A stretch of DNA of 64,000 nucleotides from a virus, in the IMG/VR virus record IMGVR_UViG_3300044858_004955, positions 6,321 to 70,320 of that record, one strand, 5' to 3'. The stretch's first letter is position 1; the number at the start of each line of letters is the position of its first letter. Made by a program: the position numbers and the translations under genes. Below, one piece after another: positions 1-64,000 of the stretch. Under the pieces are notes generated by a model. It was not told the origin of the DNA. It was given only the letters and a program-made list of their open reading frames with translations, and searched no databases.

Positions 1-1
1 T

Positions 2-370
2 GCCGAGCCGCCAAAGCCCGCGGTCGTTGAGTTCTCCGCGAACGTAGAGACGATCCGCATCTGCGGCGGGCTTGAGGACTACGCGGGCATCGATCACCCC
101 GAGATGCAGCGTGCCTGCGATGCGTACCGGCGGGCGGCGATCAAGGCGATGGAGGACGACTCGCGGGCTGGTCGGCTCTCAGCCGAGCAGCCGCAGGGTC
201 AGCGCATCCTCCATTCGGTTTGGGCGGGCGTGCGTTGGGGCTACTCACGCGGCGCGATCGGCACGATGGCGCAGTTGACCGAGGACGAGAAGGCAGCCGT
301 GTCGGCGGCCGACGACGCCGGCCGTGAGGCTGCGAGAAAGGTGATCGAGGACGCCGATTCGGCCGCGTGA
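2..370 (+). CDS. hypothetical protein, 5' truncated by window edge
   Basis: Frame of ORF 104..370 is open from position 2. Confidence 0.6.
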   Translation, partial: AEPPKPAVVEFSANVETIRICGGLEDYAGIDHPEMQRACDAYRRAAIKAMEDDSRAGRLSAEQPQGQRILHSVWAGVRWGYSRGAIGTMAQLTEDEKAAVSAADDAGREAARKVIEDADSAA

Positions 371-429
371 GCCGGATCGTGGAAACCAGAACCAGCCGGC
401 CCCGGACGGCGAAACGCGAGGAGACGACG

Positions 430-732
430 ATGACGAACTCGAGCCTGAAGCGGATGAACGATTACGAGCGGCACGGCGCCATCTATGCCGCACTGGTCGG
501 CGCTGGCCTGCATGATTTGATCCACTGCCGCTGGTCGGTCGAGGATCACGACGGGTGCGACACGGCGTGGATGCTGACGGTCGTGTGCTTGGAGCAGACG
601 GCCGAGCGGAAAGTGCCGTTCGACGTCGCTCTGGGCGACCTCGTCGGCGGGCACGCTCCGCGAGGTGCCACGCCGTACCCTGACGCTGCCGAGGCGCTGC
701 TGGCACGGCGTGACGTCGAGGTGGAGGTCTGA
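430..732 (+). CDS. hypothetical early protein
   Basis: GAGGAG RBS then ATG (MTNSS). Confidence 0.65.
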   Translation: MTNSSLKRMNDYERHGAIYAALVGAGLHDLIHCRWSVEDHDGCDTAWMLTVVCLEQTAERKVPFDVALGDLVGGHAPRGATPYPDAAEALLARRDVEVEV

Positions 733-734
733 CA

Positions 735-983
735 GTGCTCGACGAACTGAAAACCGGCGAATGCCGCTGGATGCACCGCCACGACATCCACGTCTACTGC
801 CGTCACCCGCTCCGGCGGGTGCGGCAGGCGGACGGACGCGAGGCGTGGCTGCGGTGCGACGAGGACAGGAGGTACAAGGTCGTGTGCGGGGCGGCCGGAA
901 AGGAGACTGGCTGGATCACGCACGACGAGGCGGTGAGGGCGATCGACCGATTTCTTGCCGGCAGCGTGCCGGCGGCGGCTTGA
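735..983 (+). CDS. hypothetical early protein
   Basis: GGAGG RBS, GTG start, tight packing. Confidence 0.6.
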   Translation: MLDELKTGECRWMHRHDIHVYCRHPLRRVRQADGREAWLRCDEDRRYKVVCGAAGKETGWITHDEAVRAIDRFLAGSVPAAA

Positions 984-1018
984 TGGCCCGGAGCGTGGAA
1001 ACGAGGAGAGCGACTGAG

Positions 1019-1135
1019 ATGTACGCGACCGTGACTCTGCGAGTGAACTGGCAAGGGCACCGCGCCGGAGACGCGGTGACAATCGCCGCTAAAGTAGCGG
1101 TGATCCTTGTGAACCGCGGCGACGCCTGTTGGTAG
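1019..1135 (+). CDS. small hypothetical protein (38 aa)
   Basis: Repeat motif + GAGGAG + ATG (MYATV). Confidence 0.5.
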   Translation: MYATVTLRVNWQGHRAGDAVTIAAKVAVILVNRGDACW

Positions 1136-1154
1136 TGAAAAACGAAGGTGAGCC

Positions 1155-1406
1155 ATGAAAGCCAAGGCAACGAAGAAACACGGATTCCGCGTCGGTCGCA
1201 TCTACAAGTCCATCGGCTACTACGGAGTCGAGCGGTTCAGGTGGAAGTGCGTCAGCATCGACAAGCGGGCCAGCGGCGTGCAGATCGCCGCGTTCAAGAC
1301 ATCTGGCGGGCTGGTTGCCGAGGGGCGAGTGAAGTGGATCGACGGCATCGCGACCGTCCTGCACTATCACATCGGCGGTCGCATCGCAGCGAAGATTCCC
1401 GAGTGA
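1155..1406 (+). CDS. hypothetical early protein
   Basis: GAAGGTG RBS, basic 83 aa ORF. Confidence 0.6.
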   Translation: MKAKATKKHGFRVGRIYKSIGYYGVERFRWKCVSIDKRASGVQIAAFKTSGGLVAEGRVKWIDGIATVLHYHIGGRIAAKIPE

Positions 1407-1480
1407 AACACCTCGCCCCGGGCGGCCCGCCGCCACCCCGGAGCGTAGAAACCCCGTGCGGCGAAACGAGGAGATGGACG

Positions 1481-1669
1481 ATGAAGACCAAGATGATCAA
1501 GAAAGCGACAGTTGAGATGACGAGGGATGAGGCGTCGGCAGTGCTATCGGCTGTGAGCGTGGCACTCGACGCGAACGGTGGCGAGGCACCGGCGAGCGTC
1601 GAGGGTGCTCTATATGAGATCGTGGAGCGACTGAATGCGGCGTTCGATTTCGGCATTGGGGAGGACTGA
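1481..1669 (+). CDS. hypothetical early protein
   Basis: Repeat motif + GAGGAG + ATG (MKTKM). Confidence 0.65.
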   Translation: MKTKMIKKATVEMTRDEASAVLSAVSVALDANGGEAPASVEGALYEIVERLNAAFDFGIGED

Positions 1670-1671
1670 CG

Positions 1672-1893
1672 ATGAAGACGGCACAAGAGTCATGGAGCAT
1701 GGTCGCGGCCGGTGGTGAGCCGATCGCAAGTGGGCTGTCATGCTGGGAGGACGTCTTAGACAAGGCTCTCGCCACGTTCGACGGCCAGTTCGTGGATTGG
1801 CGACGGCCTCGCGGCAAATCGTTCGTGGTGTGGGAATTCTTCGACGTGCGGACAAACGTGGTGGTCGCCGAAGTGTTCTGCGACTACGAGTGA
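1672..1893 (+). CDS. hypothetical early protein
   Basis: GGAGG RBS, starts 2 nt after previous stop. Confidence 0.6.
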   Translation: MKTAQESWSMVAAGGEPIASGLSCWEDVLDKALATFDGQFVDWRRPRGKSFVVWEFFDVRTNVVVAEVFCDYE

Positions 1894-1941
1894 GTGGTTG
1901 AGGCACCAGCCGCCCCGTGCGGCGAAACGAAAGGTGAAGCG

Positions 1942-2133
1942 ATGACCAACAGACTCACCCCATATGCGTCAGGCTGGCTCACGTTCCTCGTCGATGCCGG
2001 GATTGCGACCCGGCTCGAGGCCGAGGATGCGATGGGTCGCGTTGCGGCGGCTGCGATCGATGAGATGGAGCGCCGGCGGAAACTCAAACGCCGGCAGAAA
2101 CGCTCACGGCGACGGCGCCGCGAGGACGATTAG
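1942..2133 (+). CDS. hypothetical protein with Arg-rich tail
   Basis: Repeat motif + AAGGTG + ATG (MTNRL). Confidence 0.6.
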   Translation: MTNRLTPYASGWLTFLVDAGIATRLEAEDAMGRVAAAAIDEMERRRKLKRRQKRSRRRRREDD

Positions 2134-2159
2134 ACGGCAGGACAGGACAACGCTAGGCT
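2131..2159 (+). promoter_or_regulatory. candidate sigma70-type promoter
   Basis: TAGACG-17 bp-TAGGCT at the start of an intergenic gap. Confidence 0.3.
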
Positions 2160-2230
2160 ACTGGCCCCGCCATCGGCGGAGGTCCGGCACGTCGCCGGCC
2201 CCCGGCCGTGGCAACCCAAGGATGTGTGTG

Positions 2231-2512
2231 ATGTATATCGTGAAGGCGTATCGAGGTACTAGCGACGGCAAGCCGCTCGCTGTCGTGGCCGAGGTCGAGG
2301 CGGTGCAGCACGGAGAGCGGACGCTCTACCGGCACCTGCGGTCGGGGCGTGTCGAGCCGATCTGTGAGTGGATGGGCGAGAAGGTCGTCGAGACACGCGA
2401 GGATGCCGTCGTCATCGTCGAGAAGATGCTCGACGGTTTTGCGGATGAGTACCGGCAGAACTGCCGCGAGGCGGTCGAGCGGTTGCGTGCTGAGGGGGTG
2501 GTGACGGTATGA
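2231..2512 (+). CDS. hypothetical protein
   Basis: AAGGA RBS, ATG (MYIVK), coupled to next gene. Confidence 0.6.
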   Translation: MYIVKAYRGTSDGKPLAVVAEVEAVQHGERTLYRHLRSGRVEPICEWMGEKVVETREDAVVIVEKMLDGFADEYRQNCREAVERLRAEGVVTV

Positions 2513-2769
2513 TCGGCTTCGTTCGTGACACTTGGCGGGCCGTACTCGTCGTGGTCGTCGCCGTGCTGCTTCGCGAGGTCTTCGCGGAGCGGCCGGCGGC
2601 CCCGGCCCCGACCGTGGCAACCAGTACGTGGCAGCCTACCCCGGCCGTGGCAACCGGCTGGCCCGTGCAACAGATCGTGGTCGAGCAGCCGCCGGCACGG
2701 CCGCTGCGAAGGATCGGAGAGGCGTTCGTGGACTTGGGTGACGCAGTGATAGGAGCGGTGAGACGATGA
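2509..2769 (+). CDS. small membrane protein
   Basis: N-terminal hydrophobic stretch AVLVVVVAVLL, ATGA overlaps. Confidence 0.6.
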   Translation: MIGFVRDTWRAVLVVVVAVLLREVFAERPAAPAPTVATSTWQPTPAVATGWPVQQIVVEQPPARPLRRIGEAFVDLGDAVIGAVRR

Positions 2770-3056
2770 AGATCGACACAGACGACTACCTGACGATCGA
2801 GGAGACGATGGAGGCGATCGGCTGCTCGATGCGGTCAGTCTACCGGGCCATCGACGCGGCGGCGGCCGACGGGATCACCGTCGATACGTACATCTTCGGC
2901 AAGCGGCTCGTCCTGCGGAAGATGCTCGACGCCGTCAGGGCGAGGTACTTCCCATTCGGCAGCAAGCGGCGGAGCGAGTTGGCGGTCGAGTGCGGCCAAC
3001 GAGGCGGCCTGACGAAGGCGGCGAACGCTCGCCGGCGGGCGAGGCAGGCTGACTAG
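2766..3056 (+). CDS. helix-turn-helix DNA-binding protein (excisionase-like)
   Basis: YLTIEETMEAIGCSMRSVYRAI motif. Confidence 0.65.
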   Translation: MKIDTDDYLTIEETMEAIGCSMRSVYRAIDAAAADGITVDTYIFGKRLVLRKMLDAVRARYFPFGSKRRSELAVECGQRGGLTKAANARRRARQAD

Positions 3057-3358
3057 CCTCCTTCGCTGCGCGTCTTCTGCGAGTGGCAGGTGCGGCAGAG
3101 CAACTGGAGGCCAGAGATCGGAGTCGCCTCAGCGGCCTCGTCGGTACGCTTCCTATCAACGTGATCGATATGCGCGTCCCCAGCCTGATGAATCAGTTTC
3201 CCGCACGCCCGGCAGAGGCCGCCGTCGCGGGCGATCACGGCGAGCCGGACACGCTGCCACGCCGCGGAGCCGTACCCTCGTCGCGTCGAGTTGGGCCGGG
3301 CGTCATCGACACGCTTCGGTATCCACGGTGGCCGGTACGTGGGAACGCGATGCGGCAT
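3053..3358 (-). CDS. HNH endonuclease (packaging-associated type)
   Basis: RGYGSAAWQRVR..RDGGLCRAC..HIDH..LQLLCRTCHSQKT. Confidence 0.9.
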   Translation of the reverse strand: MPHRVPTYRPPWIPKRVDDARPNSTRRGYGSAAWQRVRLAVIARDGGLCRACGKLIHQAGDAHIDHVDRKRTDEAAEATPISGLQLLCRTCHSQKTRSEGG

Positions 3359-3681
3359 CAGCCCTTCGCCTCCTGTGCCCAGCCAGCCAGCATGACGCGG
3401 TGGGCCTCGTTCTCGAGCCACCAGTCGATCACGAGGCGGATGATGAGGTTCGCGAGTGCGGACAACAGGAACACGGCGACGACGCTTCCGTACCGCTCGC
3501 GGAGACGCACGGCCATCCTTGCCTGTAACACCTCCTCTATCCGATCGACTTGGCAGCCGACAGGCCATTCCTCCACGATCTGCTCGACGAGGCGGTCGCG
3601 GAGCGGGCCGTGGAGCGCCAGCCGCATCGAGCCGCGCCGCAAGATGAACGCCTTCAGCGGCCCGTATTTCGTGGCGGCCAT
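3358..3681 (-). CDS. hypothetical membrane protein
   Basis: Hydrophobic segment VVAVFLLSALANLII. Confidence 0.6.
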   Translation of the reverse strand: MAATKYGPLKAFILRRGSMRLALHGPLRDRLVEQIVEEWPVGCQVDRIEEVLQARMAVRLRERYGSVVAVFLLSALANLIIRLVIDWWLENEAHRVMLAGWAQEAKG

Positions 3682-4010
3682 CCCGGCCTCCCTTCGGTAG
3701 GGGCGACGGCCTTCTTGGCCTTGCACTTGCACGTCTCAGGGCAGCGGCAGGAGACGTCGGCGAGGCCGTCGCCGGACTTCTCGACCCCCGTACCGTTGCA
3801 CCGGCAGCCTTTCTCGCAACCGTCCGGCGAAACCGGAGCGGGCGTGCTCTCGGCGGCTTCGGCGATGCCGTATGCCCCGGCCGTGGCAACCAGCGGCTGG
3901 AGGTTCAACCTCGACGCCACCGGAAGCCGTGGCGTGCATGAGAGCGGCAGGGCGGCGGCGGTCGTGAGCATGATCACGCCGGCGACGTCGGCGACGATGT
4001 CGGTCCTCAT
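3654..4010 (-). CDS. exported Cys-rich hypothetical protein
   Basis: Hydrophobic N-terminus, CxCxGxG..CxC..CxC motifs. Confidence 0.55.
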   Translation of the reverse strand: MRTDIVADVAGVIMLTTAAALPLSCTPRLPVASRLNLQPLVATAGAYGIAEAAESTPAPVSPDGCEKGCRCNGTGVEKSGDGLADVSCRCPETCKCKAKKAVAPTEGRPGWPPRNTGR

Positions 4011-5011
4011 ACGTTGCCCTCCGCTCCATACGATCTCAGCGTCCGCGGCGGCCATCCCGCCACGCTCGAGAGTGCGACGACCTGACCACGCATGAGCACG
4101 GACGCCTTCGTCCAGTAGGCGCCTTCGGGGATCAGGAGCGATGTGCCGCGGACGGTGCGCGGACCCTTGTTCCACCTGTTCCAACTATTCAGGACGGCCG
4201 CGAGCGGCTCGCCGTAGATCGCGATCGTTTCAGGGCGATCATCGAAGCCCACGATCCCTTGGGCGTGTGCCCACGACCCGGGAACAACAGGCGAGAATCC
4301 GTTCTCATCGCGGGTGTTCGACCACTTCAGCGACGAGCAGAAATAGCAGCCATATCCTGCCCACAAGAAGTCACGCATCGCTTCGACGCTCTTCACGAAC
4401 GTCGCGGTGCGGACGAGGTGCTGCCGACCGTAGTCGCGGATGGAGTCGGGTGGCTTCTTCGCGCCGTACCGAACAGCCGTCCTCGCGTCGTACTCGGTCA
4501 GATCAAGGTTGAACTCCGGGTATGGCTTGCGAATCCAGATGCCGCAGTCGGTCGTGATCGCACGAGCCGCACCACTGCAAGTCCAGCCGCCACTATCCCA
4601 CCCGCGCCACCAATAAGCAGCCTCTGAAACGAGGACGCAACTTGCGACGCCTTTCGGAGAAACCTCCGGCTTTCCTTCGATGACGCCGGTCACTTCGTCC
4701 GGCCTGCCGTCAAGCAGTTCGGTCGTCCACGTCAGAAGCGCGCTGCGATTGAGCGCCCAAGCGACACAGTCTGACGTTCCTTGAGGCGGCCCCGGCCAGC
4801 ACCCGGGCCACGTCCGCAGGACGTCCTCCCACCGTGCGATCAGGAGTCCTTTGCCCTTGCCTGCAAACTCCCACTCGTGCGCGATGTGGTCGCCGTCCGG
4901 GTCGCCGCCGTGGCGGATGATCGAGTCGACGGCTAGTTCGTCTTCGCGTGGGTCGATCCACGCGCCGCGCATCCCGCGGTCATAGTCGATGACCGGGTCG
5001 AAGTCACTCAT
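4007..5011 (-). CDS. papain-like (C1) cysteine peptidase
   Basis: QGTSDCVAW (Gln/Cys), WAHAQ (His), LNSW (Asn). Confidence 0.75.
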   Translation of the reverse strand: MSDFDPVIDYDRGMRGAWIDPREDELAVDSIIRHGGDPDGDHIAHEWEFAGKGKGLLIARWEDVLRTWPGCWPGPPQGTSDCVAWALNRSALLTWTTELLDGRPDEVTGVIEGKPEVSPKGVASCVLVSEAAYWWRGWDSGGWTCSGAARAITTDCGIWIRKPYPEFNLDLTEYDARTAVRYGAKKPPDSIRDYGRQHLVRTATFVKSVEAMRDFLWAGYGCYFCSSLKWSNTRDENGFSPVVPGSWAHAQGIVGFDDRPETIAIYGEPLAAVLNSWNRWNKGPRTVRGTSLLIPEGAYWTKASVLMRGQVVALSSVAGWPPRTLRSYGAEGNV

Positions 5012-5495
5012 CGCGGCGTATCCCGAACGACCATGAGAGCGCTTGGCACGCCGCAATCAGTTTCGCACGGGAGTCCGCCGTGACCGGCTTCGACTCCGGC
5101 CCGTTCGCGTTGACGAACACGAGGTCGATCGCCTTGTCGAGGCCGGGATACTTGCCGACGTTTTGCTTGTCGATCGACAGCCGCAGGGAGTTCGCATGGA
5201 ACGCCGCGAACTGGTCGGTCGTGGAGATGATCGGGCGATCGCGCTGGCCGTCGCGGAGGAGCACGTAACTCATCGCGTCGTAGAGTTGCGCGAGGTACAG
5301 GCGGTCGGCCGGCATCATCTGCGGCAGGATCGGAACCAGCGGCTCCGCCCACTTGAGCAGAGCGGCCTCCGGCTTCGTCACGGCGGAGTCAGGCACGTCC
5401 GCAGGCGGCCACGCGAGGTCGAGGATAGAACCCTTCCACGCAAAAAACAGGATCACGACGGCCACGACGATCCTCATCGGGATGGCAAGTTTCAT
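5004..5495 (-). CDS. membrane-anchored hypothetical protein
   Basis: N-terminal TM IVVAVVILFFAW. Confidence 0.65.
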   Translation of the reverse strand: MKLAIPMRIVVAVVILFFAWKGSILDLAWPPADVPDSAVTKPEAALLKWAEPLVPILPQMMPADRLYLAQLYDAMSYVLLRDGQRDRPIISTTDQFAAFHANSLRLSIDKQNVGKYPGLDKAIDLVFVNANGPESKPVTADSRAKLIAACQALSWSFGIRRDE

Positions 5496-5764
5496 TTGTC
5501 GGACCCGTCCACGAGGCCGAGGGTGAGGACGTCGATCGCCTTCTTGCGGTCGTCGTCCAGCGTGCCGGTCGCCCGCAGACGCAGCCTCACGTTCGCGAGT
5601 GCGACGATCGCCTCCTTGTAGGAAGGCCCGACGAGCGCCGCCGGGTCATGGTCGCCGTCATCCGAGCCGATCCACCCGATGACGCTCTCTCCGAGCGCCA
5701 TGATCTGCGGCCAGATTGCCACGGCCACCGCGATCGCCACGGCGATGTACTGCATCGTCGTCAT
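5492..5764 (-). CDS. small membrane protein
   Basis: MTTMQYIAVAIAVAVAIWP; ATGA overlaps. Confidence 0.6.
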   Translation of the reverse strand: MTTMQYIAVAIAVAVAIWPQIMALGESVIGWIGSDDGDHDPAALVGPSYKEAIVALANVRLRLRATGTLDDDRKKAIDVLTLGLVDGSDK

Positions 5765-6048
5765 TCGATCCCTCCGGCGATCTTGGCGTAGGCCCAGTCG
5801 AAGGCTTCCTTGCCTTCCTTGGTCCGCAGGACCGCCTCGACGTGCCGGAGCGTCTCGTCGTCGAGCGACGTCGTGCTCTTGCCGGCGGCCCACTGGAGCG
5901 TCTTCACGATCGCCACGGCCTGCTCGTGCGGCGACTGCGCACTGCCGATGATCTGGAGTTGCGCGAGGAGCGGCGCCCACTCCGCGAGCAGTTTTAGGCG
6001 GTCGAGCAGCGGGAACCCGGCACCGTAGATTTCCTCGTCATTTTCCAT
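5761..6048 (-). CDS. hypothetical protein
   Basis: GGAGG RBS, coupled ORF. Confidence 0.65.
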   Translation of the reverse strand: MENDEEIYGAGFPLLDRLKLLAEWAPLLAQLQIIGSAQSPHEQAVAIVKTLQWAAGKSTTSLDDETLRHVEAVLRTKEGKEAFDWAYAKIAGGIE

Positions 6049-6232
6049 CGCGAGCCTCCCTTGCTCCGTACAAGAACCGGATATATGCGGGCGAAAGCGT
6101 CCGCGGCGTGCTGGTTAGCGCGCCCCAGTGAACGGGCGGCGGGTCCGAAACCTTCGCCATGAGAGGCGGCGAGTCATCGCCACCCCTTGCGACGAAGTCC
6201 CGCTCGTCGAGTTGTTCATCCGGCTGCGCCAT
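6038..6232 (-). CDS. hypothetical protein
   Basis: Fills gap in coupled operon. Confidence 0.5.
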   Translation of the reverse strand: MAQPDEQLDERDFVARGGDDSPPLMAKVSDPPPVHWGALTSTPRTLSPAYIRFLYGAREARDGK

Positions 6233-6410
6233 GCGTCGCGTAGTTCATTAAGTCGTAGCAGTCGTTGAACACGCATTCCCCGATGTCCCGCAGTTCACGC
6301 CGCGGGGCCGGGGTATCGAACTTCCACGTTTCCTGCTCCACGACGTTCGAGCCGACGGTCAGCACGAGCGTCGCGGATTTCTGCGTCAGCAGCAGGCGCA
6401 CCTCGGTCAC
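6216..6410 (-). CDS. hypothetical protein
   Basis: AGGAGG RBS, GTG start (VTEVR). Confidence 0.55.
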   Translation of the reverse strand: MTEVRLLLTQKSATLVLTVGSNVVEQETWKFDTPAPRRELRDIGECVFNDCYDLMNYATHGAAG

Positions 6411-6429
6411 TGTTGTCGCCTCCTGTGGT

Positions 6430-6747
6430 CTACTCCAGTCTACCACGCGGGGGGCCGACCAGCCGTGACTCCCGCTCATCGGGAGTCCAGCCAGCACGAA
6501 TCTTCGCACAAGCCGCACGGATCGTTTTCTCGTCAGGCTCGTACAGGTCGACCTCGGGCCGCTCGCCGAGGCCCATCGACACGGCGAGGGCATCGATCTC
6601 GGCAGGTGCCATCGCCAACTCGTCTGCAATCTCCTCGATCGTCGAGTCGCCCGACCAGAGCATGCGCAGGCGCCTCTTGAGATTGGCCGCCGCCTTCGAG
6701 GCCGCCAACTCCTCCGGCGTCATCCTGCGTCGTGGTGATCCGACCAT
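6430..6747 (-). CDS. putative HTH protein (GcrA-N-like), paralog of 9762 and 10034 genes
   Basis: LWSGDSTIEEIADEL and EPDEKTIRAACAKIRAGWT. Confidence 0.55.
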   Translation of the reverse strand: MVGSPRRRMTPEELAASKAAANLKRRLRMLWSGDSTIEEIADELAMAPAEIDALAVSMGLGERPEVDLYEPDEKTIRAACAKIRAGWTPDERESRLVGPPRGRLE

Positions 6748-6749
6748 GC

Positions 6750-7613
6750 TCAGATAGCCACATAGCGGCAGCCGGGGTTCAGGTACATCTGGTAGCCCGC
6801 CTCACGCATCGCACGATGGTGGGCGACGTGCTCGCAGTCCCCGCCGACGTAGCCGCCGTGCAGGAACGCCTCGGTCCAGTACACGGCGAGGCCGCCGAAC
6901 GCCGAGTACAGCGAGATCGGGTGCGACCCGACCGGCGGCAGGAGAAAGTGAAACCACTCCATGCCGACCTCCTCGCGGCGGTCTCGCCAGTCGTTGAGCC
7001 GGGCCGCCCATGCGTCGTAGCCCAGCACCTTCGCGACGCCGCGTCCGTGCTGGTGCCGCATGACCGAGTAGGACGCCATGCCGCCGGCCTGAAGGGCGTC
7101 GTGCCGGCTCGAGAGCCGCCCCAGCCACCCGATCGAATTGAAGACTCCGTCGACGCTGAACCCGCCGGCAGGGTCGCAGTCGAGCACGATCGTCCACGCC
7201 GTCTTCGGCGCCTCGTCGCGGACGTACCGCAGGCACTCGTTGCGGCAGTAGGCGAGGCGATTCGTGCGGTCGGCCCCGAACCCGCGGATGTCCTCGCCGC
7301 CCAGCGTCTCGTGGTCGACCGTCACACCGAACGTCGCACGGGCGTAGTCATCGAGCAGCCCGTCGGTGCCGTCGACCGAGTCGTTCTCGAACACGTAGAC
7401 GCTCGAGTCGTTGAAACCCTTTCGCACCTCCTCGACCAATCGCAGCGTGTTCTCGATCTCAGGCCGGGCGTTTCTCGCGATCATCACGATCGCCGCGTCG
7501 AGTTCCTTCGCCGCCCCGCGGCCGATGGCGACGGCGGTGCGGTAGGACTCCTCGTAGACAGGGTCCACCGGCCAGAAGTCCTCCGGGCGGATCAGTTGTT
7601 TTGAAACGTCCAT
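6750..7613 (-). CDS. glycosyltransferase, GT-A (CAP59-like)
   Basis: VFENDSVDGT, RLAYCRN, VLDCD (DxD), SAFGGLAVY, DCEHV. Confidence 0.8.
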   Translation of the reverse strand: MDVSKQLIRPEDFWPVDPVYEESYRTAVAIGRGAAKELDAAIVMIARNARPEIENTLRLVEEVRKGFNDSSVYVFENDSVDGTDGLLDDYARATFGVTVDHETLGGEDIRGFGADRTNRLAYCRNECLRYVRDEAPKTAWTIVLDCDPAGGFSVDGVFNSIGWLGRLSSRHDALQAGGMASYSVMRHQHGRGVAKVLGYDAWAARLNDWRDRREEVGMEWFHFLLPPVGSHPISLYSAFGGLAVYWTEAFLHGGYVGGDCEHVAHHRAMREAGYQMYLNPGCRYVAI

Positions 7614-8362
7614 AGTTCGATCGGTTGGTTGATGATCAGTCGCGGATCGCACCATATCTCCCCTCCCAGTTGTCGTATTCGGTCGCATAGACCGACGAAT
7701 CCCTCGTTCTCCATCCGGGCGCCGCATCGCAGGTACTCACCTTTGATGAGCGCGACGCTCCCCACCGTGTCGAGGCGGAACGGCTCCGTCGAATAGCACG
7801 GCGAGTACGGTGGCACCGAAGTGAATCGCACGCCATCGTGCCTATACCCCCATGTGTCGTAGAAGAACGGCAGCGGCGCCGGGCCTCCGTTCAGGTGCAA
7901 CTGGAGGTGCTCGCCGAGCCGGAGCGCTCCGTCGCACAGGTCGAGCGAGCGGTCCATGCCGACGCTCGCGAGACACGGCCACCCGCCGGCGACGGCACGC
8001 TTCTCGTCGCCATCGAGGACGTCGGCCAGCCGCTGCACCACGTCCGGCGGCGAGATCAGGTCGCTCTCGTGGATGAGCACACGCCCGGCCCCGTGCATGA
8101 GCGCGGCGTTGATCGCGACGTCACCCACGAGCGAGCAGGCGAGCAGGCGGTCGGCCGGTTTGTCCCAAGGCTCGACGATCAAAATCACCGGCACCGGCGA
8201 GTTTTCGATCACGAACCGCAGCATCTTCTCGGTGGCGTCGTTCGTCGGCCGGACGACCCATACCCAGCCGGACACGCCGGCCTTGTCCAAGAGGTGGCTG
8301 GTCCGCCGGACGAAATGCTTCCCGACGTCGCCCATCCACGCAGAGATGCCGATGGTCGTCAT
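7592..8362 (-). CDS. putative glycosyltransferase (GT-A-like)
   Basis: LIHESDL, FYDTWGYR, LDTVGSVALI; lies between a GT and a sugar aminotransferase. Confidence 0.55.
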   Translation of the reverse strand: MTTIGISAWMGDVGKHFVRRTSHLLDKAGVSGWVWVVRPTNDATEKMLRFVIENSPVPVILIVEPWDKPADRLLACSLVGDVAINAALMHGAGRVLIHESDLISPPDVVQRLADVLDGDEKRAVAGGWPCLASVGMDRSLDLCDGALRLGEHLQLHLNGGPAPLPFFYDTWGYRHDGVRFTSVPPYSPCYSTEPFRLDTVGSVALIKGEYLRCGARMENEGFVGLCDRIRQLGGEIWCDPRLIINQPIELWTFQNN

Positions 8363-9438
8363 GCCGAGCACCTCTCGAGCACCTCGCACACGGTCTTCAC
8401 GTCGTCCTTCGTGAGGCCGCAGTGCGTCGGCAGGACGATGCCCTCACCGTGGAGCCGGTGCGCCGCGCACCCGCCCACGGTGCGGAACGTCCTCATGTGG
8501 CGGTGCGTGTTCATCGGCGGGAACGCGGGCCGCGTCTCGACTCCGGCCTGAGCCATCCGGCGGATCACGGCGGCGGCCGGCATCCCGCTCTTCCGCACCG
8601 CGTATGCCCAGTACCCGCTCGTGTCGTTCGGGTGCGTCGCCTGCGGCACGACGCCGGCCGGCAGGAACTCGCCGTACCAGCGGAAGAGCATCCTCCGCTG
8701 CAACAAAAACGAGTCCAGTTTCTTGAGTTGCTCGACCAGCACGGCGGCCTGCAACTCGGTCATCCGGTAGTTCGTGCCCGCCGCGTCATGCACGTACCGC
8801 TCGCGGGTCTGGGCCTGACCGGCCATGTGCCGGACCCGCTCCCCGTGCAGCGGATCGCGCCAGCCCACGGCCCCGCCTTCTCCGCAGGTCACGGTCTTCG
8901 AGCCGTAGAAGGAGTACGTCGTCATGTCGGAGACGGCTGGCACGCCGGAGCGAAGCGCCCCCAGACCCTCGGCGTTGTCCTCGATGAGGACGATGCGCCG
9001 GCCCGTCGCAAGGTAGTGGTCGTGCCGCCACTGCTCGAGCGACGGCGGCGGCGTGCCGTAGAGGTTGACCGTGATGACCGCCTTCGTCTTCGGCGTCACG
9101 GCGCCTGTCAGAAATCCCGGCTCGATCGTCCACATTCGGTCGTCGATGCCGACGAACACGGGCTTCGCGCCGCAGTACAGGACCGCGTTGGCCGTCGCCA
9201 CGAAACTGGTCGCCGGCACGATCACCTCGTCGCCACGCCCCACGCCGGCTGCGAGGAGGGCTAGGTGGAGCGCGGCCGTACCGCTCGACACGACGTGGCA
9301 CGGCTGGCCGGTGATGGCCTCCATCGCGGCGTCGGCGGCATCGCACACTGGGCCGCGGGTCAGCCGGCCGGAGGCCAGCACCGAGGCCACGGCGGCGGCC
9401 TCCTCCTGCCCGACGATGGCGGCGCCGAATGAGATCAC
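8359..9438 (-). CDS. DegT/DnrJ/EryC1/StrS aminotransferase, perosamine synthase-like
   Basis: SSGTAALHLAL, IEDNAE, SFYGSKTVTCGEGG (PLP Lys), GTNYRMTELQAA. Confidence 0.9.
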   Translation of the reverse strand: MISFGAAIVGQEEAAAVASVLASGRLTRGPVCDAADAAMEAITGQPCHVVSSGTAALHLALLAAGVGRGDEVIVPATSFVATANAVLYCGAKPVFVGIDDRMWTIEPGFLTGAVTPKTKAVITVNLYGTPPPSLEQWRHDHYLATGRRIVLIEDNAEGLGALRSGVPAVSDMTTYSFYGSKTVTCGEGGAVGWRDPLHGERVRHMAGQAQTRERYVHDAAGTNYRMTELQAAVLVEQLKKLDSFLLQRRMLFRWYGEFLPAGVVPQATHPNDTSGYWAYAVRKSGMPAAAVIRRMAQAGVETRPAFPPMNTHRHMRTFRTVGGCAAHRLHGEGIVLPTHCGLTKDDVKTVCEVLERCSA

Positions 9439-9728
9439 TGGAGGCTCTCCAGAAAGTGCCGCGCGTCGGCCGCGCTCGTGACCGTCGTCACGGCGCACCC
9501 GAAGGAGGCCAGTTCACGCTGGCGGTGAAGTTGCACGCGGGTCGGATCGCATCCCGGTCGTTTGACCTCGATCCACGCGGCACGACCGTCCTTGATCGCG
9601 AGAACGTCAGGTAGGCCGACAACGGTTCCATATGAGCCTCCGTGAGTCTTCATGACCCACCAGCCCAAGGACCGCGCTTGCGCCATGACCTTGGCGACGA
9701 TCGTCCTCTCCAGAGGCTCGCGTCGCAT
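9435..9728 (-). CDS. VRR-NUC domain nuclease
   Basis: GLPDVL..WIEVKRPG..Q. Confidence 0.85.
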   Translation of the reverse strand: MRREPLERTIVAKVMAQARSLGWWVMKTHGGSYGTVVGLPDVLAIKDGRAAWIEVKRPGCDPTRVQLHRQRELASFGCAVTTVTSAADARHFLESLQ

Positions 9729-9734
9729 GGCCTG

Positions 9735-9752
9735 ATTGTATCCGCTTGCCGC
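9735..9752 (-). promoter_or_regulatory. candidate leaderless promoter
   Basis: GCGGCAA-N5-TACAAT-6 nt-ATG. Confidence 0.55.
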
Positions 9753-9761
9753 ATTGTGCGC

Positions 9762-10037
9762 CTAGTGAAATCTGTGTGTTTTCACGACGACCGGCCGGAC
9801 GCCCCCCCGTGACTGCCGCTTCTTCTTCGACCACCGCTCCTGTGCCGCCTCTGCCCCGGCCGCGATCTCATCCTCCGACGGGTCCGGCTGCCGCGACCAG
9901 ACAGACATACGCCGCGGCGGCAGGCCGAGCGCCTTGGCACGCCGTGTCACCGTCGCCGCCGATACGCCCAGTGTTTTCGCCAACTGCATATTCGAGCACG
10001 TCGCCCAGAGCCGCCGCAGCATCAACTCGTCGATCAA
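9762..10037 (-). CDS. putative HTH protein (GcrA-N-like)
   Basis: LWATCSNMQLAKTLGVS..LGLPPR..PDPSEDEI..ERWS. Confidence 0.6.
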   Translation of the reverse strand: MIDELMLRRLWATCSNMQLAKTLGVSAATVTRRAKALGLPPRRMSVWSRQPDPSEDEIAAGAEAAQERWSKKKRQSRGGVRPVVVKTHRFH

Positions 10038-10402
10038 CGAAGTCTCCCAAGGGTGTAGACAGGAAAGTGATACGGCAGCGGCCGGACACGACCGATCGAA
10101 CGGAGGACGAACATCTCATCCGTCCACGTCGCCTGAACCTTCGCCATGCGGTGCTGAACCTCCTCCGGGTCAAGTTCCGGCTCCGGGTCTCTGTTCCGCT
10201 TCCCCTTGCCGGGGTTGTGCCACGGCTTCCGCGACGACCGCCGCGGCAGCCTGAGATCACGCTTGATGCGGTCGAGCACGTAGGCCGACACGCCGAGCGC
10301 GGTGCAGATGTCCTCGTTGAGCGCGTCGGTCCCCCAGATCGCCAGCAGTTTCTCGTGGTCGACGACCGCCAGCGGAACGCGGCGGATTCGCGGTTGCTTC
10401 AC
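10034..10402 (-). CDS. putative HTH protein (GcrA-N-like)
   Basis: IWGTDALNEDICTALGVS..LRLPRR..DPEEV..ATWT. Confidence 0.6.
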   Translation of the reverse strand: MKQPRIRRVPLAVVDHEKLLAIWGTDALNEDICTALGVSAYVLDRIKRDLRLPRRSSRKPWHNPGKGKRNRDPEPELDPEEVQHRMAKVQATWTDEMFVLRSIGRVRPLPYHFPVYTLGRLR

Positions 10403-10656
10403 CGGCCGCCCCACAACTCGAGTATCCGCAGGCTCAGGCGGGCGATCTTCTTTTCCGTCTCGTGCGACTCGTGCCGCAACTTCTCGACCTCGGCAGACAG
10501 GAGCGTGTTCGTGTCCTCGAGGCGATGGCACTTGGCTTGCAGCCGGCGGATGGCCTTGTTCGCGCTCGCGGCCCCCGCCGTGGCCCGGTGCCACTGCAAC
10601 TCGTAGTGCCGGCAGAGCGAGAGGAGCCGCTGGATTTCGGCGTGCAGATCGATCAT
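10399..10656 (-). CDS. coiled-coil hypothetical protein
   Basis: GGAG RBS, heptad pattern. Confidence 0.55.
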   Translation of the reverse strand: MIDLHAEIQRLLSLCRHYELQWHRATAGAASANKAIRRLQAKCHRLEDTNTLLSAEVEKLRHESHETEKKIARLSLRILELWGGR

Positions 10657-10865
10657 TCGATGTCCACTCCGACCTCGTTGGCGATCGTGAACAACTCCTG
10701 CCGGACCTCGTCGTAGAACTCGACGCCGTCGGTGCCGTACTTCGCCTTGTTCCTGAGCCACGACGCCACGCGGCGGAGCACGCTCTGGTACTTGTGGCCG
10801 TTCTGGGCGACCTCGAAATCCTTCTCGTCCTCCGGCAGTCGGAAGTGCAGACTCGCGGACGGCAT
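10653..10865 (-). CDS. hypothetical phage protein
   Basis: LHFRLPED..WLRNKAKY; coupled. Confidence 0.65.
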   Translation of the reverse strand: MPSASLHFRLPEDEKDFEVAQNGHKYQSVLRRVASWLRNKAKYGTDGVEFYDEVRQELFTIANEVGVDIE

Positions 10866-11092
10866 CAGTCGTCCCCCAGATGCTTGCGGGTGTACGCGAC
10901 CATCTCGAGGGAGTAGACGGCGAGCGCCTCGCGGATCATGTAGATGGAGAACGCCATGCCCTTCTGGTCGTCGTCGTCGCATTCGCCGGCGACGCCGTCG
11001 AGGTAGTCCATGAGCGAGCGGATCGTCCTCTGGGCGGCAAGCATCCGCCGCATGAGGTCGAGCCGCTCGTCCTCGGTCATGCCCGCGCCCAT
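10865..11092 (-). CDS. hypothetical protein
   Basis: Coupled ORF. Confidence 0.55.
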   Translation of the reverse strand: MGAGMTEDERLDLMRRMLAAQRTIRSLMDYLDGVAGECDDDDQKGMAFSIYMIREALAVYSLEMVAYTRKHLGDD

Positions 11093-11553
11093 TCGTAGCC
11101 CTTCTTCTGAAAAAGGGTCGGATGCAGGCAAGCCCGCCGTGCCACGAGCATCATGTGCGGGTGGAAGACGGCGACGTTCGCACCTTTTTCAGTGAGTAGT
11201 GCCGACGCGAGGCCGGCTGCACACCACGCGGCGATGCCGCGGTGCCGATACTCCGGCGCCACGAACGCCTCGAGCGTGTCGTGTTGCGTCGTCTCCCAAC
11301 AATGCGGCGGCCCGCCTTGGTCGAGGAAGACAGGGTTCGTCCGTTCGGTCCACGACTCAGTCCGGCACCACCCGACGATCTCGCCTTGGTCGCTCGCGAT
11401 CGCAATGTGCCCGTCGGCCTCCTCCGGCTTCAGCCCGCGGAGCCACGCGCCCAACTTCCTCTGGAAGTCGCTGCCCGGCTTCGTGAGGCGGTCGCGCAGC
11501 CACTCCGCGGCGTGCTCTGGGAGTTGTGTCGCTGGGTGGATTAGACAGTGCAT
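11077..11553 (-). CDS. GNAT-family acetyltransferase
   Basis: GEIVGW..EAFVAPEYRHRGIA (motif A). Confidence 0.7.
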   Translation of the reverse strand: MHCLIHPATQLPEHAAEWLRDRLTKPGSDFQRKLGAWLRGLKPEEADGHIAIASDQGEIVGWCRTESWTERTNPVFLDQGGPPHCWETTQHDTLEAFVAPEYRHRGIAAWCAAGLASALLTEKGANVAVFHPHMMLVARRACLHPTLFQKKGYEWARA

Positions 11554-11554
11554 T

Positions 11555-12088
11555 TCATGGCTCGAAGAGTCGCGGTTGTGTGGCATTCGTGTACGGCCAT
11601 TCGTCTCTCACCAGCGTGCAGTCGTCCATCTTGATGAAAGCGTTTGCGCGTTCCACCTCGCCGCCGTTGACCGTCTCCTGCGTCGTCGTCCGGTCGCATC
11701 GAAACGGCACGCAGAAGTCTCCTTCTTTGTCCACGATCTTCTGCAACATCAGCACCCGCGAGTCCACGAGGTAGCAAAACCCATACAGAGGAATGCACAG
11801 CGACCCGCACACGTCTCTCGCGGTCGTGATCTTCCGCATCGTGACAAGCCACTCGTTCTTGAACACCGTGCGGAATTTCTCAAGAGTGAGGTTGTATCGA
11901 CATTTCGCTTCGACCCCAGCGGACACGACGCCGGCAGGCGAGATCAGAAATCCGTCTATCTTTGACCCCTTGTTCTCAGGACACATTAACAACCGCCAGC
12001 CGGGGTAGGCTTTCTCCCACATAGCGACAGCGCGAGCGAGGTCTTTGAGTGTCTGCTGCCCGCGAGGCGTGTTGACGGCGAGGCCCAT
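11555..12088 (-). CDS. PD-(D/E)XK nuclease-like protein
   Basis: KIDGFL..GVEAKCR. Confidence 0.6.
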   Translation of the reverse strand: MGLAVNTPRGQQTLKDLARAVAMWEKAYPGWRLLMCPENKGSKIDGFLISPAGVVSAGVEAKCRYNLTLEKFRTVFKNEWLVTMRKITTARDVCGSLCIPLYGFCYLVDSRVLMLQKIVDKEGDFCVPFRCDRTTTQETVNGGEVERANAFIKMDDCTLVRDEWPYTNATQPRLFEP

Positions 12089-12090
12089 GA

Positions 12091-12966
12091 CTACACGCTT
12101 TCCGCGATCGCTTCGTAGTCCAGCCCGTCGATCTCTGGGAAATCCTCGATCTCGCTGAACTTGAACATCTTCGGACGGTCGCCGTTCAGTTCGGCGTTGA
12201 ACGCCTTGATGGCTTTCGCCGCGTTCTTGCGTCGCAGGTCAGTCCTCGGCCCGTGCTCGATCAGCGTCTCGCGGAGCCTGACGAAAGGCCGTCCGATGTC
12301 CGTGTGCCCCGACGCGAGCACCTCGGCGAACTCGTCCGCCAACTTCGCGTTCACCCGCGAGAACAGGTAGTGCAGCACGTAGCCGTACTGGTTGTTGTAG
12401 AGCCTCGTCCTGCTCATGACCTGAACGCTCCTTCTCAGTTCTGGATGAGCCTCCAGCACGCGCTGCACCGCCGGAGCCGTGGCCTTTCTCGCCCCTGACG
12501 TCGTGTGGCGCAAGACGCCCCCGAAGTCGATGAATGACAGGAGAGCCTGCGCAGCGGCGCTCAACTGGCTCGTGTGAACCTCGCCGCACAATGCCAGCGT
12601 GTCGCCGGTCGTCCGCTTCTTGCCACTGTCGAGCGTCCTGAAAGCATCCGGGTCGATGCCTCGGACGACGATCGCGTCCCATGCGACTCCCGATTCCACG
12701 CAGCCGTGCAGGCGATGCTGTCCGTTCAGCATATTGCCGTCGACGTCAAAGATGATCGTCTCGCCGTTGAGAATCATGTCGCCGGCCAGAAACATATCCT
12801 TCATGTTTTTGACGTGGAGCGTGTTCAGCGGGCGGTTCTTCTTGTTTCGCTCAAGCATCTGTCGAGCGATTGCAGGAGTGATCCGCATGATCTGCACGGT
12901 GACTCCGGCATACAGGTCGCGCAGTTCTTCCTCGATCTCACACTCGATCTCGATCGCGGCGGTCAT
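12091..12966 (-). CDS. ParB-N-like domain protein
   Basis: ITPAIARQMLERN..NRPL..LNGQHRL..LDSGKKRT. Confidence 0.75.
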   Translation of the reverse strand: MTAAIEIECEIEEELRDLYAGVTVQIMRITPAIARQMLERNKKNRPLNTLHVKNMKDMFLAGDMILNGETIIFDVDGNMLNGQHRLHGCVESGVAWDAIVVRGIDPDAFRTLDSGKKRTTGDTLALCGEVHTSQLSAAAQALLSFIDFGGVLRHTTSGARKATAPAVQRVLEAHPELRRSVQVMSRTRLYNNQYGYVLHYLFSRVNAKLADEFAEVLASGHTDIGRPFVRLRETLIEHGPRTDLRRKNAAKAIKAFNAELNGDRPKMFKFSEIEDFPEIDGLDYEAIAESV

Positions 12967-12989
12967 GGTTTTCCCCACTTGTTGATGAC

Positions 12990-13244
12990 TTACTTCCCAA
13001 ACCTCACATACAGCGGCCCGTTCTCGCCCACATACGCACCGAGCGTGTTGAACGACAGGTACTCCTCGGCGTCCTCCGGCGTCATGCCGTCGCGCTCGAC
13101 CAGAACGTCAACGCACTTGTCGATGTCGTAGACCGCGACGTGCGGGTGGTGGTGGTTCACCGTGTAACCCACGAGAGCCGCTTCAAGGCCGTCGGCGAGG
13201 AGGGCGTCTGGGTTGAGTTCGGCGAGGTTTTCGAGGGTGCTCAC
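12990..13244 (-). CDS. conserved phage hypothetical protein
   Basis: ADGLEAALVG..AVYD..AEEYLSFNTLGAYVGENGP. Confidence 0.7.
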   Translation of the reverse strand: MSTLENLAELNPDALLADGLEAALVGYTVNHHHPHVAVYDIDKCVDVLVERDGMTPEDAEEYLSFNTLGAYVGENGPLYVRFGK

Positions 13245-13978
13245 TCCACCATCCCCCTCACCTGCTCGATCCACTCCGAGAACAGCGACACGTCGGTGTG
13301 CGCGCTCTCCTCGCCCTCGCGGCTGCGGAGCGGGCCTGTGCCGTCGCGCATCGTGAACGAGTGAATGCCGGCGATCCGGGCGTCAGAGCCGGAGCCAGTG
13401 AAGAGCGGGCCGCCGGAGTCGCCCGGGGCGATGCCGAACTCACGGGAACTCGACCGCCTGTTGATCCCGCAGATCAGCAGCGTCCGCTCGCGCCTTTTGA
13501 TCGTGTTCGTGCCGGCCCGCAAGAGGCCGTCGGATCGCGAGTACCCACCGGAGATCGGCCCGGTCGCACCGTAGCCGGCCAGCGAGCACACGGTGCCTTC
13601 GTTGTCCGCTTCGGTCGCATAGCACGGGTAGTGGTCGAGGCCGAAATCCCCTTTGCACCGCAGGATCGCAAGGTCGTGCCACCCGATGTTCGCCTCGTCG
13701 AACTTCGGGTGGACGAACACGGTCGTGACCGGGTTGCCGCCGACCGCCACCGTCATGGCCTCGTTGACAACGTGGGCCGCGGTCATCGCCAGATGCGGAG
13801 CGAACACGACGCAGGTGCCGATCGCCAGACGTCCCGACGGCTCGACGACCTCGCACTTCCGCACGTAGGGAGCGAACGAGGCGCCGTACTTCACGTAGAC
13901 GGAGTCAGGCACGGAGTCGTCGATCGTGCCGGCGGCTGCGGCCGACGCGATTGCGGCGAATGCGAGCGTCGGCCTCAT
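13241..13978 (-). CDS. secreted trypsin-like serine protease
   Basis: Signal-like N-terminus; TAAHV, HDLAIL, GDSGGP triad. Confidence 0.9.
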   Translation of the reverse strand: MRPTLAFAAIASAAAAGTIDDSVPDSVYVKYGASFAPYVRKCEVVEPSGRLAIGTCVVFAPHLAMTAAHVVNEAMTVAVGGNPVTTVFVHPKFDEANIGWHDLAILRCKGDFGLDHYPCYATEADNEGTVCSLAGYGATGPISGGYSRSDGLLRAGTNTIKRRERTLLICGINRRSSSREFGIAPGDSGGPLFTGSGSDARIAGIHSFTMRDGTGPLRSREGEESAHTDVSLFSEWIEQVRGMVE

Positions 13979-14622
13979 GCGTCCCTCCGCTCAAACTGGT
14001 AGTACATCAGTTCGTCCTCGCCGGCGGTCCACTTCCACCCGGCGGCCTCGCAGGAGAACTCACGCGGGAAGACCTCCCACCGCTCGTGGCCGGAGAGCGA
14101 CTTGCCGATGAACGCACCGCCGTCGTGCCAGACGACGCGGTTGTTTGGCTGGCAGGCCAGCCTGCCGCAGTCGAGAGCGACGACGTGTCCGCACTTGTGG
14201 CCGGCGGCCATCTCCGCGTAGCCGGTCTGGTGATCCGGCCCGTGGCACCAGTCGATCGTGAAGAGATACCGACCGCTCTCGGTCGACTTGTCCTTCATGA
14301 CGACCGTGCATCTGGCGTTCTTCAGATAGTCGTGCCTGACGACGCTGAAGTAGGGCGAGAAGCAGTCCCACAATTGCAGCCAGTCCAGCGGGTGATCACG
14401 CCGAATCGATTCCGGCACGTCCATCCGCAGGTAGTGGATCGGCACCCTCGCGTGCTGGCTGCCCATCTCGCTCATCACGGAGAACATGAGGCACCGCCTC
14501 GGAATGCTGGTCACGCCGAAGACCTCGACCAACAGGCCGTCCTCGCCGGTGGGCAACGAATCGTGCAGGAAGCCCGAGTCGAGCCACGCCCAGAACGGAG
14601 GGATGTCCGCGTTCAAATACAT
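13975..14622 (-). CDS. conserved phage hypothetical protein
   Basis: MYLNADIPPF..LQLWDCFS..QPNNR; coupled. Confidence 0.7.
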   Translation of the reverse strand: MYLNADIPPFWAWLDSGFLHDSLPTGEDGLLVEVFGVTSIPRRCLMFSVMSEMGSQHARVPIHYLRMDVPESIRRDHPLDWLQLWDCFSPYFSVVRHDYLKNARCTVVMKDKSTESGRYLFTIDWCHGPDHQTGYAEMAAGHKCGHVVALDCGRLACQPNNRVVWHDGGAFIGKSLSGHERWEVFPREFSCEAAGWKWTAGEDELMYYQFERRDA

Positions 14623-14840
14623 CGCTGCTTCTTCTCGAGCCAATCAGCGGCCTTCACGAGCCACGCGGCGGTCTGCCTGAGCAGGTCGACGCGCTCGCTG
14701 AAATCGAGGTCTCCTTCACGCGGCGGGATCGTGTCGATGCGCAGGTCGACGTATGGCCTCGTGCATTCATCCTCGATGCACTGGAGGACGAACTGGTCTT
14801 CGTCGATCACGAGGGCTGCTGGTGCCACTTCCTTCGGCAT
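14613..14840 (-). CDS. hypothetical protein
   Basis: GGAG RBS, coupled. Confidence 0.55.
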   Translation of the reverse strand: MPKEVAPAALVIDEDQFVLQCIEDECTRPYVDLRIDTIPPREGDLDFSERVDLLRQTAAWLVKAADWLEKKQRCI

Positions 14841-14844
14841 GACG

Positions 14845-14928
14845 TCACTCCATGTATCGCAGGAGGCTCAGGTAGGTGGCGGCTCCTGCCGCCACGAGGA
14901 TCAAGAAGACGTTCGCCCAGACGTCCAT
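14845..14928 (-). CDS. 27-aa membrane peptide
   Basis: MDVWANVFLILVAAGAATYL, TGATG coupling to csrA. Confidence 0.4.
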   Translation of the reverse strand: MDVWANVFLILVAAGAATYLSLLRYME

Positions 14929-15104
14929 CACGGCTTCTCCGCGACGGCGGGCTTCGGCGCGACCAACTCCTCGCGGAGGACGGTCGTGTCCAGCGGGGCG
15001 ATGACGCCGATGCGGACGCGGCCTTGCTCCACGCCGCGCACCTCGATGACGACGTCCTTGCCGATCAATATCCGCTCGCCAATTCGTCTGGTCAGGCACA
15101 GCAC
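14928..15104 (-). CDS. csrA: carbon storage regulator CsrA/RsmA family RNA-binding protein
   Basis: LCLTRRIGERILIG..VRIGVIAP..VLREEL, AAGGAG RBS. Confidence 0.9.
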   Translation of the reverse strand: MLCLTRRIGERILIGKDVVIEVRGVEQGRVRIGVIAPLDTTVLREELVAPKPAVAEKP

Positions 15105-15139
15105 TTGAGGCTCCTTCCTCGTTTGTGTCGGTCGGAAGC

Positions 15140-15625
15140 CTAGCAGGCTGCCGGATTCTCTGCAAGCCATGTTTTCGCGGCATCCTTCACCGCTTTGCGA
15201 GGGTGCTCGGCAGCGGCCCACGCGATGTATTCCGCCCCGTGCGGCCTCGTCAGCACCTCGGCGAACGTGAGGCCGTCGAACCGGCCGCCACGAAGCCGGA
15301 ATTCTTCCCCCGCCGGCTGCTCGAGGACGCCGGCGACCGCACGCTCCCAGAATCGGGTGCCGCAAAAACAGCACTCAAGAAGCCACATCCGGTCCCGCTC
15401 GTCGACGATGTCGAGGGCATCAGCCCCGCACGCCTCGTCGCAGCACTCGTAGTGCCCGTCGAGTTTGCCGAGCATGGCTGGCAGGACGCTCCACGACGGC
15501 CCAGTCGGCGCTGGTGCCTCGACCACGACGGCGGCGGCCTTCTTCCGCCTCTGCGTCTTTTTCTTGACGTCCTCCGGGGCCGCCGTCGCGTCGGTGGTTA
15601 TGTCGAACAGTAGATCAGTGGTCAT
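15140..15625 (-). CDS. Zn-ribbon protein with short GRFDG..Y..W domain
   Basis: CDEAC / CCFC pairs and GRFDGLTFAEV..EYIAW. Confidence 0.55.
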   Translation of the reverse strand: MTTDLLFDITTDATAAPEDVKKKTQRRKKAAAVVVEAPAPTGPSWSVLPAMLGKLDGHYECCDEACGADALDIVDERDRMWLLECCFCGTRFWERAVAGVLEQPAGEEFRLRGGRFDGLTFAEVLTRPHGAEYIAWAAAEHPRKAVKDAAKTWLAENPAAC

Positions 15626-17280
15626 AGTGGTAACTCCATGCGGTACTTCGCCCTTGGGTCGTGCGCCACGACCAACTTGTGCTTCGCTCGTGTGCAGGCC
15701 ACGTACTCGATCCGCCGCTCCTCGGCGAACTTCTTCTCGTCGTCTTCCTCGGCGACTCGCGTTCTCTGCGAAACGCTGCTCAACACGATGACCTTGGAAG
15801 CCTCCATGCCCTTGGACGAGTGGATCGTGCCAATCCGAATCTTCGGCTCGCTGACGGCCTCGACGCCCCACTTCTTCGCAGCACGCACCCACTTCGTGCC
15901 GCCGTCCGGCAGGCCAGCCCATTTGCCGCTGGCAACCGCCTCGCACAACTGCGGCGAGGCGCCGAGGGCCGGCAAGTCCTCCGGGTAGACGCGGTCGTAC
16001 TGCTCCGACAGCCCTTTCTTCCACGCCGACTTGCTGCCTCGCGTCAGCCACTCCATCCCGTCCGTGGTCTTCGACGGCAGAATCTCGGTTATTCTCCCCC
16101 ACGCTTCGCCGCTGATGCCCTCGCCGTGCTGGAGCCGCCAGAGACCGGCCATGCCCAGTTCCTTGCACCCGACGCCCTCTCTCCGCTGCTTGACGTAGCG
16201 AAACGGCACGCCGATGTCCTCGAGGATCGCCCTGATCTTCGACACGTTGCGATTCGTGCGGGCGATCACAAGCGTGTCTTCGTCCGGCCGGAGGTCCGAC
16301 AGGTCGTCCTCAAAGTTCTCGCTCTCGACAACCTCGCCGTCGTGGTCGGCCGGGGCGATCCCCCGATCCCAGTAGTCCGGCAGACGCTGAAGGCACCGCT
16401 CGCCGAGTTGCATGATCGGCTTCGGGCATCGGAACGACTTCGGCATGATGTGCTGCTTCGTGACTTCCCACCCCATGAAGTGCTCCGCAGCCGCCCCAGC
16501 CCACGAGAACAGAACTTGATATGGGTCTCCGACGAGCCATGCCCAGCGGCACGCATCGCCCGTCACGAGCCTCCGGCACGCGAGGTCGAGCAGGCGGCTG
16601 GAATCCTGAGCCTCGTCGAAAATCCACCCGACAACCTCGTCAGGCACCGACCCCTCCGGCGCCACCTCGATTGGGCCGTCTTCCGGGTCGAACCGCAGCC
16701 CGACGAACCTGCTCAGGAGGTCCGTGAAGTCCGACCGTCCCTCCAGCCGCTTGGCTTGCTCGTACATGGTGATCCGCTTGATCACCTCGCCGGCATCCGG
16801 GGCTGTCGGGTCTTGGTCGGCCTCCACGATCTCGCGCAGCGGCCGGCAGACGTTCCTCGCCAGCGACCAGTAGTTCAGGGCCGCAGCCGCGACCGGATCG
16901 CCCTGATAGACCGCCACGCCACCATCCTCGTCCTCGTCAATCGCGAACGCGACGTCGCTGCCGATGGCCTCGCTGACCCACTTCTCGTCTTCCTTCCCGC
17001 CGGCGATCATCTCCCCGCGGCTCACCCCCAACTGCCGGTAGCAGACCGAGTGGGCGGTCCTGAACCACCCATGCTGCATCAATTCCTCCGGGGGCACCCC
17101 CCAAGCCGTCCCACAACGCATGGCGGCCTCCAGACGGGCAGCCCGCGTGAGCGACGAGAAACCGAGCGAGAACGGGTTCCCACCAGTCTCCGGCCTCTCC
17201 AGCGCCTTCTCAGCCGTCTGCTTCATCAAGGCGGTCTTCCCGGTCCCGGCGCCGCCAATTGCCCTCAAACACTGCAACAT
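15622..17280 (-). CDS. UvrD/Rep-like SF1 helicase
   Basis: GGAGTGKT, DEAQD, GDPYQ, SFRCP, TIHSSKGMEA, YVACTRAK. Confidence 0.9.
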   Translation of the reverse strand: MLQCLRAIGGAGTGKTALMKQTAEKALERPETGGNPFSLGFSSLTRAARLEAAMRCGTAWGVPPEELMQHGWFRTAHSVCYRQLGVSRGEMIAGGKEDEKWVSEAIGSDVAFAIDEDEDGGVAVYQGDPVAAAALNYWSLARNVCRPLREIVEADQDPTAPDAGEVIKRITMYEQAKRLEGRSDFTDLLSRFVGLRFDPEDGPIEVAPEGSVPDEVVGWIFDEAQDSSRLLDLACRRLVTGDACRWAWLVGDPYQVLFSWAGAAAEHFMGWEVTKQHIMPKSFRCPKPIMQLGERCLQRLPDYWDRGIAPADHDGEVVESENFEDDLSDLRPDEDTLVIARTNRNVSKIRAILEDIGVPFRYVKQRREGVGCKELGMAGLWRLQHGEGISGEAWGRITEILPSKTTDGMEWLTRGSKSAWKKGLSEQYDRVYPEDLPALGASPQLCEAVASGKWAGLPDGGTKWVRAAKKWGVEAVSEPKIRIGTIHSSKGMEASKVIVLSSVSQRTRVAEEDDEKKFAEERRIEYVACTRAKHKLVVAHDPRAKYRMELPL

Positions 17281-17350
17281 TTCAGCCCCTTTTCGTGATT
17301 TGGACGCTCTGGACGCTTGTTAAGATGGGTTTTCCGTCCACCTTAAACCC

Positions 17351-19150
17351 TTATGCCACAACGGCTTCCGTGTCGTGGACGGTGGACGGTGAATGATTTT
17401 CAGTTTTCGGAAAAACCAAATCGATTTCCCCCTTTACAGGGCGTCCATCGTCCCCGGACGCCAGCAACTCGAGAGCAGCCACCCACTCTCGGGTGAAAAC
17501 GACGTATTCGAGCCTGCCGGACGGGAATCGGTGCCGTTTGTGGATCAGGTCTTTGGCGTGCATGATCTCGAGCAGCCTGTTGCGAATCTTGTTCTTCTCG
17601 CCGACAGCGACGTCGTGGGCGCTGCTGATCTCCTCCCAGACCTTCCCCCACTGGAACCAGAGTTCGTCCGGCGCCACCCAGCACGGCCGACCTGACTCGT
17701 TCGGCTCCGGCCGCTCCTCGTCCTTAGGCGTCGTCGCCCGCCTGAACGCCTTCAGGATGTAGCCGGCCAACTCGGCGTACCGCTTGCTCGCGCTGCCAAC
17801 TTGGATGTCGTGCTCGCGCTTTTTGCGGGCCATCAGTTGCTCCATGATCCCGGGGATGCTGACGCCGCCGGTCTTCTTGCTGGCGTCCATTCCCTTCCAC
17901 GTTGCGACCCACTTCTTGGAGTCACCGTCGAGGATCACGCGGTGCGTCGCATTGAACACGGTGGATGCGACCTTGGCGGCCGACCGGAACGTGTCGAGCG
18001 TCATGTTGACCCGCCCGCCGCACGGGGTCGGCTTCCACTGCGGCACGACCAGCACGATCTCGACCGGGTCACCCTTGATCATCTCGATGCTCCACGATCC
18101 GACGCGGTAGGCGCGAATCTCGCCGACTTGGTACGGCTCTAGCCCGTGGGCCTCAAGGCCGACGACCGCCACGGCCTCCTCCGGGTTGATGGTTTCCTCG
18201 AGTTTGACCGTCTCGGACTCAATGGCCTCCTGCGTGATGTCCGTCGGCGTCGGACTCCAGCCCGCCTCCTGCTTTTTGCGGTAGTGCTCGAAGCAGGAGT
18301 TGATGATCTGGAGAGCCTCGTCCCTCGTCTTCTGCGGCTTGATGTACTTCTCGTTCGCGTCCAGAATCTCCTGCGTCAGCACCGCACGCCGCTCGGGCGC
18401 GAGCGGGAAGCGATCGTTGACGATCTTGTTCCACGCCCACATGAGCAGGGCGCCGTGCCGCCCCTCGCCGTCGTGAACCTCGCGGAACACGAGCGGGCCT
18501 TGGTATTTGTGGCCGCCTGAGTTTGCGCCGCCTCCGGCCTCCGCTGCGTTGCATATCTGCACGAGCAGCGCCCTCGGCGTGTCGGCGACCTCGACCTCGT
18601 CGAGTGACAGGTCCGGCCTCCAGCGGTACTGCACGCCGCTCCAGTGCCACGACGGGGGCAGCACGCTCTGAATCTGCCGGCCGCCGGCGCCCAGCCGGCA
18701 CTCGAGGCCGCCGGGCTTCTGGACGCCACCGCACTTTTCGAGCGAGTCGTGCCACCGCGTAAGTTGGTGCGTCGACTTGCCGCTCGTCCACGAAGGCGTG
18801 ATCAGTTCGTGCAGGCCGAGCGACTCGCGGAACGCCGTCGCCTCCGGCGAGTCGTCCTCGTTGTCGATGACGCCGCCTTCCTTGCCGAGCACGACCCCGA
18901 CGTTGAACGGCACGCCGTCGCACCACGCGAGCAGGTCATCCTCCGACCTCGCCCACCTGTCGCCCCATTCAGTGCCGACCGGGTGCTTTCCGCAGTTCCG
19001 CTGCTTCGATCCGCCGACGCGGCACTCCGGGTCGCCACATGTGCAGCGACCGTCCGGCCAGATGCCGTGCAGCCTGACGATGCGCAAGCCCTTCGAGATG
19101 TAGATCGCACACCACTTGAATGCGTGGTTGAAGTCAAACTCAAATGCCAT
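17351..19150 (-). CDS. bifunctional primase-polymerase (Prim-Pol) domain protein
   Basis: CTCG..C..GKHP, NVGV..IDNED, VLPPSWHWSG..YRW, GEGRHGAL (PriCT-like). Confidence 0.8.
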   Translation of the reverse strand: MAFEFDFNHAFKWCAIYISKGLRIVRLHGIWPDGRCTCGDPECRVGGSKQRNCGKHPVGTEWGDRWARSEDDLLAWCDGVPFNVGVVLGKEGGVIDNEDDSPEATAFRESLGLHELITPSWTSGKSTHQLTRWHDSLEKCGGVQKPGGLECRLGAGGRQIQSVLPPSWHWSGVQYRWRPDLSLDEVEVADTPRALLVQICNAAEAGGGANSGGHKYQGPLVFREVHDGEGRHGALLMWAWNKIVNDRFPLAPERRAVLTQEILDANEKYIKPQKTRDEALQIINSCFEHYRKKQEAGWSPTPTDITQEAIESETVKLEETINPEEAVAVVGLEAHGLEPYQVGEIRAYRVGSWSIEMIKGDPVEIVLVVPQWKPTPCGGRVNMTLDTFRSAAKVASTVFNATHRVILDGDSKKWVATWKGMDASKKTGGVSIPGIMEQLMARKKREHDIQVGSASKRYAELAGYILKAFRRATTPKDEERPEPNESGRPCWVAPDELWFQWGKVWEEISSAHDVAVGEKNKIRNRLLEIMHAKDLIHKRHRFPSGRLEYVVFTREWVAALELLASGDDGRPVKGEIDLVFPKTENHSPSTVHDTEAVVA

Positions 19151-19205
19151 ATCGCGACTCCGTTAGCGAAAATGCAGATGCCCGTCGTAGCCGTTTTCTT
19201 GCTTG

Positions 19206-19949
19206 CTAAGTTCCGATCCTCCACTCTGGCGAACACCACTCAGACGACCAGTCAAGTGGCTCACTCATCGCAAACACTTTTTGCCATTCTTCCAAGTAAA
19301 ACTGCGAGACAGTTTTTGACTCAATCACAACAGCGTTCTCGCGGCTCATCGTTCCGTTTATTGTTGGGTTGAAAGACCCAGTCCAAGTTGAGTACGGGCT
19401 GAACTCCGGGTACTCGTGCTCGTAGTGCGTCTTCATGGAGACCGTGCAGGCGACCGCAAACTTGTGGTGCATCCTCGGCGCCGCCTGACGCCTGTCGTTA
19501 TTTGAAACTCCAGCACACCTAACAGCATCTCCGTCCCCTCCTCCGCCAACAGACAAACTTCCAGCAATCCCCGGAAGGTCAAGCCTCCACTGCGTTTTTA
19601 ACTTCGCGTACTTCTCTCGAAGCATTCGATCAGACTTCGAGTTGTGGCCTGTGTCTGGCCTCAAAAAGTCTTCCTTTTGCACCACGACCGAACAGCCGTG
19701 CTCCAGCGCTGCCATTGCGTCCAACACTCTGTGATTCGTCAGCCACGCAAAGCAGCAAAACACAAAGTCGGCCTTTTCGATCCAGCGGCACAGCGCGCGC
19801 TCTAGGTTTCCGGTAACGGTTGCCACTTCAGTGACATCGTTGTGCAATTGAACACCGTATCCGAGGCCAAGGTGGTCTGCCGTAAGAGGTACGTCGTCGC
19901 CATCAGCGTTCCATATGCGCTGTGTGTTCCAGTTGAATTTGGCTTTCAT
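19206..19949 (-). CDS. phospholipase D-like (HKD) nuclease
   Basis: AWLT, MHHKFAV, WTGSFN..ENAV; more AT-rich than neighbours. Confidence 0.8.
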   Translation of the reverse strand: MKAKFNWNTQRIWNADGDDVPLTADHLGLGYGVQLHNDVTEVATVTGNLERALCRWIEKADFVFCCFAWLTNHRVLDAMAALEHGCSVVVQKEDFLRPDTGHNSKSDRMLREKYAKLKTQWRLDLPGIAGSLSVGGGGDGDAVRCAGVSNNDRRQAAPRMHHKFAVACTVSMKTHYEHEYPEFSPYSTWTGSFNPTINGTMSRENAVVIESKTVSQFYLEEWQKVFAMSEPLDWSSEWCSPEWRIGT

Positions 19950-19989
19950 ATTCATCTCCTTTGCGTTGCTAGTGTTTCAGCCGAAACCC

Positions 19990-20023
19990 CCCGTCGCCCC
20001 GACCTCTCGATCGGGGCGACGGG
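19990..20023 (-). terminator. strong hairpin (13-bp perfect stem, GAGA loop on minus strand)
   Basis: CCCGTCGCCCCGA..TCGGGGCGACGGG; only a weak U-tract. Confidence 0.5.
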
Positions 20024-20163
20024 CAAGGTTCGCCCGCCGGCGTGGTGGAATACGACACCAGAGGCGCGGTCAGACTGCCGTGCGGTTACGACGCCACCGC
20101 CGGCTGGGCGGCCGGCTCGTCGCGACGATGACGACGAGTGCGCCGCCGGCCCGGCGGGATGCA

Positions 20164-20946
20164 CTACTCGTCGCTGTCGACCACCTCGGCCGACACGGCG
20201 CCTCCGCCGAACGTGGAGAACATCCGCGTCAGCGGCTCGGTGTAGAGCCGGCGAGCGACCTCGCCCTCCTCCTCGGAGATCGTGCCGACCGTGCGAGGCA
20301 CGATCTGGGAGTACGGCTGACCACCGGCACCCTTGGCCTTCTGCAACTTGAGTCCGATCACGCACTCGTAGTGGAAGGACGTCAACCGCTTCCTGAACGG
20401 CAGCCACGACGGCAGCGACCCGGGGCCGACAGTCACGAGGACCGGCCAGACGTCGCCCTGACGCAGAATCGCGAGGATGCGACTCTCCTTCACCCGCTTG
20501 GCCCCGCCCTTCGACGAGCCGAACCCGAACTCCGGGGAGATCGAGATCGCCGCCCAGTCGTAGAGACGATCGCCGATGCGATACTTCTCCAGCGCCGCCG
20601 GCGAAATCTCACTGCCGAGATCGTCCGAGAGACGTCGAGCGACGATGAGGTCGCGCGACTCGAGGATCGGACGCTGCTCGCTGGGGTCGAGCGACGGCCA
20701 CAGGTAGCCGCGCTTCCCCTCGCCGACGAGCAGTCCCTTCAGTTCATCGGTGCTCTCGGTGTTCCCGTCGACATCGATCTGCCACGTCGTCGACCCGCCC
20801 AGCGGCGTCTTGACGCGGACCAAATCCATCTCCCTCATCTGCTCACCATCCAGATTGCTCTGGATGATGCGTGCCTGCCGACTGTTCGGCTGGAGGCACG
20901 GGTAGGCAACCTCGGTGGTCGCCGTCGCAATCGCTGTCGTAGCCAT
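20164..20946 (-). CDS. putative single-stranded DNA-binding protein
   Basis: Position in replication module, beta-rich core, acidic C-terminus EVVDSDE. Confidence 0.55.
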   Translation of the reverse strand: MATTAIATATTEVAYPCLQPNSRQARIIQSNLDGEQMREMDLVRVKTPLGGSTTWQIDVDGNTESTDELKGLLVGEGKRGYLWPSLDPSEQRPILESRDLIVARRLSDDLGSEISPAALEKYRIGDRLYDWAAISISPEFGFGSSKGGAKRVKESRILAILRQGDVWPVLVTVGPGSLPSWLPFRKRLTSFHYECVIGLKLQKAKGAGGQPYSQIVPRTVGTISEEEGEVARRLYTEPLTRMFSTFGGGAVSAEVVDSDE

Positions 20947-20991
20947 GTGTGGCATACTCCTGTCGTGTAGATCAGACCATCAACCGCTGCG

Positions 20992-21441
20992 TCACCCGAC
21001 CGTCGTGTGACGCAGTTTCGGCGAGACGAACTCGCCGACGACTCCATCGAACTCCGTCCCAGCCGAGTAAGGCAGGCTGGGGTCCGTCCCAGCCTCTCGT
21101 GCCCTCTCGGTCAGCAAAGCCTTGAGCCTTGCCGTGTTTATCTGCGTCACTGCCTCCAGCAGTCCCGCGGATCGGGCGGCTTCCATCACCGCCTCCCTTC
21201 GCGCCTCCGGCGCCGAGAACGAGTGTGTCCACTCGATCCTCCAACTCCTCCCTGCGGCTCGAACTCCGTCGAGCCGTTGTCCCTGAAACTCCTCGATCGC
21301 GATCGACTCGTAGTGGTCGCGTTTTTTCTTGAGCGCGTCGATCTGGTCGTTCAGCGCGGCAACCTGCTTGTCGATTGCCGTGATCTCAGCGAGCGCGGTT
21401 TGCAGTGCCGGCGCGTCGTTCGTAGCCGTCGATGATGTCAC
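20992..21441 (-). CDS. hypothetical replication-module protein
   Basis: GGAGG RBS, N-terminal coiled coil. Confidence 0.6.
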   Translation of the reverse strand: MTSSTATNDAPALQTALAEITAIDKQVAALNDQIDALKKKRDHYESIAIEEFQGQRLDGVRAAGRSWRIEWTHSFSAPEARREAVMEAARSAGLLEAVTQINTARLKALLTERAREAGTDPSLPYSAGTEFDGVVGEFVSPKLRHTTVG

Positions 21442-22786
21442 TTAATACCTCCCTCCGATCCCTCAGAGCCTCGTAGACGCGGCCGTCCACCGTGGATCGG
21501 CCGTCGATCGTCGCCACCAGATGCCAAACGCTCACCTTGCGTTCCTGCCCGGGGCGGTGCAGGCGCGCAACCGCCTGAAGGTATTCAGCCAGTGAGTAGC
21601 CTAGCGAGAAGAACACCGCGAATCGTGCCCGTGTCAGATCGATCCCGATGCCGCCCGACTGAATCTGCACGATGAGCACGTTCGTCTTCCCGGCCTGCCA
21701 GTCGGCGAGATCGTCGGCCGATCCGCTGAGTTCGCCCCACGATCGCTTGAGCCGGTCGCACGCGGCCCGAGCCGCCACGATGTCGCTCCTGAAGCGACAG
21801 AACACGACCCACGGCTCGTCTGCGGGGGAATCCCCCAGCATATCCTCGAGGACTCCGGCCTTGGCCGGGTCCGCGACAATCTGCTTTGCAACGCTTTCGC
21901 CGTCATACGTGACAGCACCACCGCAAACCTGTTGCAGCCGTAGCAGTTGGACGAGAGCGTTCGCCGGCGTGATCGTCCCCTGCTCGAGGACCGCACAGAA
22001 CTCCCGCTCGATCTCGCGGTAGACCTTCGCTTCCTGCGGCGACAGATCGCACGGCAAGTCGATGAATTGTATTTGTGGGAGGTCTAGAACATCAGCGGCG
22101 ACCGCACGGTGCGTCGTGGCTGCCACGCGACGGTGAGCGTCGTCGATGTTCTTGTAGCCGACGATAAAGTTCTGCCCGGGGGCGATGATCGCGTGCTTTG
22201 CCTTGTGAAGCGTGTACAGGGAGCCGAATGTCGGGCACTCTGGACTCTCGACGGCCCGCCAGATGCCGTAGCAGTCCATCAAGGAGTGCGGGATCATCGT
22301 CCCCGACAATCCGATCTTCGGCGACTCCGCGTTCTTCTTGCAGACCCGGGCCGCCCAGCGGCTCGCTGCTCCTGAAGGACTCTTGAGCCGATGCACCTCG
22401 TCCCAGACGATCGCCGACCACGGCGTCTTCTCGAGGATCGGCATCCGCCACGCGGTCTCGTAGTTGACGACGAACACGACGGGCGTGCGGTCGGCGAGCG
22501 CGGCCTCGACCTGCTTGGCCTTCTGGGCCGAGGTTCCCTTCGTCAGCGGCACGACGCGGACGTCAGGCCACCAGAGTCCGCATTGCTTGACCCACGCCGC
22601 GATCACGGCCTTTGGGCAAGAGACGAGTACGGCGAACCCGCCACGATCGCCGCGAGCCATGCGGCGCTTCAGAATCTCGATGGCCGTGCGGGTCTTCCCG
22701 CACCCCATCTCGTGGTGGAGCAGCACCGCGGTGCGGTCCTCGCTCCATTGAATTGCGTCGCGCTGATGCGACCACAGGCCGTCCAT
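21386..22786 (-). CDS. SNF2-like SF2 helicase
   Basis: EMGCGKT, DEVH, SGT, GIDL, QAVARLHRPGQ. Confidence 0.9.
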   Translation of the reverse strand: MDGLWSHQRDAIQWSEDRTAVLLHHEMGCGKTRTAIEILKRRMARGDRGGFAVLVSCPKAVIAAWVKQCGLWWPDVRVVPLTKGTSAQKAKQVEAALADRTPVVFVVNYETAWRMPILEKTPWSAIVWDEVHRLKSPSGAASRWAARVCKKNAESPKIGLSGTMIPHSLMDCYGIWRAVESPECPTFGSLYTLHKAKHAIIAPGQNFIVGYKNIDDAHRRVAATTHRAVAADVLDLPQIQFIDLPCDLSPQEAKVYREIEREFCAVLEQGTITPANALVQLLRLQQVCGGAVTYDGESVAKQIVADPAKAGVLEDMLGDSPADEPWVVFCRFRSDIVAARAACDRLKRSWGELSGSADDLADWQAGKTNVLIVQIQSGGIGIDLTRARFAVFFSLGYSLAEYLQAVARLHRPGQERKVSVWHLVATIDGRSTVDGRVYEALRDRREVLSDIIDGYERRAGTANRAR

Positions 22787-22809
22787 GCCGCTCCTCCTTG
22801 GCGGGCGGC

Positions 22810-22839
22810 ATAGTACGCGGCTGCTAGGCGGCCCGTCAA
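22810..22839 (-). promoter_or_regulatory. sigma70-type promoter for replication operon
   Basis: TTGACG-18 bp-TACTAT followed by AAGGAGG RBS. Confidence 0.7.
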
Positions 22840-23408
22840 GAGAAATCCCGCGGCCGTCCGACCTTCCCGCCGGCGTGCTGCTGCTGCCTCACGATCTTCG
22901 CGTTTTCGAGGCACGACTTCCGCGAGCAGATGTAGACAGCCCTGTGCCGCGTGAGCACTTGATCGCGTGAGTGGAGCCTGCGGCCGACGATGTCGCCGGC
23001 CTTGATCATCCGTGGTACGAACGACGGGTGGACGCCGAGGATGCCGGCGGCCTCGCGGACACCGATGGCGTCGCCGAACGCGATCGGCTCGTCGATCGCC
23101 GCGAGTTTGCGGATCATCGGCTCACGGAGGTGAATCCACGCCCGCGGCCGGCGGTCATTCATGCCGCCGCGTGCCTGCACCCTCTCGTCGTACTCGCGGT
23201 AGTTCGCGTCGCACTCGGAGCCGTTGAAGACGACGAACGCACGCTGCCCAGTGCCGGCGCCCTCCATCTCGCTGGCCGAAAGCCAGCCCTTCGACAACAT
23301 CCTCGCCGGCACGGACCAGTGCAGGCCCATGATGGCGGCGGCCTCGTGCGGGCCGACGGCTTGGTTGACCGCCTGCCTGATCTCGCTATCCGTCAGTCGT
23401 CTAGCCAT
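22836..23408 (-). CDS. tandem HTH DNA-binding protein (candidate repressor/excisionase)
   Basis: Two repeats EAAAIMGLHWS / EAAGILGVHPS; divergent from integrase. Confidence 0.65.
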   Translation of the reverse strand: MARRLTDSEIRQAVNQAVGPHEAAAIMGLHWSVPARMLSKGWLSASEMEGAGTGQRAFVVFNGSECDANYREYDERVQARGGMNDRRPRAWIHLREPMIRKLAAIDEPIAFGDAIGVREAAGILGVHPSFVPRMIKAGDIVGRRLHSRDQVLTRHRAVYICSRKSCLENAKIVRQQQHAGGKVGRPRDFS

Positions 23409-23460
23409 CGCCGCATCCTCATACGTGTCCGGCGGCGAACTGCTGCCGGTTGTGTGGATT

Positions 23461-23523
23461 TTGACGGCGGGGAAGGGGGTTGGCAAACTCCGGTTGACAA
23501 GATGCAATGGAGGCGGCAACACT
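23461..23523 (+). promoter_or_regulatory. candidate tandem promoters for recombinase operon
   Basis: TTGACG-17-CAAACT and TTGACA-18-AACACT. Confidence 0.45.
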
Positions 23524-23574
23524 CTAACTCCGAGGCGGCTGGACACCACCTTGAAACGCGAAAGGAGTCGAGAA

Positions 23575-23787
23575 ATGCCGGTGCAACGTGCCTACATCGC
23601 GGTGATCTCGTGGATCGACGGAGAGGTTGAGGACGCCGATGAACTCCGCGTGTTCGCAGAGTCAGCGGAATCCGCAAAGTCTCTCGCAAAGGAAATCTGG
23701 CTTAGGGCGAAGTCGCCGCGGTGGCCGACGTGCCGGATTTCCTCGGTGGAGGTTTTCCCGCAGGCGAGGCTGTCATCCCTTGCATGA
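23575..23787 (+). CDS. hypothetical protein
   Basis: AAGGAG RBS, MPVQR. Confidence 0.6.
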   Translation: MPVQRAYIAVISWIDGEVEDADELRVFAESAESAKSLAKEIWLRAKSPRWPTCRISSVEVFPQARLSSLA

Positions 23788-23826
23788 GTGACCCCCAATT
23801 GGCACCCTCCGCCGTGAGGATGCAAC

Positions 23827-24690
23827 ATGACTCACACGCTCATATCTGTACTCCACGATCTTTACGTGCCGCTCAGGTCGCTCTGCCCAAGGAGCGCCGA
23901 GAACTACGAGTTCACGATTCGTGCGTTCTCGGCGTTTCTTGGGCGAGAGGCGACTCTGGACGACCTCGACGAACTGACCGTCGCGAGGTACTTGACCAAC
24001 CGTGCCAAGGAGCGTGCGATCGCCACGGCCGCGAAGGACCGCGCCCAACTCCGCGCACTCCACGAGTTCAGCGCGAGGCGGAAACTTTGCGACCACTGGC
24101 CCCAATACCCGCCGATCCGCGTGCCTGACCGCGTGCCGGAGGCGTGGTTCTCAGGCGAGATGCAGCGACTGCTTGACGCTGCTGGTCAGGAGAAGACGGT
24201 GCTTGACGGCATCCCCGGCGGCCTTTGGTGGCGGGCGCTCCTTCTTCTGGCCTACGACACGGCCGAGCGTGCGACTGCACTGACGAGCCTCCGATGGCGT
24301 TCCGTCCGAGGCTCCTCAGTCCTCTTCGTGGCCGAGGACCGCAAGGGACGCCGCCGCGACATCCTCCGCGAGATCGGCGAGGACACTCTGGCGGCGCTTG
24401 AGGCGATTCGTGGAGAACGCGGGCAGGACGACCTCGTCTTCCCGTGGCCGCGGACGCGGACCTACCTCTGGCGGCGGCTCGAGATCATCCTCGAGCGTGC
24501 GGGCCTGCCGCATGGCCGGCGGGACAAGTTCCACCGCATCCGAAGGACGACGGCCTCCTACTACGAGGCCGCCGGCGGCTCGGCCCAGCGGCTCCTCGAC
24601 CACTCCGACCCGGCGACGACGCGGAAGTACATCGACCCGCGGATCGTCAGGCCACAGGCAGCGCCGGAACTGATCCCGAGGGTGTCGTGA
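23827..24690 (+). CDS. tyrosine recombinase / phage integrase family
   Basis: DTAER (R), RKG (K), FHRIR (HxxR), LLDH, KYID (Y). Confidence 0.9.
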   Translation: MTHTLISVLHDLYVPLRSLCPRSAENYEFTIRAFSAFLGREATLDDLDELTVARYLTNRAKERAIATAAKDRAQLRALHEFSARRKLCDHWPQYPPIRVPDRVPEAWFSGEMQRLLDAAGQEKTVLDGIPGGLWWRALLLLAYDTAERATALTSLRWRSVRGSSVLFVAEDRKGRRRDILREIGEDTLAALEAIRGERGQDDLVFPWPRTRTYLWRRLEIILERAGLPHGRRDKFHRIRRTTASYYEAAGGSAQRLLDHSDPATTRKYIDPRIVRPQAAPELIPRVS

Positions 24691-24941
24691 GCGACATCGT
24701 GACACGCCTGCGACGGTGGACGCACGCAGTGGACGCGGCGCCAGCAAGCGACCTCATGGACGAGGCTGCGGATGAGATTGAGCGGCTGCGGCTCACAGAC
24801 GAGGAGCGTGCCGCTATTGATGAGGTCGCTGCGAACGAAGCGGCCAGTGCCAGCAGAAGCGCGACGCGAGCGATTGCGCTGCGTAGGCTACTGTGGCGGA
24901 CGCGAAACGGTTCACCAGAAGGCAGCGAAACGGTGCAGTGA
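24687..24941 (+). CDS. hypothetical phage protein
   Basis: VSDIVTRLR..EAADEIERLR, GTGA overlap. Confidence 0.65.
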   Translation: MSDIVTRLRRWTHAVDAAPASDLMDEAADEIERLRLTDEERAAIDEVAANEAASASRSATRAIALRRLLWRTRNGSPEGSETVQ

Positions 24942-24957
24942 GAACGACATCGCACAG

Positions 24958-25020
24958 CGATCCCGGCGGGCAGGCACCGCACCGATAAAGCGGCCCGCCG
25001 AACCCGCCGGGGTCGTTTTT
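24958..25020 (+). terminator. long hairpin with T5 tail
   Basis: CGATCCCGGCGGG / CCCGCCGGGGTCG + TTTTT. Confidence 0.5.
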
Positions 25021-25076
25021 GAGAACACGCAGGATAAGCGGCGGCTTCGCCGTCCGCTTCATCCGCTGGTTCTGTG
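25020..25076 (-). other. integron attC-like recombination site
   Basis: Minus strand AAC-5nt-GATGAAGC..GCTTATC-6nt-GTT with two extrahelical bases and a 3-nt loop. Confidence 0.75.
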
Positions 25077-25377
25077 AGCGTAGAAAGGGAGACATGGACA
25101 ACAACTGGCAGCCAATCGAAACCGCACCAAAGGACGGCACCGACATCCTTGTCGGCTGGTGGTCGGCAGGCGTGTGGATTGTGCGAAACGCATGGTGGGA
25201 AGACGGGTTCGACATCAACATCGGAGCCATCGACCCAGCGGGCGAGGGCTGGTGGTATCCCAACACCAGCGTCGGCACCTACAAGGTCTGCCGGGAGAAC
25301 AACGCTGTGGACGGCCCGCAGTATTGGATGCCGATGCCAGAGCCGCCCGCAGAGCATGGCAGCAAGTAGCCACAGAA
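25026..25377 (-). mobile_element. integron-type gene cassette (352 bp)
   Basis: Ends GTTCTGTG (25069-76) and CACAGAAC (25371-78) are exact reverse complements around one gene. Confidence 0.65.
25094..25369 (+). CDS. DUF551-like protein (cassette gene)
   Basis: WQPIETAPKDGT..PQYWMPMPEPP. Confidence 0.8.
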   Translation: MDNNWQPIETAPKDGTDILVGWWSAGVWIVRNAWWEDGFDINIGAIDPAGEGWWYPNTSVGTYKVCRENNAVDGPQYWMPMPEPPAEHGSK

Positions 25378-25488
25378 CTTGTGTTTCTGCTGTCCGTGTA
25401 ACCCGCCGCTTCCGTATATCACGCCACCACTCATACGCGAAACTCGGCGCAAAACGACTGATTTCAAATATGATCGGAACGTCGGCGA

Positions 25489-26404
25489 TCAGACGACGCA
25501 CCCACTCGTCGCCCGCCACCACGCCACGGTCTCAGCGATCCCGTCTCGCAGCGTGACCTGCGGCTCCCACACGAGCACCTCGCGTGCCCGCGAAGCATCG
25601 ACCGCACGACGCGGCTGGCCGTCCGGCTTTGACGAGTCCCAGCGGGTCGTGCCGTGGTACTCGCACTCGCAGGCGATCAGTTCGGCCAAGTCTCGCATCG
25701 TCACCTCGCCGCCGCCTCCGAGGTTGACTGGCTCCGGCGTCTCAATGCGTTCGGCGGCACGAAGAATCCCTTCGGCCGCGTCGGCGACGTGGAGGAACTC
25801 ACGACTGGCCGACCCGGTCCCCCAGAGCGTGACGTCGCCGGCCGAGCAGAAACGCCGGATCATGGCTGGGATGACGTGGCTGGAGGCCGGGTCGAAGTTG
25901 TCGCCGGGACCGTACAGATTCGTCGGGATCACGACTGACCCTGCCATGCCGTACTGGGCGTGGTACTGCTTCAGGAGTTCGTAGACGGCTCTCTTCGCCA
26001 CGCCGTAGCCAGCGTTCGTTGCCTCCGGGTATCCGTTCCATAGGTCGGACTCCTTGAACGGCACGGGCGGTGAGAGCGGGTACGAGCAAACCGTCCCGAC
26101 GATGACCGTGCGGCGGCACTCGTGCAGGCGGGCTGACTCGACGACGTTCAGGCCCATCGCGAGGTTCGCGTAGGTAAACCGCCCCGGCGTCCGCATATTG
26201 GCGCCGATGCCGCCGACCTCCGCGGCCAGATGCAAGACGACGTCCGGCCGGCAGGCGGCGAACAGCCTCGCCGTGGACCGCGGGTCGGTCAGGTCGCACA
26301 CGCGACGCCGCGGCACGGTCACCTGCGTGCAGCCGCGCTCCTCGAGCAGCCGGCATACGACGCGGCCGAGGAACCCTGCCCCGCCGGTGACCAGCACGCG
26401 GCAG

Positions 26405-26427
<23 letters not shown>
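25489..26427 (-). CDS. fcl: GDP-L-fucose synthase
   Basis: [40 protein letters not shown]. Confidence 0.9.
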
Positions 26428-27385
<958 letters not shown>

Positions 27386-27391
27386 GGCGGC

Positions 27392-27411
27392 ATTGTAGCG
27401 TGTTGCCGCCT
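27392..27411 (-). promoter_or_regulatory. candidate leaderless promoter for gmd-fcl
   Basis: GCGGCAA-N5-TACAAT-6 nt-ATG, no SD. Confidence 0.55.
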
Positions 27412-27640
27412 ACCGATCGCGGGATCGCCAGAATGCCCACGCCCCTGCCACGAGCGGTGGCAGCCAGATGGCCCACGCCTGCGGCACTTGCCAGCCGAGC
27501 GAGCCGCTCGCCACGATCGCGAGGACGCCCACGACGCCTCCAGCGACCCGCCATCCGCACGCCGAAAGGACGGCCGCGACGAGTCCGAGGATGAGCACGG
27601 TGGCTACGATCGCCGCGACAAGGAACGCGAGGGACTCCAT
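27410..27640 (-). CDS. three-TM small membrane protein (holin candidate)
   Basis: 76 aa, three hydrophobic segments, basic C-terminus. Confidence 0.55.
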   Translation of the reverse strand: MESLAFLVAAIVATVLILGLVAAVLSACGWRVAGGVVGVLAIVASGSLGWQVPQAWAIWLPPLVAGAWAFWRSRDR

Positions 27641-27954
27641 CACTCGCCCGCCGCCACCACGCCCTCTTGCTGCCCGACCTTCGCGACGTAGTTCATGAGC
27701 GCCCCCACCGCCGCCGCGAGGTCCGCGTCGGCCTCCGCTCCAGCGAGCAGGTCTCGCACGTGGAGCCGCACCGGCTCGGCTGGTGCCTCTTCCACGCCGG
27801 TCTCGGTGGTGCGGAAACGGACGAGTGTCACGCGGGCTTCGGCCTCGCCACCTGTCACGGATGACAGAACTACTTCTCTCACCCACCACTTGTCGAACAC
27901 CTTTGCAGGCACGTCCAGCGGTTCAGCGCAGTACAGCGTGGGGATATCAGGCAT
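27640..27954 (-). CDS. hypothetical protein (possible fibre assembly factor)
   Basis: Directly downstream of fibre gene. Confidence 0.55.
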   Translation of the reverse strand: MPDIPTLYCAEPLDVPAKVFDKWWVREVVLSSVTGGEAEARVTLVRFRTTETGVEEAPAEPVRLHVRDLLAGAEADADLAAAVGALMNYVAKVGQQEGVVAAGE

Positions 27955-27957
27955 GGT

Positions 27958-30000
27958 TCACCCGCACATGAGGACACAAGGGACGAGGTACGAACCGTCG
28001 TCGTACTCTGCGATGCGATGCGTGGACGACACCTTGCCGATGGTGGTGCTGCGGACGATGTCGTCGGCCTGCGTGCGTGCGGTTCCGTCTCCCGCGCTCT
28101 CTATCAGGTCGCCTGACTGAACCACTCCAGACACTCGCACCATGTACGCGCCAAGACCGGCGACGTACATATCGCCTGTCGATGCGTACTGCCCGTCCCA
28201 CCCAAGAAACACGCCGTAGACGCGGCGAGACGATTGCGTGTCGCTCACTTTGACCCGCACCAGCCTGTCGCTACTGCCGCCGTCTTCCGGCCAGTCGCAC
28301 ATCTCGTCGATCGTCTCCATGACCGTGCCGCGCAGGATCGCTGGCCGAGACTGATCGGAGAGTTGCGCCCAGTGCGATCCGCAAAAGGCGTTGTAGGAAA
28401 CGGTGTTGCCCGCGACGCTGATAGACCCTTCCAGCGCAGCGTCTTGAAAGAGCGCAACAATCGTTCCGTCTGCTGCCTTGATGTTTAGCCGCAAGCACTC
28501 AAAGGACGAGCGACTGACAGATATGTAATCTGGCGCTAGGGCAATGCCGTTTGTGTTCGCACCGGCTGGGTCAGCAGTTGTGCTTTGACCGACTAGCACA
28601 TTCCCCGACGCATCCACCCGCACCCGCTCGGTGCCGTTTGTCACAAGCGACAGCGTGTTCGCGCCGCCTACCTGCTGCACGCCAGTATCGTCGTCGCCGC
28701 TGATCGCCAAGCCCGGTTTGTAGGAGCCGCTGCTGCCGCTGCCTGCGGTGACGAGGACTTGCCCCTGCGCCGTGAATCCAGACTCAACTGTCACTATTCC
28801 GTTGTCACGTCGAATCTGGAGCGGAGTGCCAAGAAACACGCCCGCGTCGGACCATCTAGTGAAGTGAAGGTCCGATCCGGCGTTACTGCCTGTCTCCGCA
28901 TTGAAGTGTGCGCTCACCTGCCATCGCGTAGTTCCGCTGGTCTGCCACTCCAGCATCCTGTTGTTGCCAGCGACGGTGCCTGTGAGTCGCAGCGGCGACG
29001 TGACTGTGACCGCACCACCAGAGATCGCCGCCCCTGCCTGTCCGACGATCTGCCCCGCGAACGTGGCGGTGCCGGTGGAGGAGATGGTCAGGCGGGCAGA
29101 CAGAGCACCGGCCGTACCGTCGGCCTTTGTGTAGATGATGAAGTTCGACGCGGACGCGCCGTTGTCCTGCGTTGCCAGCCGCGCCTGCACTTTTTGCGTG
29201 AACCCAGCGCGAGCGAAGTCCAGCGAACACCCTTGCGAGGCGTTGAACGCCGTCGATTCGATGGTGACTACTGGAGCGTTGGCGGCTGTGCCACCGCTCA
29301 CAACGAGTTTTCCGTAGTCGCTGGGGGTGGAGTAACCGATGCCTGCGTTGCCGTCGGCATCAATCACAAACGGCGTCGTATCCCCGCTGCCGTCGTCATT
29401 GACCACAAAAGAATTGGAGGTGCCGCTGTTGTTGACCGTCAACGGCACCACGTTGCCCGTGTTTGCGAACGCCGCCGCGCCGGTGAACGCAGGGCTGGCT
29501 GTCGGCTGCACCGAGAGCGTGGTGCGTGCCGCAGCGGCATCGGCTGACGAAATCAAGGAGCGACCGAACGAAGTGCAGGTGATCTCCTCCACGTCGCCTG
29601 CACCGGACGACGAGCGACCGAGAAGGCGGTCGGTGGCGCTGACGTTCTGAATTTTGGCGTACGTGACGGCGTCGTTCTGAATCTTCGCCGTGCTGACGGT
29701 GTTGTCGGTCGGCGTGCGGGTGTCGCTCAAGCGACTGTCGTTGCCAATACACACGGTGCTCGAAGACGAACCCGTTGGGATTCGAGCGATATCCAGCGTG
29801 CCGGACGTGATGTCGCTGGCGGCGTGGGTGTGCGACGAGAGTGCGTAACTCTGGAACGTGAACGACTGAATGACGTTCGAGGCGTCTCGCCAGAATATGC
29901 GAGCGTCTCCATAGTTCAGTGCTAACTCGCCGTGCAGGAGCGACGAGGGCGCCGATGCTCCCGGCGTGCCGTTGCGCTTGAGTTGGACCGGCGTTGGCAT
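27958..30000 (-). CDS. tail fibre / spike with C-terminal chaperone-like domain
   Basis: LHGELALNY N-terminus, HTH(His-x-His), ERVRVDASGNVLVG repeats, C-terminal GDLIESAGDG..PCVLMCG. Confidence 0.75.
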   Translation of the reverse strand: MPTPVQLKRNGTPGASAPSSLLHGELALNYGDARIFWRDASNVIQSFTFQSYALSSHTHAASDITSGTLDIARIPTGSSSSTVCIGNDSRLSDTRTPTDNTVSTAKIQNDAVTYAKIQNVSATDRLLGRSSSGAGDVEEITCTSFGRSLISSADAAAARTTLSVQPTASPAFTGAAAFANTGNVVPLTVNNSGTSNSFVVNDDGSGDTTPFVIDADGNAGIGYSTPSDYGKLVVSGGTAANAPVVTIESTAFNASQGCSLDFARAGFTQKVQARLATQDNGASASNFIIYTKADGTAGALSARLTISSTGTATFAGQIVGQAGAAISGGAVTVTSPLRLTGTVAGNNRMLEWQTSGTTRWQVSAHFNAETGSNAGSDLHFTRWSDAGVFLGTPLQIRRDNGIVTVESGFTAQGQVLVTAGSGSSGSYKPGLAISGDDDTGVQQVGGANTLSLVTNGTERVRVDASGNVLVGQSTTADPAGANTNGIALAPDYISVSRSSFECLRLNIKAADGTIVALFQDAALEGSISVAGNTVSYNAFCGSHWAQLSDQSRPAILRGTVMETIDEMCDWPEDGGSSDRLVRVKVSDTQSSRRVYGVFLGWDGQYASTGDMYVAGLGAYMVRVSGVVQSGDLIESAGDGTARTQADDIVRSTTIGKVSSTHRIAEYDDGSYLVPCVLMCG

Positions 30001-30002
30001 CG

Positions 30003-31430
30003 TCAGAAACCCCCACCATCGAGAGTCTCAAGGAACGCCACCGACGTGCCAGACGCGGAGTAGGTCAGGATGCCGTCGGTCGTTCCGCCCTGCACCGCGG
30101 TGACCGTGTCGAGCGTGTTCGCTCCGAGGATGCTCCCCTTCGGAACTGTCGTGAGGCCCGTGCCGCCCTTCGTCGGCCCGATCGCCGTCGCAGACCACAC
30201 GCCGGTGGTCACCGTCCCGACCGTCGTGATCGACGTCTGGCCGGCGTAGGCCGTCGAGATGTCGATGGAGTCGGCGGCAACGCTGATCCGATCCGCCGTC
30301 CCGACGACGTTGATCGTGCTGCCATCCTTCGTGAGGCCGTTGCCGGCAGTGATCTGCCCTGCGCCGGAGAACTGGGCAAACGCCAGCGACGTCGACCCGA
30401 CCGTGATGGTGCCATTCGTGGTCAGCACCCATCCCGTGTCCGCGTTCGCCGTGCCTTCCTCGACGAACGCAAACGCACCCGGCGTCACCTCGGCGTCAGC
30501 GTCGAAGTCGGTGGCCCGCACCGCCGCGCCGGACGCCTGCACGACGTAGATGCCGTTCTGCGAGGCCGTATCCTGATTCTTGACGAGCACCCGGTCGCCC
30601 GTGGCGAGCGTCACGCCGTCGATCGCGTCGCCGTTCTCGAGCGCACTCGACAGGTCGATGTTCTCAGTGGTCGCGGCACGCACCGACTGCTTGACGTCGA
30701 GGCCGTTCCTTGCAGCATCAACGTCCGCCTTCCTCGCGGCGTCGTTCGCATCTGTCGGCGCCGCGAGGTTCGTGATCTTCTGGCTGTTCATCGTCAGCGA
30801 CGCCGTCGGCGCCGCGAACGAAGTCAGGCTGTACGCCTTGACCGTGGTCTCGAGGTCGGTCACGTTCGCGGCGACGTGCGTGTGGACGGCGGACGCGGCG
30901 GAAACATCGACCGACGTCAGGCTGACGGTGCCGACTTTTCCGTTGACGCTTGATACCGGGCCGTACTTGGCGGCCTCGGTCGCGAAGTCGGTCACGTTCG
31001 CGGCAACGTGAGTGTGGACGGCGGACGCGGCTGAAACGTCTACAGACGTCAGACTGACCGTCCCAGTCTTCCCATTAACGCTGGAAACCGGGCCGACGAG
31101 TGCCGCGGCGGTCGTGAAGTCGGTGATCTTCGTGCTGGTCAGCGACGGGATGTCGTCGGCCACGAGGAGCCGAAACGTCGGAGCAGCATTCGCTCCGGTC
31201 GTCGGCCCGGCGAGCACCTTGTTGGCCTCGCGGACGGTGACGATCGAGATGAACGCGCCGCCGCCGCCGATCGCGACGACGTTCGCGGCGTTCGTTCCGC
31301 TCGAGCCGGTGCCGATGTAGAGCGTGCCGGCACCGCCCGTGCCGGCTGCTTCCGCATAGGCCAGTTCCGCATTCAGCAGCGACTCAGGAGCGCTAGAGCC
31401 TGTGCTGCGGCGGATACGAATGCGAGCCAT
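30003..31430 (-). CDS. tail fibre protein
   Basis: AELAY N-terminus, 2 SVNG..HTH repeats, KITNLAAPT..DAA, DRVLVKNQ..NGIY. Confidence 0.8.
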   Translation of the reverse strand: MARIRIRRSTGSSAPESLLNAELAYAEAAGTGGAGTLYIGTGSSGTNAANVVAIGGGGAFISIVTVREANKVLAGPTTGANAAPTFRLLVADDIPSLTSTKITDFTTAAALVGPVSSVNGKTGTVSLTSVDVSAASAVHTHVAANVTDFATEAAKYGPVSSVNGKVGTVSLTSVDVSAASAVHTHVAANVTDLETTVKAYSLTSFAAPTASLTMNSQKITNLAAPTDANDAARKADVDAARNGLDVKQSVRAATTENIDLSSALENGDAIDGVTLATGDRVLVKNQDTASQNGIYVVQASGAAVRATDFDADAEVTPGAFAFVEEGTANADTGWVLTTNGTITVGSTSLAFAQFSGAGQITAGNGLTKDGSTINVVGTADRISVAADSIDISTAYAGQTSITTVGTVTTGVWSATAIGPTKGGTGLTTVPKGSILGANTLDTVTAVQGGTTDGILTYSASGTSVAFLETLDGGGF

Positions 31431-31705
31431 GCGAAGTTACCTCCATCCACTAGGTTCGATTCAGCGAAGTCGCGAAATTTGCCATTTGCGTACCGCAGCA
31501 CGTCTCCGTCCACAGGAGAGTCGATCTGCACGTCCGTCAGTTCCGTCAAAGCCGTGGCCCCGCCGGTCTCCCCGGACGGCCCCTGCGGCCCGATGCCGCC
31601 GGTGACCGCTGCCGCGACGGCTCCGCTGCCGACGGTCGCCGAGACGCCGGCGCCACTGACGGTCGCCGAAATCCGCGTTCCCGTGACGCTGGCCGTGATG
31701 CTCAC
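31373..31705 (-). CDS. virion structural protein (short collagen-like)
   Basis: GPQGPSG, LTELTDV..DGDVLRY..DGGNF; its GGAGG doubles as next RBS. Confidence 0.6.
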   Translation of the reverse strand: MSITASVTGTRISATVSGAGVSATVGSGAVAAAVTGGIGPQGPSGETGGATALTELTDVQIDSPVDGDVLRYANGKFRDFAESNLVDGGNFAWLAFVSAAAQALALLSRC

Positions 31706-32025
31706 CGTGCCACCTCGACGAAGCCCGAAAGTGCCGTCCGCTTCACGTCGCCCGGGGCGATCCACTCAAGCCGCCACGAGTACGTGCCGGGCTGGAGCGC
31801 CTCGGTCTGGGCCTCGGTCATCGCGACGGAGACGACGCCCGTGGAGGCGTTCGTGATCGTCGAGGTGATCGTGCCGACCGAGTTCCCCGTGATCGGCGAC
31901 ACGATCGACGACGACACCGTGTACCCGGACATATCGATGTCAAAGTCGATGGTCGTGCCGAACTGGTCCCCACGCCGGAGCGAGAGGTTCAGCGGACCCG
32001 GCAGTTGGCTGTAGGTATTGCTCAC
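31702..32025 (-). CDS. BppU-N-like fibre adaptor protein
   Basis: LSLRRGD..DMSGYT..YSWRL..TALSG; paralog of 40956..41324. Confidence 0.65.
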   Translation of the reverse strand: MSNTYSQLPGPLNLSLRRGDQFGTTIDFDIDMSGYTVSSSIVSPITGNSVGTITSTITNASTGVVSVAMTEAQTEALQPGTYSWRLEWIAPGDVKRTALSGFVEVAR

Positions 32026-32279
32026 CGCGGCTGCTCCACGGAGACCTTGTATTGCCTCGCCTCTTCAGCGGCTTTTGGCTGGAGGGCGTATAGGAGCCGG
32101 GTCTGCTCCTCGATCGCACTGGCGATGTCCTTCTGGGACTCAGAGATCGTCTTCAGGAACGCGGAGTGCTGCTCCACGAGCGGCAGGAGGACGTCAGTGC
32201 GGAGGAAGTAGCCTCCGGCCACGCAAAGCAGGGTCGGCAGGCCGTACCGTTCGAGGACCGTCTTCACGACGTCGTTCAT
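32022..32279 (-). CDS. single-TM coiled-coil protein (holin-like)
   Basis: ERYGLPTLLCVAGGYFL then coiled coil. Confidence 0.5.
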   Translation of the reverse strand: MNDVVKTVLERYGLPTLLCVAGGYFLRTDVLLPLVEQHSAFLKTISESQKDIASAIEEQTRLLYALQPKAAEEARQYKVSVEQPR

Positions 32280-32332
32280 GTCTTCGCCGCTCACGGGACG
32301 CCTCGTGACGCCGCAAAAGGCAGAATGCGGCG

Positions 32333-32884
32333 TTATTTCATTGTATCGTTTTGCAGTCTTGACCACGCAGCATCCACGCGGCCGGCGAGGACCGACAAAT
32401 CCCCGTCGTTAAGCACCTCGTCGTCCACGAGGCTGGCCTCGATGCCACGCTCGCTCGAGTGCGACCCGGCAGAACCAGCCAATCCAGCCCCGGGCCGGAC
32501 GACACGCCAGACGTACCCGCCGCGGGCGTGGATCGCCTCGGCCTCGTTGTCGAACCGGACATCCGTGATCACGGCGAGCGCCGTCTCGGAGTCCTCGATC
32601 CGCTTCATCGTCGCCATCACCCAGATTTCCGGGTGGATGGTCTCGCGCCCCCACTCCGTGCCGATGGTTTGGAGGAGCCGCCGCGGGCTGGCCGGCAGCC
32701 ACGGCAGGTCGCGTTCCTTGTGCCGCCGGTCCTGCAACTCGGCGATCGACATCCCCGTGATCGCCGAGATCGCCGCGTACAGCGGGTCCGCGAACCCGAA
32801 GATTCCGGCCCCATGCCGTGCCGCCAGCATCTCCGCGACCGTGTTTTTGCCGCACCCGGCGGCTCCGCAGAGGCCGATGATCAT
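32333..32884 (-). CDS. deoxynucleoside monophosphate kinase
   Basis: GAAGCGKNT, FADPL, PRRLLQTIGTEWGR, TDVRFDNE. Confidence 0.9.
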   Translation of the reverse strand: MIIGLCGAAGCGKNTVAEMLAARHGAGIFGFADPLYAAISAITGMSIAELQDRRHKERDLPWLPASPRRLLQTIGTEWGRETIHPEIWVMATMKRIEDSETALAVITDVRFDNEAEAIHARGGYVWRVVRPGAGLAGSAGSHSSERGIEASLVDDEVLNDGDLSVLAGRVDAAWSRLQNDTMK

Positions 32885-34053
32885 GGTTTCACCCCGGCGA
32901 CGTGCATGGCCGTCAGGCCGCCTTCGGGCCTGTAGAGGAACGTCTCCATCGCCCGGCGGGCGCCGATGAAGCCGTGCTCAGAGTGCCAATCGTCAGTGGC
33001 CCCGACGCTGGGAGCCGTTCGGACGATGACTGACTCGATGGTCTCGATCGGCCGCTGCCACTCGGCTGCCTGCGAGTGGTAGTGGCCGGTGTGGTACTCG
33101 CGGTACGGGCACCTCGCCCAGTCGCCGGCAGCCTCAATCGCCATGATCTGCGGCAACTTCCGTTTCGCCCGGTGGCCGTGGGCGATGCCGAGCAGGTTGG
33201 CCCCGTGCGTGACGTACTGACGGCCGGTGAACTTCATGCTTACGGCGACGCGCTGGTCGTTTCGGAACCGCTCAAAAAGAATGCGCTGGAACGCCCAAGT
33301 GAGCGTCTCGTCGTGGTTTCCGTTCACGACGTGGACGTCGGTCGGCGTCGTCGCGGCGGACTGCTCGACGATCGAAAGAAGTGCGTCGCTGCCAACCTCG
33401 ATCATCTTCTGGAGCCGGCCGTCGCGTTCCAACTGCGTTCCGCTGGTGGTGGTCCCATGAGGCGAGTCGTAGTGAAAGAGGTCGCCGAGGTAGAAGATGC
33501 TCCTCCGAGCAGGCTTGTACTCGTTGCCGACGGCGATCAGTTCGTTCGACGTCTGCCGGATGACGCGGTCGGCGATGTCGAGATCGTAGTCACCGTGGCC
33601 GGTTGTCTTGCTCCACGCATACTTGCCGACATGGACGTCCGCCACGACGATGACCTGCCACAGTTCGCCCTTCGGCTTCTTGTGACGGCTCACCGGCCTC
33701 TGCTTGAGGCCGACGGCCCCCGCGATCATCGCCTCCACGACCTCGCGTGTCGTCGGCCCCGCCTTCGGCTTCAGCCGGACGAAGACGCGGTGCAATTCCG
33801 TGACGGTCGTCCCGCCCTTTCCATCGCTTGACGCGCACTCCCATTTGGTGGCTTCAGATGCCGCCACTTCATACCTCTGTAAGTCAGCCTCGATATGCGC
33901 GAGCAGGTCTTCGACCGTCTTGATGCGGCGGCTCGTGCTGCGGGCCTCGAGCACGTCGCCCTCGCGCTTGGTCGTGACCTGCTCCGCGTCGGGGGCGGGT
34001 TCAGGCTGCGGCAGTTTGGCCGCCACCTTGGCGATCAAGTCCTCCTGAGCCAT
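32881..34053 (-). CDS. calcineurin-like metallophosphoesterase
   Basis: DVHVG, GDLFH, GNHD, AHGH, GHYH. Confidence 0.85.
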   Translation of the reverse strand: MAQEDLIAKVAAKLPQPEPAPDAEQVTTKREGDVLEARSTSRRIKTVEDLLAHIEADLQRYEVAASEATKWECASSDGKGGTTVTELHRVFVRLKPKAGPTTREVVEAMIAGAVGLKQRPVSRHKKPKGELWQVIVVADVHVGKYAWSKTTGHGDYDLDIADRVIRQTSNELIAVGNEYKPARRSIFYLGDLFHYDSPHGTTTSGTQLERDGRLQKMIEVGSDALLSIVEQSAATTPTDVHVVNGNHDETLTWAFQRILFERFRNDQRVAVSMKFTGRQYVTHGANLLGIAHGHRAKRKLPQIMAIEAAGDWARCPYREYHTGHYHSQAAEWQRPIETIESVIVRTAPSVGATDDWHSEHGFIGARRAMETFLYRPEGGLTAMHVAGVKP

Positions 34054-34295
34054 GCCTTCACTCCTTGCGGGCCGATGGTGATGCCCAGTTCGCCAAGCGT
34101 CGCCGAGATCGCCCGGCACGCCGTGATCTCGCGCTTGCCGAACCGGCCCGCAAAGTACGCATCGCGGAGCGGCAGAACCTGCTCCGCCTGCTCTGGCGTG
34201 AGCCGCTGCCACCACGGCTTGACGTGCGGCGTCGTGTCCACGCGGGACGCGACTCGTTCGATGAGGTCATCCGCTGACAACTGCTTCTCGTCCAT
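34035..34295 (-). CDS. hypothetical protein
   Basis: GAGG RBS, MDEKQ. Confidence 0.6.
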   Translation of the reverse strand: MDEKQLSADDLIERVASRVDTTPHVKPWWQRLTPEQAEQVLPLRDAYFAGRFGKREITACRAISATLGELGITIGPQGVKAWLRRT

Positions 34296-34303
34296 GCTGC
34301 ACC

Positions 34304-35368
34304 TCACGAAAGACCGTCGCACGCCATCAGGAGTGCGCTGATGTGATGCCCGACACGCTCCTCGTCCTCTGACAGGATCGCTTCCACGCCCGACCCGGCG
34401 GCGTCGCAGGCGCCGGCGTGGACGCTCTCGCAGACCGCGGCGTCTTCGGCGAACACGGCCCGGTTGAAGTCCACGACCGACTTGTTGAACACCTCGCGGC
34501 GTTCCGCCTGACCGGGCGAGAGTTCGCCGACCTTCGTCGCGTAGACCAGCGACGTGAACTCCGTTTCGCCGACGCCGGCCGGAGCGAAGAACTGGACTGA
34601 TACGCTCATGCCTGCCGCGCTCGCGATCGTGCAGTGCGGGAAGACCAGTTGATGGACGTAGCCTGCCGGTTTGTACGGCCGCGAGGCGAACACGTCTTCC
34701 ATCGATTCGAGCCACGCCGTCGTCTTCGCAGACAGGGGCGTCGACCACGACGAGTGCGGGCCGGCGAAGGAGAACTCGCCGCCGTTCGCCCCGAGTCGGT
34801 GGAACGTCTCCGGGTGGACGTGGCCGACGTGGTACGCCTCGAGCGTGTTCTCTACGGCGATCTTCCAGTTGCACCGCATCCAGATGCGGTTCGTGTCGAG
34901 TTTCTCGCCGCAGGCTTCCGTCATCGCGGCGATCGTCCCCCACGCTTCGCCGAGCCACGCCTCCAGTTCGATCGCCTTCGTGCGGCAGACGAACACGAGA
35001 TTCCCGCACCGGGCCGTCTCGTACACGGCGAGGCCGTGTTCCGCGAGGTTCACGCCGTCGAAACTGGGCCGCTTCGGCACGCGGCACGGCAGGCCGTCCG
35101 GCCCGAACTCCCAGCCGTGGTAGCCGCAGACAAGCGGGCCGGTGCCGCAGGGATTCGAGACCAGCCTATTGAGACGGTGCGGGCAGACGTTCAAGAACAC
35201 CTTCAGTTCGCCGCCGACGTTCTGGACGATGACTTTCCCGCGGACGACGTAGTCGCCGTCTCCGGCTACCTCGTTTGCCATGCAGACCGGCGTCCAGACG
35301 GAATTCGCGAACGCCGTCACCTCGCGTGCGTACTGCTCCTCGGAAACGTAGTAGGCGGCCGGAATCAT
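34304..35368 (-). CDS. Rieske non-heme iron oxygenase alpha subunit
   Basis: CPHR..CGYHGW; ENTLEAYHVGHVH; EDAAVCE. Confidence 0.9.
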   Translation of the reverse strand: MIPAAYYVSEEQYAREVTAFANSVWTPVCMANEVAGDGDYVVRGKVIVQNVGGELKVFLNVCPHRLNRLVSNPCGTGPLVCGYHGWEFGPDGLPCRVPKRPSFDGVNLAEHGLAVYETARCGNLVFVCRTKAIELEAWLGEAWGTIAAMTEACGEKLDTNRIWMRCNWKIAVENTLEAYHVGHVHPETFHRLGANGGEFSFAGPHSSWSTPLSAKTTAWLESMEDVFASRPYKPAGYVHQLVFPHCTIASAAGMSVSVQFFAPAGVGETEFTSLVYATKVGELSPGQAERREVFNKSVVDFNRAVFAEDAAVCESVHAGACDAAGSGVEAILSEDEERVGHHISALLMACDGLS

Positions 35369-36096
35369 CGTGCGGTCATGCCCCCGTCGATCGTGAGGAC
35401 AGTCCCTGTCGTCCACTTCTGACGCAGGAGGTACTGGATCGCCTCGGCGACGTCCTCCGGCTCTCCGAGGCCGAGTAGGTGGTCGTCGACCACGGCCTGC
35501 CACTGCGTCGGAGACATCGTGTGCTCGAGCCGCTCCTGCATCGGCGTCCTGACGACGCCGGGGGCGACGGCGTTGACCCGGATGCTGGATGAGGCTAGTT
35601 CGACCGCCAGAGCCTTGGTCAGCCCGAGCACCGCGGCCTTCGACGCTGCGTAGGCGCTCGCGGCTGCCTGCCCGACGATCCCTGCCACGCTCGCGACGAA
35701 CACGATCGCGTCGGACCCGCCGGCCCGCACGGCCGGCTGCCGGAACGCTTTCGCGACGTGCCACGCCGTGTGGTAGTTCGCCGCGATCATCTCGTCCGCT
35801 TTGGCGTGCGTCTGGTATCGCAGCGGGATCAGGGAGTGGATGCCGGCGGCGTGGACGACGCCATCGAACTTCCCGTGGACCGCGGCGATGTCAGCGAGCA
35901 CGTCGTCGGTGCGGTCGCCAAGCGACACGAGGTCGATGCTCTTCCAGCCGTGGTTGCCGGCCGGCAGTGCGTCGTGGACTTCCCGCAGGCGGCCGTAGTC
36001 CCGGCCAAGCAGGTAGACGTCGTGGCCTCCGGCGGCCAAGAGCCTCGCCGCGGCGGCCCCGATGCCGCTGGAACCTCCGGTCACGAGGTATCTCAC
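35365..36096 (-). CDS. SDR oxidoreductase (FabG-like)
   Basis: TGGSSGIG, YAASK, NAVAPG. Confidence 0.9.
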   Translation of the reverse strand: MRYLVTGGSSGIGAAAARLLAAGGHDVYLLGRDYGRLREVHDALPAGNHGWKSIDLVSLGDRTDDVLADIAAVHGKFDGVVHAAGIHSLIPLRYQTHAKADEMIAANYHTAWHVAKAFRQPAVRAGGSDAIVFVASVAGIVGQAAASAYAASKAAVLGLTKALAVELASSSIRVNAVAPGVVRTPMQERLEHTMSPTQWQAVVDDHLLGLGEPEDVAEAIQYLLRQKWTTGTVLTIDGGMTAR

Positions 36097-37028
36097 TCGG
36101 CGACCTCCACGAGGTCGTGGAGCCTCGTCGTGGACAGGTCGGCGGCGACGGCGCAGTACGACCAGCCACCGCCGAATCCGGCCATGATGGTCCTCCCCTT
36201 GCCGCCGGTGGTCACGAGCGCCAGCGGGATCGACGCGCTCGACACGTTGCCGAAGTGCCGCACTATGCCGTCGATCCACTTCGCCTCCGGCACGCCGCAT
36301 TTCTCGCGAAGGTGCCGGAGCATGAACTGGTTCGGTTGGTGCGGGACGATCTGGTCGACCGTGTCCATCGTCCAGCCGGCCGCCGCGAGCGACTCGGTGA
36401 CCATCATCGGCACCGTCCGCATCGCAAACTCGAAGACCTCGGCGCCGTTCATTCTCAGGTGCGCCGTGTCGCCGTGGGCGAGCGACAGGTGCTCCGCTCC
36501 GCTCCCGTCGCTGCCGAAGGCGACGTGCATGGGCGGCGCGTCGTCGTCCCGCTCGAGGATCGTCGCGCTCACCGCGTCTCCGAATAGCGGCTCGGTCGCA
36601 CGGTCGTTCGGCGAGACGACGGTCGACAGGCAGTCGCCGGCGACCAAGAGGACGCGAGGAACGCCTGCTGCGGCTAGGCCGGACGCCACGGCGAGGCCGT
36701 AGGTGTAGCCGGAGCAGCCTTGGTTCACGTCGAACGCAGCGCACGCCGTGCCGAGGTTGAGCCTGCCGTGCAGGACGTTGGCGACCGGCGGAATCCGCTG
36801 GTCCGGCGTCTGCGTGACGACGACGATCGCCTGCACCGCCCGTCCGAGCACCTCGCGGCACGCGGCCTCGGCCAAGTCGGCGAGCGAGAGTTTCTCGACG
36901 ACCCTCCGCTCGCAGACGCCGGTGGCGGCCTCCAGTTTCGACGCCGCGGCCCCCCAGCGCGACTGATCTCGCACGGTCGAAGGCACGGCCACGGCGATGT
37001 CGCGGATCGCGACGCCTTGGATGCTCAT
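36093..37028 (-). CDS. 3-oxoacyl-ACP synthase III family (FabH-like)
   Basis: NQGCSGY, PHQPN, GNVSSAS, GFGGG. Confidence 0.9.
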   Translation of the reverse strand: MSIQGVAIRDIAVAVPSTVRDQSRWGAAASKLEAATGVCERRVVEKLSLADLAEAACREVLGRAVQAIVVVTQTPDQRIPPVANVLHGRLNLGTACAAFDVNQGCSGYTYGLAVASGLAAAGVPRVLLVAGDCLSTVVSPNDRATEPLFGDAVSATILERDDDAPPMHVAFGSDGSGAEHLSLAHGDTAHLRMNGAEVFEFAMRTVPMMVTESLAAAGWTMDTVDQIVPHQPNQFMLRHLREKCGVPEAKWIDGIVRHFGNVSSASIPLALVTTGGKGRTIMAGFGGGWSYCAVAADLSTTRLHDLVEVAE

Positions 37029-37243
37029 TGGATTCCCACGAGCGCGGCCAAGTCGCCGACCGTCCTCGCTTCCATGAGCCGTGCGGCGCTCACGATCACG
37101 CCGTACTTCTTGTCCGCCATAGCCATGAACCCCATCGCGCTCATGGAATCCCACCCCGCAAGGTGGTTCAGGTACATCTCCGGCTGGCTGGTGCCGGCCG
37201 ACTGCTCGACCAGTTGGTCGAGCGCCTCGCAAAACTCGCTCAT
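37025..37243 (-). CDS. acyl carrier protein
   Basis: 72 aa, GWDSM phosphopantetheine Ser, TVGDL. Confidence 0.85.
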   Translation of the reverse strand: MSEFCEALDQLVEQSAGTSQPEMYLNHLAGWDSMSAMGFMAMADKKYGVIVSAARLMEARTVGDLAALVGIQ

Positions 37244-37851
37244 TGTGGTTTCCTGTAGATAACGGCCGCTGGGACTCCCATCACGGTGGATCGCTCCGGC
37301 GCCTCGCGGACGACGACGCTGCCGCTGCCAACGATCGACCAGTCGCCGGCGTGGGCGTGCGGCAGGATGCTCGCGTGCGAGCCGACGAGCACGCCCTCGC
37401 CGAGGCTCGCGTGCCCGCAGAGATCGGCGTGGCTTGAGATCGAGCAGTAGTCGCCGGTCACGGTGTCGTGGCCGACGGTCGCGGCGCAGTTGACCGTCAC
37501 GAACCGTCCGATAGATGATCCGACGCTGAGGATCGCGTGCGGGCAGATCACGCAGCCCTCGCCCATCGCGGCCGGCTCGGTGACGATCGCGGTCGGGTGG
37601 ACGAGCGACCAGAATCGCGCCCCGCGGCTGCGGAGTCGCTCGCAGACAATCCGCTTGAGAGCCGGCTCGCCGATGCCGCACAGGAAGACGTCACGCGGCG
37701 AAAACACGAGGTCGTCGGGCAGGATCGGCAGGCCGCACGCGACGCCCTCGGCCGTGTCGAGGAAGGCGTCCACGTCGATGCCGGCGTCCCGTGCCCAGCG
37801 GAGCACCTCGCGGCCGAAGCCGCCGGCGCCCACGATGTACGTGCTGCTCAC
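37240..37851 (-). CDS. NeuD/PglD/VioB-family hexapeptide sugar acyltransferase
   Basis: GAGGFGREV, hexapeptide repeats, VGHD, GVPA. Confidence 0.9.
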   Translation of the reverse strand: MSSTYIVGAGGFGREVLRWARDAGIDVDAFLDTAEGVACGLPILPDDLVFSPRDVFLCGIGEPALKRIVCERLRSRGARFWSLVHPTAIVTEPAAMGEGCVICPHAILSVGSSIGRFVTVNCAATVGHDTVTGDYCSISSHADLCGHASLGEGVLVGSHASILPHAHAGDWSIVGSGSVVVREAPERSTVMGVPAAVIYRKPQ

Positions 37852-38153
37852 GGCTGCTTGTCCTCTTGCAGGCGGTAGCCTAAGAACCAGAGGATTCTGC
37901 TCACGTCGCGTGCGCTCGCCGTGATCGTCTCCTCGCTCATCTGCGGAAAGCACACATGAAGCGCCTCGTGGATTTCGGTCTCCATGCGAGTCCGGCCCTT
38001 CAGTCGGGAGTCGATCAAGACCTTCCGCACCGACGGCTCACCGGGCTTGTTTGGGTCAGGCAGGTACGCCCACCCAGCGGCACGCCCGCGGAGGCGAGTG
38101 TAGCGCCACACCCAGCGGGCGCCTGCGATCAGGAAGTGATGCGTCGCCGGCAT
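37848..38153 (-). CDS. small HExxH protein
   Basis: TEIHEALH motif. Confidence 0.6.
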   Translation of the reverse strand: MPATHHFLIAGARWVWRYTRLRGRAAGWAYLPDPNKPGEPSVRKVLIDSRLKGRTRMETEIHEALHVCFPQMSEETITASARDVSRILWFLGYRLQEDKQP

Positions 38154-38158
38154 GGCAC

Positions 38159-38190
38159 ATAGTATCTTTGGGAGACCTAGCGCCGGTCAA
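38159..38190 (-). promoter_or_regulatory. candidate promoter for acyl-sugar operon (leaderless)
   Basis: TTGACC-18-GATACT / TACTAT 5-7 nt before ATG. Confidence 0.55.
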
Positions 38191-38220
38191 GGGAGATTTC
38201 CGCCCAGACGGCGACAAGAC

Positions 38221-39024
38221 TTAGGAGTCTGGGAAGGCTGCCGTGGGCGCGGTGAACCCTGCCGTGTACCGAGCGACGCCGACCGTCAGTCGGAACTCGT
38301 CGCAATACCCGTCGACCTCTTGGGTGCCGTCTGCGGCGCCGGCCATGATGCTCATGTTGCCGCTTGTTCCAATCGCGCCAGCACTGACAGTAGTCAGCGT
38401 GCCTGCGGCTCCGTCCACAAATGTACGGATCGTGTTGCCGTCACGCACCATCGCAATGTGGTGCCACGTTGACGTCGATACGGTGAGGTTGGGGTCAAAG
38501 TCCAATACTTGCCAGCCGGTGCCTGTCGAGTTGCTGATATAGAGCCGCACGTCGCCGCTGACGTGCGTCAGCAACGCGCCGCCGATCCCATCGTTGCTTG
38601 AGCGGTGCGCCCACAGCGTGCGAATGCCACTCTGCAACGAGTTAAAATAGAACCATCCCTCAATAGTGAAATTACCGCTGCCGACCGCAAGACCTGCGCC
38701 GGATGCCGTTAGGTAGTCGCCAGTGCCGTCAAACGAGCCGCTGGACCCGCCAAACTTGCTTTGCGTGGTGCTGATCTGGCCGCCGCCCTGCCTCGTCACA
38801 GTCTTGGGCGACCCGCTGCTGTCGGTAAACGTTGTCGATCCGTTGCTGCCGTCCATATGCAAGAGCAGGGCCACAGCGAAAAAATCTTGGTCTGTCGCTG
38901 CCGATGTAGGCCAAGTGCCAATCCGTCGCTGGCGCTCGACCTCGGCCAGCGTCCACACGCCGCTGGCCGCCGACTCGGTCACGGTGCGGTCGAATCCGAT
39001 GTATCCGCCGCGGGGACGCGACAT
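38221..39024 (-). CDS. LamG/concanavalin A-like virion protein
   Basis: LLLHMDG..FTDSS, FTIEGW, WHHIAMVR, DEFRLTVGVARY. Confidence 0.85.
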   Translation of the reverse strand: MSRPRGGYIGFDRTVTESAASGVWTLAEVERQRRIGTWPTSAATDQDFFAVALLLHMDGSNGSTTFTDSSGSPKTVTRQGGGQISTTQSKFGGSSGSFDGTGDYLTASGAGLAVGSGNFTIEGWFYFNSLQSGIRTLWAHRSSNDGIGGALLTHVSGDVRLYISNSTGTGWQVLDFDPNLTVSTSTWHHIAMVRDGNTIRTFVDGAAGTLTTVSAGAIGTSGNMSIMAGAADGTQEVDGYCDEFRLTVGVARYTAGFTAPTAAFPDS

Positions 39025-39398
39025 CAGGAAAACTCCTGATATTCCGCGTCGAACGTGAGGTCGCCGGCTGACGACGCGAAGAGGCGTATCTCGTTTCCTT
39101 CTGGGACGGCACACGACCCGGAGTCGTCGTAGACCCGCAGCGTCGCGTCTGCGGGTACGGAAACGGTACTGACGATCGTCGTGGCGTTCGTTCCCTGAAG
39201 CCTGAGCACGGTCACGTCCGCGGCGGTCGTCCCGTCCACGTTGCAGACGTCGAGTCGCGTGATGCGCATCACGGCAGAAGACGCGGTTCCGTTCGCGAGA
39301 ACGAGCGTGGCGCTCGTGCCTGTCGAGGTTCCGATCGCACCGGAAGCGCTCTTCAGGTACACGCTCGATGCCGTTGATCCGATATTTGGCGCTGCCAT
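39024..39398 (-). CDS. virion structural protein
   Basis: MAAPNI..CNVDGT..VSVPADATL; beta-rich. Confidence 0.65.
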   Translation of the reverse strand: MAAPNIGSTASSVYLKSASGAIGTSTGTSATLVLANGTASSAVMRITRLDVCNVDGTTAADVTVLRLQGTNATTIVSTVSVPADATLRVYDDSGSCAVPEGNEIRLFASSAGDLTFDAEYQEFS

Positions 39399-39402
39399 TG
39401 GC

Positions 39403-40959
39403 TTACCTCAGAAGAAACAGGATCGCCCGCGAGCCTTCCGCCGCGCCGCCTCCGCTGCCGCCGCTGCCGCCGGCATCGATCGTCACTTGGCTGCTGGTGT
39501 TCGTCGTGATCGTGACATTGCTTCCGGCCACGAGCGATACAAGCCCGGTCCTGCCGTTGACGCTGACCACGTTCGCGACGCTCGTCAGGTCGGAGATCGC
39601 GGAGGAGACGTGTCCGTGGACGGCGGCAGCCGCCGTGATGTCGCCGACTGTCGGCAGCCTGTGAACGTGATCCTCGCGGGCTGCGTTGCCGCTAACGCCA
39701 GCGGCGGCGACCCCCAAGTCCAGCGGCGTCGCCGATCCAACTGCGATGCCGGACGTGCCGCCGGCGGCCTCGATGGTGATGCTGCCGGCGTTCGTGTTCT
39801 TGACGAACGACAATCCGGCGCCAACCGCGAGGACGTCATCGACGACGCTGTATCTCGTCGCCCACGACGCTGACGTTCCGTCCGTGGTCAGTATTCTCGT
39901 CGCGCTTGCGCCTTGGTCCGGCAGGCCACTGCTGGATGACGCGCCGATCGTAATGCTCGACCCGGAGGTCGACACTGTGATTCCGCTGCCGGCGACGATA
40001 AGCGGCATTCCGGTGATGCCATTCACGCTGACCACGTTGGCGACGCTGGTCAGATTGACGATATCGGTCGCGTTGTGGGTGTGCGTGGAGGAAGCGGCGG
40101 ACACGTCGGCCGCCACAAGCGTGACCGTGCCCGTCCGGCCGTTCACGCTGCTGACTGGGCCATATTTGGCGGCTTCTGTCGCAAAGTCCGTGATGTTCGC
40201 GACAACGTGCGTGTGGCTGGCCGAGGCCGCCGAGACGTCCGAGGCCACGAGCGTGACCGTGCCCGTCCGGCCGTTCACGCTGCTGACTGGGCCATATTTG
40301 GCGGCTTCTGTCGCAAAGTCCGTGATGTTCGCGACAACGTGCGTGTGGCTGGCCGAGGCCGCCGAGACGTCCGATGCCACAAGCGTGACCGTGCCAGTCC
40401 GGCCGTTCACGCTGGACACTCGTCCGAGGTTCGCTGTGTTGAGGTCCGTAATGTCCGCGACCGTCAGCGTGACAGTGCCGGTTCGTCCCGCCACACTGCT
40501 CACCGACTGATTCGACCGGACGCCGGTGGCAAAGTCCGTGATGTTCGCCACAACGTGCGTATGGCTGGCCGAGGCGGCCGAGACATCGGAGGCCACAAGC
40601 GTGACCGTACCCGTCCGGCCGTTGACGCTGCTCACCGACTGGTTCGACCGGACGCCCGTGGCAAAGTCCGTGATGTTCGCCACAACGTGCGTATGGCTGG
40701 CCGAGGCGGCCGAGACATCGGAGGCCGCGAGAGTGACCGCGCCCGTCCGGCCGTTCACGCTCTGCACGGGGACGTCTCGTCCGATGACCGTGAAGACGCC
40801 AGACGACGTCGTGACCGTGATATTCGCACCGGCCGTGACCTGAAGTACGGTCAGCGGAGAAAAAGCGAGCGTGCCGCCGATGGCGACGTTCACGCCGTCG
40901 TTGTTCCCGATCGTCGCCGAGATTCCCGTTGAGCCGACGACGGTGACGTTGATGCTCAT
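39403..40959 (-). CDS. repeat-rich tail fibre-like protein
   Basis: Multiple 44-aa SVNGRTG..HTH units; Ser/Thr/Val-rich. Confidence 0.8.
   Translation of the reverse strand: MSINVTVVGSTGISATIGNNDGVNVAIGGTLAFSPLTVLQVTAGANITVTTSSGVFTVIGRDVPVQSVNGRTGAVTLAASDVSAASASHTHVVANITDFATGVRSNQSVSSVNGRTGTVTLVASDVSAASASHTHVVANITDFATGVRSNQSVSSVAGRTGTVTLTVADITDLNTANLGRVSSVNGRTGTVTLVASDVSAASASHTHVVANITDFATEAAKYGPVSSVNGRTGTVTLVASDVSAASASHTHVVANITDFATEAAKYGPVSSVNGRTGTVTLVAADVSAASSTHTHNATDIVNLTSVANVVSVNGITGMPLIVAGSGITVSTSGSSITIGASSSSGLPDQGASATRILTTDGTSASWATRYSVVDDVLAVGAGLSFVKNTNAGSITIEAAGGTSGIAVGSATPLDLGVAAAGVSGNAAREDHVHRLPTVGDITAAAAVHGHVSSAISDLTSVANVVSVNGRTGLVSLVAGSNVTITTNTSSQVTIDAGGSGGSGGGAAEGSRAILFLLR
40075..40765. 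repeat. 132-bp tandem coding repeats
   Basis: Near-identical units, e.g. at 40120 and 40252. Confidence 0.85.
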
Positions 40960-41324
40960 GGATTCGCCACCGTGACGGTCCCCGACAGGACCGTTCTCGT
41001 GAAGAGCGCGCTGTCCACCCACCGCATGTACCAGCGGTAGGCGATCGCCGGCGAGAGCGCGGCGGTCTGCTGCTCGGAGAGTCCGATCGTGATCTGGCCC
41101 GCAGCGAGATTCGTGTTCGAGATGGCGAACGTGGCCGCCGTCTCGCCGATGCCTGTCACGAACCCGGTGCCGCCGCCGCCCGAGGCGTAGACGGCGGTGA
41201 CGTAGACGGCCGTCGTGATCGTGTACCCGGTGAGGTCGCGGTCGAAGTCTAGCGCGATGGCGACTTCATCTCCGGCCACAAAGGTGATGTCGAGGGTACC
41301 CGGCGTTTGCGCGAAAGTAGCCAT
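40956..41324 (-). CDS. BppU-N-like fibre adaptor protein
   Basis: FVAGD..DLTGYT..YRWYM..TVLSG; TAAAAT 6 nt before ATG. Confidence 0.65.
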   Translation of the reverse strand: MATFAQTPGTLDITFVAGDEVAIALDFDRDLTGYTITTAVYVTAVYASGGGGTGFVTGIGETAATFAISNTNLAAGQITIGLSEQQTAALSPAIAYRWYMRWVDSALFTRTVLSGTVTVANP

Positions 41325-41369
41325 TAGTCCATTTTAGCCTTTCTGCGGGCGTTCTTGATCGCTCGGCGC

Positions 41370-41828
41370 TCAGGCCGAAAACGAGCGCGCCTTGTCCTTC
41401 AGCCCTTGGTTCGTCAGCGGACTTTCGTAGATGGCCCTAGCAAGCACAGCGACATCTTGCTCGGTGATGTCGTATGGAAGAATCGATTGCATCGCCCAAT
41501 TCGCGGCCCGCTCGATGATCTTGGACGCGGCCTCGCCGATGGAATCAAGGGCAGCGGCACGCTTCTTGCAACCGCAGTCCTTGACTCCGGTGACGCGAGA
41601 AACCCACTCCGCGCTTACCCCCACGCTTGACAGCCCTTTCGCGATCGCTGACCCAATGTGAAGCGGAGGAACCTTTGCCCTGTTTTTTGCCCACGCCTCC
41701 AGATGCGCGCGAGCCATCTCCTCGATCGTCTGGCATTCTCGAAAATGCGGCAGTTTGCTTGCCACGAATCCGCAGCGATGACATCGCGACCGATCGCCGT
41801 CAAACTCGCATAACATGACAACACTCAC
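41370..41828 (-). CDS. Cys-rich hypothetical tail protein
   Basis: CHRCG, KDCGCKKRAAALD. Confidence 0.6.
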   Translation of the reverse strand: MSVVMLCEFDGDRSRCHRCGFVASKLPHFRECQTIEEMARAHLEAWAKNRAKVPPLHIGSAIAKGLSSVGVSAEWVSRVTGVKDCGCKKRAAALDSIGEAASKIIERAANWAMQSILPYDITEQDVAVLARAIYESPLTNQGLKDKARSFSA

Positions 41829-44380
41829 AGCGGGAAAGTCGGCGAACCAACCGTTGAGCGTCGCAGCGTGCGCGTTACCGAAAAGGCGCCGCAGGTGACC
41901 ATGATCTCCATTTGGTCACCAGAGATCCACGTCTCTTTGGCAATTACGCTCACCAGACCGTCAGTGATAGTCACGCTTGCCAATTCGCTCCCTGACAATA
42001 CAGTGACGTCTACTTCGCACCCGTCGCATGGAACTGTCGTAAGTTGCGGGATTTGATCACACGCCACTCCCCCACGCACAAACTGAGTCACAGCGCCTTT
42101 TGTAAAAATGACACTGAACTTCTGGCATTGCCCCACCACGAAGCGGGTCGTGATGAAGTATTGCGAATACTGCGCTCCGTAACTCGTTCCCGGCTGAAAA
42201 TAGGACGGCAGCAGTACTAATAGCGTGCTGATGTCGCATGAGTTGTCTTGTAGCACTGATGACGTGCCAGTGAAAACTTGTGTGTCGCCGTAACGGTCAA
42301 AAAACAATGTTCTTGAAACCGCCAACGGTGAACCCGCTACATTTATCGTTCTGGAAACCACTTGCTCACCGATAAGATGCTCGTTAAATAAACTTACGTC
42401 CGCATTAAGGATGGCCCCGGGCGCAATCGGCTGCCCATCTGCATCTTGGCATGTGCGATTGAGTACGATTCCCTGCTTTGGAACCGTAGCGGAATCCCAA
42501 TCGCTGCATATAAAGCGTTTTCTGCTGTAGTAGGGAACGGTGCCGTTTATATTTGTGCTCGTTATTGAACCGCTTGGCGCTGGCAGGTAGTCGACTACTT
42601 CTGGTTGCCTTCCGCTGCCGTTAGGGAAAGTTTTTACGACATACACCCTAGTGGCGTCCCCAGTCCACCCTAACTGCAATTCTACTTCATGCGTTAGTTC
42701 TAGGTTTCCTTGGTCGCCGCACGGCACCGGAGCGCTTGCGTAGACGAGTACCGACACGTTCGGGCCGCTGTTTTGCAGGTTTGATCCACCACCGCAATCA
42801 ATAAAACCACTTCTCCCAAATTGAAGGCCGCCTCCAGAAAACGCCAGCACACGCTTGCCGTTTTTAATTTGAAACCCCCGCCTGATCATTGCCACTGAGA
42901 AACTAAATGACTCTTGTAAAGGCTCGGCTTCGTAGTCGTCGCATGTTCCGTCAATAACACTCCACGACACCGAGGCTTCGACGCTGACAGAAAAAAGCGG
43001 ATCGGGGCCAACGCATGGGTCGCTGAGTGGTGGCGCCCCAGTATCCTCAAAAAACGACGTTCCAGCAGGACAGTCACCAACGATTGCCCGCTCGTATAGC
43101 AGGTCGTTTTCGCTCCCATTGAGACTATACGTCCAGTCGCCTGCTTGGTTGTTTGGGCCTACACCAGTAAACGAGTGCCGATACGCGCCGTGCTCCAGCC
43201 TCCACAGAAGCGTCCGACCGGGCCAAAAAGCAGCCGTTCCGACGCCGCCTCCGGCGATCAAGATTCCTCTCCGGTAATAAAACAATGGCCCCCAGCCGTC
43301 GCTGCAATCTCGAAAGGAATTATCGAAACCACCGCGTGCGCGCATGGTCAGGACGCTGTCGCCACACCACACAGGCTGAGTAGATGACCACGAGTTGGGG
43401 ACGGTCACGTAGATTTGTTCTGGGTACAAGCCGATCGCGACGCCGACTCCGAAATCCTCGGTTTGGCAAAGCACGCTTGGCGGCATCAGGCTCAGGTCGG
43501 CCTGATATGGACCGCCGGTCTCGTTAACCGGCAAGATGGTGACTCGGATGTTGTAGTCGCCCGCCACGAAATCATTAGCCGTCTGCTCGTTCAAAACAAC
43601 GCGGGGGGCAACGCCAAATCTGCTTCTTTGGCCGCCACCACCACAGATTTCTTGTTGCCCAAATTGCAGCGCCAGTGCGTGTTGGGTGATTGTGCCTCCA
43701 CTTGTTTTGGAAACAGTCCATCCGGTCACGCTGCCGCCAGCAATCAGCGTCGCTTGGCGAACCGAGGAACCCAAAGGCATCCACCGCTGAAGGCCCGCAT
43801 ACGAAAGCGAAACAGGCACCTGATGCGTTGCGGCGCTTGGGCCTTGGCTGACGCTGACGATCAGTTTTACTTGGCCGTATTCGTCAGTTCCCAGCACTGT
43901 CTGAACGCCTGCTTCCTCGTCTGTTTGAACGCCGGTAACGCTCAACTGCACCTCCAAGAACCACGGAGGCCCGATGACATCGTATATAGAAGTATCGGCG
44001 ACGGCTGATCTGTTGAATCTCCACAACTGCGTCCTCGTTTGGCCGACTGGAGTTCTGGACGCGCCTGATGCCGACAGTGATATCGCAATCGTTGCGTCGA
44101 AAGCAGCCGCTAGTCGGTAAACACTAAAACCTCCTGCTTCCCACATGGAGCCTTGGAGTGTGTTTGTGGAATCGCCCGTTGCGACGTTACAGTCCCACCC
44201 GTTGGGCGGAGACGTGTCCACTAACGCAACGCGCATGCAGCGGTTAAGGGTGACACGAAAAGCGCATGGGTCGCCTTGGCAACACGGCGAGCACGCTCCG
44301 AACAAGAAACCGAGCGGGTACATACTGGCGGCTATGAGCCAGATTGCACAGGTGACGAATGAGAGTGGATCGTCAATCAT
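41825..44380 (-). CDS. large Cys-rich tail tip / receptor-binding candidate
   Basis: 851 aa, GACSPCC N-terminus, markedly lower GC, downstream of TMP. Confidence 0.65.
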   Translation of the reverse strand: MIDDPLSFVTCAIWLIAASMYPLGFLFGACSPCCQGDPCAFRVTLNRCMRVALVDTSPPNGWDCNVATGDSTNTLQGSMWEAGGFSVYRLAAAFDATIAISLSASGASRTPVGQTRTQLWRFNRSAVADTSIYDVIGPPWFLEVQLSVTGVQTDEEAGVQTVLGTDEYGQVKLIVSVSQGPSAATHQVPVSLSYAGLQRWMPLGSSVRQATLIAGGSVTGWTVSKTSGGTITQHALALQFGQQEICGGGGQRSRFGVAPRVVLNEQTANDFVAGDYNIRVTILPVNETGGPYQADLSLMPPSVLCQTEDFGVGVAIGLYPEQIYVTVPNSWSSTQPVWCGDSVLTMRARGGFDNSFRDCSDGWGPLFYYRRGILIAGGGVGTAAFWPGRTLLWRLEHGAYRHSFTGVGPNNQAGDWTYSLNGSENDLLYERAIVGDCPAGTSFFEDTGAPPLSDPCVGPDPLFSVSVEASVSWSVIDGTCDDYEAEPLQESFSFSVAMIRRGFQIKNGKRVLAFSGGGLQFGRSGFIDCGGGSNLQNSGPNVSVLVYASAPVPCGDQGNLELTHEVELQLGWTGDATRVYVVKTFPNGSGRQPEVVDYLPAPSGSITSTNINGTVPYYSRKRFICSDWDSATVPKQGIVLNRTCQDADGQPIAPGAILNADVSLFNEHLIGEQVVSRTINVAGSPLAVSRTLFFDRYGDTQVFTGTSSVLQDNSCDISTLLVLLPSYFQPGTSYGAQYSQYFITTRFVVGQCQKFSVIFTKGAVTQFVRGGVACDQIPQLTTVPCDGCEVDVTVLSGSELASVTITDGLVSVIAKETWISGDQMEIMVTCGAFSVTRTLRRSTVGSPTFPL

Positions 44381-44727
44381 GTTGCCGTGCTGCACACTGC
44401 CGCAATGAGGAACCACGCCGTGCCTTCGCGTGCGATGGCGCAGTCGCCGATGCTCGCAGGCGCCGGGACTGCGGCGAACAGGTTCAACGCATTGACCGTA
44501 TTCGTCGCCCCCGGCAGATACTTCAACTGCACATTCTTCACCGCCCCGATCGCCCACGACCCGGTGAATGTGCAAATCCGAAACACCTTCGCCGACCGCG
44601 GCTCCTCGCCCTCGAGGATGACCTGAGTGCGCCGGAAACCTGAGCCGATAGGTTCCCCATCGACGCGGTCGATGGTGCGTCGTATCTGCGAGAGCAGGTT
44701 CGGGCCAAGGAGGAAGCCTTCGGCCAT
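44377..44727 (-). CDS. hypothetical tail protein
   Basis: Coupled in tail operon. Confidence 0.65.
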   Translation of the reverse strand: MAEGFLLGPNLLSQIRRTIDRVDGEPIGSGFRRTQVILEGEEPRSAKVFRICTFTGSWAIGAVKNVQLKYLPGATNTVNALNLFAAVPAPASIGDCAIAREGTAWFLIAAVCSTAT

Positions 44728-44728
44728 G

Positions 44729-45856
44729 TTAGGTGAGCCTCAAGCCGAAGTTGCTGAAGTCGTAATCGTCTTGGACTTGATACGTGTAGACCAGAACTGG
44801 CGGAGTTCGAAAAGGAAATCGCGGAGTGCCATCTGGGTTCAGTGCAATCGGCAGGGCGCACGGACGCTGCGTCGGCTTTGCCCCCTCGCCGATCAAGATC
44901 ATGCCGCGGACCTTACTGCCTTCGGTATTTTCGACTATTGAGATGTTGTCGGGCCACCCTTCGATCTCTGTGGCAATGCCGCCTTCGCTTTCCTTTTTCT
45001 TTAGCGCAAGCGAGCCTGCCCAGACGTCGCTTGCCGCGGCGGCTCCAATTGATCCGTAGTTCTTATTGATGATGTTTATGCCCTCGACAATCTGAGCATG
45101 ATCCCATCCAAGTGCTACGGGGCTTGAGTTTGGATTGTTGTCAAGATGTATCAAATTGCGTTTGAACACAAACTCGTAGGACGCTTTCCATCCTCTGTAC
45201 AGAACGGACCCCCACTGCTCAAGTGCGGGCTGAGTAGACACACCGCGAAACATAACGGTATGCCTTGGGCACGTTAAAGTGCCTATAACAAACTCCGCGC
45301 TATTTATATATCCAACCAAGTTGCTGTGCCGTGTTGGATCGATTAGTTCAAATTGCTCAATAGTGATTGTGCTGATTGGGACCAACTTCGTCACACCCTC
45401 GTACCTGTCGCCCGCTGGGTTCACAGGCGCGCGCCAATCTGGCCCGCCACCGATGACTTGATTCACTGCATCGCCGAACGGCTTCCACTCGAACGCCGGA
45501 GCCTCCGTGAGCGTCGTGGAGATCGACCAGTTCGCCGGCCGGATGTCCGGCGAGAACTGCCCCGGGTCTTGGCCGGCGTCACCGCCTCCCGGGGTCGTCC
45601 GGTAGTTGAACGTCGCGACGATCACCATCCGGCTGTCGCCGTCGTACTGGGCCGAGTAGGACGCGCAGTAGAGGCCGGACTCGGAAGGGTGCTCTTGGCC
45701 GATCTGGACGCCGCAGGTCGCGGAGACGTTGATGTACTCGCTGACGTCGGACTTGATGATCCTGAAGACCCGCGTCGTCGAGGAAGCGATCTGCCCCTCT
45801 TCCGACGAGAAGTCGTACTGGACGCCTGCGTAGACCTCTTTCGTCATCTTCGGCAT
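44729..45856 (-). CDS. minor tail protein (distal-tail position)
   Basis: Second gene after TMP; GQEHP, NPAGD. Confidence 0.65.
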   Translation of the reverse strand: MPKMTKEVYAGVQYDFSSEEGQIASSTTRVFRIIKSDVSEYINVSATCGVQIGQEHPSESGLYCASYSAQYDGDSRMVIVATFNYRTTPGGGDAGQDPGQFSPDIRPANWSISTTLTEAPAFEWKPFGDAVNQVIGGGPDWRAPVNPAGDRYEGVTKLVPISTITIEQFELIDPTRHSNLVGYINSAEFVIGTLTCPRHTVMFRGVSTQPALEQWGSVLYRGWKASYEFVFKRNLIHLDNNPNSSPVALGWDHAQIVEGINIINKNYGSIGAAAASDVWAGSLALKKKESEGGIATEIEGWPDNISIVENTEGSKVRGMILIGEGAKPTQRPCALPIALNPDGTPRFPFRTPPVLVYTYQVQDDYDFSNFGLRLT

Positions 45857-45859
45857 GGA

Positions 45860-46228
45860 TCAGCCCTCTGTGATGTCCACGCGGAGGCGGGCGCCGGAGA
45901 CGCCGATCGCGACGTACTCTGTGCCGCTCGTCATCCTCGTGATCGCCGGCTCACCGCCCCGGAGCGTCGCGAACCCGACGAACGAGCCGCCGGCCTCGAT
46001 GCCGATCTGCACGGTTGACGCAGAAGACGTCGCGAGGTTCCGCAGGAACGCCATGCCGACCGTCGACAGGTTCGCTGTTGAGATGCTCGTCGCATTCGTC
46101 GTGAGGTCGTAGACGACGCTCTTGTAACCGGCCTTCGACATCGAGGCGGTGATCTGGCTGATCTGAATCTGGTTCGACAGGTTGTCCTTGTCGACCTTGA
46201 GCGTCATGGAGTAGGTGATGTCTGCCAT
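45860..46228 (-). CDS. hypothetical tail protein
   Basis: AAGGA RBS, beta-rich, follows TMP. Confidence 0.65.
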   Translation of the reverse strand: MADITYSMTLKVDKDNLSNQIQISQITASMSKAGYKSVVYDLTTNATSISTANLSTVGMAFLRNLATSSASTVQIGIEAGGSFVGFATLRGGEPAITRMTSGTEYVAIGVSGARLRVDITEG

Positions 46229-46239
46229 CGGTGGGTTCC

Positions 46240-49200
46240 TTACGGGGCTACCTGCGGGCCTGCGCGTCCTATCTGCACCAATTCATTGAGCGCCTGCGTC
46301 TGCTTCTGAAGTTCCACAAGGTTCACGTCCCTTGCCGGGTCTTCGCCGCGGAGAAGCCTGTTGAGTTCCTGCTGGCCTTGGAGCGTGGATGCGTCCGATG
46401 CTTGCAGGGCGGCCCGCGACGGGCCTTGCAGGAGGGCGTTGGCGACTTCGTCGGAGAAGCCAGCGATGAGCGGAGCCTCTTGGCGAATGCGGTCTCCGAG
46501 GAATCTGTTGATTGCTTCGTCTCTTGCCCTCACGTCCACCAAGCCCGTTGTCTCTGCCGCTATTTCGCCGAACCGAGCGATGATGTCATTGATGCCCTGT
46601 TGAGTCTCCTCGGCGGCACGCTCGCCGGGCGTCATCGCCAACTGGCGGCCACGTTCCGGGTCGCCGAGCAGACGCCGAGCCTCCCTCGCCTCGAAGCCGT
46701 TCATCGTCTCGTCGAGGGCCGTCACTTCCGCCTCCAACGAACGGATAGCGTTGTTGAGGTCTTGCTCGGTACGGATGAGAACCGGGTCGGCTGGCGCAGC
46801 CCGCAACTGCTGCTGGACGGTTTCCCGCTGGAACTGGAGGTCGCGGAGCCTTGCTTGCTGGAATCCTGCGGCGGACCCGATCCGATCGATGGCGTCCTGC
46901 GTCCTGCCGATGACTGCTTCTATCTGCCTCGACGGGTTGAGCGTTCGCTCACGGCGCAAGCGGTCGGACTCGGCCTCAACGGCACTGCGTTGCGCACGGG
47001 TTCTGTCGATGACCTCCTGCTGTGTGGCAAGTATCGCGTCGCGTCGCTCGGCTGCACCCGGTGCGGTCGGGTTGGCGTTGAACTCGTTGATAGCGGCTTC
47101 AATGGCTTTGTTCGCGTTGTCAATTTCTGAAGACAGTGTGTCGATAATCACTCCGAGCGATCTAGCGCCGGGGACGCCTGCTTCAATCGCTTGCGTCACC
47201 TCGTTCTGCGCTGCCTCAAACCCGCGTGTGGCTGAATTGACTGACTCGACGTACTGCTTCAGTGCGTCGTCAAACGCCGAGTCGCTGAATCGCGCTTGTA
47301 ACTCTTGAAGTCTGGCCCTCTCTTCTCTGGCGGCCAGAATGTTTCTGTTGTCTCCGCCGAATGTTGAGACTAATCCAATGTCTTGGCTCGCGAGAGGGTT
47401 TATTTCCCGAATGCGTGCGTCAATCGCAGCGCGAATAGCAAGCGTGTTATTTGGGTCGATGAGTCCGGCAGCCCTCGCCGAGTCCGCCCCGATCCTCGGC
47501 GCAGTGTTCCCACTGTTGACGATCTGGTTGACGCCGAGCGACGCGATAGTTCCGATCGTGTCGAGGAACACGCCCTGCAAAAGTGCGGCCGTCGACTGAA
47601 ACCCGCGGAAGCCGATGGAGTTCGCTACTTCTGTGCGAGTCGGCGCCGGCCGATTCGGCAGTTCCTGCCGCAGACGACGACGCTCGTCTTGAAGTCCACC
47701 GATCTGGTCGCGGAGCGCGGCGGCCTGCCCGGCGTCAGTCACGTCCCTGAGGCGACGATTCAGGCTATTGATCTGGCCGTCGATTTCTCGGCCGCGGGGG
47801 TTTGCGGACACAAGCCGCTCTTCGCGGGCGTCGCGTTGCACCTTGATCAGCGACTCAAGGTCGCGAGTGAGTTGCCTCGCCTCCTTGGCGGCCGACGAAA
47901 ACCCGCGGGTCGTGATCGAGTCGGCGAGGTTGGAAAACGACTGCGCCAGTTGCTCGACAAGATTTCTCTGGCGCTCCAAAGCGTCGTTTAGCGCCTTGGT
48001 CTGGTCTTCCGCTGCCTGACCGCTGTTGATGAACCTGACTATTCCAGCGATTGCCTGAGCGCCAACAGAAACACCGAGAGCAACGAAAAGCCCGCTCGTG
48101 CCTCCGACGATGAAGCCGAGTTGCGTCAGGTTGTTTCCGATCGCACGAATCCTCTGCTCGAACCCTCCCGTGACGCTAAAGAAGTCATCGACGGCGAACG
48201 CGGCCTGCTGAAGACCGAGGCTAAATCTGTCAATGCCGCCTCTGGCAATGTCGCCGGACCTGTTGAGGTCACCGAGTATTCTCCCCTGAGAACCGCCGCC
48301 GGCGGCCGACAGGGTCGCCGCCAACTCGCGCCTCAGTGCGGCCAGTTCGGCGCGACCGCTTTCGGTATCGATTGTCCCGGCGTCGAACAGTCTCTGGGCA
48401 ACCTGTCTGAAATTCTCCAAAGCCTGCAAAGTTGGCCCGCGGGCCTCGGCCGCGAGGCGGGAAAGCCTTTGCTGGACAAACTCGATCTGCCCTCCAGCCG
48501 CACGGAGGGACTGCTGATCCACTCCGAGGCCGAGTCCGGCGATGCCTTCTCCGCCGAACTGGCCGAGGAATTGCTGGCCGAGGCTTGCGCGTGTGTTGAG
48601 CGCGGCGGCAACGGCGGCGATCTGCCGCTGGAGTTCGCGTGCCTGCTCGGCCGTGAACGCCACACCCTGTCTTGCCAGAAGCCTGAAGCGATTGTTGAGG
48701 TTGTCGACGCCGGGTCCGAGGGTCGCTCCGATGTCGGGCAGTTCCCTGAGACGACGACGAACAACGTCGATCTCGCCTCCGAGGTTCTGGAGTATGCGGT
48801 TGCGGGCGCGGTTTGGTTCGAGGTTTGTTTGATCTGGAGTCGGTTGGTCGATGATTGGCGGAAGAAGCGCAGTAGCGACCTCGCGTCGGCGGCGCTGATC
48901 GTCGGCGGCGGCGGTCGCCGCGCTGATGCCCGGCTCGAGCCTATCCAGCACGTCGTTCAGCCGGCTGGCGTTCGCTGTTCCGGCCTCGACTCGGTCAGAT
49001 ACATTTCTTGCGATTCCGGCGAGCGTGGCAAGTCCTAGTCTCGCTTTTTCTGGCAGTTTCGCGTACTCGTCGGACAGCCTTCTTGCTCTCGCAATTGCCT
49101 GCTCTGTTTCTGTTTCCGTCACGCCACCGAACAGGCCGAGGCCACGCTGTTGTGGAGGCGCATCCAGCAACTGAAACCCACGGGTTGATGGCGATTCCGT

Positions 49201-50343
49201 TTTTAGGCTTGATTTGATCTCCTCGCGAACCCGCCGAGCCGTCTCCCTCGCCTGCTCGAGCCGGCGGACGGCGTCGTCTGCGTCCACGCCGAGTCTCGGC
49301 CTCTGCTGCACCTCCAACTGGTACTGGGCGACTAGGTCTTCCGCTTGGTTGAGTTGCGCAAGAAGCCCAGAGAATTGCGACGGGTCGGCCGCCTCCGATG
49401 CCGCCTGCCGAAGTGCTGCGGACGAACGCAACTCTCTCGCGACGCCCGGGTTCGTGAAGATCAGTTCGTTGCCACGAGGGCCGGCGGAGGTGAGCGCCTG
49501 CAACTCCGCTACCAGTCGCGTCTGCCGCTCCAGTTGCGAGTTGACTTCTCCGAGCCGCTGCACCTGACCATCCAGAGCGCCCTGCGCCCGTGCGATCGCG
49601 GCGTAGTCCTCGCTTCTTGTGTTGCGGATGTTCTCCAGAATCGCGAGCAGCCTCGCGGCCTCTTCCGCCTCGCGCTGCTGGAGCGCGACGATTCTGGCGA
49701 TCTCGTTGCCGCGACTGTTTCTCGCGCTCGCCGGCAGAGAGCCGGCCTGACCCTGAATCGCGGCGGCACGCTGAAGTTCGGATTGCAGGCCAGCCTGCTG
49801 GAACCGCAACTCCTGACCGCTCGCGAGGCCGGAGACTGCTGCGCCGGCCTCGGAGAGGCGGCGGATCGAAATCACCGTCTCATCGACGACTCGCTTGTAT
49901 CGCTCGTAGTCTTGGGCGCCCTTGATCGCGCCGCGCGATATTTCAGCCTGAGTGGTCGCAGCCGCTTCCTGCGCCTGCACCAACGACCCGATGAATTCGT
50001 TCTGGATCGTTGCCGACAGGCCCGAGAACGCCTTGGCGCTTGATCCGAGCGGCCTTGCGATGTCCTCGGCGGCACCGACAATCGCACGCAGTTTCTCTTC
50101 AGCACCGCCGGTGTCGATGTTCAGGCGGTCTCGCGACCTCGCCTGAATCGCACGCTCTAGTCGCTGGATCGGCGTGAAAATCTGGTCGAATGACCGAGCG
50201 GCAGCCGAGTTGGCCGAAGAGAGCGTCGAACTGATCCGCTTGGCGAAGCGATCGACGTCCTTGGCGCTGTTGTCCAGCCCACGGCTGAACTGCGCCATGT
50301 TGATCGTGCCGACTGCGGCGATCTTGCCGATGTAGTTCGCCAT
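46240..50343 (-). CDS. tail tape measure protein
   Basis: 1367 aa Ala/Arg/Gln-rich helical protein after frameshifted chaperones; central hydrophobic segment. Confidence 0.9.
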   Translation of the reverse strand: MANYIGKIAAVGTINMAQFSRGLDNSAKDVDRFAKRISSTLSSANSAAARSFDQIFTPIQRLERAIQARSRDRLNIDTGGAEEKLRAIVGAAEDIARPLGSSAKAFSGLSATIQNEFIGSLVQAQEAAATTQAEISRGAIKGAQDYERYKRVVDETVISIRRLSEAGAAVSGLASGQELRFQQAGLQSELQRAAAIQGQAGSLPASARNSRGNEIARIVALQQREAEEAARLLAILENIRNTRSEDYAAIARAQGALDGQVQRLGEVNSQLERQTRLVAELQALTSAGPRGNELIFTNPGVARELRSSAALRQAASEAADPSQFSGLLAQLNQAEDLVAQYQLEVQQRPRLGVDADDAVRRLEQARETARRVREEIKSSLKTESPSTRGFQLLDAPPQQRGLGLFGGVTETETEQAIARARRLSDEYAKLPEKARLGLATLAGIARNVSDRVEAGTANASRLNDVLDRLEPGISAATAAADDQRRRREVATALLPPIIDQPTPDQTNLEPNRARNRILQNLGGEIDVVRRRLRELPDIGATLGPGVDNLNNRFRLLARQGVAFTAEQARELQRQIAAVAAALNTRASLGQQFLGQFGGEGIAGLGLGVDQQSLRAAGGQIEFVQQRLSRLAAEARGPTLQALENFRQVAQRLFDAGTIDTESGRAELAALRRELAATLSAAGGGSQGRILGDLNRSGDIARGGIDRFSLGLQQAAFAVDDFFSVTGGFEQRIRAIGNNLTQLGFIVGGTSGLFVALGVSVGAQAIAGIVRFINSGQAAEDQTKALNDALERQRNLVEQLAQSFSNLADSITTRGFSSAAKEARQLTRDLESLIKVQRDAREERLVSANPRGREIDGQINSLNRRLRDVTDAGQAAALRDQIGGLQDERRRLRQELPNRPAPTRTEVANSIGFRGFQSTAALLQGVFLDTIGTIASLGVNQIVNSGNTAPRIGADSARAAGLIDPNNTLAIRAAIDARIREINPLASQDIGLVSTFGGDNRNILAAREERARLQELQARFSDSAFDDALKQYVESVNSATRGFEAAQNEVTQAIEAGVPGARSLGVIIDTLSSEIDNANKAIEAAINEFNANPTAPGAAERRDAILATQQEVIDRTRAQRSAVEAESDRLRRERTLNPSRQIEAVIGRTQDAIDRIGSAAGFQQARLRDLQFQRETVQQQLRAAPADPVLIRTEQDLNNAIRSLEAEVTALDETMNGFEAREARRLLGDPERGRQLAMTPGERAAEETQQGINDIIARFGEIAAETTGLVDVRARDEAINRFLGDRIRQEAPLIAGFSDEVANALLQGPSRAALQASDASTLQGQQELNRLLRGEDPARDVNLVELQKQTQALNELVQIGRAGPQVAP

Positions 50344-50344
50344 C

Positions 50345-50665
50345 TCACGATCCTTGCGGCGGGCCGAACAACTTGGACAACTCCGCGATCATCTGCTCGT
50401 TGGACTGCGGCTTCTTCCGTGACGCCGGGATGAACACGTCCTCGTCGGGGAGGCGCTTGTAGTTCCCGCTCGCGGCCATGATCGTCCGGCAGATGCGTGC
50501 CGTTTGGAGCCACGGGTTGGGGAGCGGATATATCTGGTCAAACGCTGCCCACTCGGAGAGTTCCTCGCTGTCGACGGTGTTCAAGAGTTCCTTGACGCTG
50601 CGGCCGAGCGCCAGAGCCAGCCTCAGGTAGAAGAGGCGTTCTGGGCGCTCGGCGAATCGTTTCCC
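50345..50665 (-). CDS. tail assembly chaperone -1 frameshift extension (gpGT-like)
   Basis: RLALALGRSVKEL..ELSEW in the -1 frame. Confidence 0.8.
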   Translation of the reverse strand, partial: GKRFAERPERLFYLRLALALGRSVKELLNTVDSEELSEWAAFDQIYPLPNPWLQTARICRTIMAASGNYKRLPDEDVFIPASRKKPQSNEQMIAELSKLFGPPQGS

Positions 50666-50988
50666 AGCGCCTCCACGGCGGCCGGCGTGAAGGCGTTGAA
50701 CTCCCACGCGACGTCGAACAGGCGGTTGATCACCGCGCTCGACTTCTTGTTGAGAGCCTCCACCTCGTCGTTCGTGAAGAGGCGGTCGCCGTCGGAGTTG
50801 CAGATCGTCAGCACGAGGAACCTCGTGCGGAACGACTCCATCTTCTTGTCGGCGAACGCCTGCTCGAACACGTCGCGATCGGCCCCGCTGATGACGCGGA
50901 CGCAGACGCTGCCACCCCACTCGGCGACCTCGACCTCCTTGGTCTTGATGTCCTTCGCTTCGAGGATCGCCTTCTTCGACAGGATCAC
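50623..50988 (-). CDS. tail assembly chaperone (gpG-like)
   Basis: ILSKKAIL..VAEWGGSV..GDRLFT; GGAGG RBS. Confidence 0.85.
   Translation of the reverse strand: MILSKKAILEAKDIKTKEVEVAEWGGSVCVRVISGADRDVFEQAFADKKMESFRTRFLVLTICNSDGDRLFTNDEVEALNKKSSAVINRLFDVAWEFNAFTPAAVEALGNDSPSAQNASST
50659..50665 (-). other. -1 ribosomal frameshift slippery site G GGA AAC
   Basis: X XXY YYZ heptamer in correct phase joining the two chaperone frames. Confidence 0.85.
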
Positions 50989-50998
50989 GGATAACCTC

Positions 50999-51364
50999 CT
51001 ACACCGTGGAATCGGTCATACGAAACTTCAACTGGCCGCGAACCACGTCGGCCGTTTGTGCTGTGACAGTCGCGCTCTCGAGAATCGCCCGCCGACTGAC
51101 CGAGTAGGCGGAACTGGTGAACGCAAGGATGCCGTTGGTCCCTACAATCGTCTGCGGGTCGGTGCCGCCGGCGTAGAGGAAGTCCACGGTCACCGAGCCG
51201 CCCGTGATCGCTCCGGTCGCGACCTGCACCGTGTACCCCGTCGCGTCGCCGACGCCTGTCATGTCCACGATCTCGGCGACTGGCGTCTCCACCTGCACGC
51301 TGGTCACCGTCGCGGCGATGCCGTTGAAGGTGAAGGTCGCGTTGTAGGGCACGCCGACTGGCAC
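50999..51364 (-). CDS. tail tube-like protein 3
   Basis: TFTF..TSVQV..VVRGQLKFR. Confidence 0.65.
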   Translation of the reverse strand: MPVGVPYNATFTFNGIAATVTSVQVETPVAEIVDMTGVGDATGYTVQVATGAITGGSVTVDFLYAGGTDPQTIVGTNGILAFTSSAYSVSRRAILESATVTAQTADVVRGQLKFRMTDSTV

Positions 51365-51366
51365 GG

Positions 51367-51723
51367 TCAGACCTGCACGCGGAAGGAGGCGCTCCCTCGC
51401 ACCAAGTCACCAGCACTCGCGGTGACCTGCACCGACACGCACGTCGCGACGGCGCCCGTGAAGGAGAACGCTCCGGCGATTGAGATCGCCCCGGTCGCCC
51501 CAATGGCCGGCGGCGTGCCGGAGATGAACTCCAACTCGACGTTCGGCCGCTCGTCCGCTGTGCGGTGCGTGATGTACGTCGGCTCGAAGTCGTCGCGGCC
51601 CATTCCCATGTGCGGGGCCGAGACTGTCGCACGCTCGGAGCCGCCGACGTATCGCACGCTCGTGGCTGCGAATGTGGCGGCTGCGAACGTGAACGTCGTG
51701 CCTTGGGACGAGCGGCCCGCCAT
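51367..51723 (-). CDS. tail tube-like protein 2
   Basis: SQGTTFTF..GDLVRGSASFR. Confidence 0.65.
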   Translation of the reverse strand: MAGRSSQGTTFTFAAATFAATSVRYVGGSERATVSAPHMGMGRDDFEPTYITHRTADERPNVELEFISGTPPAIGATGAISIAGAFSFTGAVATCVSVQVTASAGDLVRGSASFRVQV

Positions 51724-51726
51724 CGC

Positions 51727-52062
51727 TTACGCGACGCGGAACGTCGCACTCCCAGAGACGAGGGCGCCGACCGACCCGCCGAGCGACGCGGACGCACAGG
51801 TCGCGTTGCCGCTGAAGTTGATCGGCCCCGTGATCGACAGGGCGCCAGACACACCGGCGGTGAGGATGTTCGTGGAGATGTAGTCGACGGTGACCTCGCG
51901 GTCGGTCGCGAAGCCGCCGACGAACTCTCGCCGCTGGTTCGGGCCGATGCCGAGGTGGCTGCCGTCGATGAGGTCTTGCGTGTCATTGACCTGCACGCTG
52001 GTGATCGTCAGCGTCGTGCCGCCGAACGAAAACGTGAGTCCCTGTGCGGAAATACCAGCCAT
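51727..52062 (-). CDS. tail tube-like protein 1 (likely major)
   Basis: AAGGAGG RBS; AQGLTFSF..GALVSGSATFR. Confidence 0.7.
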   Translation of the reverse strand: MAGISAQGLTFSFGGTTLTITSVQVNDTQDLIDGSHLGIGPNQRREFVGGFATDREVTVDYISTNILTAGVSGALSITGPINFSGNATCASASLGGSVGALVSGSATFRVA

Positions 52063-52101
52063 TGTCGCGCCTCCTTGCGCTTGGTTGTCTTTTTCAGTGG
52101 T

Positions 52102-52524
52102 CTAAGACTGCGACTCCTGCCACCTCGCCTGCCACAGTTGCCGGACCTCGTAGGCCGGAGGCATCTGCGAACCGACGGTGGTGGGGTCGAGGAAGTCGTC
52201 CGTCTCCGACACCAACCTCATATCTTCAATTGTAACCCCGGCAAGCGTGCCAGTTCGGCCGTCCAGCGCAAGCCGGACGTCGTCCGCGAGTTCCCTCGCG
52301 GCGTCGTGGGTGAGCGCCCACGAGGCGACTTGGATGCTGACCATCGGCAGGTAAAGCGGCCCCGAGAGCGTCGACTCGCGGGCCACATTTGCCCTCTTGT
52401 AGACAAGGAACGGGAAGTCGGTCTTCGGCACCGCCACGGCGTAGATACGGAACCCGACCCGCCGGGCCACGGCCGGGTTGCCGGCGAGGACTTGGTAGAT
52501 GTGCTTTTCGGGCTGGAGGAGCAT
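52102..52524 (-). CDS. tail terminator (DUF3168-like)
   Basis: RIYAV..FPFLVY..ADDVRLALDG. Confidence 0.75.
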   Translation of the reverse strand: MLLQPEKHIYQVLAGNPAVARRVGFRIYAVAVPKTDFPFLVYKRANVARESTLSGPLYLPMVSIQVASWALTHDAARELADDVRLALDGRTGTLAGVTIEDMRLVSETDDFLDPTTVGSQMPPAYEVRQLWQARWQESQS

Positions 52525-52526
52525 GG

Positions 52527-53303
52527 CTAGTTGCTCAGGTCGGCGACGAACTTGGTCAGGGACGCCCGAACGGCCGACAGGACGGCCTGCCGGCTGTCTC
52601 CGATGGCACGCTCCATCGGGTGCGTGGCACGCATGGCGCCGTAGGTCTCGCCCGGCGACAGGAAGTACGGCCGCGTGCCGCCGCCGCTCGTGCGGACAAA
52701 CGCCCCGCGGCCGGTCCTGCGGGCCGGGTGCCGCTCGTTGATGCTGCCCATCAGGAAGTAGTACCCGCGGCCCATCTGCTCGAATTGCTCGTTGTCGAAG
52801 ACGAACCCGCCGTCGCGGTTCGTAATCCGCCGGAAACGCCGGTTGATCTTCTCGTGGACGTTCAGGTACGTGCGGCGGTTCTGGGTCGCTGGCCGGCGGC
52901 GGTCGGTGCCGAATTCGACGAGCCAAGCGTGGTTTCCGGCCCCCTTCTCCTCGACGTCCCACTCTTTGCCAGCCACGGCGTGCTGCGGGCCGGCGACGGC
53001 GATGTAGATGCCTTCGTAGGTCCGCTTTCCCTTCCGCGAGACCGTGGCCCGGCTCAGATTCCCGGTGACGCTGTTGACCTTCCCGCGGTACGAGTCGCGG
53101 ACGGCCTCCATGCCTTTGATAATCGACTTCTGGAGGTAGCCGCCGGGGTCTTGCAGGCACTTGTCTGCCGCCCGCTCTAGTGCGTTGATCAGGTCGCCGA
53201 TGCCGGAGATGTCGAAACTGGCGAACGACTCCGCCGCCTCGCGGGCCGTGCCGCCGCGAGGCAGAATCCGCGATGTCGTTGCGTCGAGGCGAACTGCCAT
53301 CAC
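52527..53303 (-). CDS. HK97 gp10-like tail completion protein
   Basis: TGNLSRA, HAWLVEFGT, HPMERA. Confidence 0.7.
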   Translation of the reverse strand: MMAVRLDATTSRILPRGGTAREAAESFASFDISGIGDLINALERAADKCLQDPGGYLQKSIIKGMEAVRDSYRGKVNSVTGNLSRATVSRKGKRTYEGIYIAVAGPQHAVAGKEWDVEEKGAGNHAWLVEFGTDRRRPATQNRRTYLNVHEKINRRFRRITNRDGGFVFDNEQFEQMGRGYYFLMGSINERHPARRTGRGAFVRTSGGGTRPYFLSPGETYGAMRATHPMERAIGDSRQAVLSAVRASLTKFVADLSN

Positions 53304-53620
53304 TGCACCTCTCTGGCGAGCATCTCGAGGTACGTGCGCTTCCCGCGCTCCGTCACGCTCGCCAACTCCATTGTCCTGCCCCTCCAGACCACGCGGTGGA
53401 GGTGCGTGACATCCTCGCGATACCGGATGCGGATGCGGTGGGTGGCGATCACGTTGGCCTGCTGGGCTTGCAGGACGTCCCGGCTCGACAGCCCCTCAAC
53501 CTGCGCCCAGAACGTCCCGACGGTCGTCTCCCACGAGAACGTCGACTCGCCAGAGAAACTCCGCGTCTCCGTCGGGGCGAGGATCGTGACCCGCTCGGTG
53601 TACTTGCCGATGTCGATCAC
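53300..53620 (-). CDS. head closure / head-tail adaptor (SPP1 gp16-like)
   Basis: GKYTERVTI..THRIRIRYR..RVVWRGR. Confidence 0.85.
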   Translation of the reverse strand: MIDIGKYTERVTILAPTETRSFSGESTFSWETTVGTFWAQVEGLSSRDVLQAQQANVIATHRIRIRYREDVTHLHRVVWRGRTMELASVTERGKRTYLEMLAREVQ

Positions 53621-54075
53621 GACACGCTCCCGTTCCCGAGGAGCACGATGTCGTAGGAGCCGCCGTTGGTCCCGGTCACCGTCACGCCGGAGGCCGACAT
53701 CCCAGTCGCCGACGGGTCGGACTGCACCGCCACGGCGCCGGCCGCCACGGTCAGGCCGGAGGCCGGGAACGGCGCCCCGGCGAACGCGAGGCTCGACGCC
53801 CCCTTGTTTCGCACGTAGTAGAGTTTCACGGCCGTGAGCGTCACGGTGACCGTGGCCCCGTCACGGACGTCCGCGAGCGTCGCCAGCGAGAACGTCTGCG
53901 ACGCACCCGAGAGCGTCTTCGTGGCACTCCATGCCAGTTGGGCTTGGTTGCCCGCCGTGCCATTCGTCAGCGTCTGGGCGTAGGACGCCGGCGTCACACG
54001 CAGCGACGAGGACAGGTCCGTCGCCGAGGTCTCGTGGGCCAGTACCGACAGGCTGATCTGTGCCGAGAATGCCAT
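53617..54075 (-). CDS. virion structural protein (neck/collar candidate)
   Basis: Beta-rich, VKLYYVRN; paralog of 54079 gene. Confidence 0.6.
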   Translation of the reverse strand: MAFSAQISLSVLAHETSATDLSSSLRVTPASYAQTLTNGTAGNQAQLAWSATKTLSGASQTFSLATLADVRDGATVTVTLTAVKLYYVRNKGASSLAFAGAPFPASGLTVAAGAVAVQSDPSATGMSASGVTVTGTNGGSYDIVLLGNGSVS

Positions 54076-54078
54076 CGC

Positions 54079-54567
54079 TCACGTCCCCATCGCGTAGAAC
54101 TCGTACCGTTCGGAAGGCACGCCGCCAACCCGGAGGATCGATCCCCCGACGGTCGCTCCGAACCCGTCCGAGTTCGGGCACGACAAAAGCCACGCCCCCA
54201 GCGGCCGGATCGGAAACCCGCGGAGCGTCAGGCTCCCGAGGTTGACCATCGGCGAGAAGTTCCACGACGTCGCGTCCTGTCGGAATATCGAGAACTGCGT
54301 GCCGCTCCAGCCGGCCGACAAGCCGATCGCAGACGTCTCCGAGAGGTTCTTGACGAAGAGCAACTTCACGACCGCGAGGCCGCCTGTTGCGAAGTCAATC
54401 TCGTCGTACCCGATCGCTCCGAACGTCCGCCGCTCCGCGTACACGATGTCGCAGTCGCCGGCATCCACGCCGATCGAGATCGGCTTCACCTCGACACCCG
54501 TCGCCAGCCCGCTCTGCGTCGTGCGGCGGGCGTCGACGCTTGCGCGAATCTGGGCGGTGAGGGTCAT
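54079..54567 (-). CDS. virion structural protein (neck/collar candidate)
   Basis: MTLTAQI..VKLLFVKN. Confidence 0.6.
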   Translation of the reverse strand: MTLTAQIRASVDARRTTQSGLATGVEVKPISIGVDAGDCDIVYAERRTFGAIGYDEIDFATGGLAVVKLLFVKNLSETSAIGLSAGWSGTQFSIFRQDATSWNFSPMVNLGSLTLRGFPIRPLGAWLLSCPNSDGFGATVGGSILRVGGVPSERYEFYAMGT

Positions 54568-55214
54568 CGGTAGCCGGCCCACCCGGAGGCCGCCAAGAGC
54601 GTGTCGAACGTCTGCGGCACCGGCAGCACCTGCGAGTAGCCGGTGACCACGGGCTGCCGCATCTCGAACCAGTGTGCGACCAAGAGCGCGATCGCCTGCC
54701 GGAGGATCGGCGGCGTCGAGGGACCGGAGGAGCCGTAGCCGGCCGTCCACTGCACGACCACGCTGTTCTCGTCGCCTCGCACCGCTGGCCAGACGCCGTT
54801 GTAGTTGGGGTAGATGCGGCCCGGCGTCGTGTAGCGATCGACCTGAAAGTCGCCGGCGGCGCTCGAGAGCGAAAGATTCTGCCCTGCCTCGTTGCGGTAG
54901 GTGACCGTCACGGTCTCCGGCTGCATCGGCGGGCGGGGCAGAATGAGTTCCCACAACGGGAACACGTCATAGCGGGCCTGCCAGACCTGCGTGATGACGC
55001 TGATGTCGAGGATGTCCTCGACGTACTGCCTCGCGGCCGTGATGTACGTCTGGACGAGAGCGTCGGATGTGTCGTCGTCGATCCTGCACTGCGCCTTCGC
55101 CTCGGCGAGGCTCAACGGCTCGACCACGGGCGGCGTGGCCTGATACAGGCTCCGGTACGGCGTGATTCCGATCGTCGGTGATCGCGGCTCGCCGTAGACA
55201 ATCGTGACGTTCAT
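54564..55214 (-). CDS. head-tail connector protein (gp6-like)
   Basis: EPLSLAEAKAQCRID..AARQYVE..AGYG..LLVAHWFEMR. Confidence 0.9.
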   Translation of the reverse strand: MNVTIVYGEPRSPTIGITPYRSLYQATPPVVEPLSLAEAKAQCRIDDDTSDALVQTYITAARQYVEDILDISVITQVWQARYDVFPLWELILPRPPMQPETVTVTYRNEAGQNLSLSSAAGDFQVDRYTTPGRIYPNYNGVWPAVRGDENSVVVQWTAGYGSSGPSTPPILRQAIALLVAHWFEMRQPVVTGYSQVLPVPQTFDTLLAASGWAGYR

Positions 55215-55414
55215 TTCTTCGGCTTCCTGCGGTGCTGCTCGACGGCCCGCTCGAGCGGCGGATCGGTCGCGTCCGCGGTCTCAACCTCTGGCGGAGCCGG
55301 CCGGACCTCCTCGATCAGGCCGCGGGCGGCTAGGACACGGGCCATCCCGTCGCCCCAGTCGAACTCTTGGCCTTCCTTGTAGTTCGCGAAGTTCTTCTTG
55401 ATCCGCACTCTCAT
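55211..55414 (-). CDS. small hypothetical protein
   Basis: MRVRIKK..ARVLAARGL; ATGA overlaps. Confidence 0.6.
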   Translation of the reverse strand: MRVRIKKNFANYKEGQEFDWGDGMARVLAARGLIEEVRPAPPEVETADATDPPLERAVEQHRRKPKK

Positions 55415-56139
55415 GCCACGAATCCCCACGCGCCCTCCGGCGCCTGCTGGCCGCTGTTCCAATACTCGGTCGTGTGCTGCTGAATCTTGCCGCCTTCGAC
55501 CGTGCGGCTGGGCCATGTGATCATCAGTTCGGCGTGGCCGACGCTGACGTGCGTCGCGATGCCCAGCGTGTTGCCGGCGGACTCCCACGCGCGCCAGAAT
55601 GCGATGTCCTCATCGACGTGACCGCCGGTGAACTCGCCCTGCTCGTTTGCCTTCGCCAAGAACCACGGCTTGGGCGTCTTCTTGAGCGCCGAACACCGCA
55701 GGAACGTGCAGCCGAAGTGCGCCGTCGCGACCCGCTGGACGGGCTTCTTGAACCAGTCCTCGTCGACCGTCGTCTGCTGCTCCGGCGTGACGCCCGGCAG
55801 GGCGAACATCACCGCGTTCGCCTCCCGCTTCGTCTGGAGCGGAGCGATCGCGTCCACTCCCGAGTGCATCAGGAGTGCGAGCAGCGCTTCGATCGTCTTC
55901 GACGTGAAGATCGTGTCGTAGTCGAACGTCAGGATCACGTCGTGGTTGTCCACGACGGTTTCCATCGAACGCTGGAGGCATTGCCCCCAAAACGCCCCGG
56001 TGTACTTGATCGGCGAGATGCGATGCGGCGCGAGAGCCTGCGCGACGCAGAAGAAGTTGTCCGTGAAGCCGAGGCGTGGCGTGCTCATCAGAGCAGCCAC
56101 TTTGACCTCGGCTTCCACGTTGCCGATACGCAGTAGCAT
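55411..56139 (-). CDS. putative GT-A glycosyltransferase in head module
   Basis: TFDYD (DxD), HFGCTFL, DEDIAFW, VGH; AAGGAG RBS. Confidence 0.65.
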   Translation of the reverse strand: MLLRIGNVEAEVKVAALMSTPRLGFTDNFFCVAQALAPHRISPIKYTGAFWGQCLQRSMETVVDNHDVILTFDYDTIFTSKTIEALLALLMHSGVDAIAPLQTKREANAVMFALPGVTPEQQTTVDEDWFKKPVQRVATAHFGCTFLRCSALKKTPKPWFLAKANEQGEFTGGHVDEDIAFWRAWESAGNTLGIATHVSVGHAELMITWPSRTVEGGKIQQHTTEYWNSGQQAPEGAWGFVA

Positions 56140-56214
56140 GGAGTGCTCCTTGGAAGGAGCGGGGGCGCCTCCATGCGCCTGCTCGGCCGTCATGGCCGTC
56201 CCGCTGTACGGGAA

Positions 56215-56652
56215 TCAGCCCTTGACCCACTTGGCGACGTTGACCTCGGCGTCGGTCGACGGGAACTCCTCGCCTCGCGACAGGAGCGCCACGACGCTGA
56301 CCGCGGCGGTCACGTCGGGAGTCACCGTCACGCGGAGATACCGCTTCCGAGCCTTGCAGTCGACGTCCATCTTGACGATGGAGCCGTTCACGGTGCTCAC
56401 CGCCGCCATCGTGAAGCCGCTCGCGCCGTCCTTCACGAAGGCCGCGACGTCGCCGTAGGACGAGTTGTCGTCGGACTCTTCGATCTTCAGGACGCTCGCG
56501 AACGCCGTGCCGGCGGAGGGCGCCTTCGACACGACCACGGAGGCGTAGTCGTAGTTCCGGCGGTCGACGACCATCGTGGTGGTGGCGGTCGAGCCGACGG
56601 TGACCGGGCCGCTCGTGTGGCCGACGACCTTGAGGTTCTGGTTGTGGATCAT
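56215..56652 (-). CDS. putative capsid decoration/cement protein
   Basis: Directly after MCP; IEESDD..KRYLRV. Confidence 0.6.
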   Translation of the reverse strand: MIHNQNLKVVGHTSGPVTVGSTATTTMVVDRRNYDYASVVVSKAPSAGTAFASVLKIEESDDNSSYGDVAAFVKDGASGFTMAAVSTVNGSIVKMDVDCKARKRYLRVTVTPDVTAAVSVVALLSRGEEFPSTDAEVNVAKWVKG

Positions 56653-56671
56653 CTCTGGCGTGCTCCTGTTA

Positions 56672-58036
56672 TCACGAGGCCGCGGACTTGAGGGCCACCA
56701 CCGGGCCGACCTCGCTGGTCGATCCGAGGGAGTGGTGGTTCACGTCGAACCGCATCGTCCCTTGCAGGAGGAGTTGGTCCGTCGTGGCGTAGACCTGATC
56801 GTAGAGCCGGACGCTGAAGTCACGCCGGCGGGCGTAGATGCTCGACAGGCTCATGTTGCCGAAGAGCACCTTGACCTTGCTGACGTCCGCACCCAGCGTG
56901 CTGTTCATCACATGCACGAGCGTGACGGGGTAGCCGAGGAACGTGTCGACCGTTCCGGCCTGCACGTTCTCGACGGTGTTGCCACCGGCGGCGTACTTCA
57001 GGCGGGCGATCGACGCGGCGTAGCCTGCCGGAGACACGTACCAACGAGCGCCGGCACGTGCATAGATGGGCAATTTGCCCATCGCGGCGAGGAAGTCCTC
57101 GAGGTCGAGGGTCTCGAAGCCGGTGTTGCCAGCGATGGCACCCACCACCGAGGCGGTGTGCGTGCCGTCGTTGATCTTCTCAACGATGCCGTGGACGCCG
57201 CCGTAGGTTCCGAGCGTTCCGTCGCCGAGCCAGCCGCACAAATCGATTTTGTAACTGAGGCTTTGCGCGAACTCGGTGGCTACGGCATCAGCGAGTCCCA
57301 CCACGCCCTGCGAGTCCTCGACCAGTTCGGTCGACATCCGGCAGCCGACGGCGAGTTTCTTCGCCACGAGCGACACGTTGCCGTAGGTCGGCTCGCTCTC
57401 GGTCACGGCCGAGCCTTCGCCGACGAAGTAGGCGGTCGTGCCGGTGAGCCGCTTCGGGATGACCAGCGTGTCGCGGGTCATCGAGATGTTCTCGCACGCC
57501 GGCGGGAGCGTCCCGTAGGACTCGACCAGCCGGATCACGCGATTGGCGAACTCGTCGGGGACGAGCGCTCCGCCGGAGGCGTTGCTGTTTTCGCCCATCG
57601 CACGGCTCTCGACGCCGTGATCCTTGCACCACCGAAGGTCTTCGGAGTTCTTGAAGATGTGCGCCCGCAGCCACCGGCCGCAGCGGTAGGCACTCTCGAC
57701 GGCGTCGGGGCCGTCACCGAAGGCACGCAGGGAGGTGTGATGCGGAAGGCTGGCCCGAATCTCGACCTTCTTCTGCTCCTCGGCGCGAGCCTCGGTCTCG
57801 ACGGGCGTCACGACCGGGGCGGGGGCCGCCTTCTCGATCACCTCGCGGAGTTCCTTCTCCTTCTCGGCGAGCCGACGCTCGAAGCCGATCTGGGCGGTCA
57901 GTTCGCTGGCCTGAGCGCCAAGCGCGACGAACTCCTGATTGTCCTCGGCCGAGCGATCCTCGATCTTGCCGAGTTCGGCCATGCGAGCGGCGACCGCGGC
58001 GGCCCGGTCCTGCAACTTCTTGAGATTCGACGCCAT
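56672..58036 (-). CDS. major capsid protein, HK97 fold with delta domain
   Basis: Coiled-coil N-terminus, GGALVP, VGEG, KKLA..STELVED. Confidence 0.95.
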   Translation of the reverse strand: MASNLKKLQDRAAAVAARMAELGKIEDRSAEDNQEFVALGAQASELTAQIGFERRLAEKEKELREVIEKAAPAPVVTPVETEARAEEQKKVEIRASLPHHTSLRAFGDGPDAVESAYRCGRWLRAHIFKNSEDLRWCKDHGVESRAMGENSNASGGALVPDEFANRVIRLVESYGTLPPACENISMTRDTLVIPKRLTGTTAYFVGEGSAVTESEPTYGNVSLVAKKLAVGCRMSTELVEDSQGVVGLADAVATEFAQSLSYKIDLCGWLGDGTLGTYGGVHGIVEKINDGTHTASVVGAIAGNTGFETLDLEDFLAAMGKLPIYARAGARWYVSPAGYAASIARLKYAAGGNTVENVQAGTVDTFLGYPVTLVHVMNSTLGADVSKVKVLFGNMSLSSIYARRRDFSVRLYDQVYATTDQLLLQGTMRFDVNHHSLGSTSEVGPVVALKSAAS

Positions 58037-58190
58037 GATTGGCCTGCTCCTTGTTGAGCCGGCCATACGCGACGATGCGACGGCCGGCGGGTGTTCCCGC
58101 TAGCGCGCCGCAGGCGTGAATCCTCACGTCGCTCGCACTGACCATCGCGACATCCATCGCGATGCTTGTATCTACTTGTAGATTAGCATC
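58037..58190 (-). promoter_or_regulatory. structured capsid 5' leader (candidate cis-regulatory RNA)
   Basis: Five adjacent hairpins, GGA in loops, AAGGAG SD. Confidence 0.5.
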
Positions 58191-60243
58191 AACCGTCGGT
58201 GTCGTGCAACTTAGTCCAGAGCAGAGCCTCCTGAAGCGCGGCCAACTTGGCCGCTGCGTCAGTCGCATCGACGTCCACGACAGGCTCCGGCTGCTGCACC
58301 TGCTCGACCTGCTGCTCGACCTCGGCGACCGCAGGCTCCGACCTCGCTGCTTCGCGTTCCATCTGCGCCACCTTTCGTGCTGACCACACTTGCCCGGCGT
58401 TTCCGCCCCACAGTTCCCACGCCACAAAACCCGGCTTTTCAGCACCCGGCGTGTCCCAGCCGGGTGATTTGCTCGCCGATTCGTGGCGTGCGAACCACGC
58501 ATTCATCTCGCGGACGTGGTCCGGCGTGAGTTCCTCGCGGCGTGCGATCTTGTTCGCTCTCGCGACCGTCTCCGGCTTGAGGCCGTCGCCGCTCTTCCCC
58601 TCCTCGTGGAGGCGGAGTCCGCGTCTGGCCGCGGCGGCCATGCCGGTCGTCGGCTTCAGGTCGACCTCGCGCTCTTCGACGTCCGCCTCGACGCTCCGCT
58701 CCTTCGACGACTTCGGGTGGTCGGCCGGAAGGAGGTCGTTGTCGGTGACGTACTTCGCGTCCTGCGGCCTGCCGTTTCGCAGGAGGTACAGGTAGGCGTT
58801 CACGCGGGCCATCGCCCACGCCCCACGGCTCACGCCCGGCCGGTGGCTGGTCGAGTACGCCCCGGCGCCACGCCGGTAGACCGCGAGCAACTGCCCGAGC
58901 GTCGTCCGAGACCACGACGGCTTCTCGTCCTCACGCATGGCCTCGTTGTGGTCGCGGACCTTGTTCTGGAGGCCGGCTCGAACAGCCTGCGACACGGCGA
59001 TCCTGCCGCTCGCGTTCTTCGCCGATCCCTCTTTGTTCGCGTCGCTGCCCGTGATCCGGTCCTTCGCTGGGGCGGGCGTCGACTGGGACTTGTCGCCGGC
59101 GGCACGGTCCTCTTCGTCGTCCATCTCTGGCTCCGGCTGGTCGGTCTTCGTGAGTTCCGAGACCATCACGGCGACCATGTAGTCTTCCGGCTCGCCGTCG
59201 TCGAACGGCGTCACCACGGCCAGCGGTGCCTCCGGGGTCGCCGTCATGCCTTGGATCGAGCCTTCCCGCATGACGTGCTCGACGCGGCCGATGCCGCCGT
59301 CCCACGCGACGAAGTCGCCTTCGGAGAGTTCGTCTGGGGCGGCACGCTCCTCGGCCGTTCCAGATTCGGGAATCTGGGATGCAGCCTGCGGCGTCCGAAC
59401 TTCGCTCTCTCGCTGGGCGAGAGAGCGACGCTGCACCCACTTCTCGCCGCCGTCTCCGCCGGCCAGCATCCACTCGACCCACGCCGGCGAGCCGGACCAG
59501 CCGACGGAGCGGACCTCGTGGCACCGCTGATGCGTGCCGGCGAGGAACTCGACCTCCTCGACGGAGAGAACCTCGCGCTCCGCGATGCGTTCGGCGACCG
59601 CGACGAGCCGCTCGTCGAAGTCTCCGCGTGACTTGGCGGCACGCAGACCCTTCCGAGCCGCGTTCGCCATCGTCTGGTTCGGCCGGAATGCGTCGCCGAG
59701 GGCCATTTCGATCGCCCGACGGCTCACGACCACGCTGGATGCCTCGTATGCAGGCCGAACCACTGGTCCGACGTCGTCGAGGAGGGAGATCGAGCGGATT
59801 TCTCGCCGGCGGATGCCCCGTTCGTCCGTGCTCCACGAGTCTCCGCCGCTCCGAGAGATCGCAAACGCGAAACTCGACCCGGTGACGTACCCGCCGGAGA
59901 CCAATTCGACGACCTCGTCGGCCGTTTTCGTCTTCGGAGGCATCATTTCGTAGCGCAGGCCGTAGGGATCGGCCTTCAGGCGGAGCGAACCGTTCGCCGA
60001 ACGCGCCAAAAGCATATTTTTGTCGTGGTTGAACACGCCGACGACGTCGGGATTCGTCTTCAAGACGTCATCGAACGCCCGCGGGTGGATGGTCTCGATG
60101 AAGCCACCCAAGTCTCTCGAAGGCGACTGGAATACGGCCGCATACCCGACGATGACGGGCCGCTTTTCGCCGCCGTCGACCTCGCGGTACTCGATTGCCG
60201 TGTCGGATGCGGTGATCCGGCGCTCAATTTCGTTCGCGGACAT
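58189..60243 (-). CDS. HK97-family prohead protease with long multi-domain C-terminal extension
   Basis: GYAAVF, FNHD, GSSFAF, PAYEAS in first ~175 aa. Confidence 0.9.
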   Translation of the reverse strand: MSANEIERRITASDTAIEYREVDGGEKRPVIVGYAAVFQSPSRDLGGFIETIHPRAFDDVLKTNPDVVGVFNHDKNMLLARSANGSLRLKADPYGLRYEMMPPKTKTADEVVELVSGGYVTGSSFAFAISRSGGDSWSTDERGIRRREIRSISLLDDVGPVVRPAYEASSVVVSRRAIEMALGDAFRPNQTMANAARKGLRAAKSRGDFDERLVAVAERIAEREVLSVEEVEFLAGTHQRCHEVRSVGWSGSPAWVEWMLAGGDGGEKWVQRRSLAQRESEVRTPQAASQIPESGTAEERAAPDELSEGDFVAWDGGIGRVEHVMREGSIQGMTATPEAPLAVVTPFDDGEPEDYMVAVMVSELTKTDQPEPEMDDEEDRAAGDKSQSTPAPAKDRITGSDANKEGSAKNASGRIAVSQAVRAGLQNKVRDHNEAMREDEKPSWSRTTLGQLLAVYRRGAGAYSTSHRPGVSRGAWAMARVNAYLYLLRNGRPQDAKYVTDNDLLPADHPKSSKERSVEADVEEREVDLKPTTGMAAAARRGLRLHEEGKSGDGLKPETVARANKIARREELTPDHVREMNAWFARHESASKSPGWDTPGAEKPGFVAWELWGGNAGQVWSARKVAQMEREAARSEPAVAEVEQQVEQVQQPEPVVDVDATDAAAKLAALQEALLWTKLHDTDG

Positions 60244-61876
60244 CGTTCTCCTCCTCGAAATGAGCCTCGAACCAGCGATCAGTGACCGTTTCGTAGGGTT
60301 TTCCGCTGCGATGGCAGTCCAAAAGCAGGTCTTTCGAGCGCTCTAGCCACGATACCACGAACGAATCAATGTCTCTGCCAGTAGCATTTGCTGCGTCGAG
60401 TAACTCTTCACGCAGTTTTTCCTCGACTTGGCCGAACCATTGCGTGATTTTCTCCGCTTTCGACCGGCGGGCGAGGATTCCGTCGGCTTCGACGGCTGCG
60501 ATGCGTCGGAGAGTCGTGCGGAAAAGTGCTTCGGATGCGTCGATGGATCGGTCGGCCTCGGCTTCCGCTGGCGATTGGTCGCCGTCTTGCTGCTCTGGAG
60601 GCTGCTCCTCGGCCGGGAGGCTGGTCGGAGGGGCTTGGGGCGGCTGACCGTTCGGTGTCTCAAGGGTGAATGCGTCCAGAAGTTGCATATTGACCTGCAC
60701 GAACCGCTTCTTGCCGAGGTCGCCGGGGAGCGGGTTGTAGCCGATCTCCGCCCGGTACTCGTCGACATCGAGGGCGCCCGTGTTGAACGCCTCGCGGAGG
60801 TACGTCGAGCGGGCCGCGTAGTCGCCGGCCATGAGCGAGTTCATATCGAAGCCGACGAAGTACGTCTTGTCGTCCACCACGAGGTCGCGGCGGCACGCCA
60901 ATTCCCACCGCCGGCACCACGGCATGATGCTGAACGTCTTGTAGTCGATCGCCGCCTGCTCCACCGTGCTGTAGCGGACGTTCGACAGGTCGCCGACCAG
61001 ATGGGGCGGCACGCGGTAGGCCCGGCAGACCTCCTCCAGTTGGAATCGCCGCGTGGACACCAGTTCCGCGTCCGCGTTGTTGACCGGGTCGTCCTTCTTC
61101 TTGAAGCCGAACGGCATGACGACGGTCTTGAACGCCTTTTCCGGCCCACGGTGGGCCTCATCCCACTGCTGGCGGAATCGCTGGAGAGCCTCTGGCTTGT
61201 GGGGCTGGTCGGTCTCGATGTACGTGCCCACTTTGGCGCCGTTCCCGAAGAACGCGCTTGAGTGCAGTTCCGTCGCCCGGGCGAGGGCGATCGCGTCCTT
61301 CGACAGGGCCGTTGGCACGTACCCGCGCACGCCGTCCGATGACATCCACCGCAGGTGAAAAATCTCGTCCTGCCGGTACTCCGTCGGCTGTGGGTTCGGG
61401 TCGGTCACGGTCGCCGGCTCGCGGTAGTAGTACCGCAGTTTGCCGTTCTCGAGCCGCTTTACCTCCATCCGCGACGGGTGGAGCGGGATCAATTCGTCCA
61501 CGGCGCCGCGGCGGATGCTGCCCTTGATGTGGGCGTAGGCGTTCCCCCACAAGAGAAGCCACGACTGCATGAGTTCCTTGAACTCGAAACTCGTCATCCA
61601 CGAGTTGGGCTGGTAGGCCAGAATCTCGTGGAGCGGCTGGTCGTCGGCGATCTCCTTGCCGCCGCCCGGGAGCCGGCGGTACAGGTTCGTCGGCATCGCC
61701 GCGATCGACTCCGACAGGAGCCGGACGCAGGCCAGCACGGCCGTGCATTCAAGCGCCGTCTCCGGCGAGACGTGGACGCCTGCGGCCGTCTTCCGCGACT
61801 CCGCGATCTCCTCGAAGACCCGTGACAGGCTCTGCGACCGCAGCGACAAGAGGCCCGTGTACGGCGCTTCGTCCAT
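60224..61876 (-). CDS. portal protein (HK97 family)
   Basis: AVLACV, PNSWMT, WGNAY, LHPSR, IFHLR, RVPPHLVG. Confidence 0.95.
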   Translation of the reverse strand: MDEAPYTGLLSLRSQSLSRVFEEIAESRKTAAGVHVSPETALECTAVLACVRLLSESIAAMPTNLYRRLPGGGKEIADDQPLHEILAYQPNSWMTSFEFKELMQSWLLLWGNAYAHIKGSIRRGAVDELIPLHPSRMEVKRLENGKLRYYYREPATVTDPNPQPTEYRQDEIFHLRWMSSDGVRGYVPTALSKDAIALARATELHSSAFFGNGAKVGTYIETDQPHKPEALQRFRQQWDEAHRGPEKAFKTVVMPFGFKKKDDPVNNADAELVSTRRFQLEEVCRAYRVPPHLVGDLSNVRYSTVEQAAIDYKTFSIMPWCRRWELACRRDLVVDDKTYFVGFDMNSLMAGDYAARSTYLREAFNTGALDVDEYRAEIGYNPLPGDLGKKRFVQVNMQLLDAFTLETPNGQPPQAPPTSLPAEEQPPEQQDGDQSPAEAEADRSIDASEALFRTTLRRIAAVEADGILARRSKAEKITQWFGQVEEKLREELLDAANATGRDIDSFVVSWLERSKDLLLDCHRSGKPYETVTDRWFEAHFEEENDVRERN

Positions 61877-61877
61877 G

Positions 61878-63398
61878 TCAGAACACCATCAGTTCGGGTT
61901 CTTCTTCGGGGCCGCGGGCCTCGCCGGCTGCCAAGCCGAGGGCCATGATCAATGCCACCGCGGCGTCGATGCGGGCGGTCGCTTTCGAGTGAGCCTTGGT
62001 CGGCTTGATGTTGCCCGCGTCGTCCATCTTGACCTGCATATTGGAGACGTGGAGGGCGAGCGCGGGATTCATTCCGTGCCGTATTTTGCGGCTCAAAGTG
62101 AGCGCTTCGAGCGCCTTCGTCGGCGCGCTCATGGAGGCGTATCCCTGTCCATACGGCTTGACATCGACGCCTTCCGCGACCAGTTGCGTGGTGATATGCA
62201 CGGCATTCCAGCGGTCGATAGCCACGCCGCGAACCGCATTCTTCTCGCAAAACGAGAGAACGTAGTCGCGCACCACGTCGTAATCAGTCACGCTACCCTC
62301 TGTAATTGTACAGAATCCGTCTTTCGCCCACTGACGGTACGGCGCCTCGTCGCGGTCGGCGCCCTCCTCCGGCACGAAGATGTGGGCGAACGCATCGAAC
62401 GTCCCGTCGTGGACGCCGTACTCGTCGACGCCCGGCCAGACCGCGGCGAACGCCGTGGTGTCGCTCGTGCTGGAGAGGTCGAGGCCGCAGTAGCACGGCC
62501 GAGTCTCAGCCGGCCGCAGCGGCTCGCCGCAGGCTTCCCACAGCCCGGTGCGGAAAAAACGATTCGCCCCGTTGCTCACCCACTGGTTCAGGTAGAGCGT
62601 GCGGAATTTCATCTCTTGGGCGACGCTCTCGCGGGCGAGGGCGGCCTCCCGCTCCATGAATTCCTTCCGCACGGTGATCCCGTAGTTCGGCTGGGCCGCC
62701 CGCCAAGTCTCCTCCGAGAACGGGTCGGCGTCGTCATCGGCCGCATAGATGCACGGCAGGAACGTGGGGTCGTTGATCAGGCCGTCGCGGACCTTCAGCG
62801 CCCGCTGCCACTCGTCGTAGCAGGGGCCGACGCGGTCCATCCCGGCCGTCGTGATGTAGATCACGAGCGGCTCGTCCCGGGCACCCATGCCGCTCTCGAG
62901 GACGTCGATCAGGTCGCGGTTCTTTTGGACGTGGAATTCGTCCACGATGACGACCGAGGGGTTGAAGCCGTGCTTCCCCTTGTGTTCGCTCGAGAGGAAC
63001 TGGATCGTCGACTTGTTGTGCGGCATGACGATCGACTGCTTGTATATCTTGCAGCGTCGGTGCAGGCCGGGGCAGGACTCGATGTACCTCGAGCACGCCG
63101 TGAACAGGAGGCTGGCCTGCTTGCGGTCGCCGGCCGCGATGAGAATCTGGCCGCCGTCGGCCCCGAAGAACGCCTCGTAGGCGCCGATGACAGCGGACAG
63201 GGCCGTTTTGCCCTGTTTTCGCGCGAGGGCGAGCAGGGACCGCTGATACTGTCGCTTACCGTCCGGCCGCTTGGTGTTGAACAAGCGGTCGAGATATTCA
63301 TCCTGCCACGGCTCAGGAATGAACGGCTGGCCGGCGAACGGCGCTTCCGTGTGCTTCAGGAGGCGAGCGAATTCGCGAATATCAACCCGACGCGACAT
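61878..63398 (-). CDS. terL: terminase large subunit
   Basis: ARKQGKT, IVDEFH, ITTAG, GLDLS, IDAAVA. Confidence 0.95.
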   Translation of the reverse strand: MSRRVDIREFARLLKHTEAPFAGQPFIPEPWQDEYLDRLFNTKRPDGKRQYQRSLLALARKQGKTALSAVIGAYEAFFGADGGQILIAAGDRKQASLLFTACSRYIESCPGLHRRCKIYKQSIVMPHNKSTIQFLSSEHKGKHGFNPSVVIVDEFHVQKNRDLIDVLESGMGARDEPLVIYITTAGMDRVGPCYDEWQRALKVRDGLINDPTFLPCIYAADDDADPFSEETWRAAQPNYGITVRKEFMEREAALARESVAQEMKFRTLYLNQWVSNGANRFFRTGLWEACGEPLRPAETRPCYCGLDLSSTSDTTAFAAVWPGVDEYGVHDGTFDAFAHIFVPEEGADRDEAPYRQWAKDGFCTITEGSVTDYDVVRDYVLSFCEKNAVRGVAIDRWNAVHITTQLVAEGVDVKPYGQGYASMSAPTKALEALTLSRKIRHGMNPALALHVSNMQVKMDDAGNIKPTKAHSKATARIDAAVALIMALGLAAGEARGPEEEPELMVF

Positions 63399-63870
63399 CG
63401 TCGAACATTGCATCCACGGGGTCGTTGACCACCTTCACCGCTCCGTACCCGAGGCGGGTGCGGTCGGCGGGGGTCAGCCCGAGGACGGTCTCCAACTGCC
63501 GGAGTTGGTCGTGGCAGTGGTTGCTCTGCGACTGCCACTTGGTCGGCCGGCAGAATCGCAGGGAGCCGTCGGGGGCTAGAACCTCCCTCCAGCATTCGCC
63601 GGTTTTGGCGAGATGCTGCTCGGCTTCCTGCCATTTGTCCCAAGTAATCGCGTAGCGGGCGATCACCTGCACGTCCGACTCGGCCAGCGTGCCCATGTTC
63701 TGGGCGAACTGGCAGACGAGCGTGAACATGGCTTTCGCCGCGGGGCGAAGCCACTCTGGAGGCTCCGGCAACGCAGCCATCTTGGTGCCAAGTTCCTCGC
63801 GGTACTTGGCCTCCTTCGACCCTCGCATCTGGAGGATGTGCTTCGGCGTTGGTGCTGGGCCTTTTGCCAT
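63382..63870 (-). CDS. terS: terminase small subunit (P27 family)
   Basis: KGPAPTP, PPEWL, LGLTPADR. Confidence 0.9.
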   Translation of the reverse strand: MAKGPAPTPKHILQMRGSKEAKYREELGTKMAALPEPPEWLRPAAKAMFTLVCQFAQNMGTLAESDVQVIARYAITWDKWQEAEQHLAKTGECWREVLAPDGSLRFCRPTKWQSQSNHCHDQLRQLETVLGLTPADRTRLGYGAVKVVNDPVDAMFDDVASG

Positions 63871-64000
63871 GCCATGAAGTCTAGTTGGGACGCCTACCCG
63901 CGTGCAAACCAGTCCAGCGTCAGCGGCCACGCAGGAGGCTCGAGGAGCGAAAAGCCCGAAACCAGCAAAAAGGTGGCACTGTCGCGAACGCACGCGACGG

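Follow-up and report, generated by a model that had tools for sequence, protein, structure and literature searches.

Can a tailed phage without an integron integrase carry a gene cassette of the integron type, together with a site at which such cassettes come and go? The question is raised by a stretch of 64,000 nucleotides, here called the window (64.5% GC), which comprises bases 6321-70320 of a 70,320-bp IMG/VR virus record with a completeness rating of 100%. PHROG matches to the large terminase, portal, head protease and major head protein identified a tailed phage, and further matches in the phage included the tape measure, tail fibres and helicases. All 24 of the runs listed with this stretch were labelled lake water metagenome. 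A preliminary description of the letters had proposed that a hairpin and a small gene, lying behind a tyrosine recombinase gene, form a cassette with an attC site and an attI-like junction. The features of the locus are collected in Table 1. INPHARED phage records held no relatives of positions 23500-26500, the sole match being a 78-bp stretch. The two minus-strand genes at the right end of the locus look like surface-sugar conversion genes; the GDP-mannose 4,6-dehydratase was recognized by Pfam with an E-value of 2.5e-134 and adjoins tail fibre genes.

Table 1. Features of the cassette locus, in window positions.
Feature	Position	Strand	Remarks
HTH/excisionase-like gene	22836-23549	-	
Tyrosine recombinase gene, 287 aa	23827-24690	+	PF00589, E 7e-11
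Small ORF, 84 aa, motif LRLTDEER	24687-24941	+	stop within TGAGAAC
Conserved hairpin, 21 pairs	about 24957-25018	+	left of arrays in several phages
attC-type site	25019..25079	+ (bottom strand)	fold, models R1 and R2, pair counts
AAC	25024-25026	+	pairs with GTT 25069-25071
6-nt spacer, ACGCAG	25027-25032	+	
5' arm, 13 nt	25033-25045	+	
Loop, TTC	25046-25048	+	
3' arm, 15 nt	25049-25063	+	bulged T25053 and C25060
5-nt spacer, CGCTG	25064-25068	+	
GTT	25069-25071	+	R box extends to 25076
Cassette, 352 bp	25026..25377	+	attC then gene; AA/C on both sides
Cassette gene, 91 aa	25094 (ATG)..25369	+	GGGAG 5-9 nt upstream of ATG
Cassette end, CACAGAAC	25371..25378	+	complementary to GTTCTGTG at 25069-25076
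Putative attI-like landing site	25379..25430		fixed right edge of variable region
Convergent genes, GDP-fucose-synthase-like (epimerase) and GDP-mannose dehydratase	25489-27385	-	tail fibre genes beyond

We first consider the hairpin. Read on the minus strand from 25071 to 25024, the site is AAC-CAGCG-GATGAAGC-GGACGGC-GAA-GCCGCC-GCTTATC-CTGCGT-GTT, and every element of the attC-like layout listed in the preliminary description, including the spacers and the two extrahelical bases, was present. Folded as single-stranded DNA, the site reached -17.5 kcal/mol against a shuffled mean of -9.0 (z -4.5), and none of 200 shuffles folded as well. The central spacer was unpaired and asymmetric (6/5 nt), a spacing that was also kept across alignments A1 and A2. 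In attC sites the bulged bases of the bottom strand lie on the arm opposite the AAC (Nivina et al. 2016, PMC5027507); since the bulges of the window lie on that arm too, the plus strand of the window is by this rule the bottom strand, in line with the preliminary description. The crossover would then fall between A25025 and C25026. The window departs from the extended attC consensus given in PMC5027507: where this reads RYYYAAC (R') and GTTRRRY (R''), the window has GAGAAC (CACAGAAC if the cassette is circular) and GTTCTGT. The GTTC core had been described as a deviation from canonical sites. It is indeed present but is no oddity, since GTTC is common in environmental bacterial arrays, GTTCGGC being one example among the sites called there by our model R1 (below). 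Simple motif counts carried little information: the flank pattern AGAAC..GTTCT was not above chance (2 found, 0.85 expected), and CACAGAAC as a bare 8-mer was not rare (3 matches, 1.6 expected). No Rfam family matched the site at E-values up to 10. The significance of the site comes from the structure model and from the comparison with relatives.

Phage loci with the same cassette gene supplied further hairpins of the same design, and 14 sites were aligned. Paired cells made up 95.1% of this alignment as compared to 86.1% in shuffles, with 0 of 500 shuffles reaching the observed value; six pairs changed on both sides, and pairing dropped to 29-48% when the partners were slid by 1-3 columns. 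The AAC and GTT columns of the R box were invariant in all 14 sites. A covariance model built solely from phage sites (R1) identified one strong site in the window, with a score of 64.9 bits and an E-value of 3.5e-16, while three other matches had E-values of 0.14-0.67. Across 12 viral sources R1 called 43 sites; a pattern scan of viral contigs returned 73 stretches, 6 of them with true sites. A pattern derived from both arms matched at least 120 stretches in bacterial genomes, and within the 80 loci listed R1 gave 146 matches with E-values of up to 1e-4, arranged in same-strand arrays. One bacterial genome (G008, locus L224) encodes an integron integrase (2080-3024, minus strand) that scored 415.7 bits with TIGR02249 (cut-off 265), and beside it R1 found 20 matches at 4472-16703, all on the minus strand. 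For an array whose reading direction leads away from intI, this is the bottom strand. These sites have the form CGCCTAAC, 6 nt, GATCAGCGG ... GTCCGCTGCATC, 6 nt, GTTAGGCG, and their L boxes are identical to those in most phage sites. The arrangement in a further genome, G010, was as in G008. In 4 kb of R100 searched with the filters off, the sole R1 match below E 0.1 was the attC site of aadA1 (31.5 bits, E 6e-8), on the strand opposite the gene and thus on the bottom strand; in the model, the bulges T25053 and C25060 of the window coincide with the bulged T and G of this site.

A reverse model (R2) was made from 13 attC sites beside true integron integrases, 10 from G008, two from G010 and the R100 site; these training sites had themselves been located with R1, so that the two tests are not fully independent. 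R2 recovered 23 of the 30 sites called by R1 in the eight sources searched, on the same strand and with the window site among them; its other two matches were weak and lay elsewhere. The window site was the best R2 match in the window, at a marginal 20.2 bits (E 0.016, roughly calibrated), and at the same locus in two relatives R2 scored 43.1 bits (L235) and 38.3 bits (L234). As far as sequence models can tell, the kinship of the phage site family with true attC sites is clear. The proposal that the hairpin is of the attC type with the minus strand as its top strand was thus borne out by the pair counts, R1, R2 and the R100 match.

The AAC triplet of the site recurs at 25376-25378, giving a period of 352 bp. 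As described previously, the unit has reverse-complementary 8-bp ends, CACAGAAC being read at 25371-25378 on the plus strand and at 25069-25076 on the minus strand; circularization of the cassette would unite CACAGAAC and GTTCTGTG into a complete R box. The CACAGAAC end was also found on several other cassettes. The gene inside the unit had a GC3 of 0.80 in its frame. Its product is a divergent DUF551-like protein: it matched DUF551 (PF04448) at 11.5 bits and E 0.56, below the cut-off of 22, and PF04448 was carried by 12 of its 41 homologues. A search of 401 Planctomycetota genomes did not find the protein.

The unit recurs elsewhere. When the window was compared by blastn to eight otherwise unrelated loci (L002-L009), essentially only 25024-25378 (355 bp) matched, and the unit was 98.9% identical in L002, 95.2-95.5% in L003-L006 and 89.0% in L009. 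The edges of the unit coincide exactly with AAC. L007 matched from unit base 29, with another attC before its gene, and L008 from unit base 78, with its gene fused to another ORF. To the left of the AAC we found five different flanks with no common homology. The terminal AAC was followed on the right by another attC in L006 and L008, by other sequence in L003-L005 and by the attI-like sequence in the window and L009, of which L002 and L007 have variants. When all arrays were compared with one another, the ends of most blocks lay at positions -4..0 or +2..+3 counted from an AAC, and a minority of left ends lay inside the hairpin at offsets of 28-63. A 313-bp cassette was 100% identical in two arrays (G001 and G002) in which its neighbours differ. 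Gene and attC were combined differently in L007, L146, L126 and L171, with some breakpoints within the hairpin, and exchange at AAC only fails to account for these combinations. Stretches of about 60 nt in L146 (488-551), L126 (2154-2213) and L171 (1237-1294) matched the attC type of the window with 90-97% identity, each time before a different gene; these short contigs were binned with bacterial genomes (Planctomycetaceae, a bacterium and Methylocystis, respectively) and may be phage fragments. In four lake-water runs, contigs stopped matching the window at 25020-25023 and at 25378; beyond these stops they were unlike the window, and some joints skipped 25084-25365. The stops agree with the cassette edges, but we do not count them as evidence, since assembled contigs tend to break at repeats. 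Summed contig depth over 24923-25110, which covers the upstream hairpin and the attC, was 10- to 100-fold above the flanks in runs X5, X13, X18 and X24, so that many other contigs in the lake samples have these elements in common with the window.

The 3' half of the small ORF at 24687-24941 differed among close relatives. Its LRLTDEER motif, often with a C-terminal GLLER, was found again in many cassette proteins (L087, L086, L050) and also in L237, in genes lacking an attC, indicating one gene family with a cassette and a non-cassette form. The hairpin that follows this ORF recurred at 87-98% identity to the left of arrays in G002, G004/L008, L009 and L233/L234/L236, with 98% identity in L234, and was absent from L235; it had no Rfam match, and a T-run after it was seen in the window copy only.

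We then examined the right edge of the cassette, where the junction is AAC/TTGTGTTT, or GCAGAAACACAA-GTT when read on the minus strand from 25390 to 25376. Beyond the junction come two direct repeats spaced by 18 nt, TCCGTGTAAC (25393-25402) and TCCGTATATCAC (25411-25422). Four relatives (L233-L236) have a recombinase 97% identical to that of the window and backbones 91-92.6% identical to it over many kb. Collinearity with them ends at window position 24787 or 24808 and restarts at 25373/25374, at the terminal (C)AGAAC. Between the collinear parts L235 has one different cassette, and L233, L234 and L236 have two others and extra genes; each of these contents has AAC at its end, and behind it lie TTGTGTTT and the region with the repeats. 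In addition, L009 and L277, with flanks 87-88% identical, differ in that L009 equals L277 plus exactly 352 bp. The extra 352 bp are the cassette of the window, placed between the resident cassette and the junction. Recombination of a circle with the resident attC would place the new cassette on the left side of that attC, and exchange between two attC sites thus cannot account for this position; the insertion or loss must have used the junction itself. An inverted repeat copy was found beside the crossover in L235, L234, L277, G001 and G002. Two divergent versions of the site, that of the window and that of G001/G002, both have junction repeats 18-19 nt apart and a second repeat 25 nt from the crossover. 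Matches to the palindrome of the attI-like site in L275 and L278 were rejected as unrelated low-GC sequence. No integron integrase gene or Pc-type promoter was found beside the junction.

By comparison of relatives, 25379..25430 would be the site where cassettes insert. The downstream junction, which the preliminary description had called attI-like, emerges from this comparison as the fixed right edge of three cassette contents and of an occupied/empty pair. The description had also suggested that related phages be searched for an empty site or alternative cassettes; the relatives showed alternative cassettes (L233-L236) and the occupied/empty pair L009/L277. Likewise, its view of the 352-bp unit as a discrete mobile cassette agrees with the recurrence of the unit in unrelated loci and with the exact difference between L009 and L277.

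The recombinase gene is the sole PF00589 gene in the 70-kb record. Its best NCBIfam match was Xer-like at about 42 bits, it had no match to TIGR02249 and it aligned weakly to IntI1 (E 0.015). A block of roughly 45 columns common to IntI1 and the G008 integrase, which we take to be the part that contacts the bulged attC bases, is absent from it. A tblastn search with IntI1 and the G008 integrase found nothing in 137 viral loci (1.43 Mb). Judged by its sequence, the enzyme does not belong to the integron integrases and is probably the integrase of the phage; the earlier statements that the recombinase lacks the IntI-specific insertion and that the phage has no IntI therefore stand. Pirellulales genomes with similar sites encode true integron integrases (446 and 459 bits), which makes these bacteria candidate hosts. 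An integrase locus (L229) had no array beside it. In a Planctomycetota genome (L230, G014:C197, positions 146-1205) a partial integrase gene and an attC with its bottom strand on the plus strand are convergent, indicating an integron with intI reversed relative to the usual layout.

Arrays of such sites occurred on several phage contigs, with the same orientation within each: 10 sites in G001, seven in G004, six in G002, five in G003, four in L050 and two each in G005, L009, L006, L003 and L234. Where a CALIN is defined by at least two attC sites without intI, the window, with one site, lies outside the definition, and L234, G002, G004 and G001 have the number of sites that it asks for. The direction of the cassette genes was assessed by GC at codon positions. 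Of 30 phage cassettes, 27 had the gene on the bottom-strand side, whereas 61 of 86 bacterial cassettes had it on the top strand; among the 25 exceptions in bacteria, nine came from three short contigs with phage-type R boxes. The gene of the window follows the phage pattern. As had been noted earlier, it is antisense to attC and co-oriented with the recombinase gene, both being on the plus strand. With this reversed orientation a cassette would be read with the upstream phage operon and not from a promoter at attI.

Many phage sites contain a ribosome-binding site and a start codon within the hairpin; the 3' arm then codes for a common peptide, S-x-A-S-x-G-S, and the following AAC comes directly after the stop codon. 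In the arrays of L087 (6977-8963), L086 and L090, many cassette ORFs start in the attC loop, AGGAG being part of the 5' arm and the N-terminal peptide M..D...S.ASAGS coming from the 3' arm. A scan of 27 proteins (25 cassette ORFs, the window ORF 24687-24941 and one L009 ORF) gave three DUF551 proteins, one DNA methylase and one member of a crAss001_48-related family, and the rest had no match. A cassette in L088 (500-1201, minus strand) encodes a 234-aa N6/N4 DNA methyltransferase (PF01555, E 3.3e-21).

Taken as a whole, the locus is probably best explained as an integron-type cassette at a phage attI-like site, most likely moved by an integron integrase of the host. The 352-bp unit would be a cassette made of attC, with its bottom strand on the plus strand of the window, followed by the DUF551-like gene. 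It would be the sole cassette at a phage-borne attI-like site, would come from a pool that circulates among lake-water phages with genes on the bottom-strand side, and would have its gene read together with the upstream phage operon. The enzyme would be supplied by the host and act in trans. A host integrase is favoured because the phage itself has none, and we regard it as the most likely catalyst; a phage-specific attI-like site is, on the other hand, hard to reconcile with a generic host enzyme. An unlikely but credible alternative is that the same cassettes and landing site form a self-contained system without IntI in which the phage's own atypical tyrosine recombinase moves the cassettes. 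The gene for this enzyme ends at 24690, 333 bp before the attC site and on the same strand, homologues of 36-39% identity were found on the array contigs G001 and G005, and three of five further array contigs had a match (a homologue on G417, weaker or partial matches on G416 and G418), including both that are at least 90% complete. A recombinase of this family was present on most array-bearing contigs complete enough to judge, R1 sites were found in 8 of 42 loci of the family, and attI-like repeats are common to phages with it. Such co-occurrence may reflect shared ancestry of temperate phages, and the nearby excisionase-like HTH gene fits an ordinary phage integrase. The family is without the extra block of the two aligned integron integrases, and the bulges and L boxes seen in bacterial sites served by IntI are retained in the phage sites. 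The gene was adjacent to the array and on the same strand in the window, about 8-10 kb off and on the other strand elsewhere; in L002-L009 the 6 kb around the unit held no copy of it. L237 has a recombinase 73% identical to that of the window without any sites, and G420 (88% complete) has sites but no gene of the family. We consider it improbable that the phages possess a capture system of their own, with a conserved attI-like site, a pool of reverse-oriented cassettes in which attC also provides the ribosome-binding site and a common N-terminal peptide, and a non-IntI recombinase as the catalyst.

The structure of the site, its kinship with true attC sites, the exact edges of the cassette and the turnover at the junction are established by sequence comparison. 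The junction could nevertheless be a secondary (attG-type) site or the fossil end of an array, with a real cassette in what would be a passive relic. An integrase can insert cassettes outside att sites, as reported in a preprint (bioRxiv 10.1101/2022.09.11.507474), and the lack of an adjoining IntI or Pc-type promoter would fit. We find this quite improbable, given that the innermost cassette differs among the window, L235, L234, L009 and L277 between flanks that are 87-92% identical, and that the layout of the repeats (18-19 nt apart, 25 nt to the crossover) is kept between divergent versions. It is highly improbable that the hairpins are regulatory RNA or DNA elements, such as translational operators or terminators, carried by modules that are shuffled by homologous recombination. 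The Shine-Dalgarno sequence and start codon in many hairpins, the common N-terminal peptide encoded by the 3' arm and the breakpoints inside some hairpins speak for this account. It is largely refuted, because the flanks to the left of AAC have no homology, because in L009/L277 the unit was inserted at a junction with no hairpin on its right, and because R1 finds true attC sites beside IntI genes, as in G008, and in R100. An integron-type cassette moved by a host integrase thus remains our preferred explanation.

Integrons are the classic gene-capture device of bacteria, and reports from phages have so far been limited to scattered attC clusters. Here a phage lineage appears, from the genomes compared, to have a working layout with one fixed landing site, different cassettes in near-identical genomes and an exact occupied/empty pair. 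Families associated with phages are among the cargo (DUF551, a crAss-like protein and an orphan DNA methylase), and the reversed orientation means that new cassettes would join the end of a phage operon and not stand behind an integron promoter. The locus offers a testable case of base-pair-precise swapping of accessory genes by phages, and of either host integrases acting on infecting phage DNA or a non-IntI recombinase using attC hairpins. If the phages do have a capture system of their own, a second enzyme lineage would recombine folded attC hairpins.

Several known systems resemble this locus in part. In the promoter-stem-loop cassettes of T4-type phages, small phage genes lie between repeated hairpins and are shuffled between genomes, and this is thought to occur by homologous recombination at the repeats. 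The present cassettes differ from them in having exact edges at a 3-nt triplet and hairpins that are attC homologues. Clusters of attC in phages were already reported in 2023, and the present locus is a variant of that kind. According to Qi et al. 2023 (PMC9892861), a screen of 10,705 NCBI phage genomes found integron parts in 21 phages, with 17 CALINs, and five of six phage attC sites tested recombined with attI1 under IntI1. As here, the cassettes described in that paper have attC sites without intI, and methyltransferase cassettes occur in both; the L088 methyltransferase fits the orphan methylases reported in phage cassettes. The screen as described required at least two attC sites per cluster, so that a single-cassette locus such as that of the window would be missed. 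The passages of PMC9892861 consulted here mention no phage attI without intI, no reversed gene orientation and no occupied/empty comparison. Full-text searching of the literature found no other report of integron parts in phages.

Sedentary chromosomal integrons such as that of G008 share with the phage sites near-identical L boxes, the bulges and the 6/5 spacers. Both kinds of array consist of co-oriented small genes of unknown function, with one attC type and many genes. They differ in that intI adjoins attI in bacterial arrays and is absent in the phage, in the side of the gene (above) and in the R box, which is CGCCTAAC/GTTAGGCG in G008 and CACAGAAC/GTTCTGTG in the window. The attI1 site of R100/Tn21, whose elements are named DR1, DR2, L and R (compare the legend to Fig. 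4 of PMC9892861), is the closest parallel to the landing site. The preliminary description had likened the end of the junction to that of attI1; the junction is present and the layout is alike, but the sequences differ. The second repeat lies 25 nt from the crossover in the window and 33 nt from it in attI1, and the window has no adjacent intI or Pc. The likeness is one of layout: in attI1 as in the window, two direct repeats with GTTA-type cores, spaced by 18-19 nt (19 nt in attI1), precede a short A-rich run with AAG/TT at its end.
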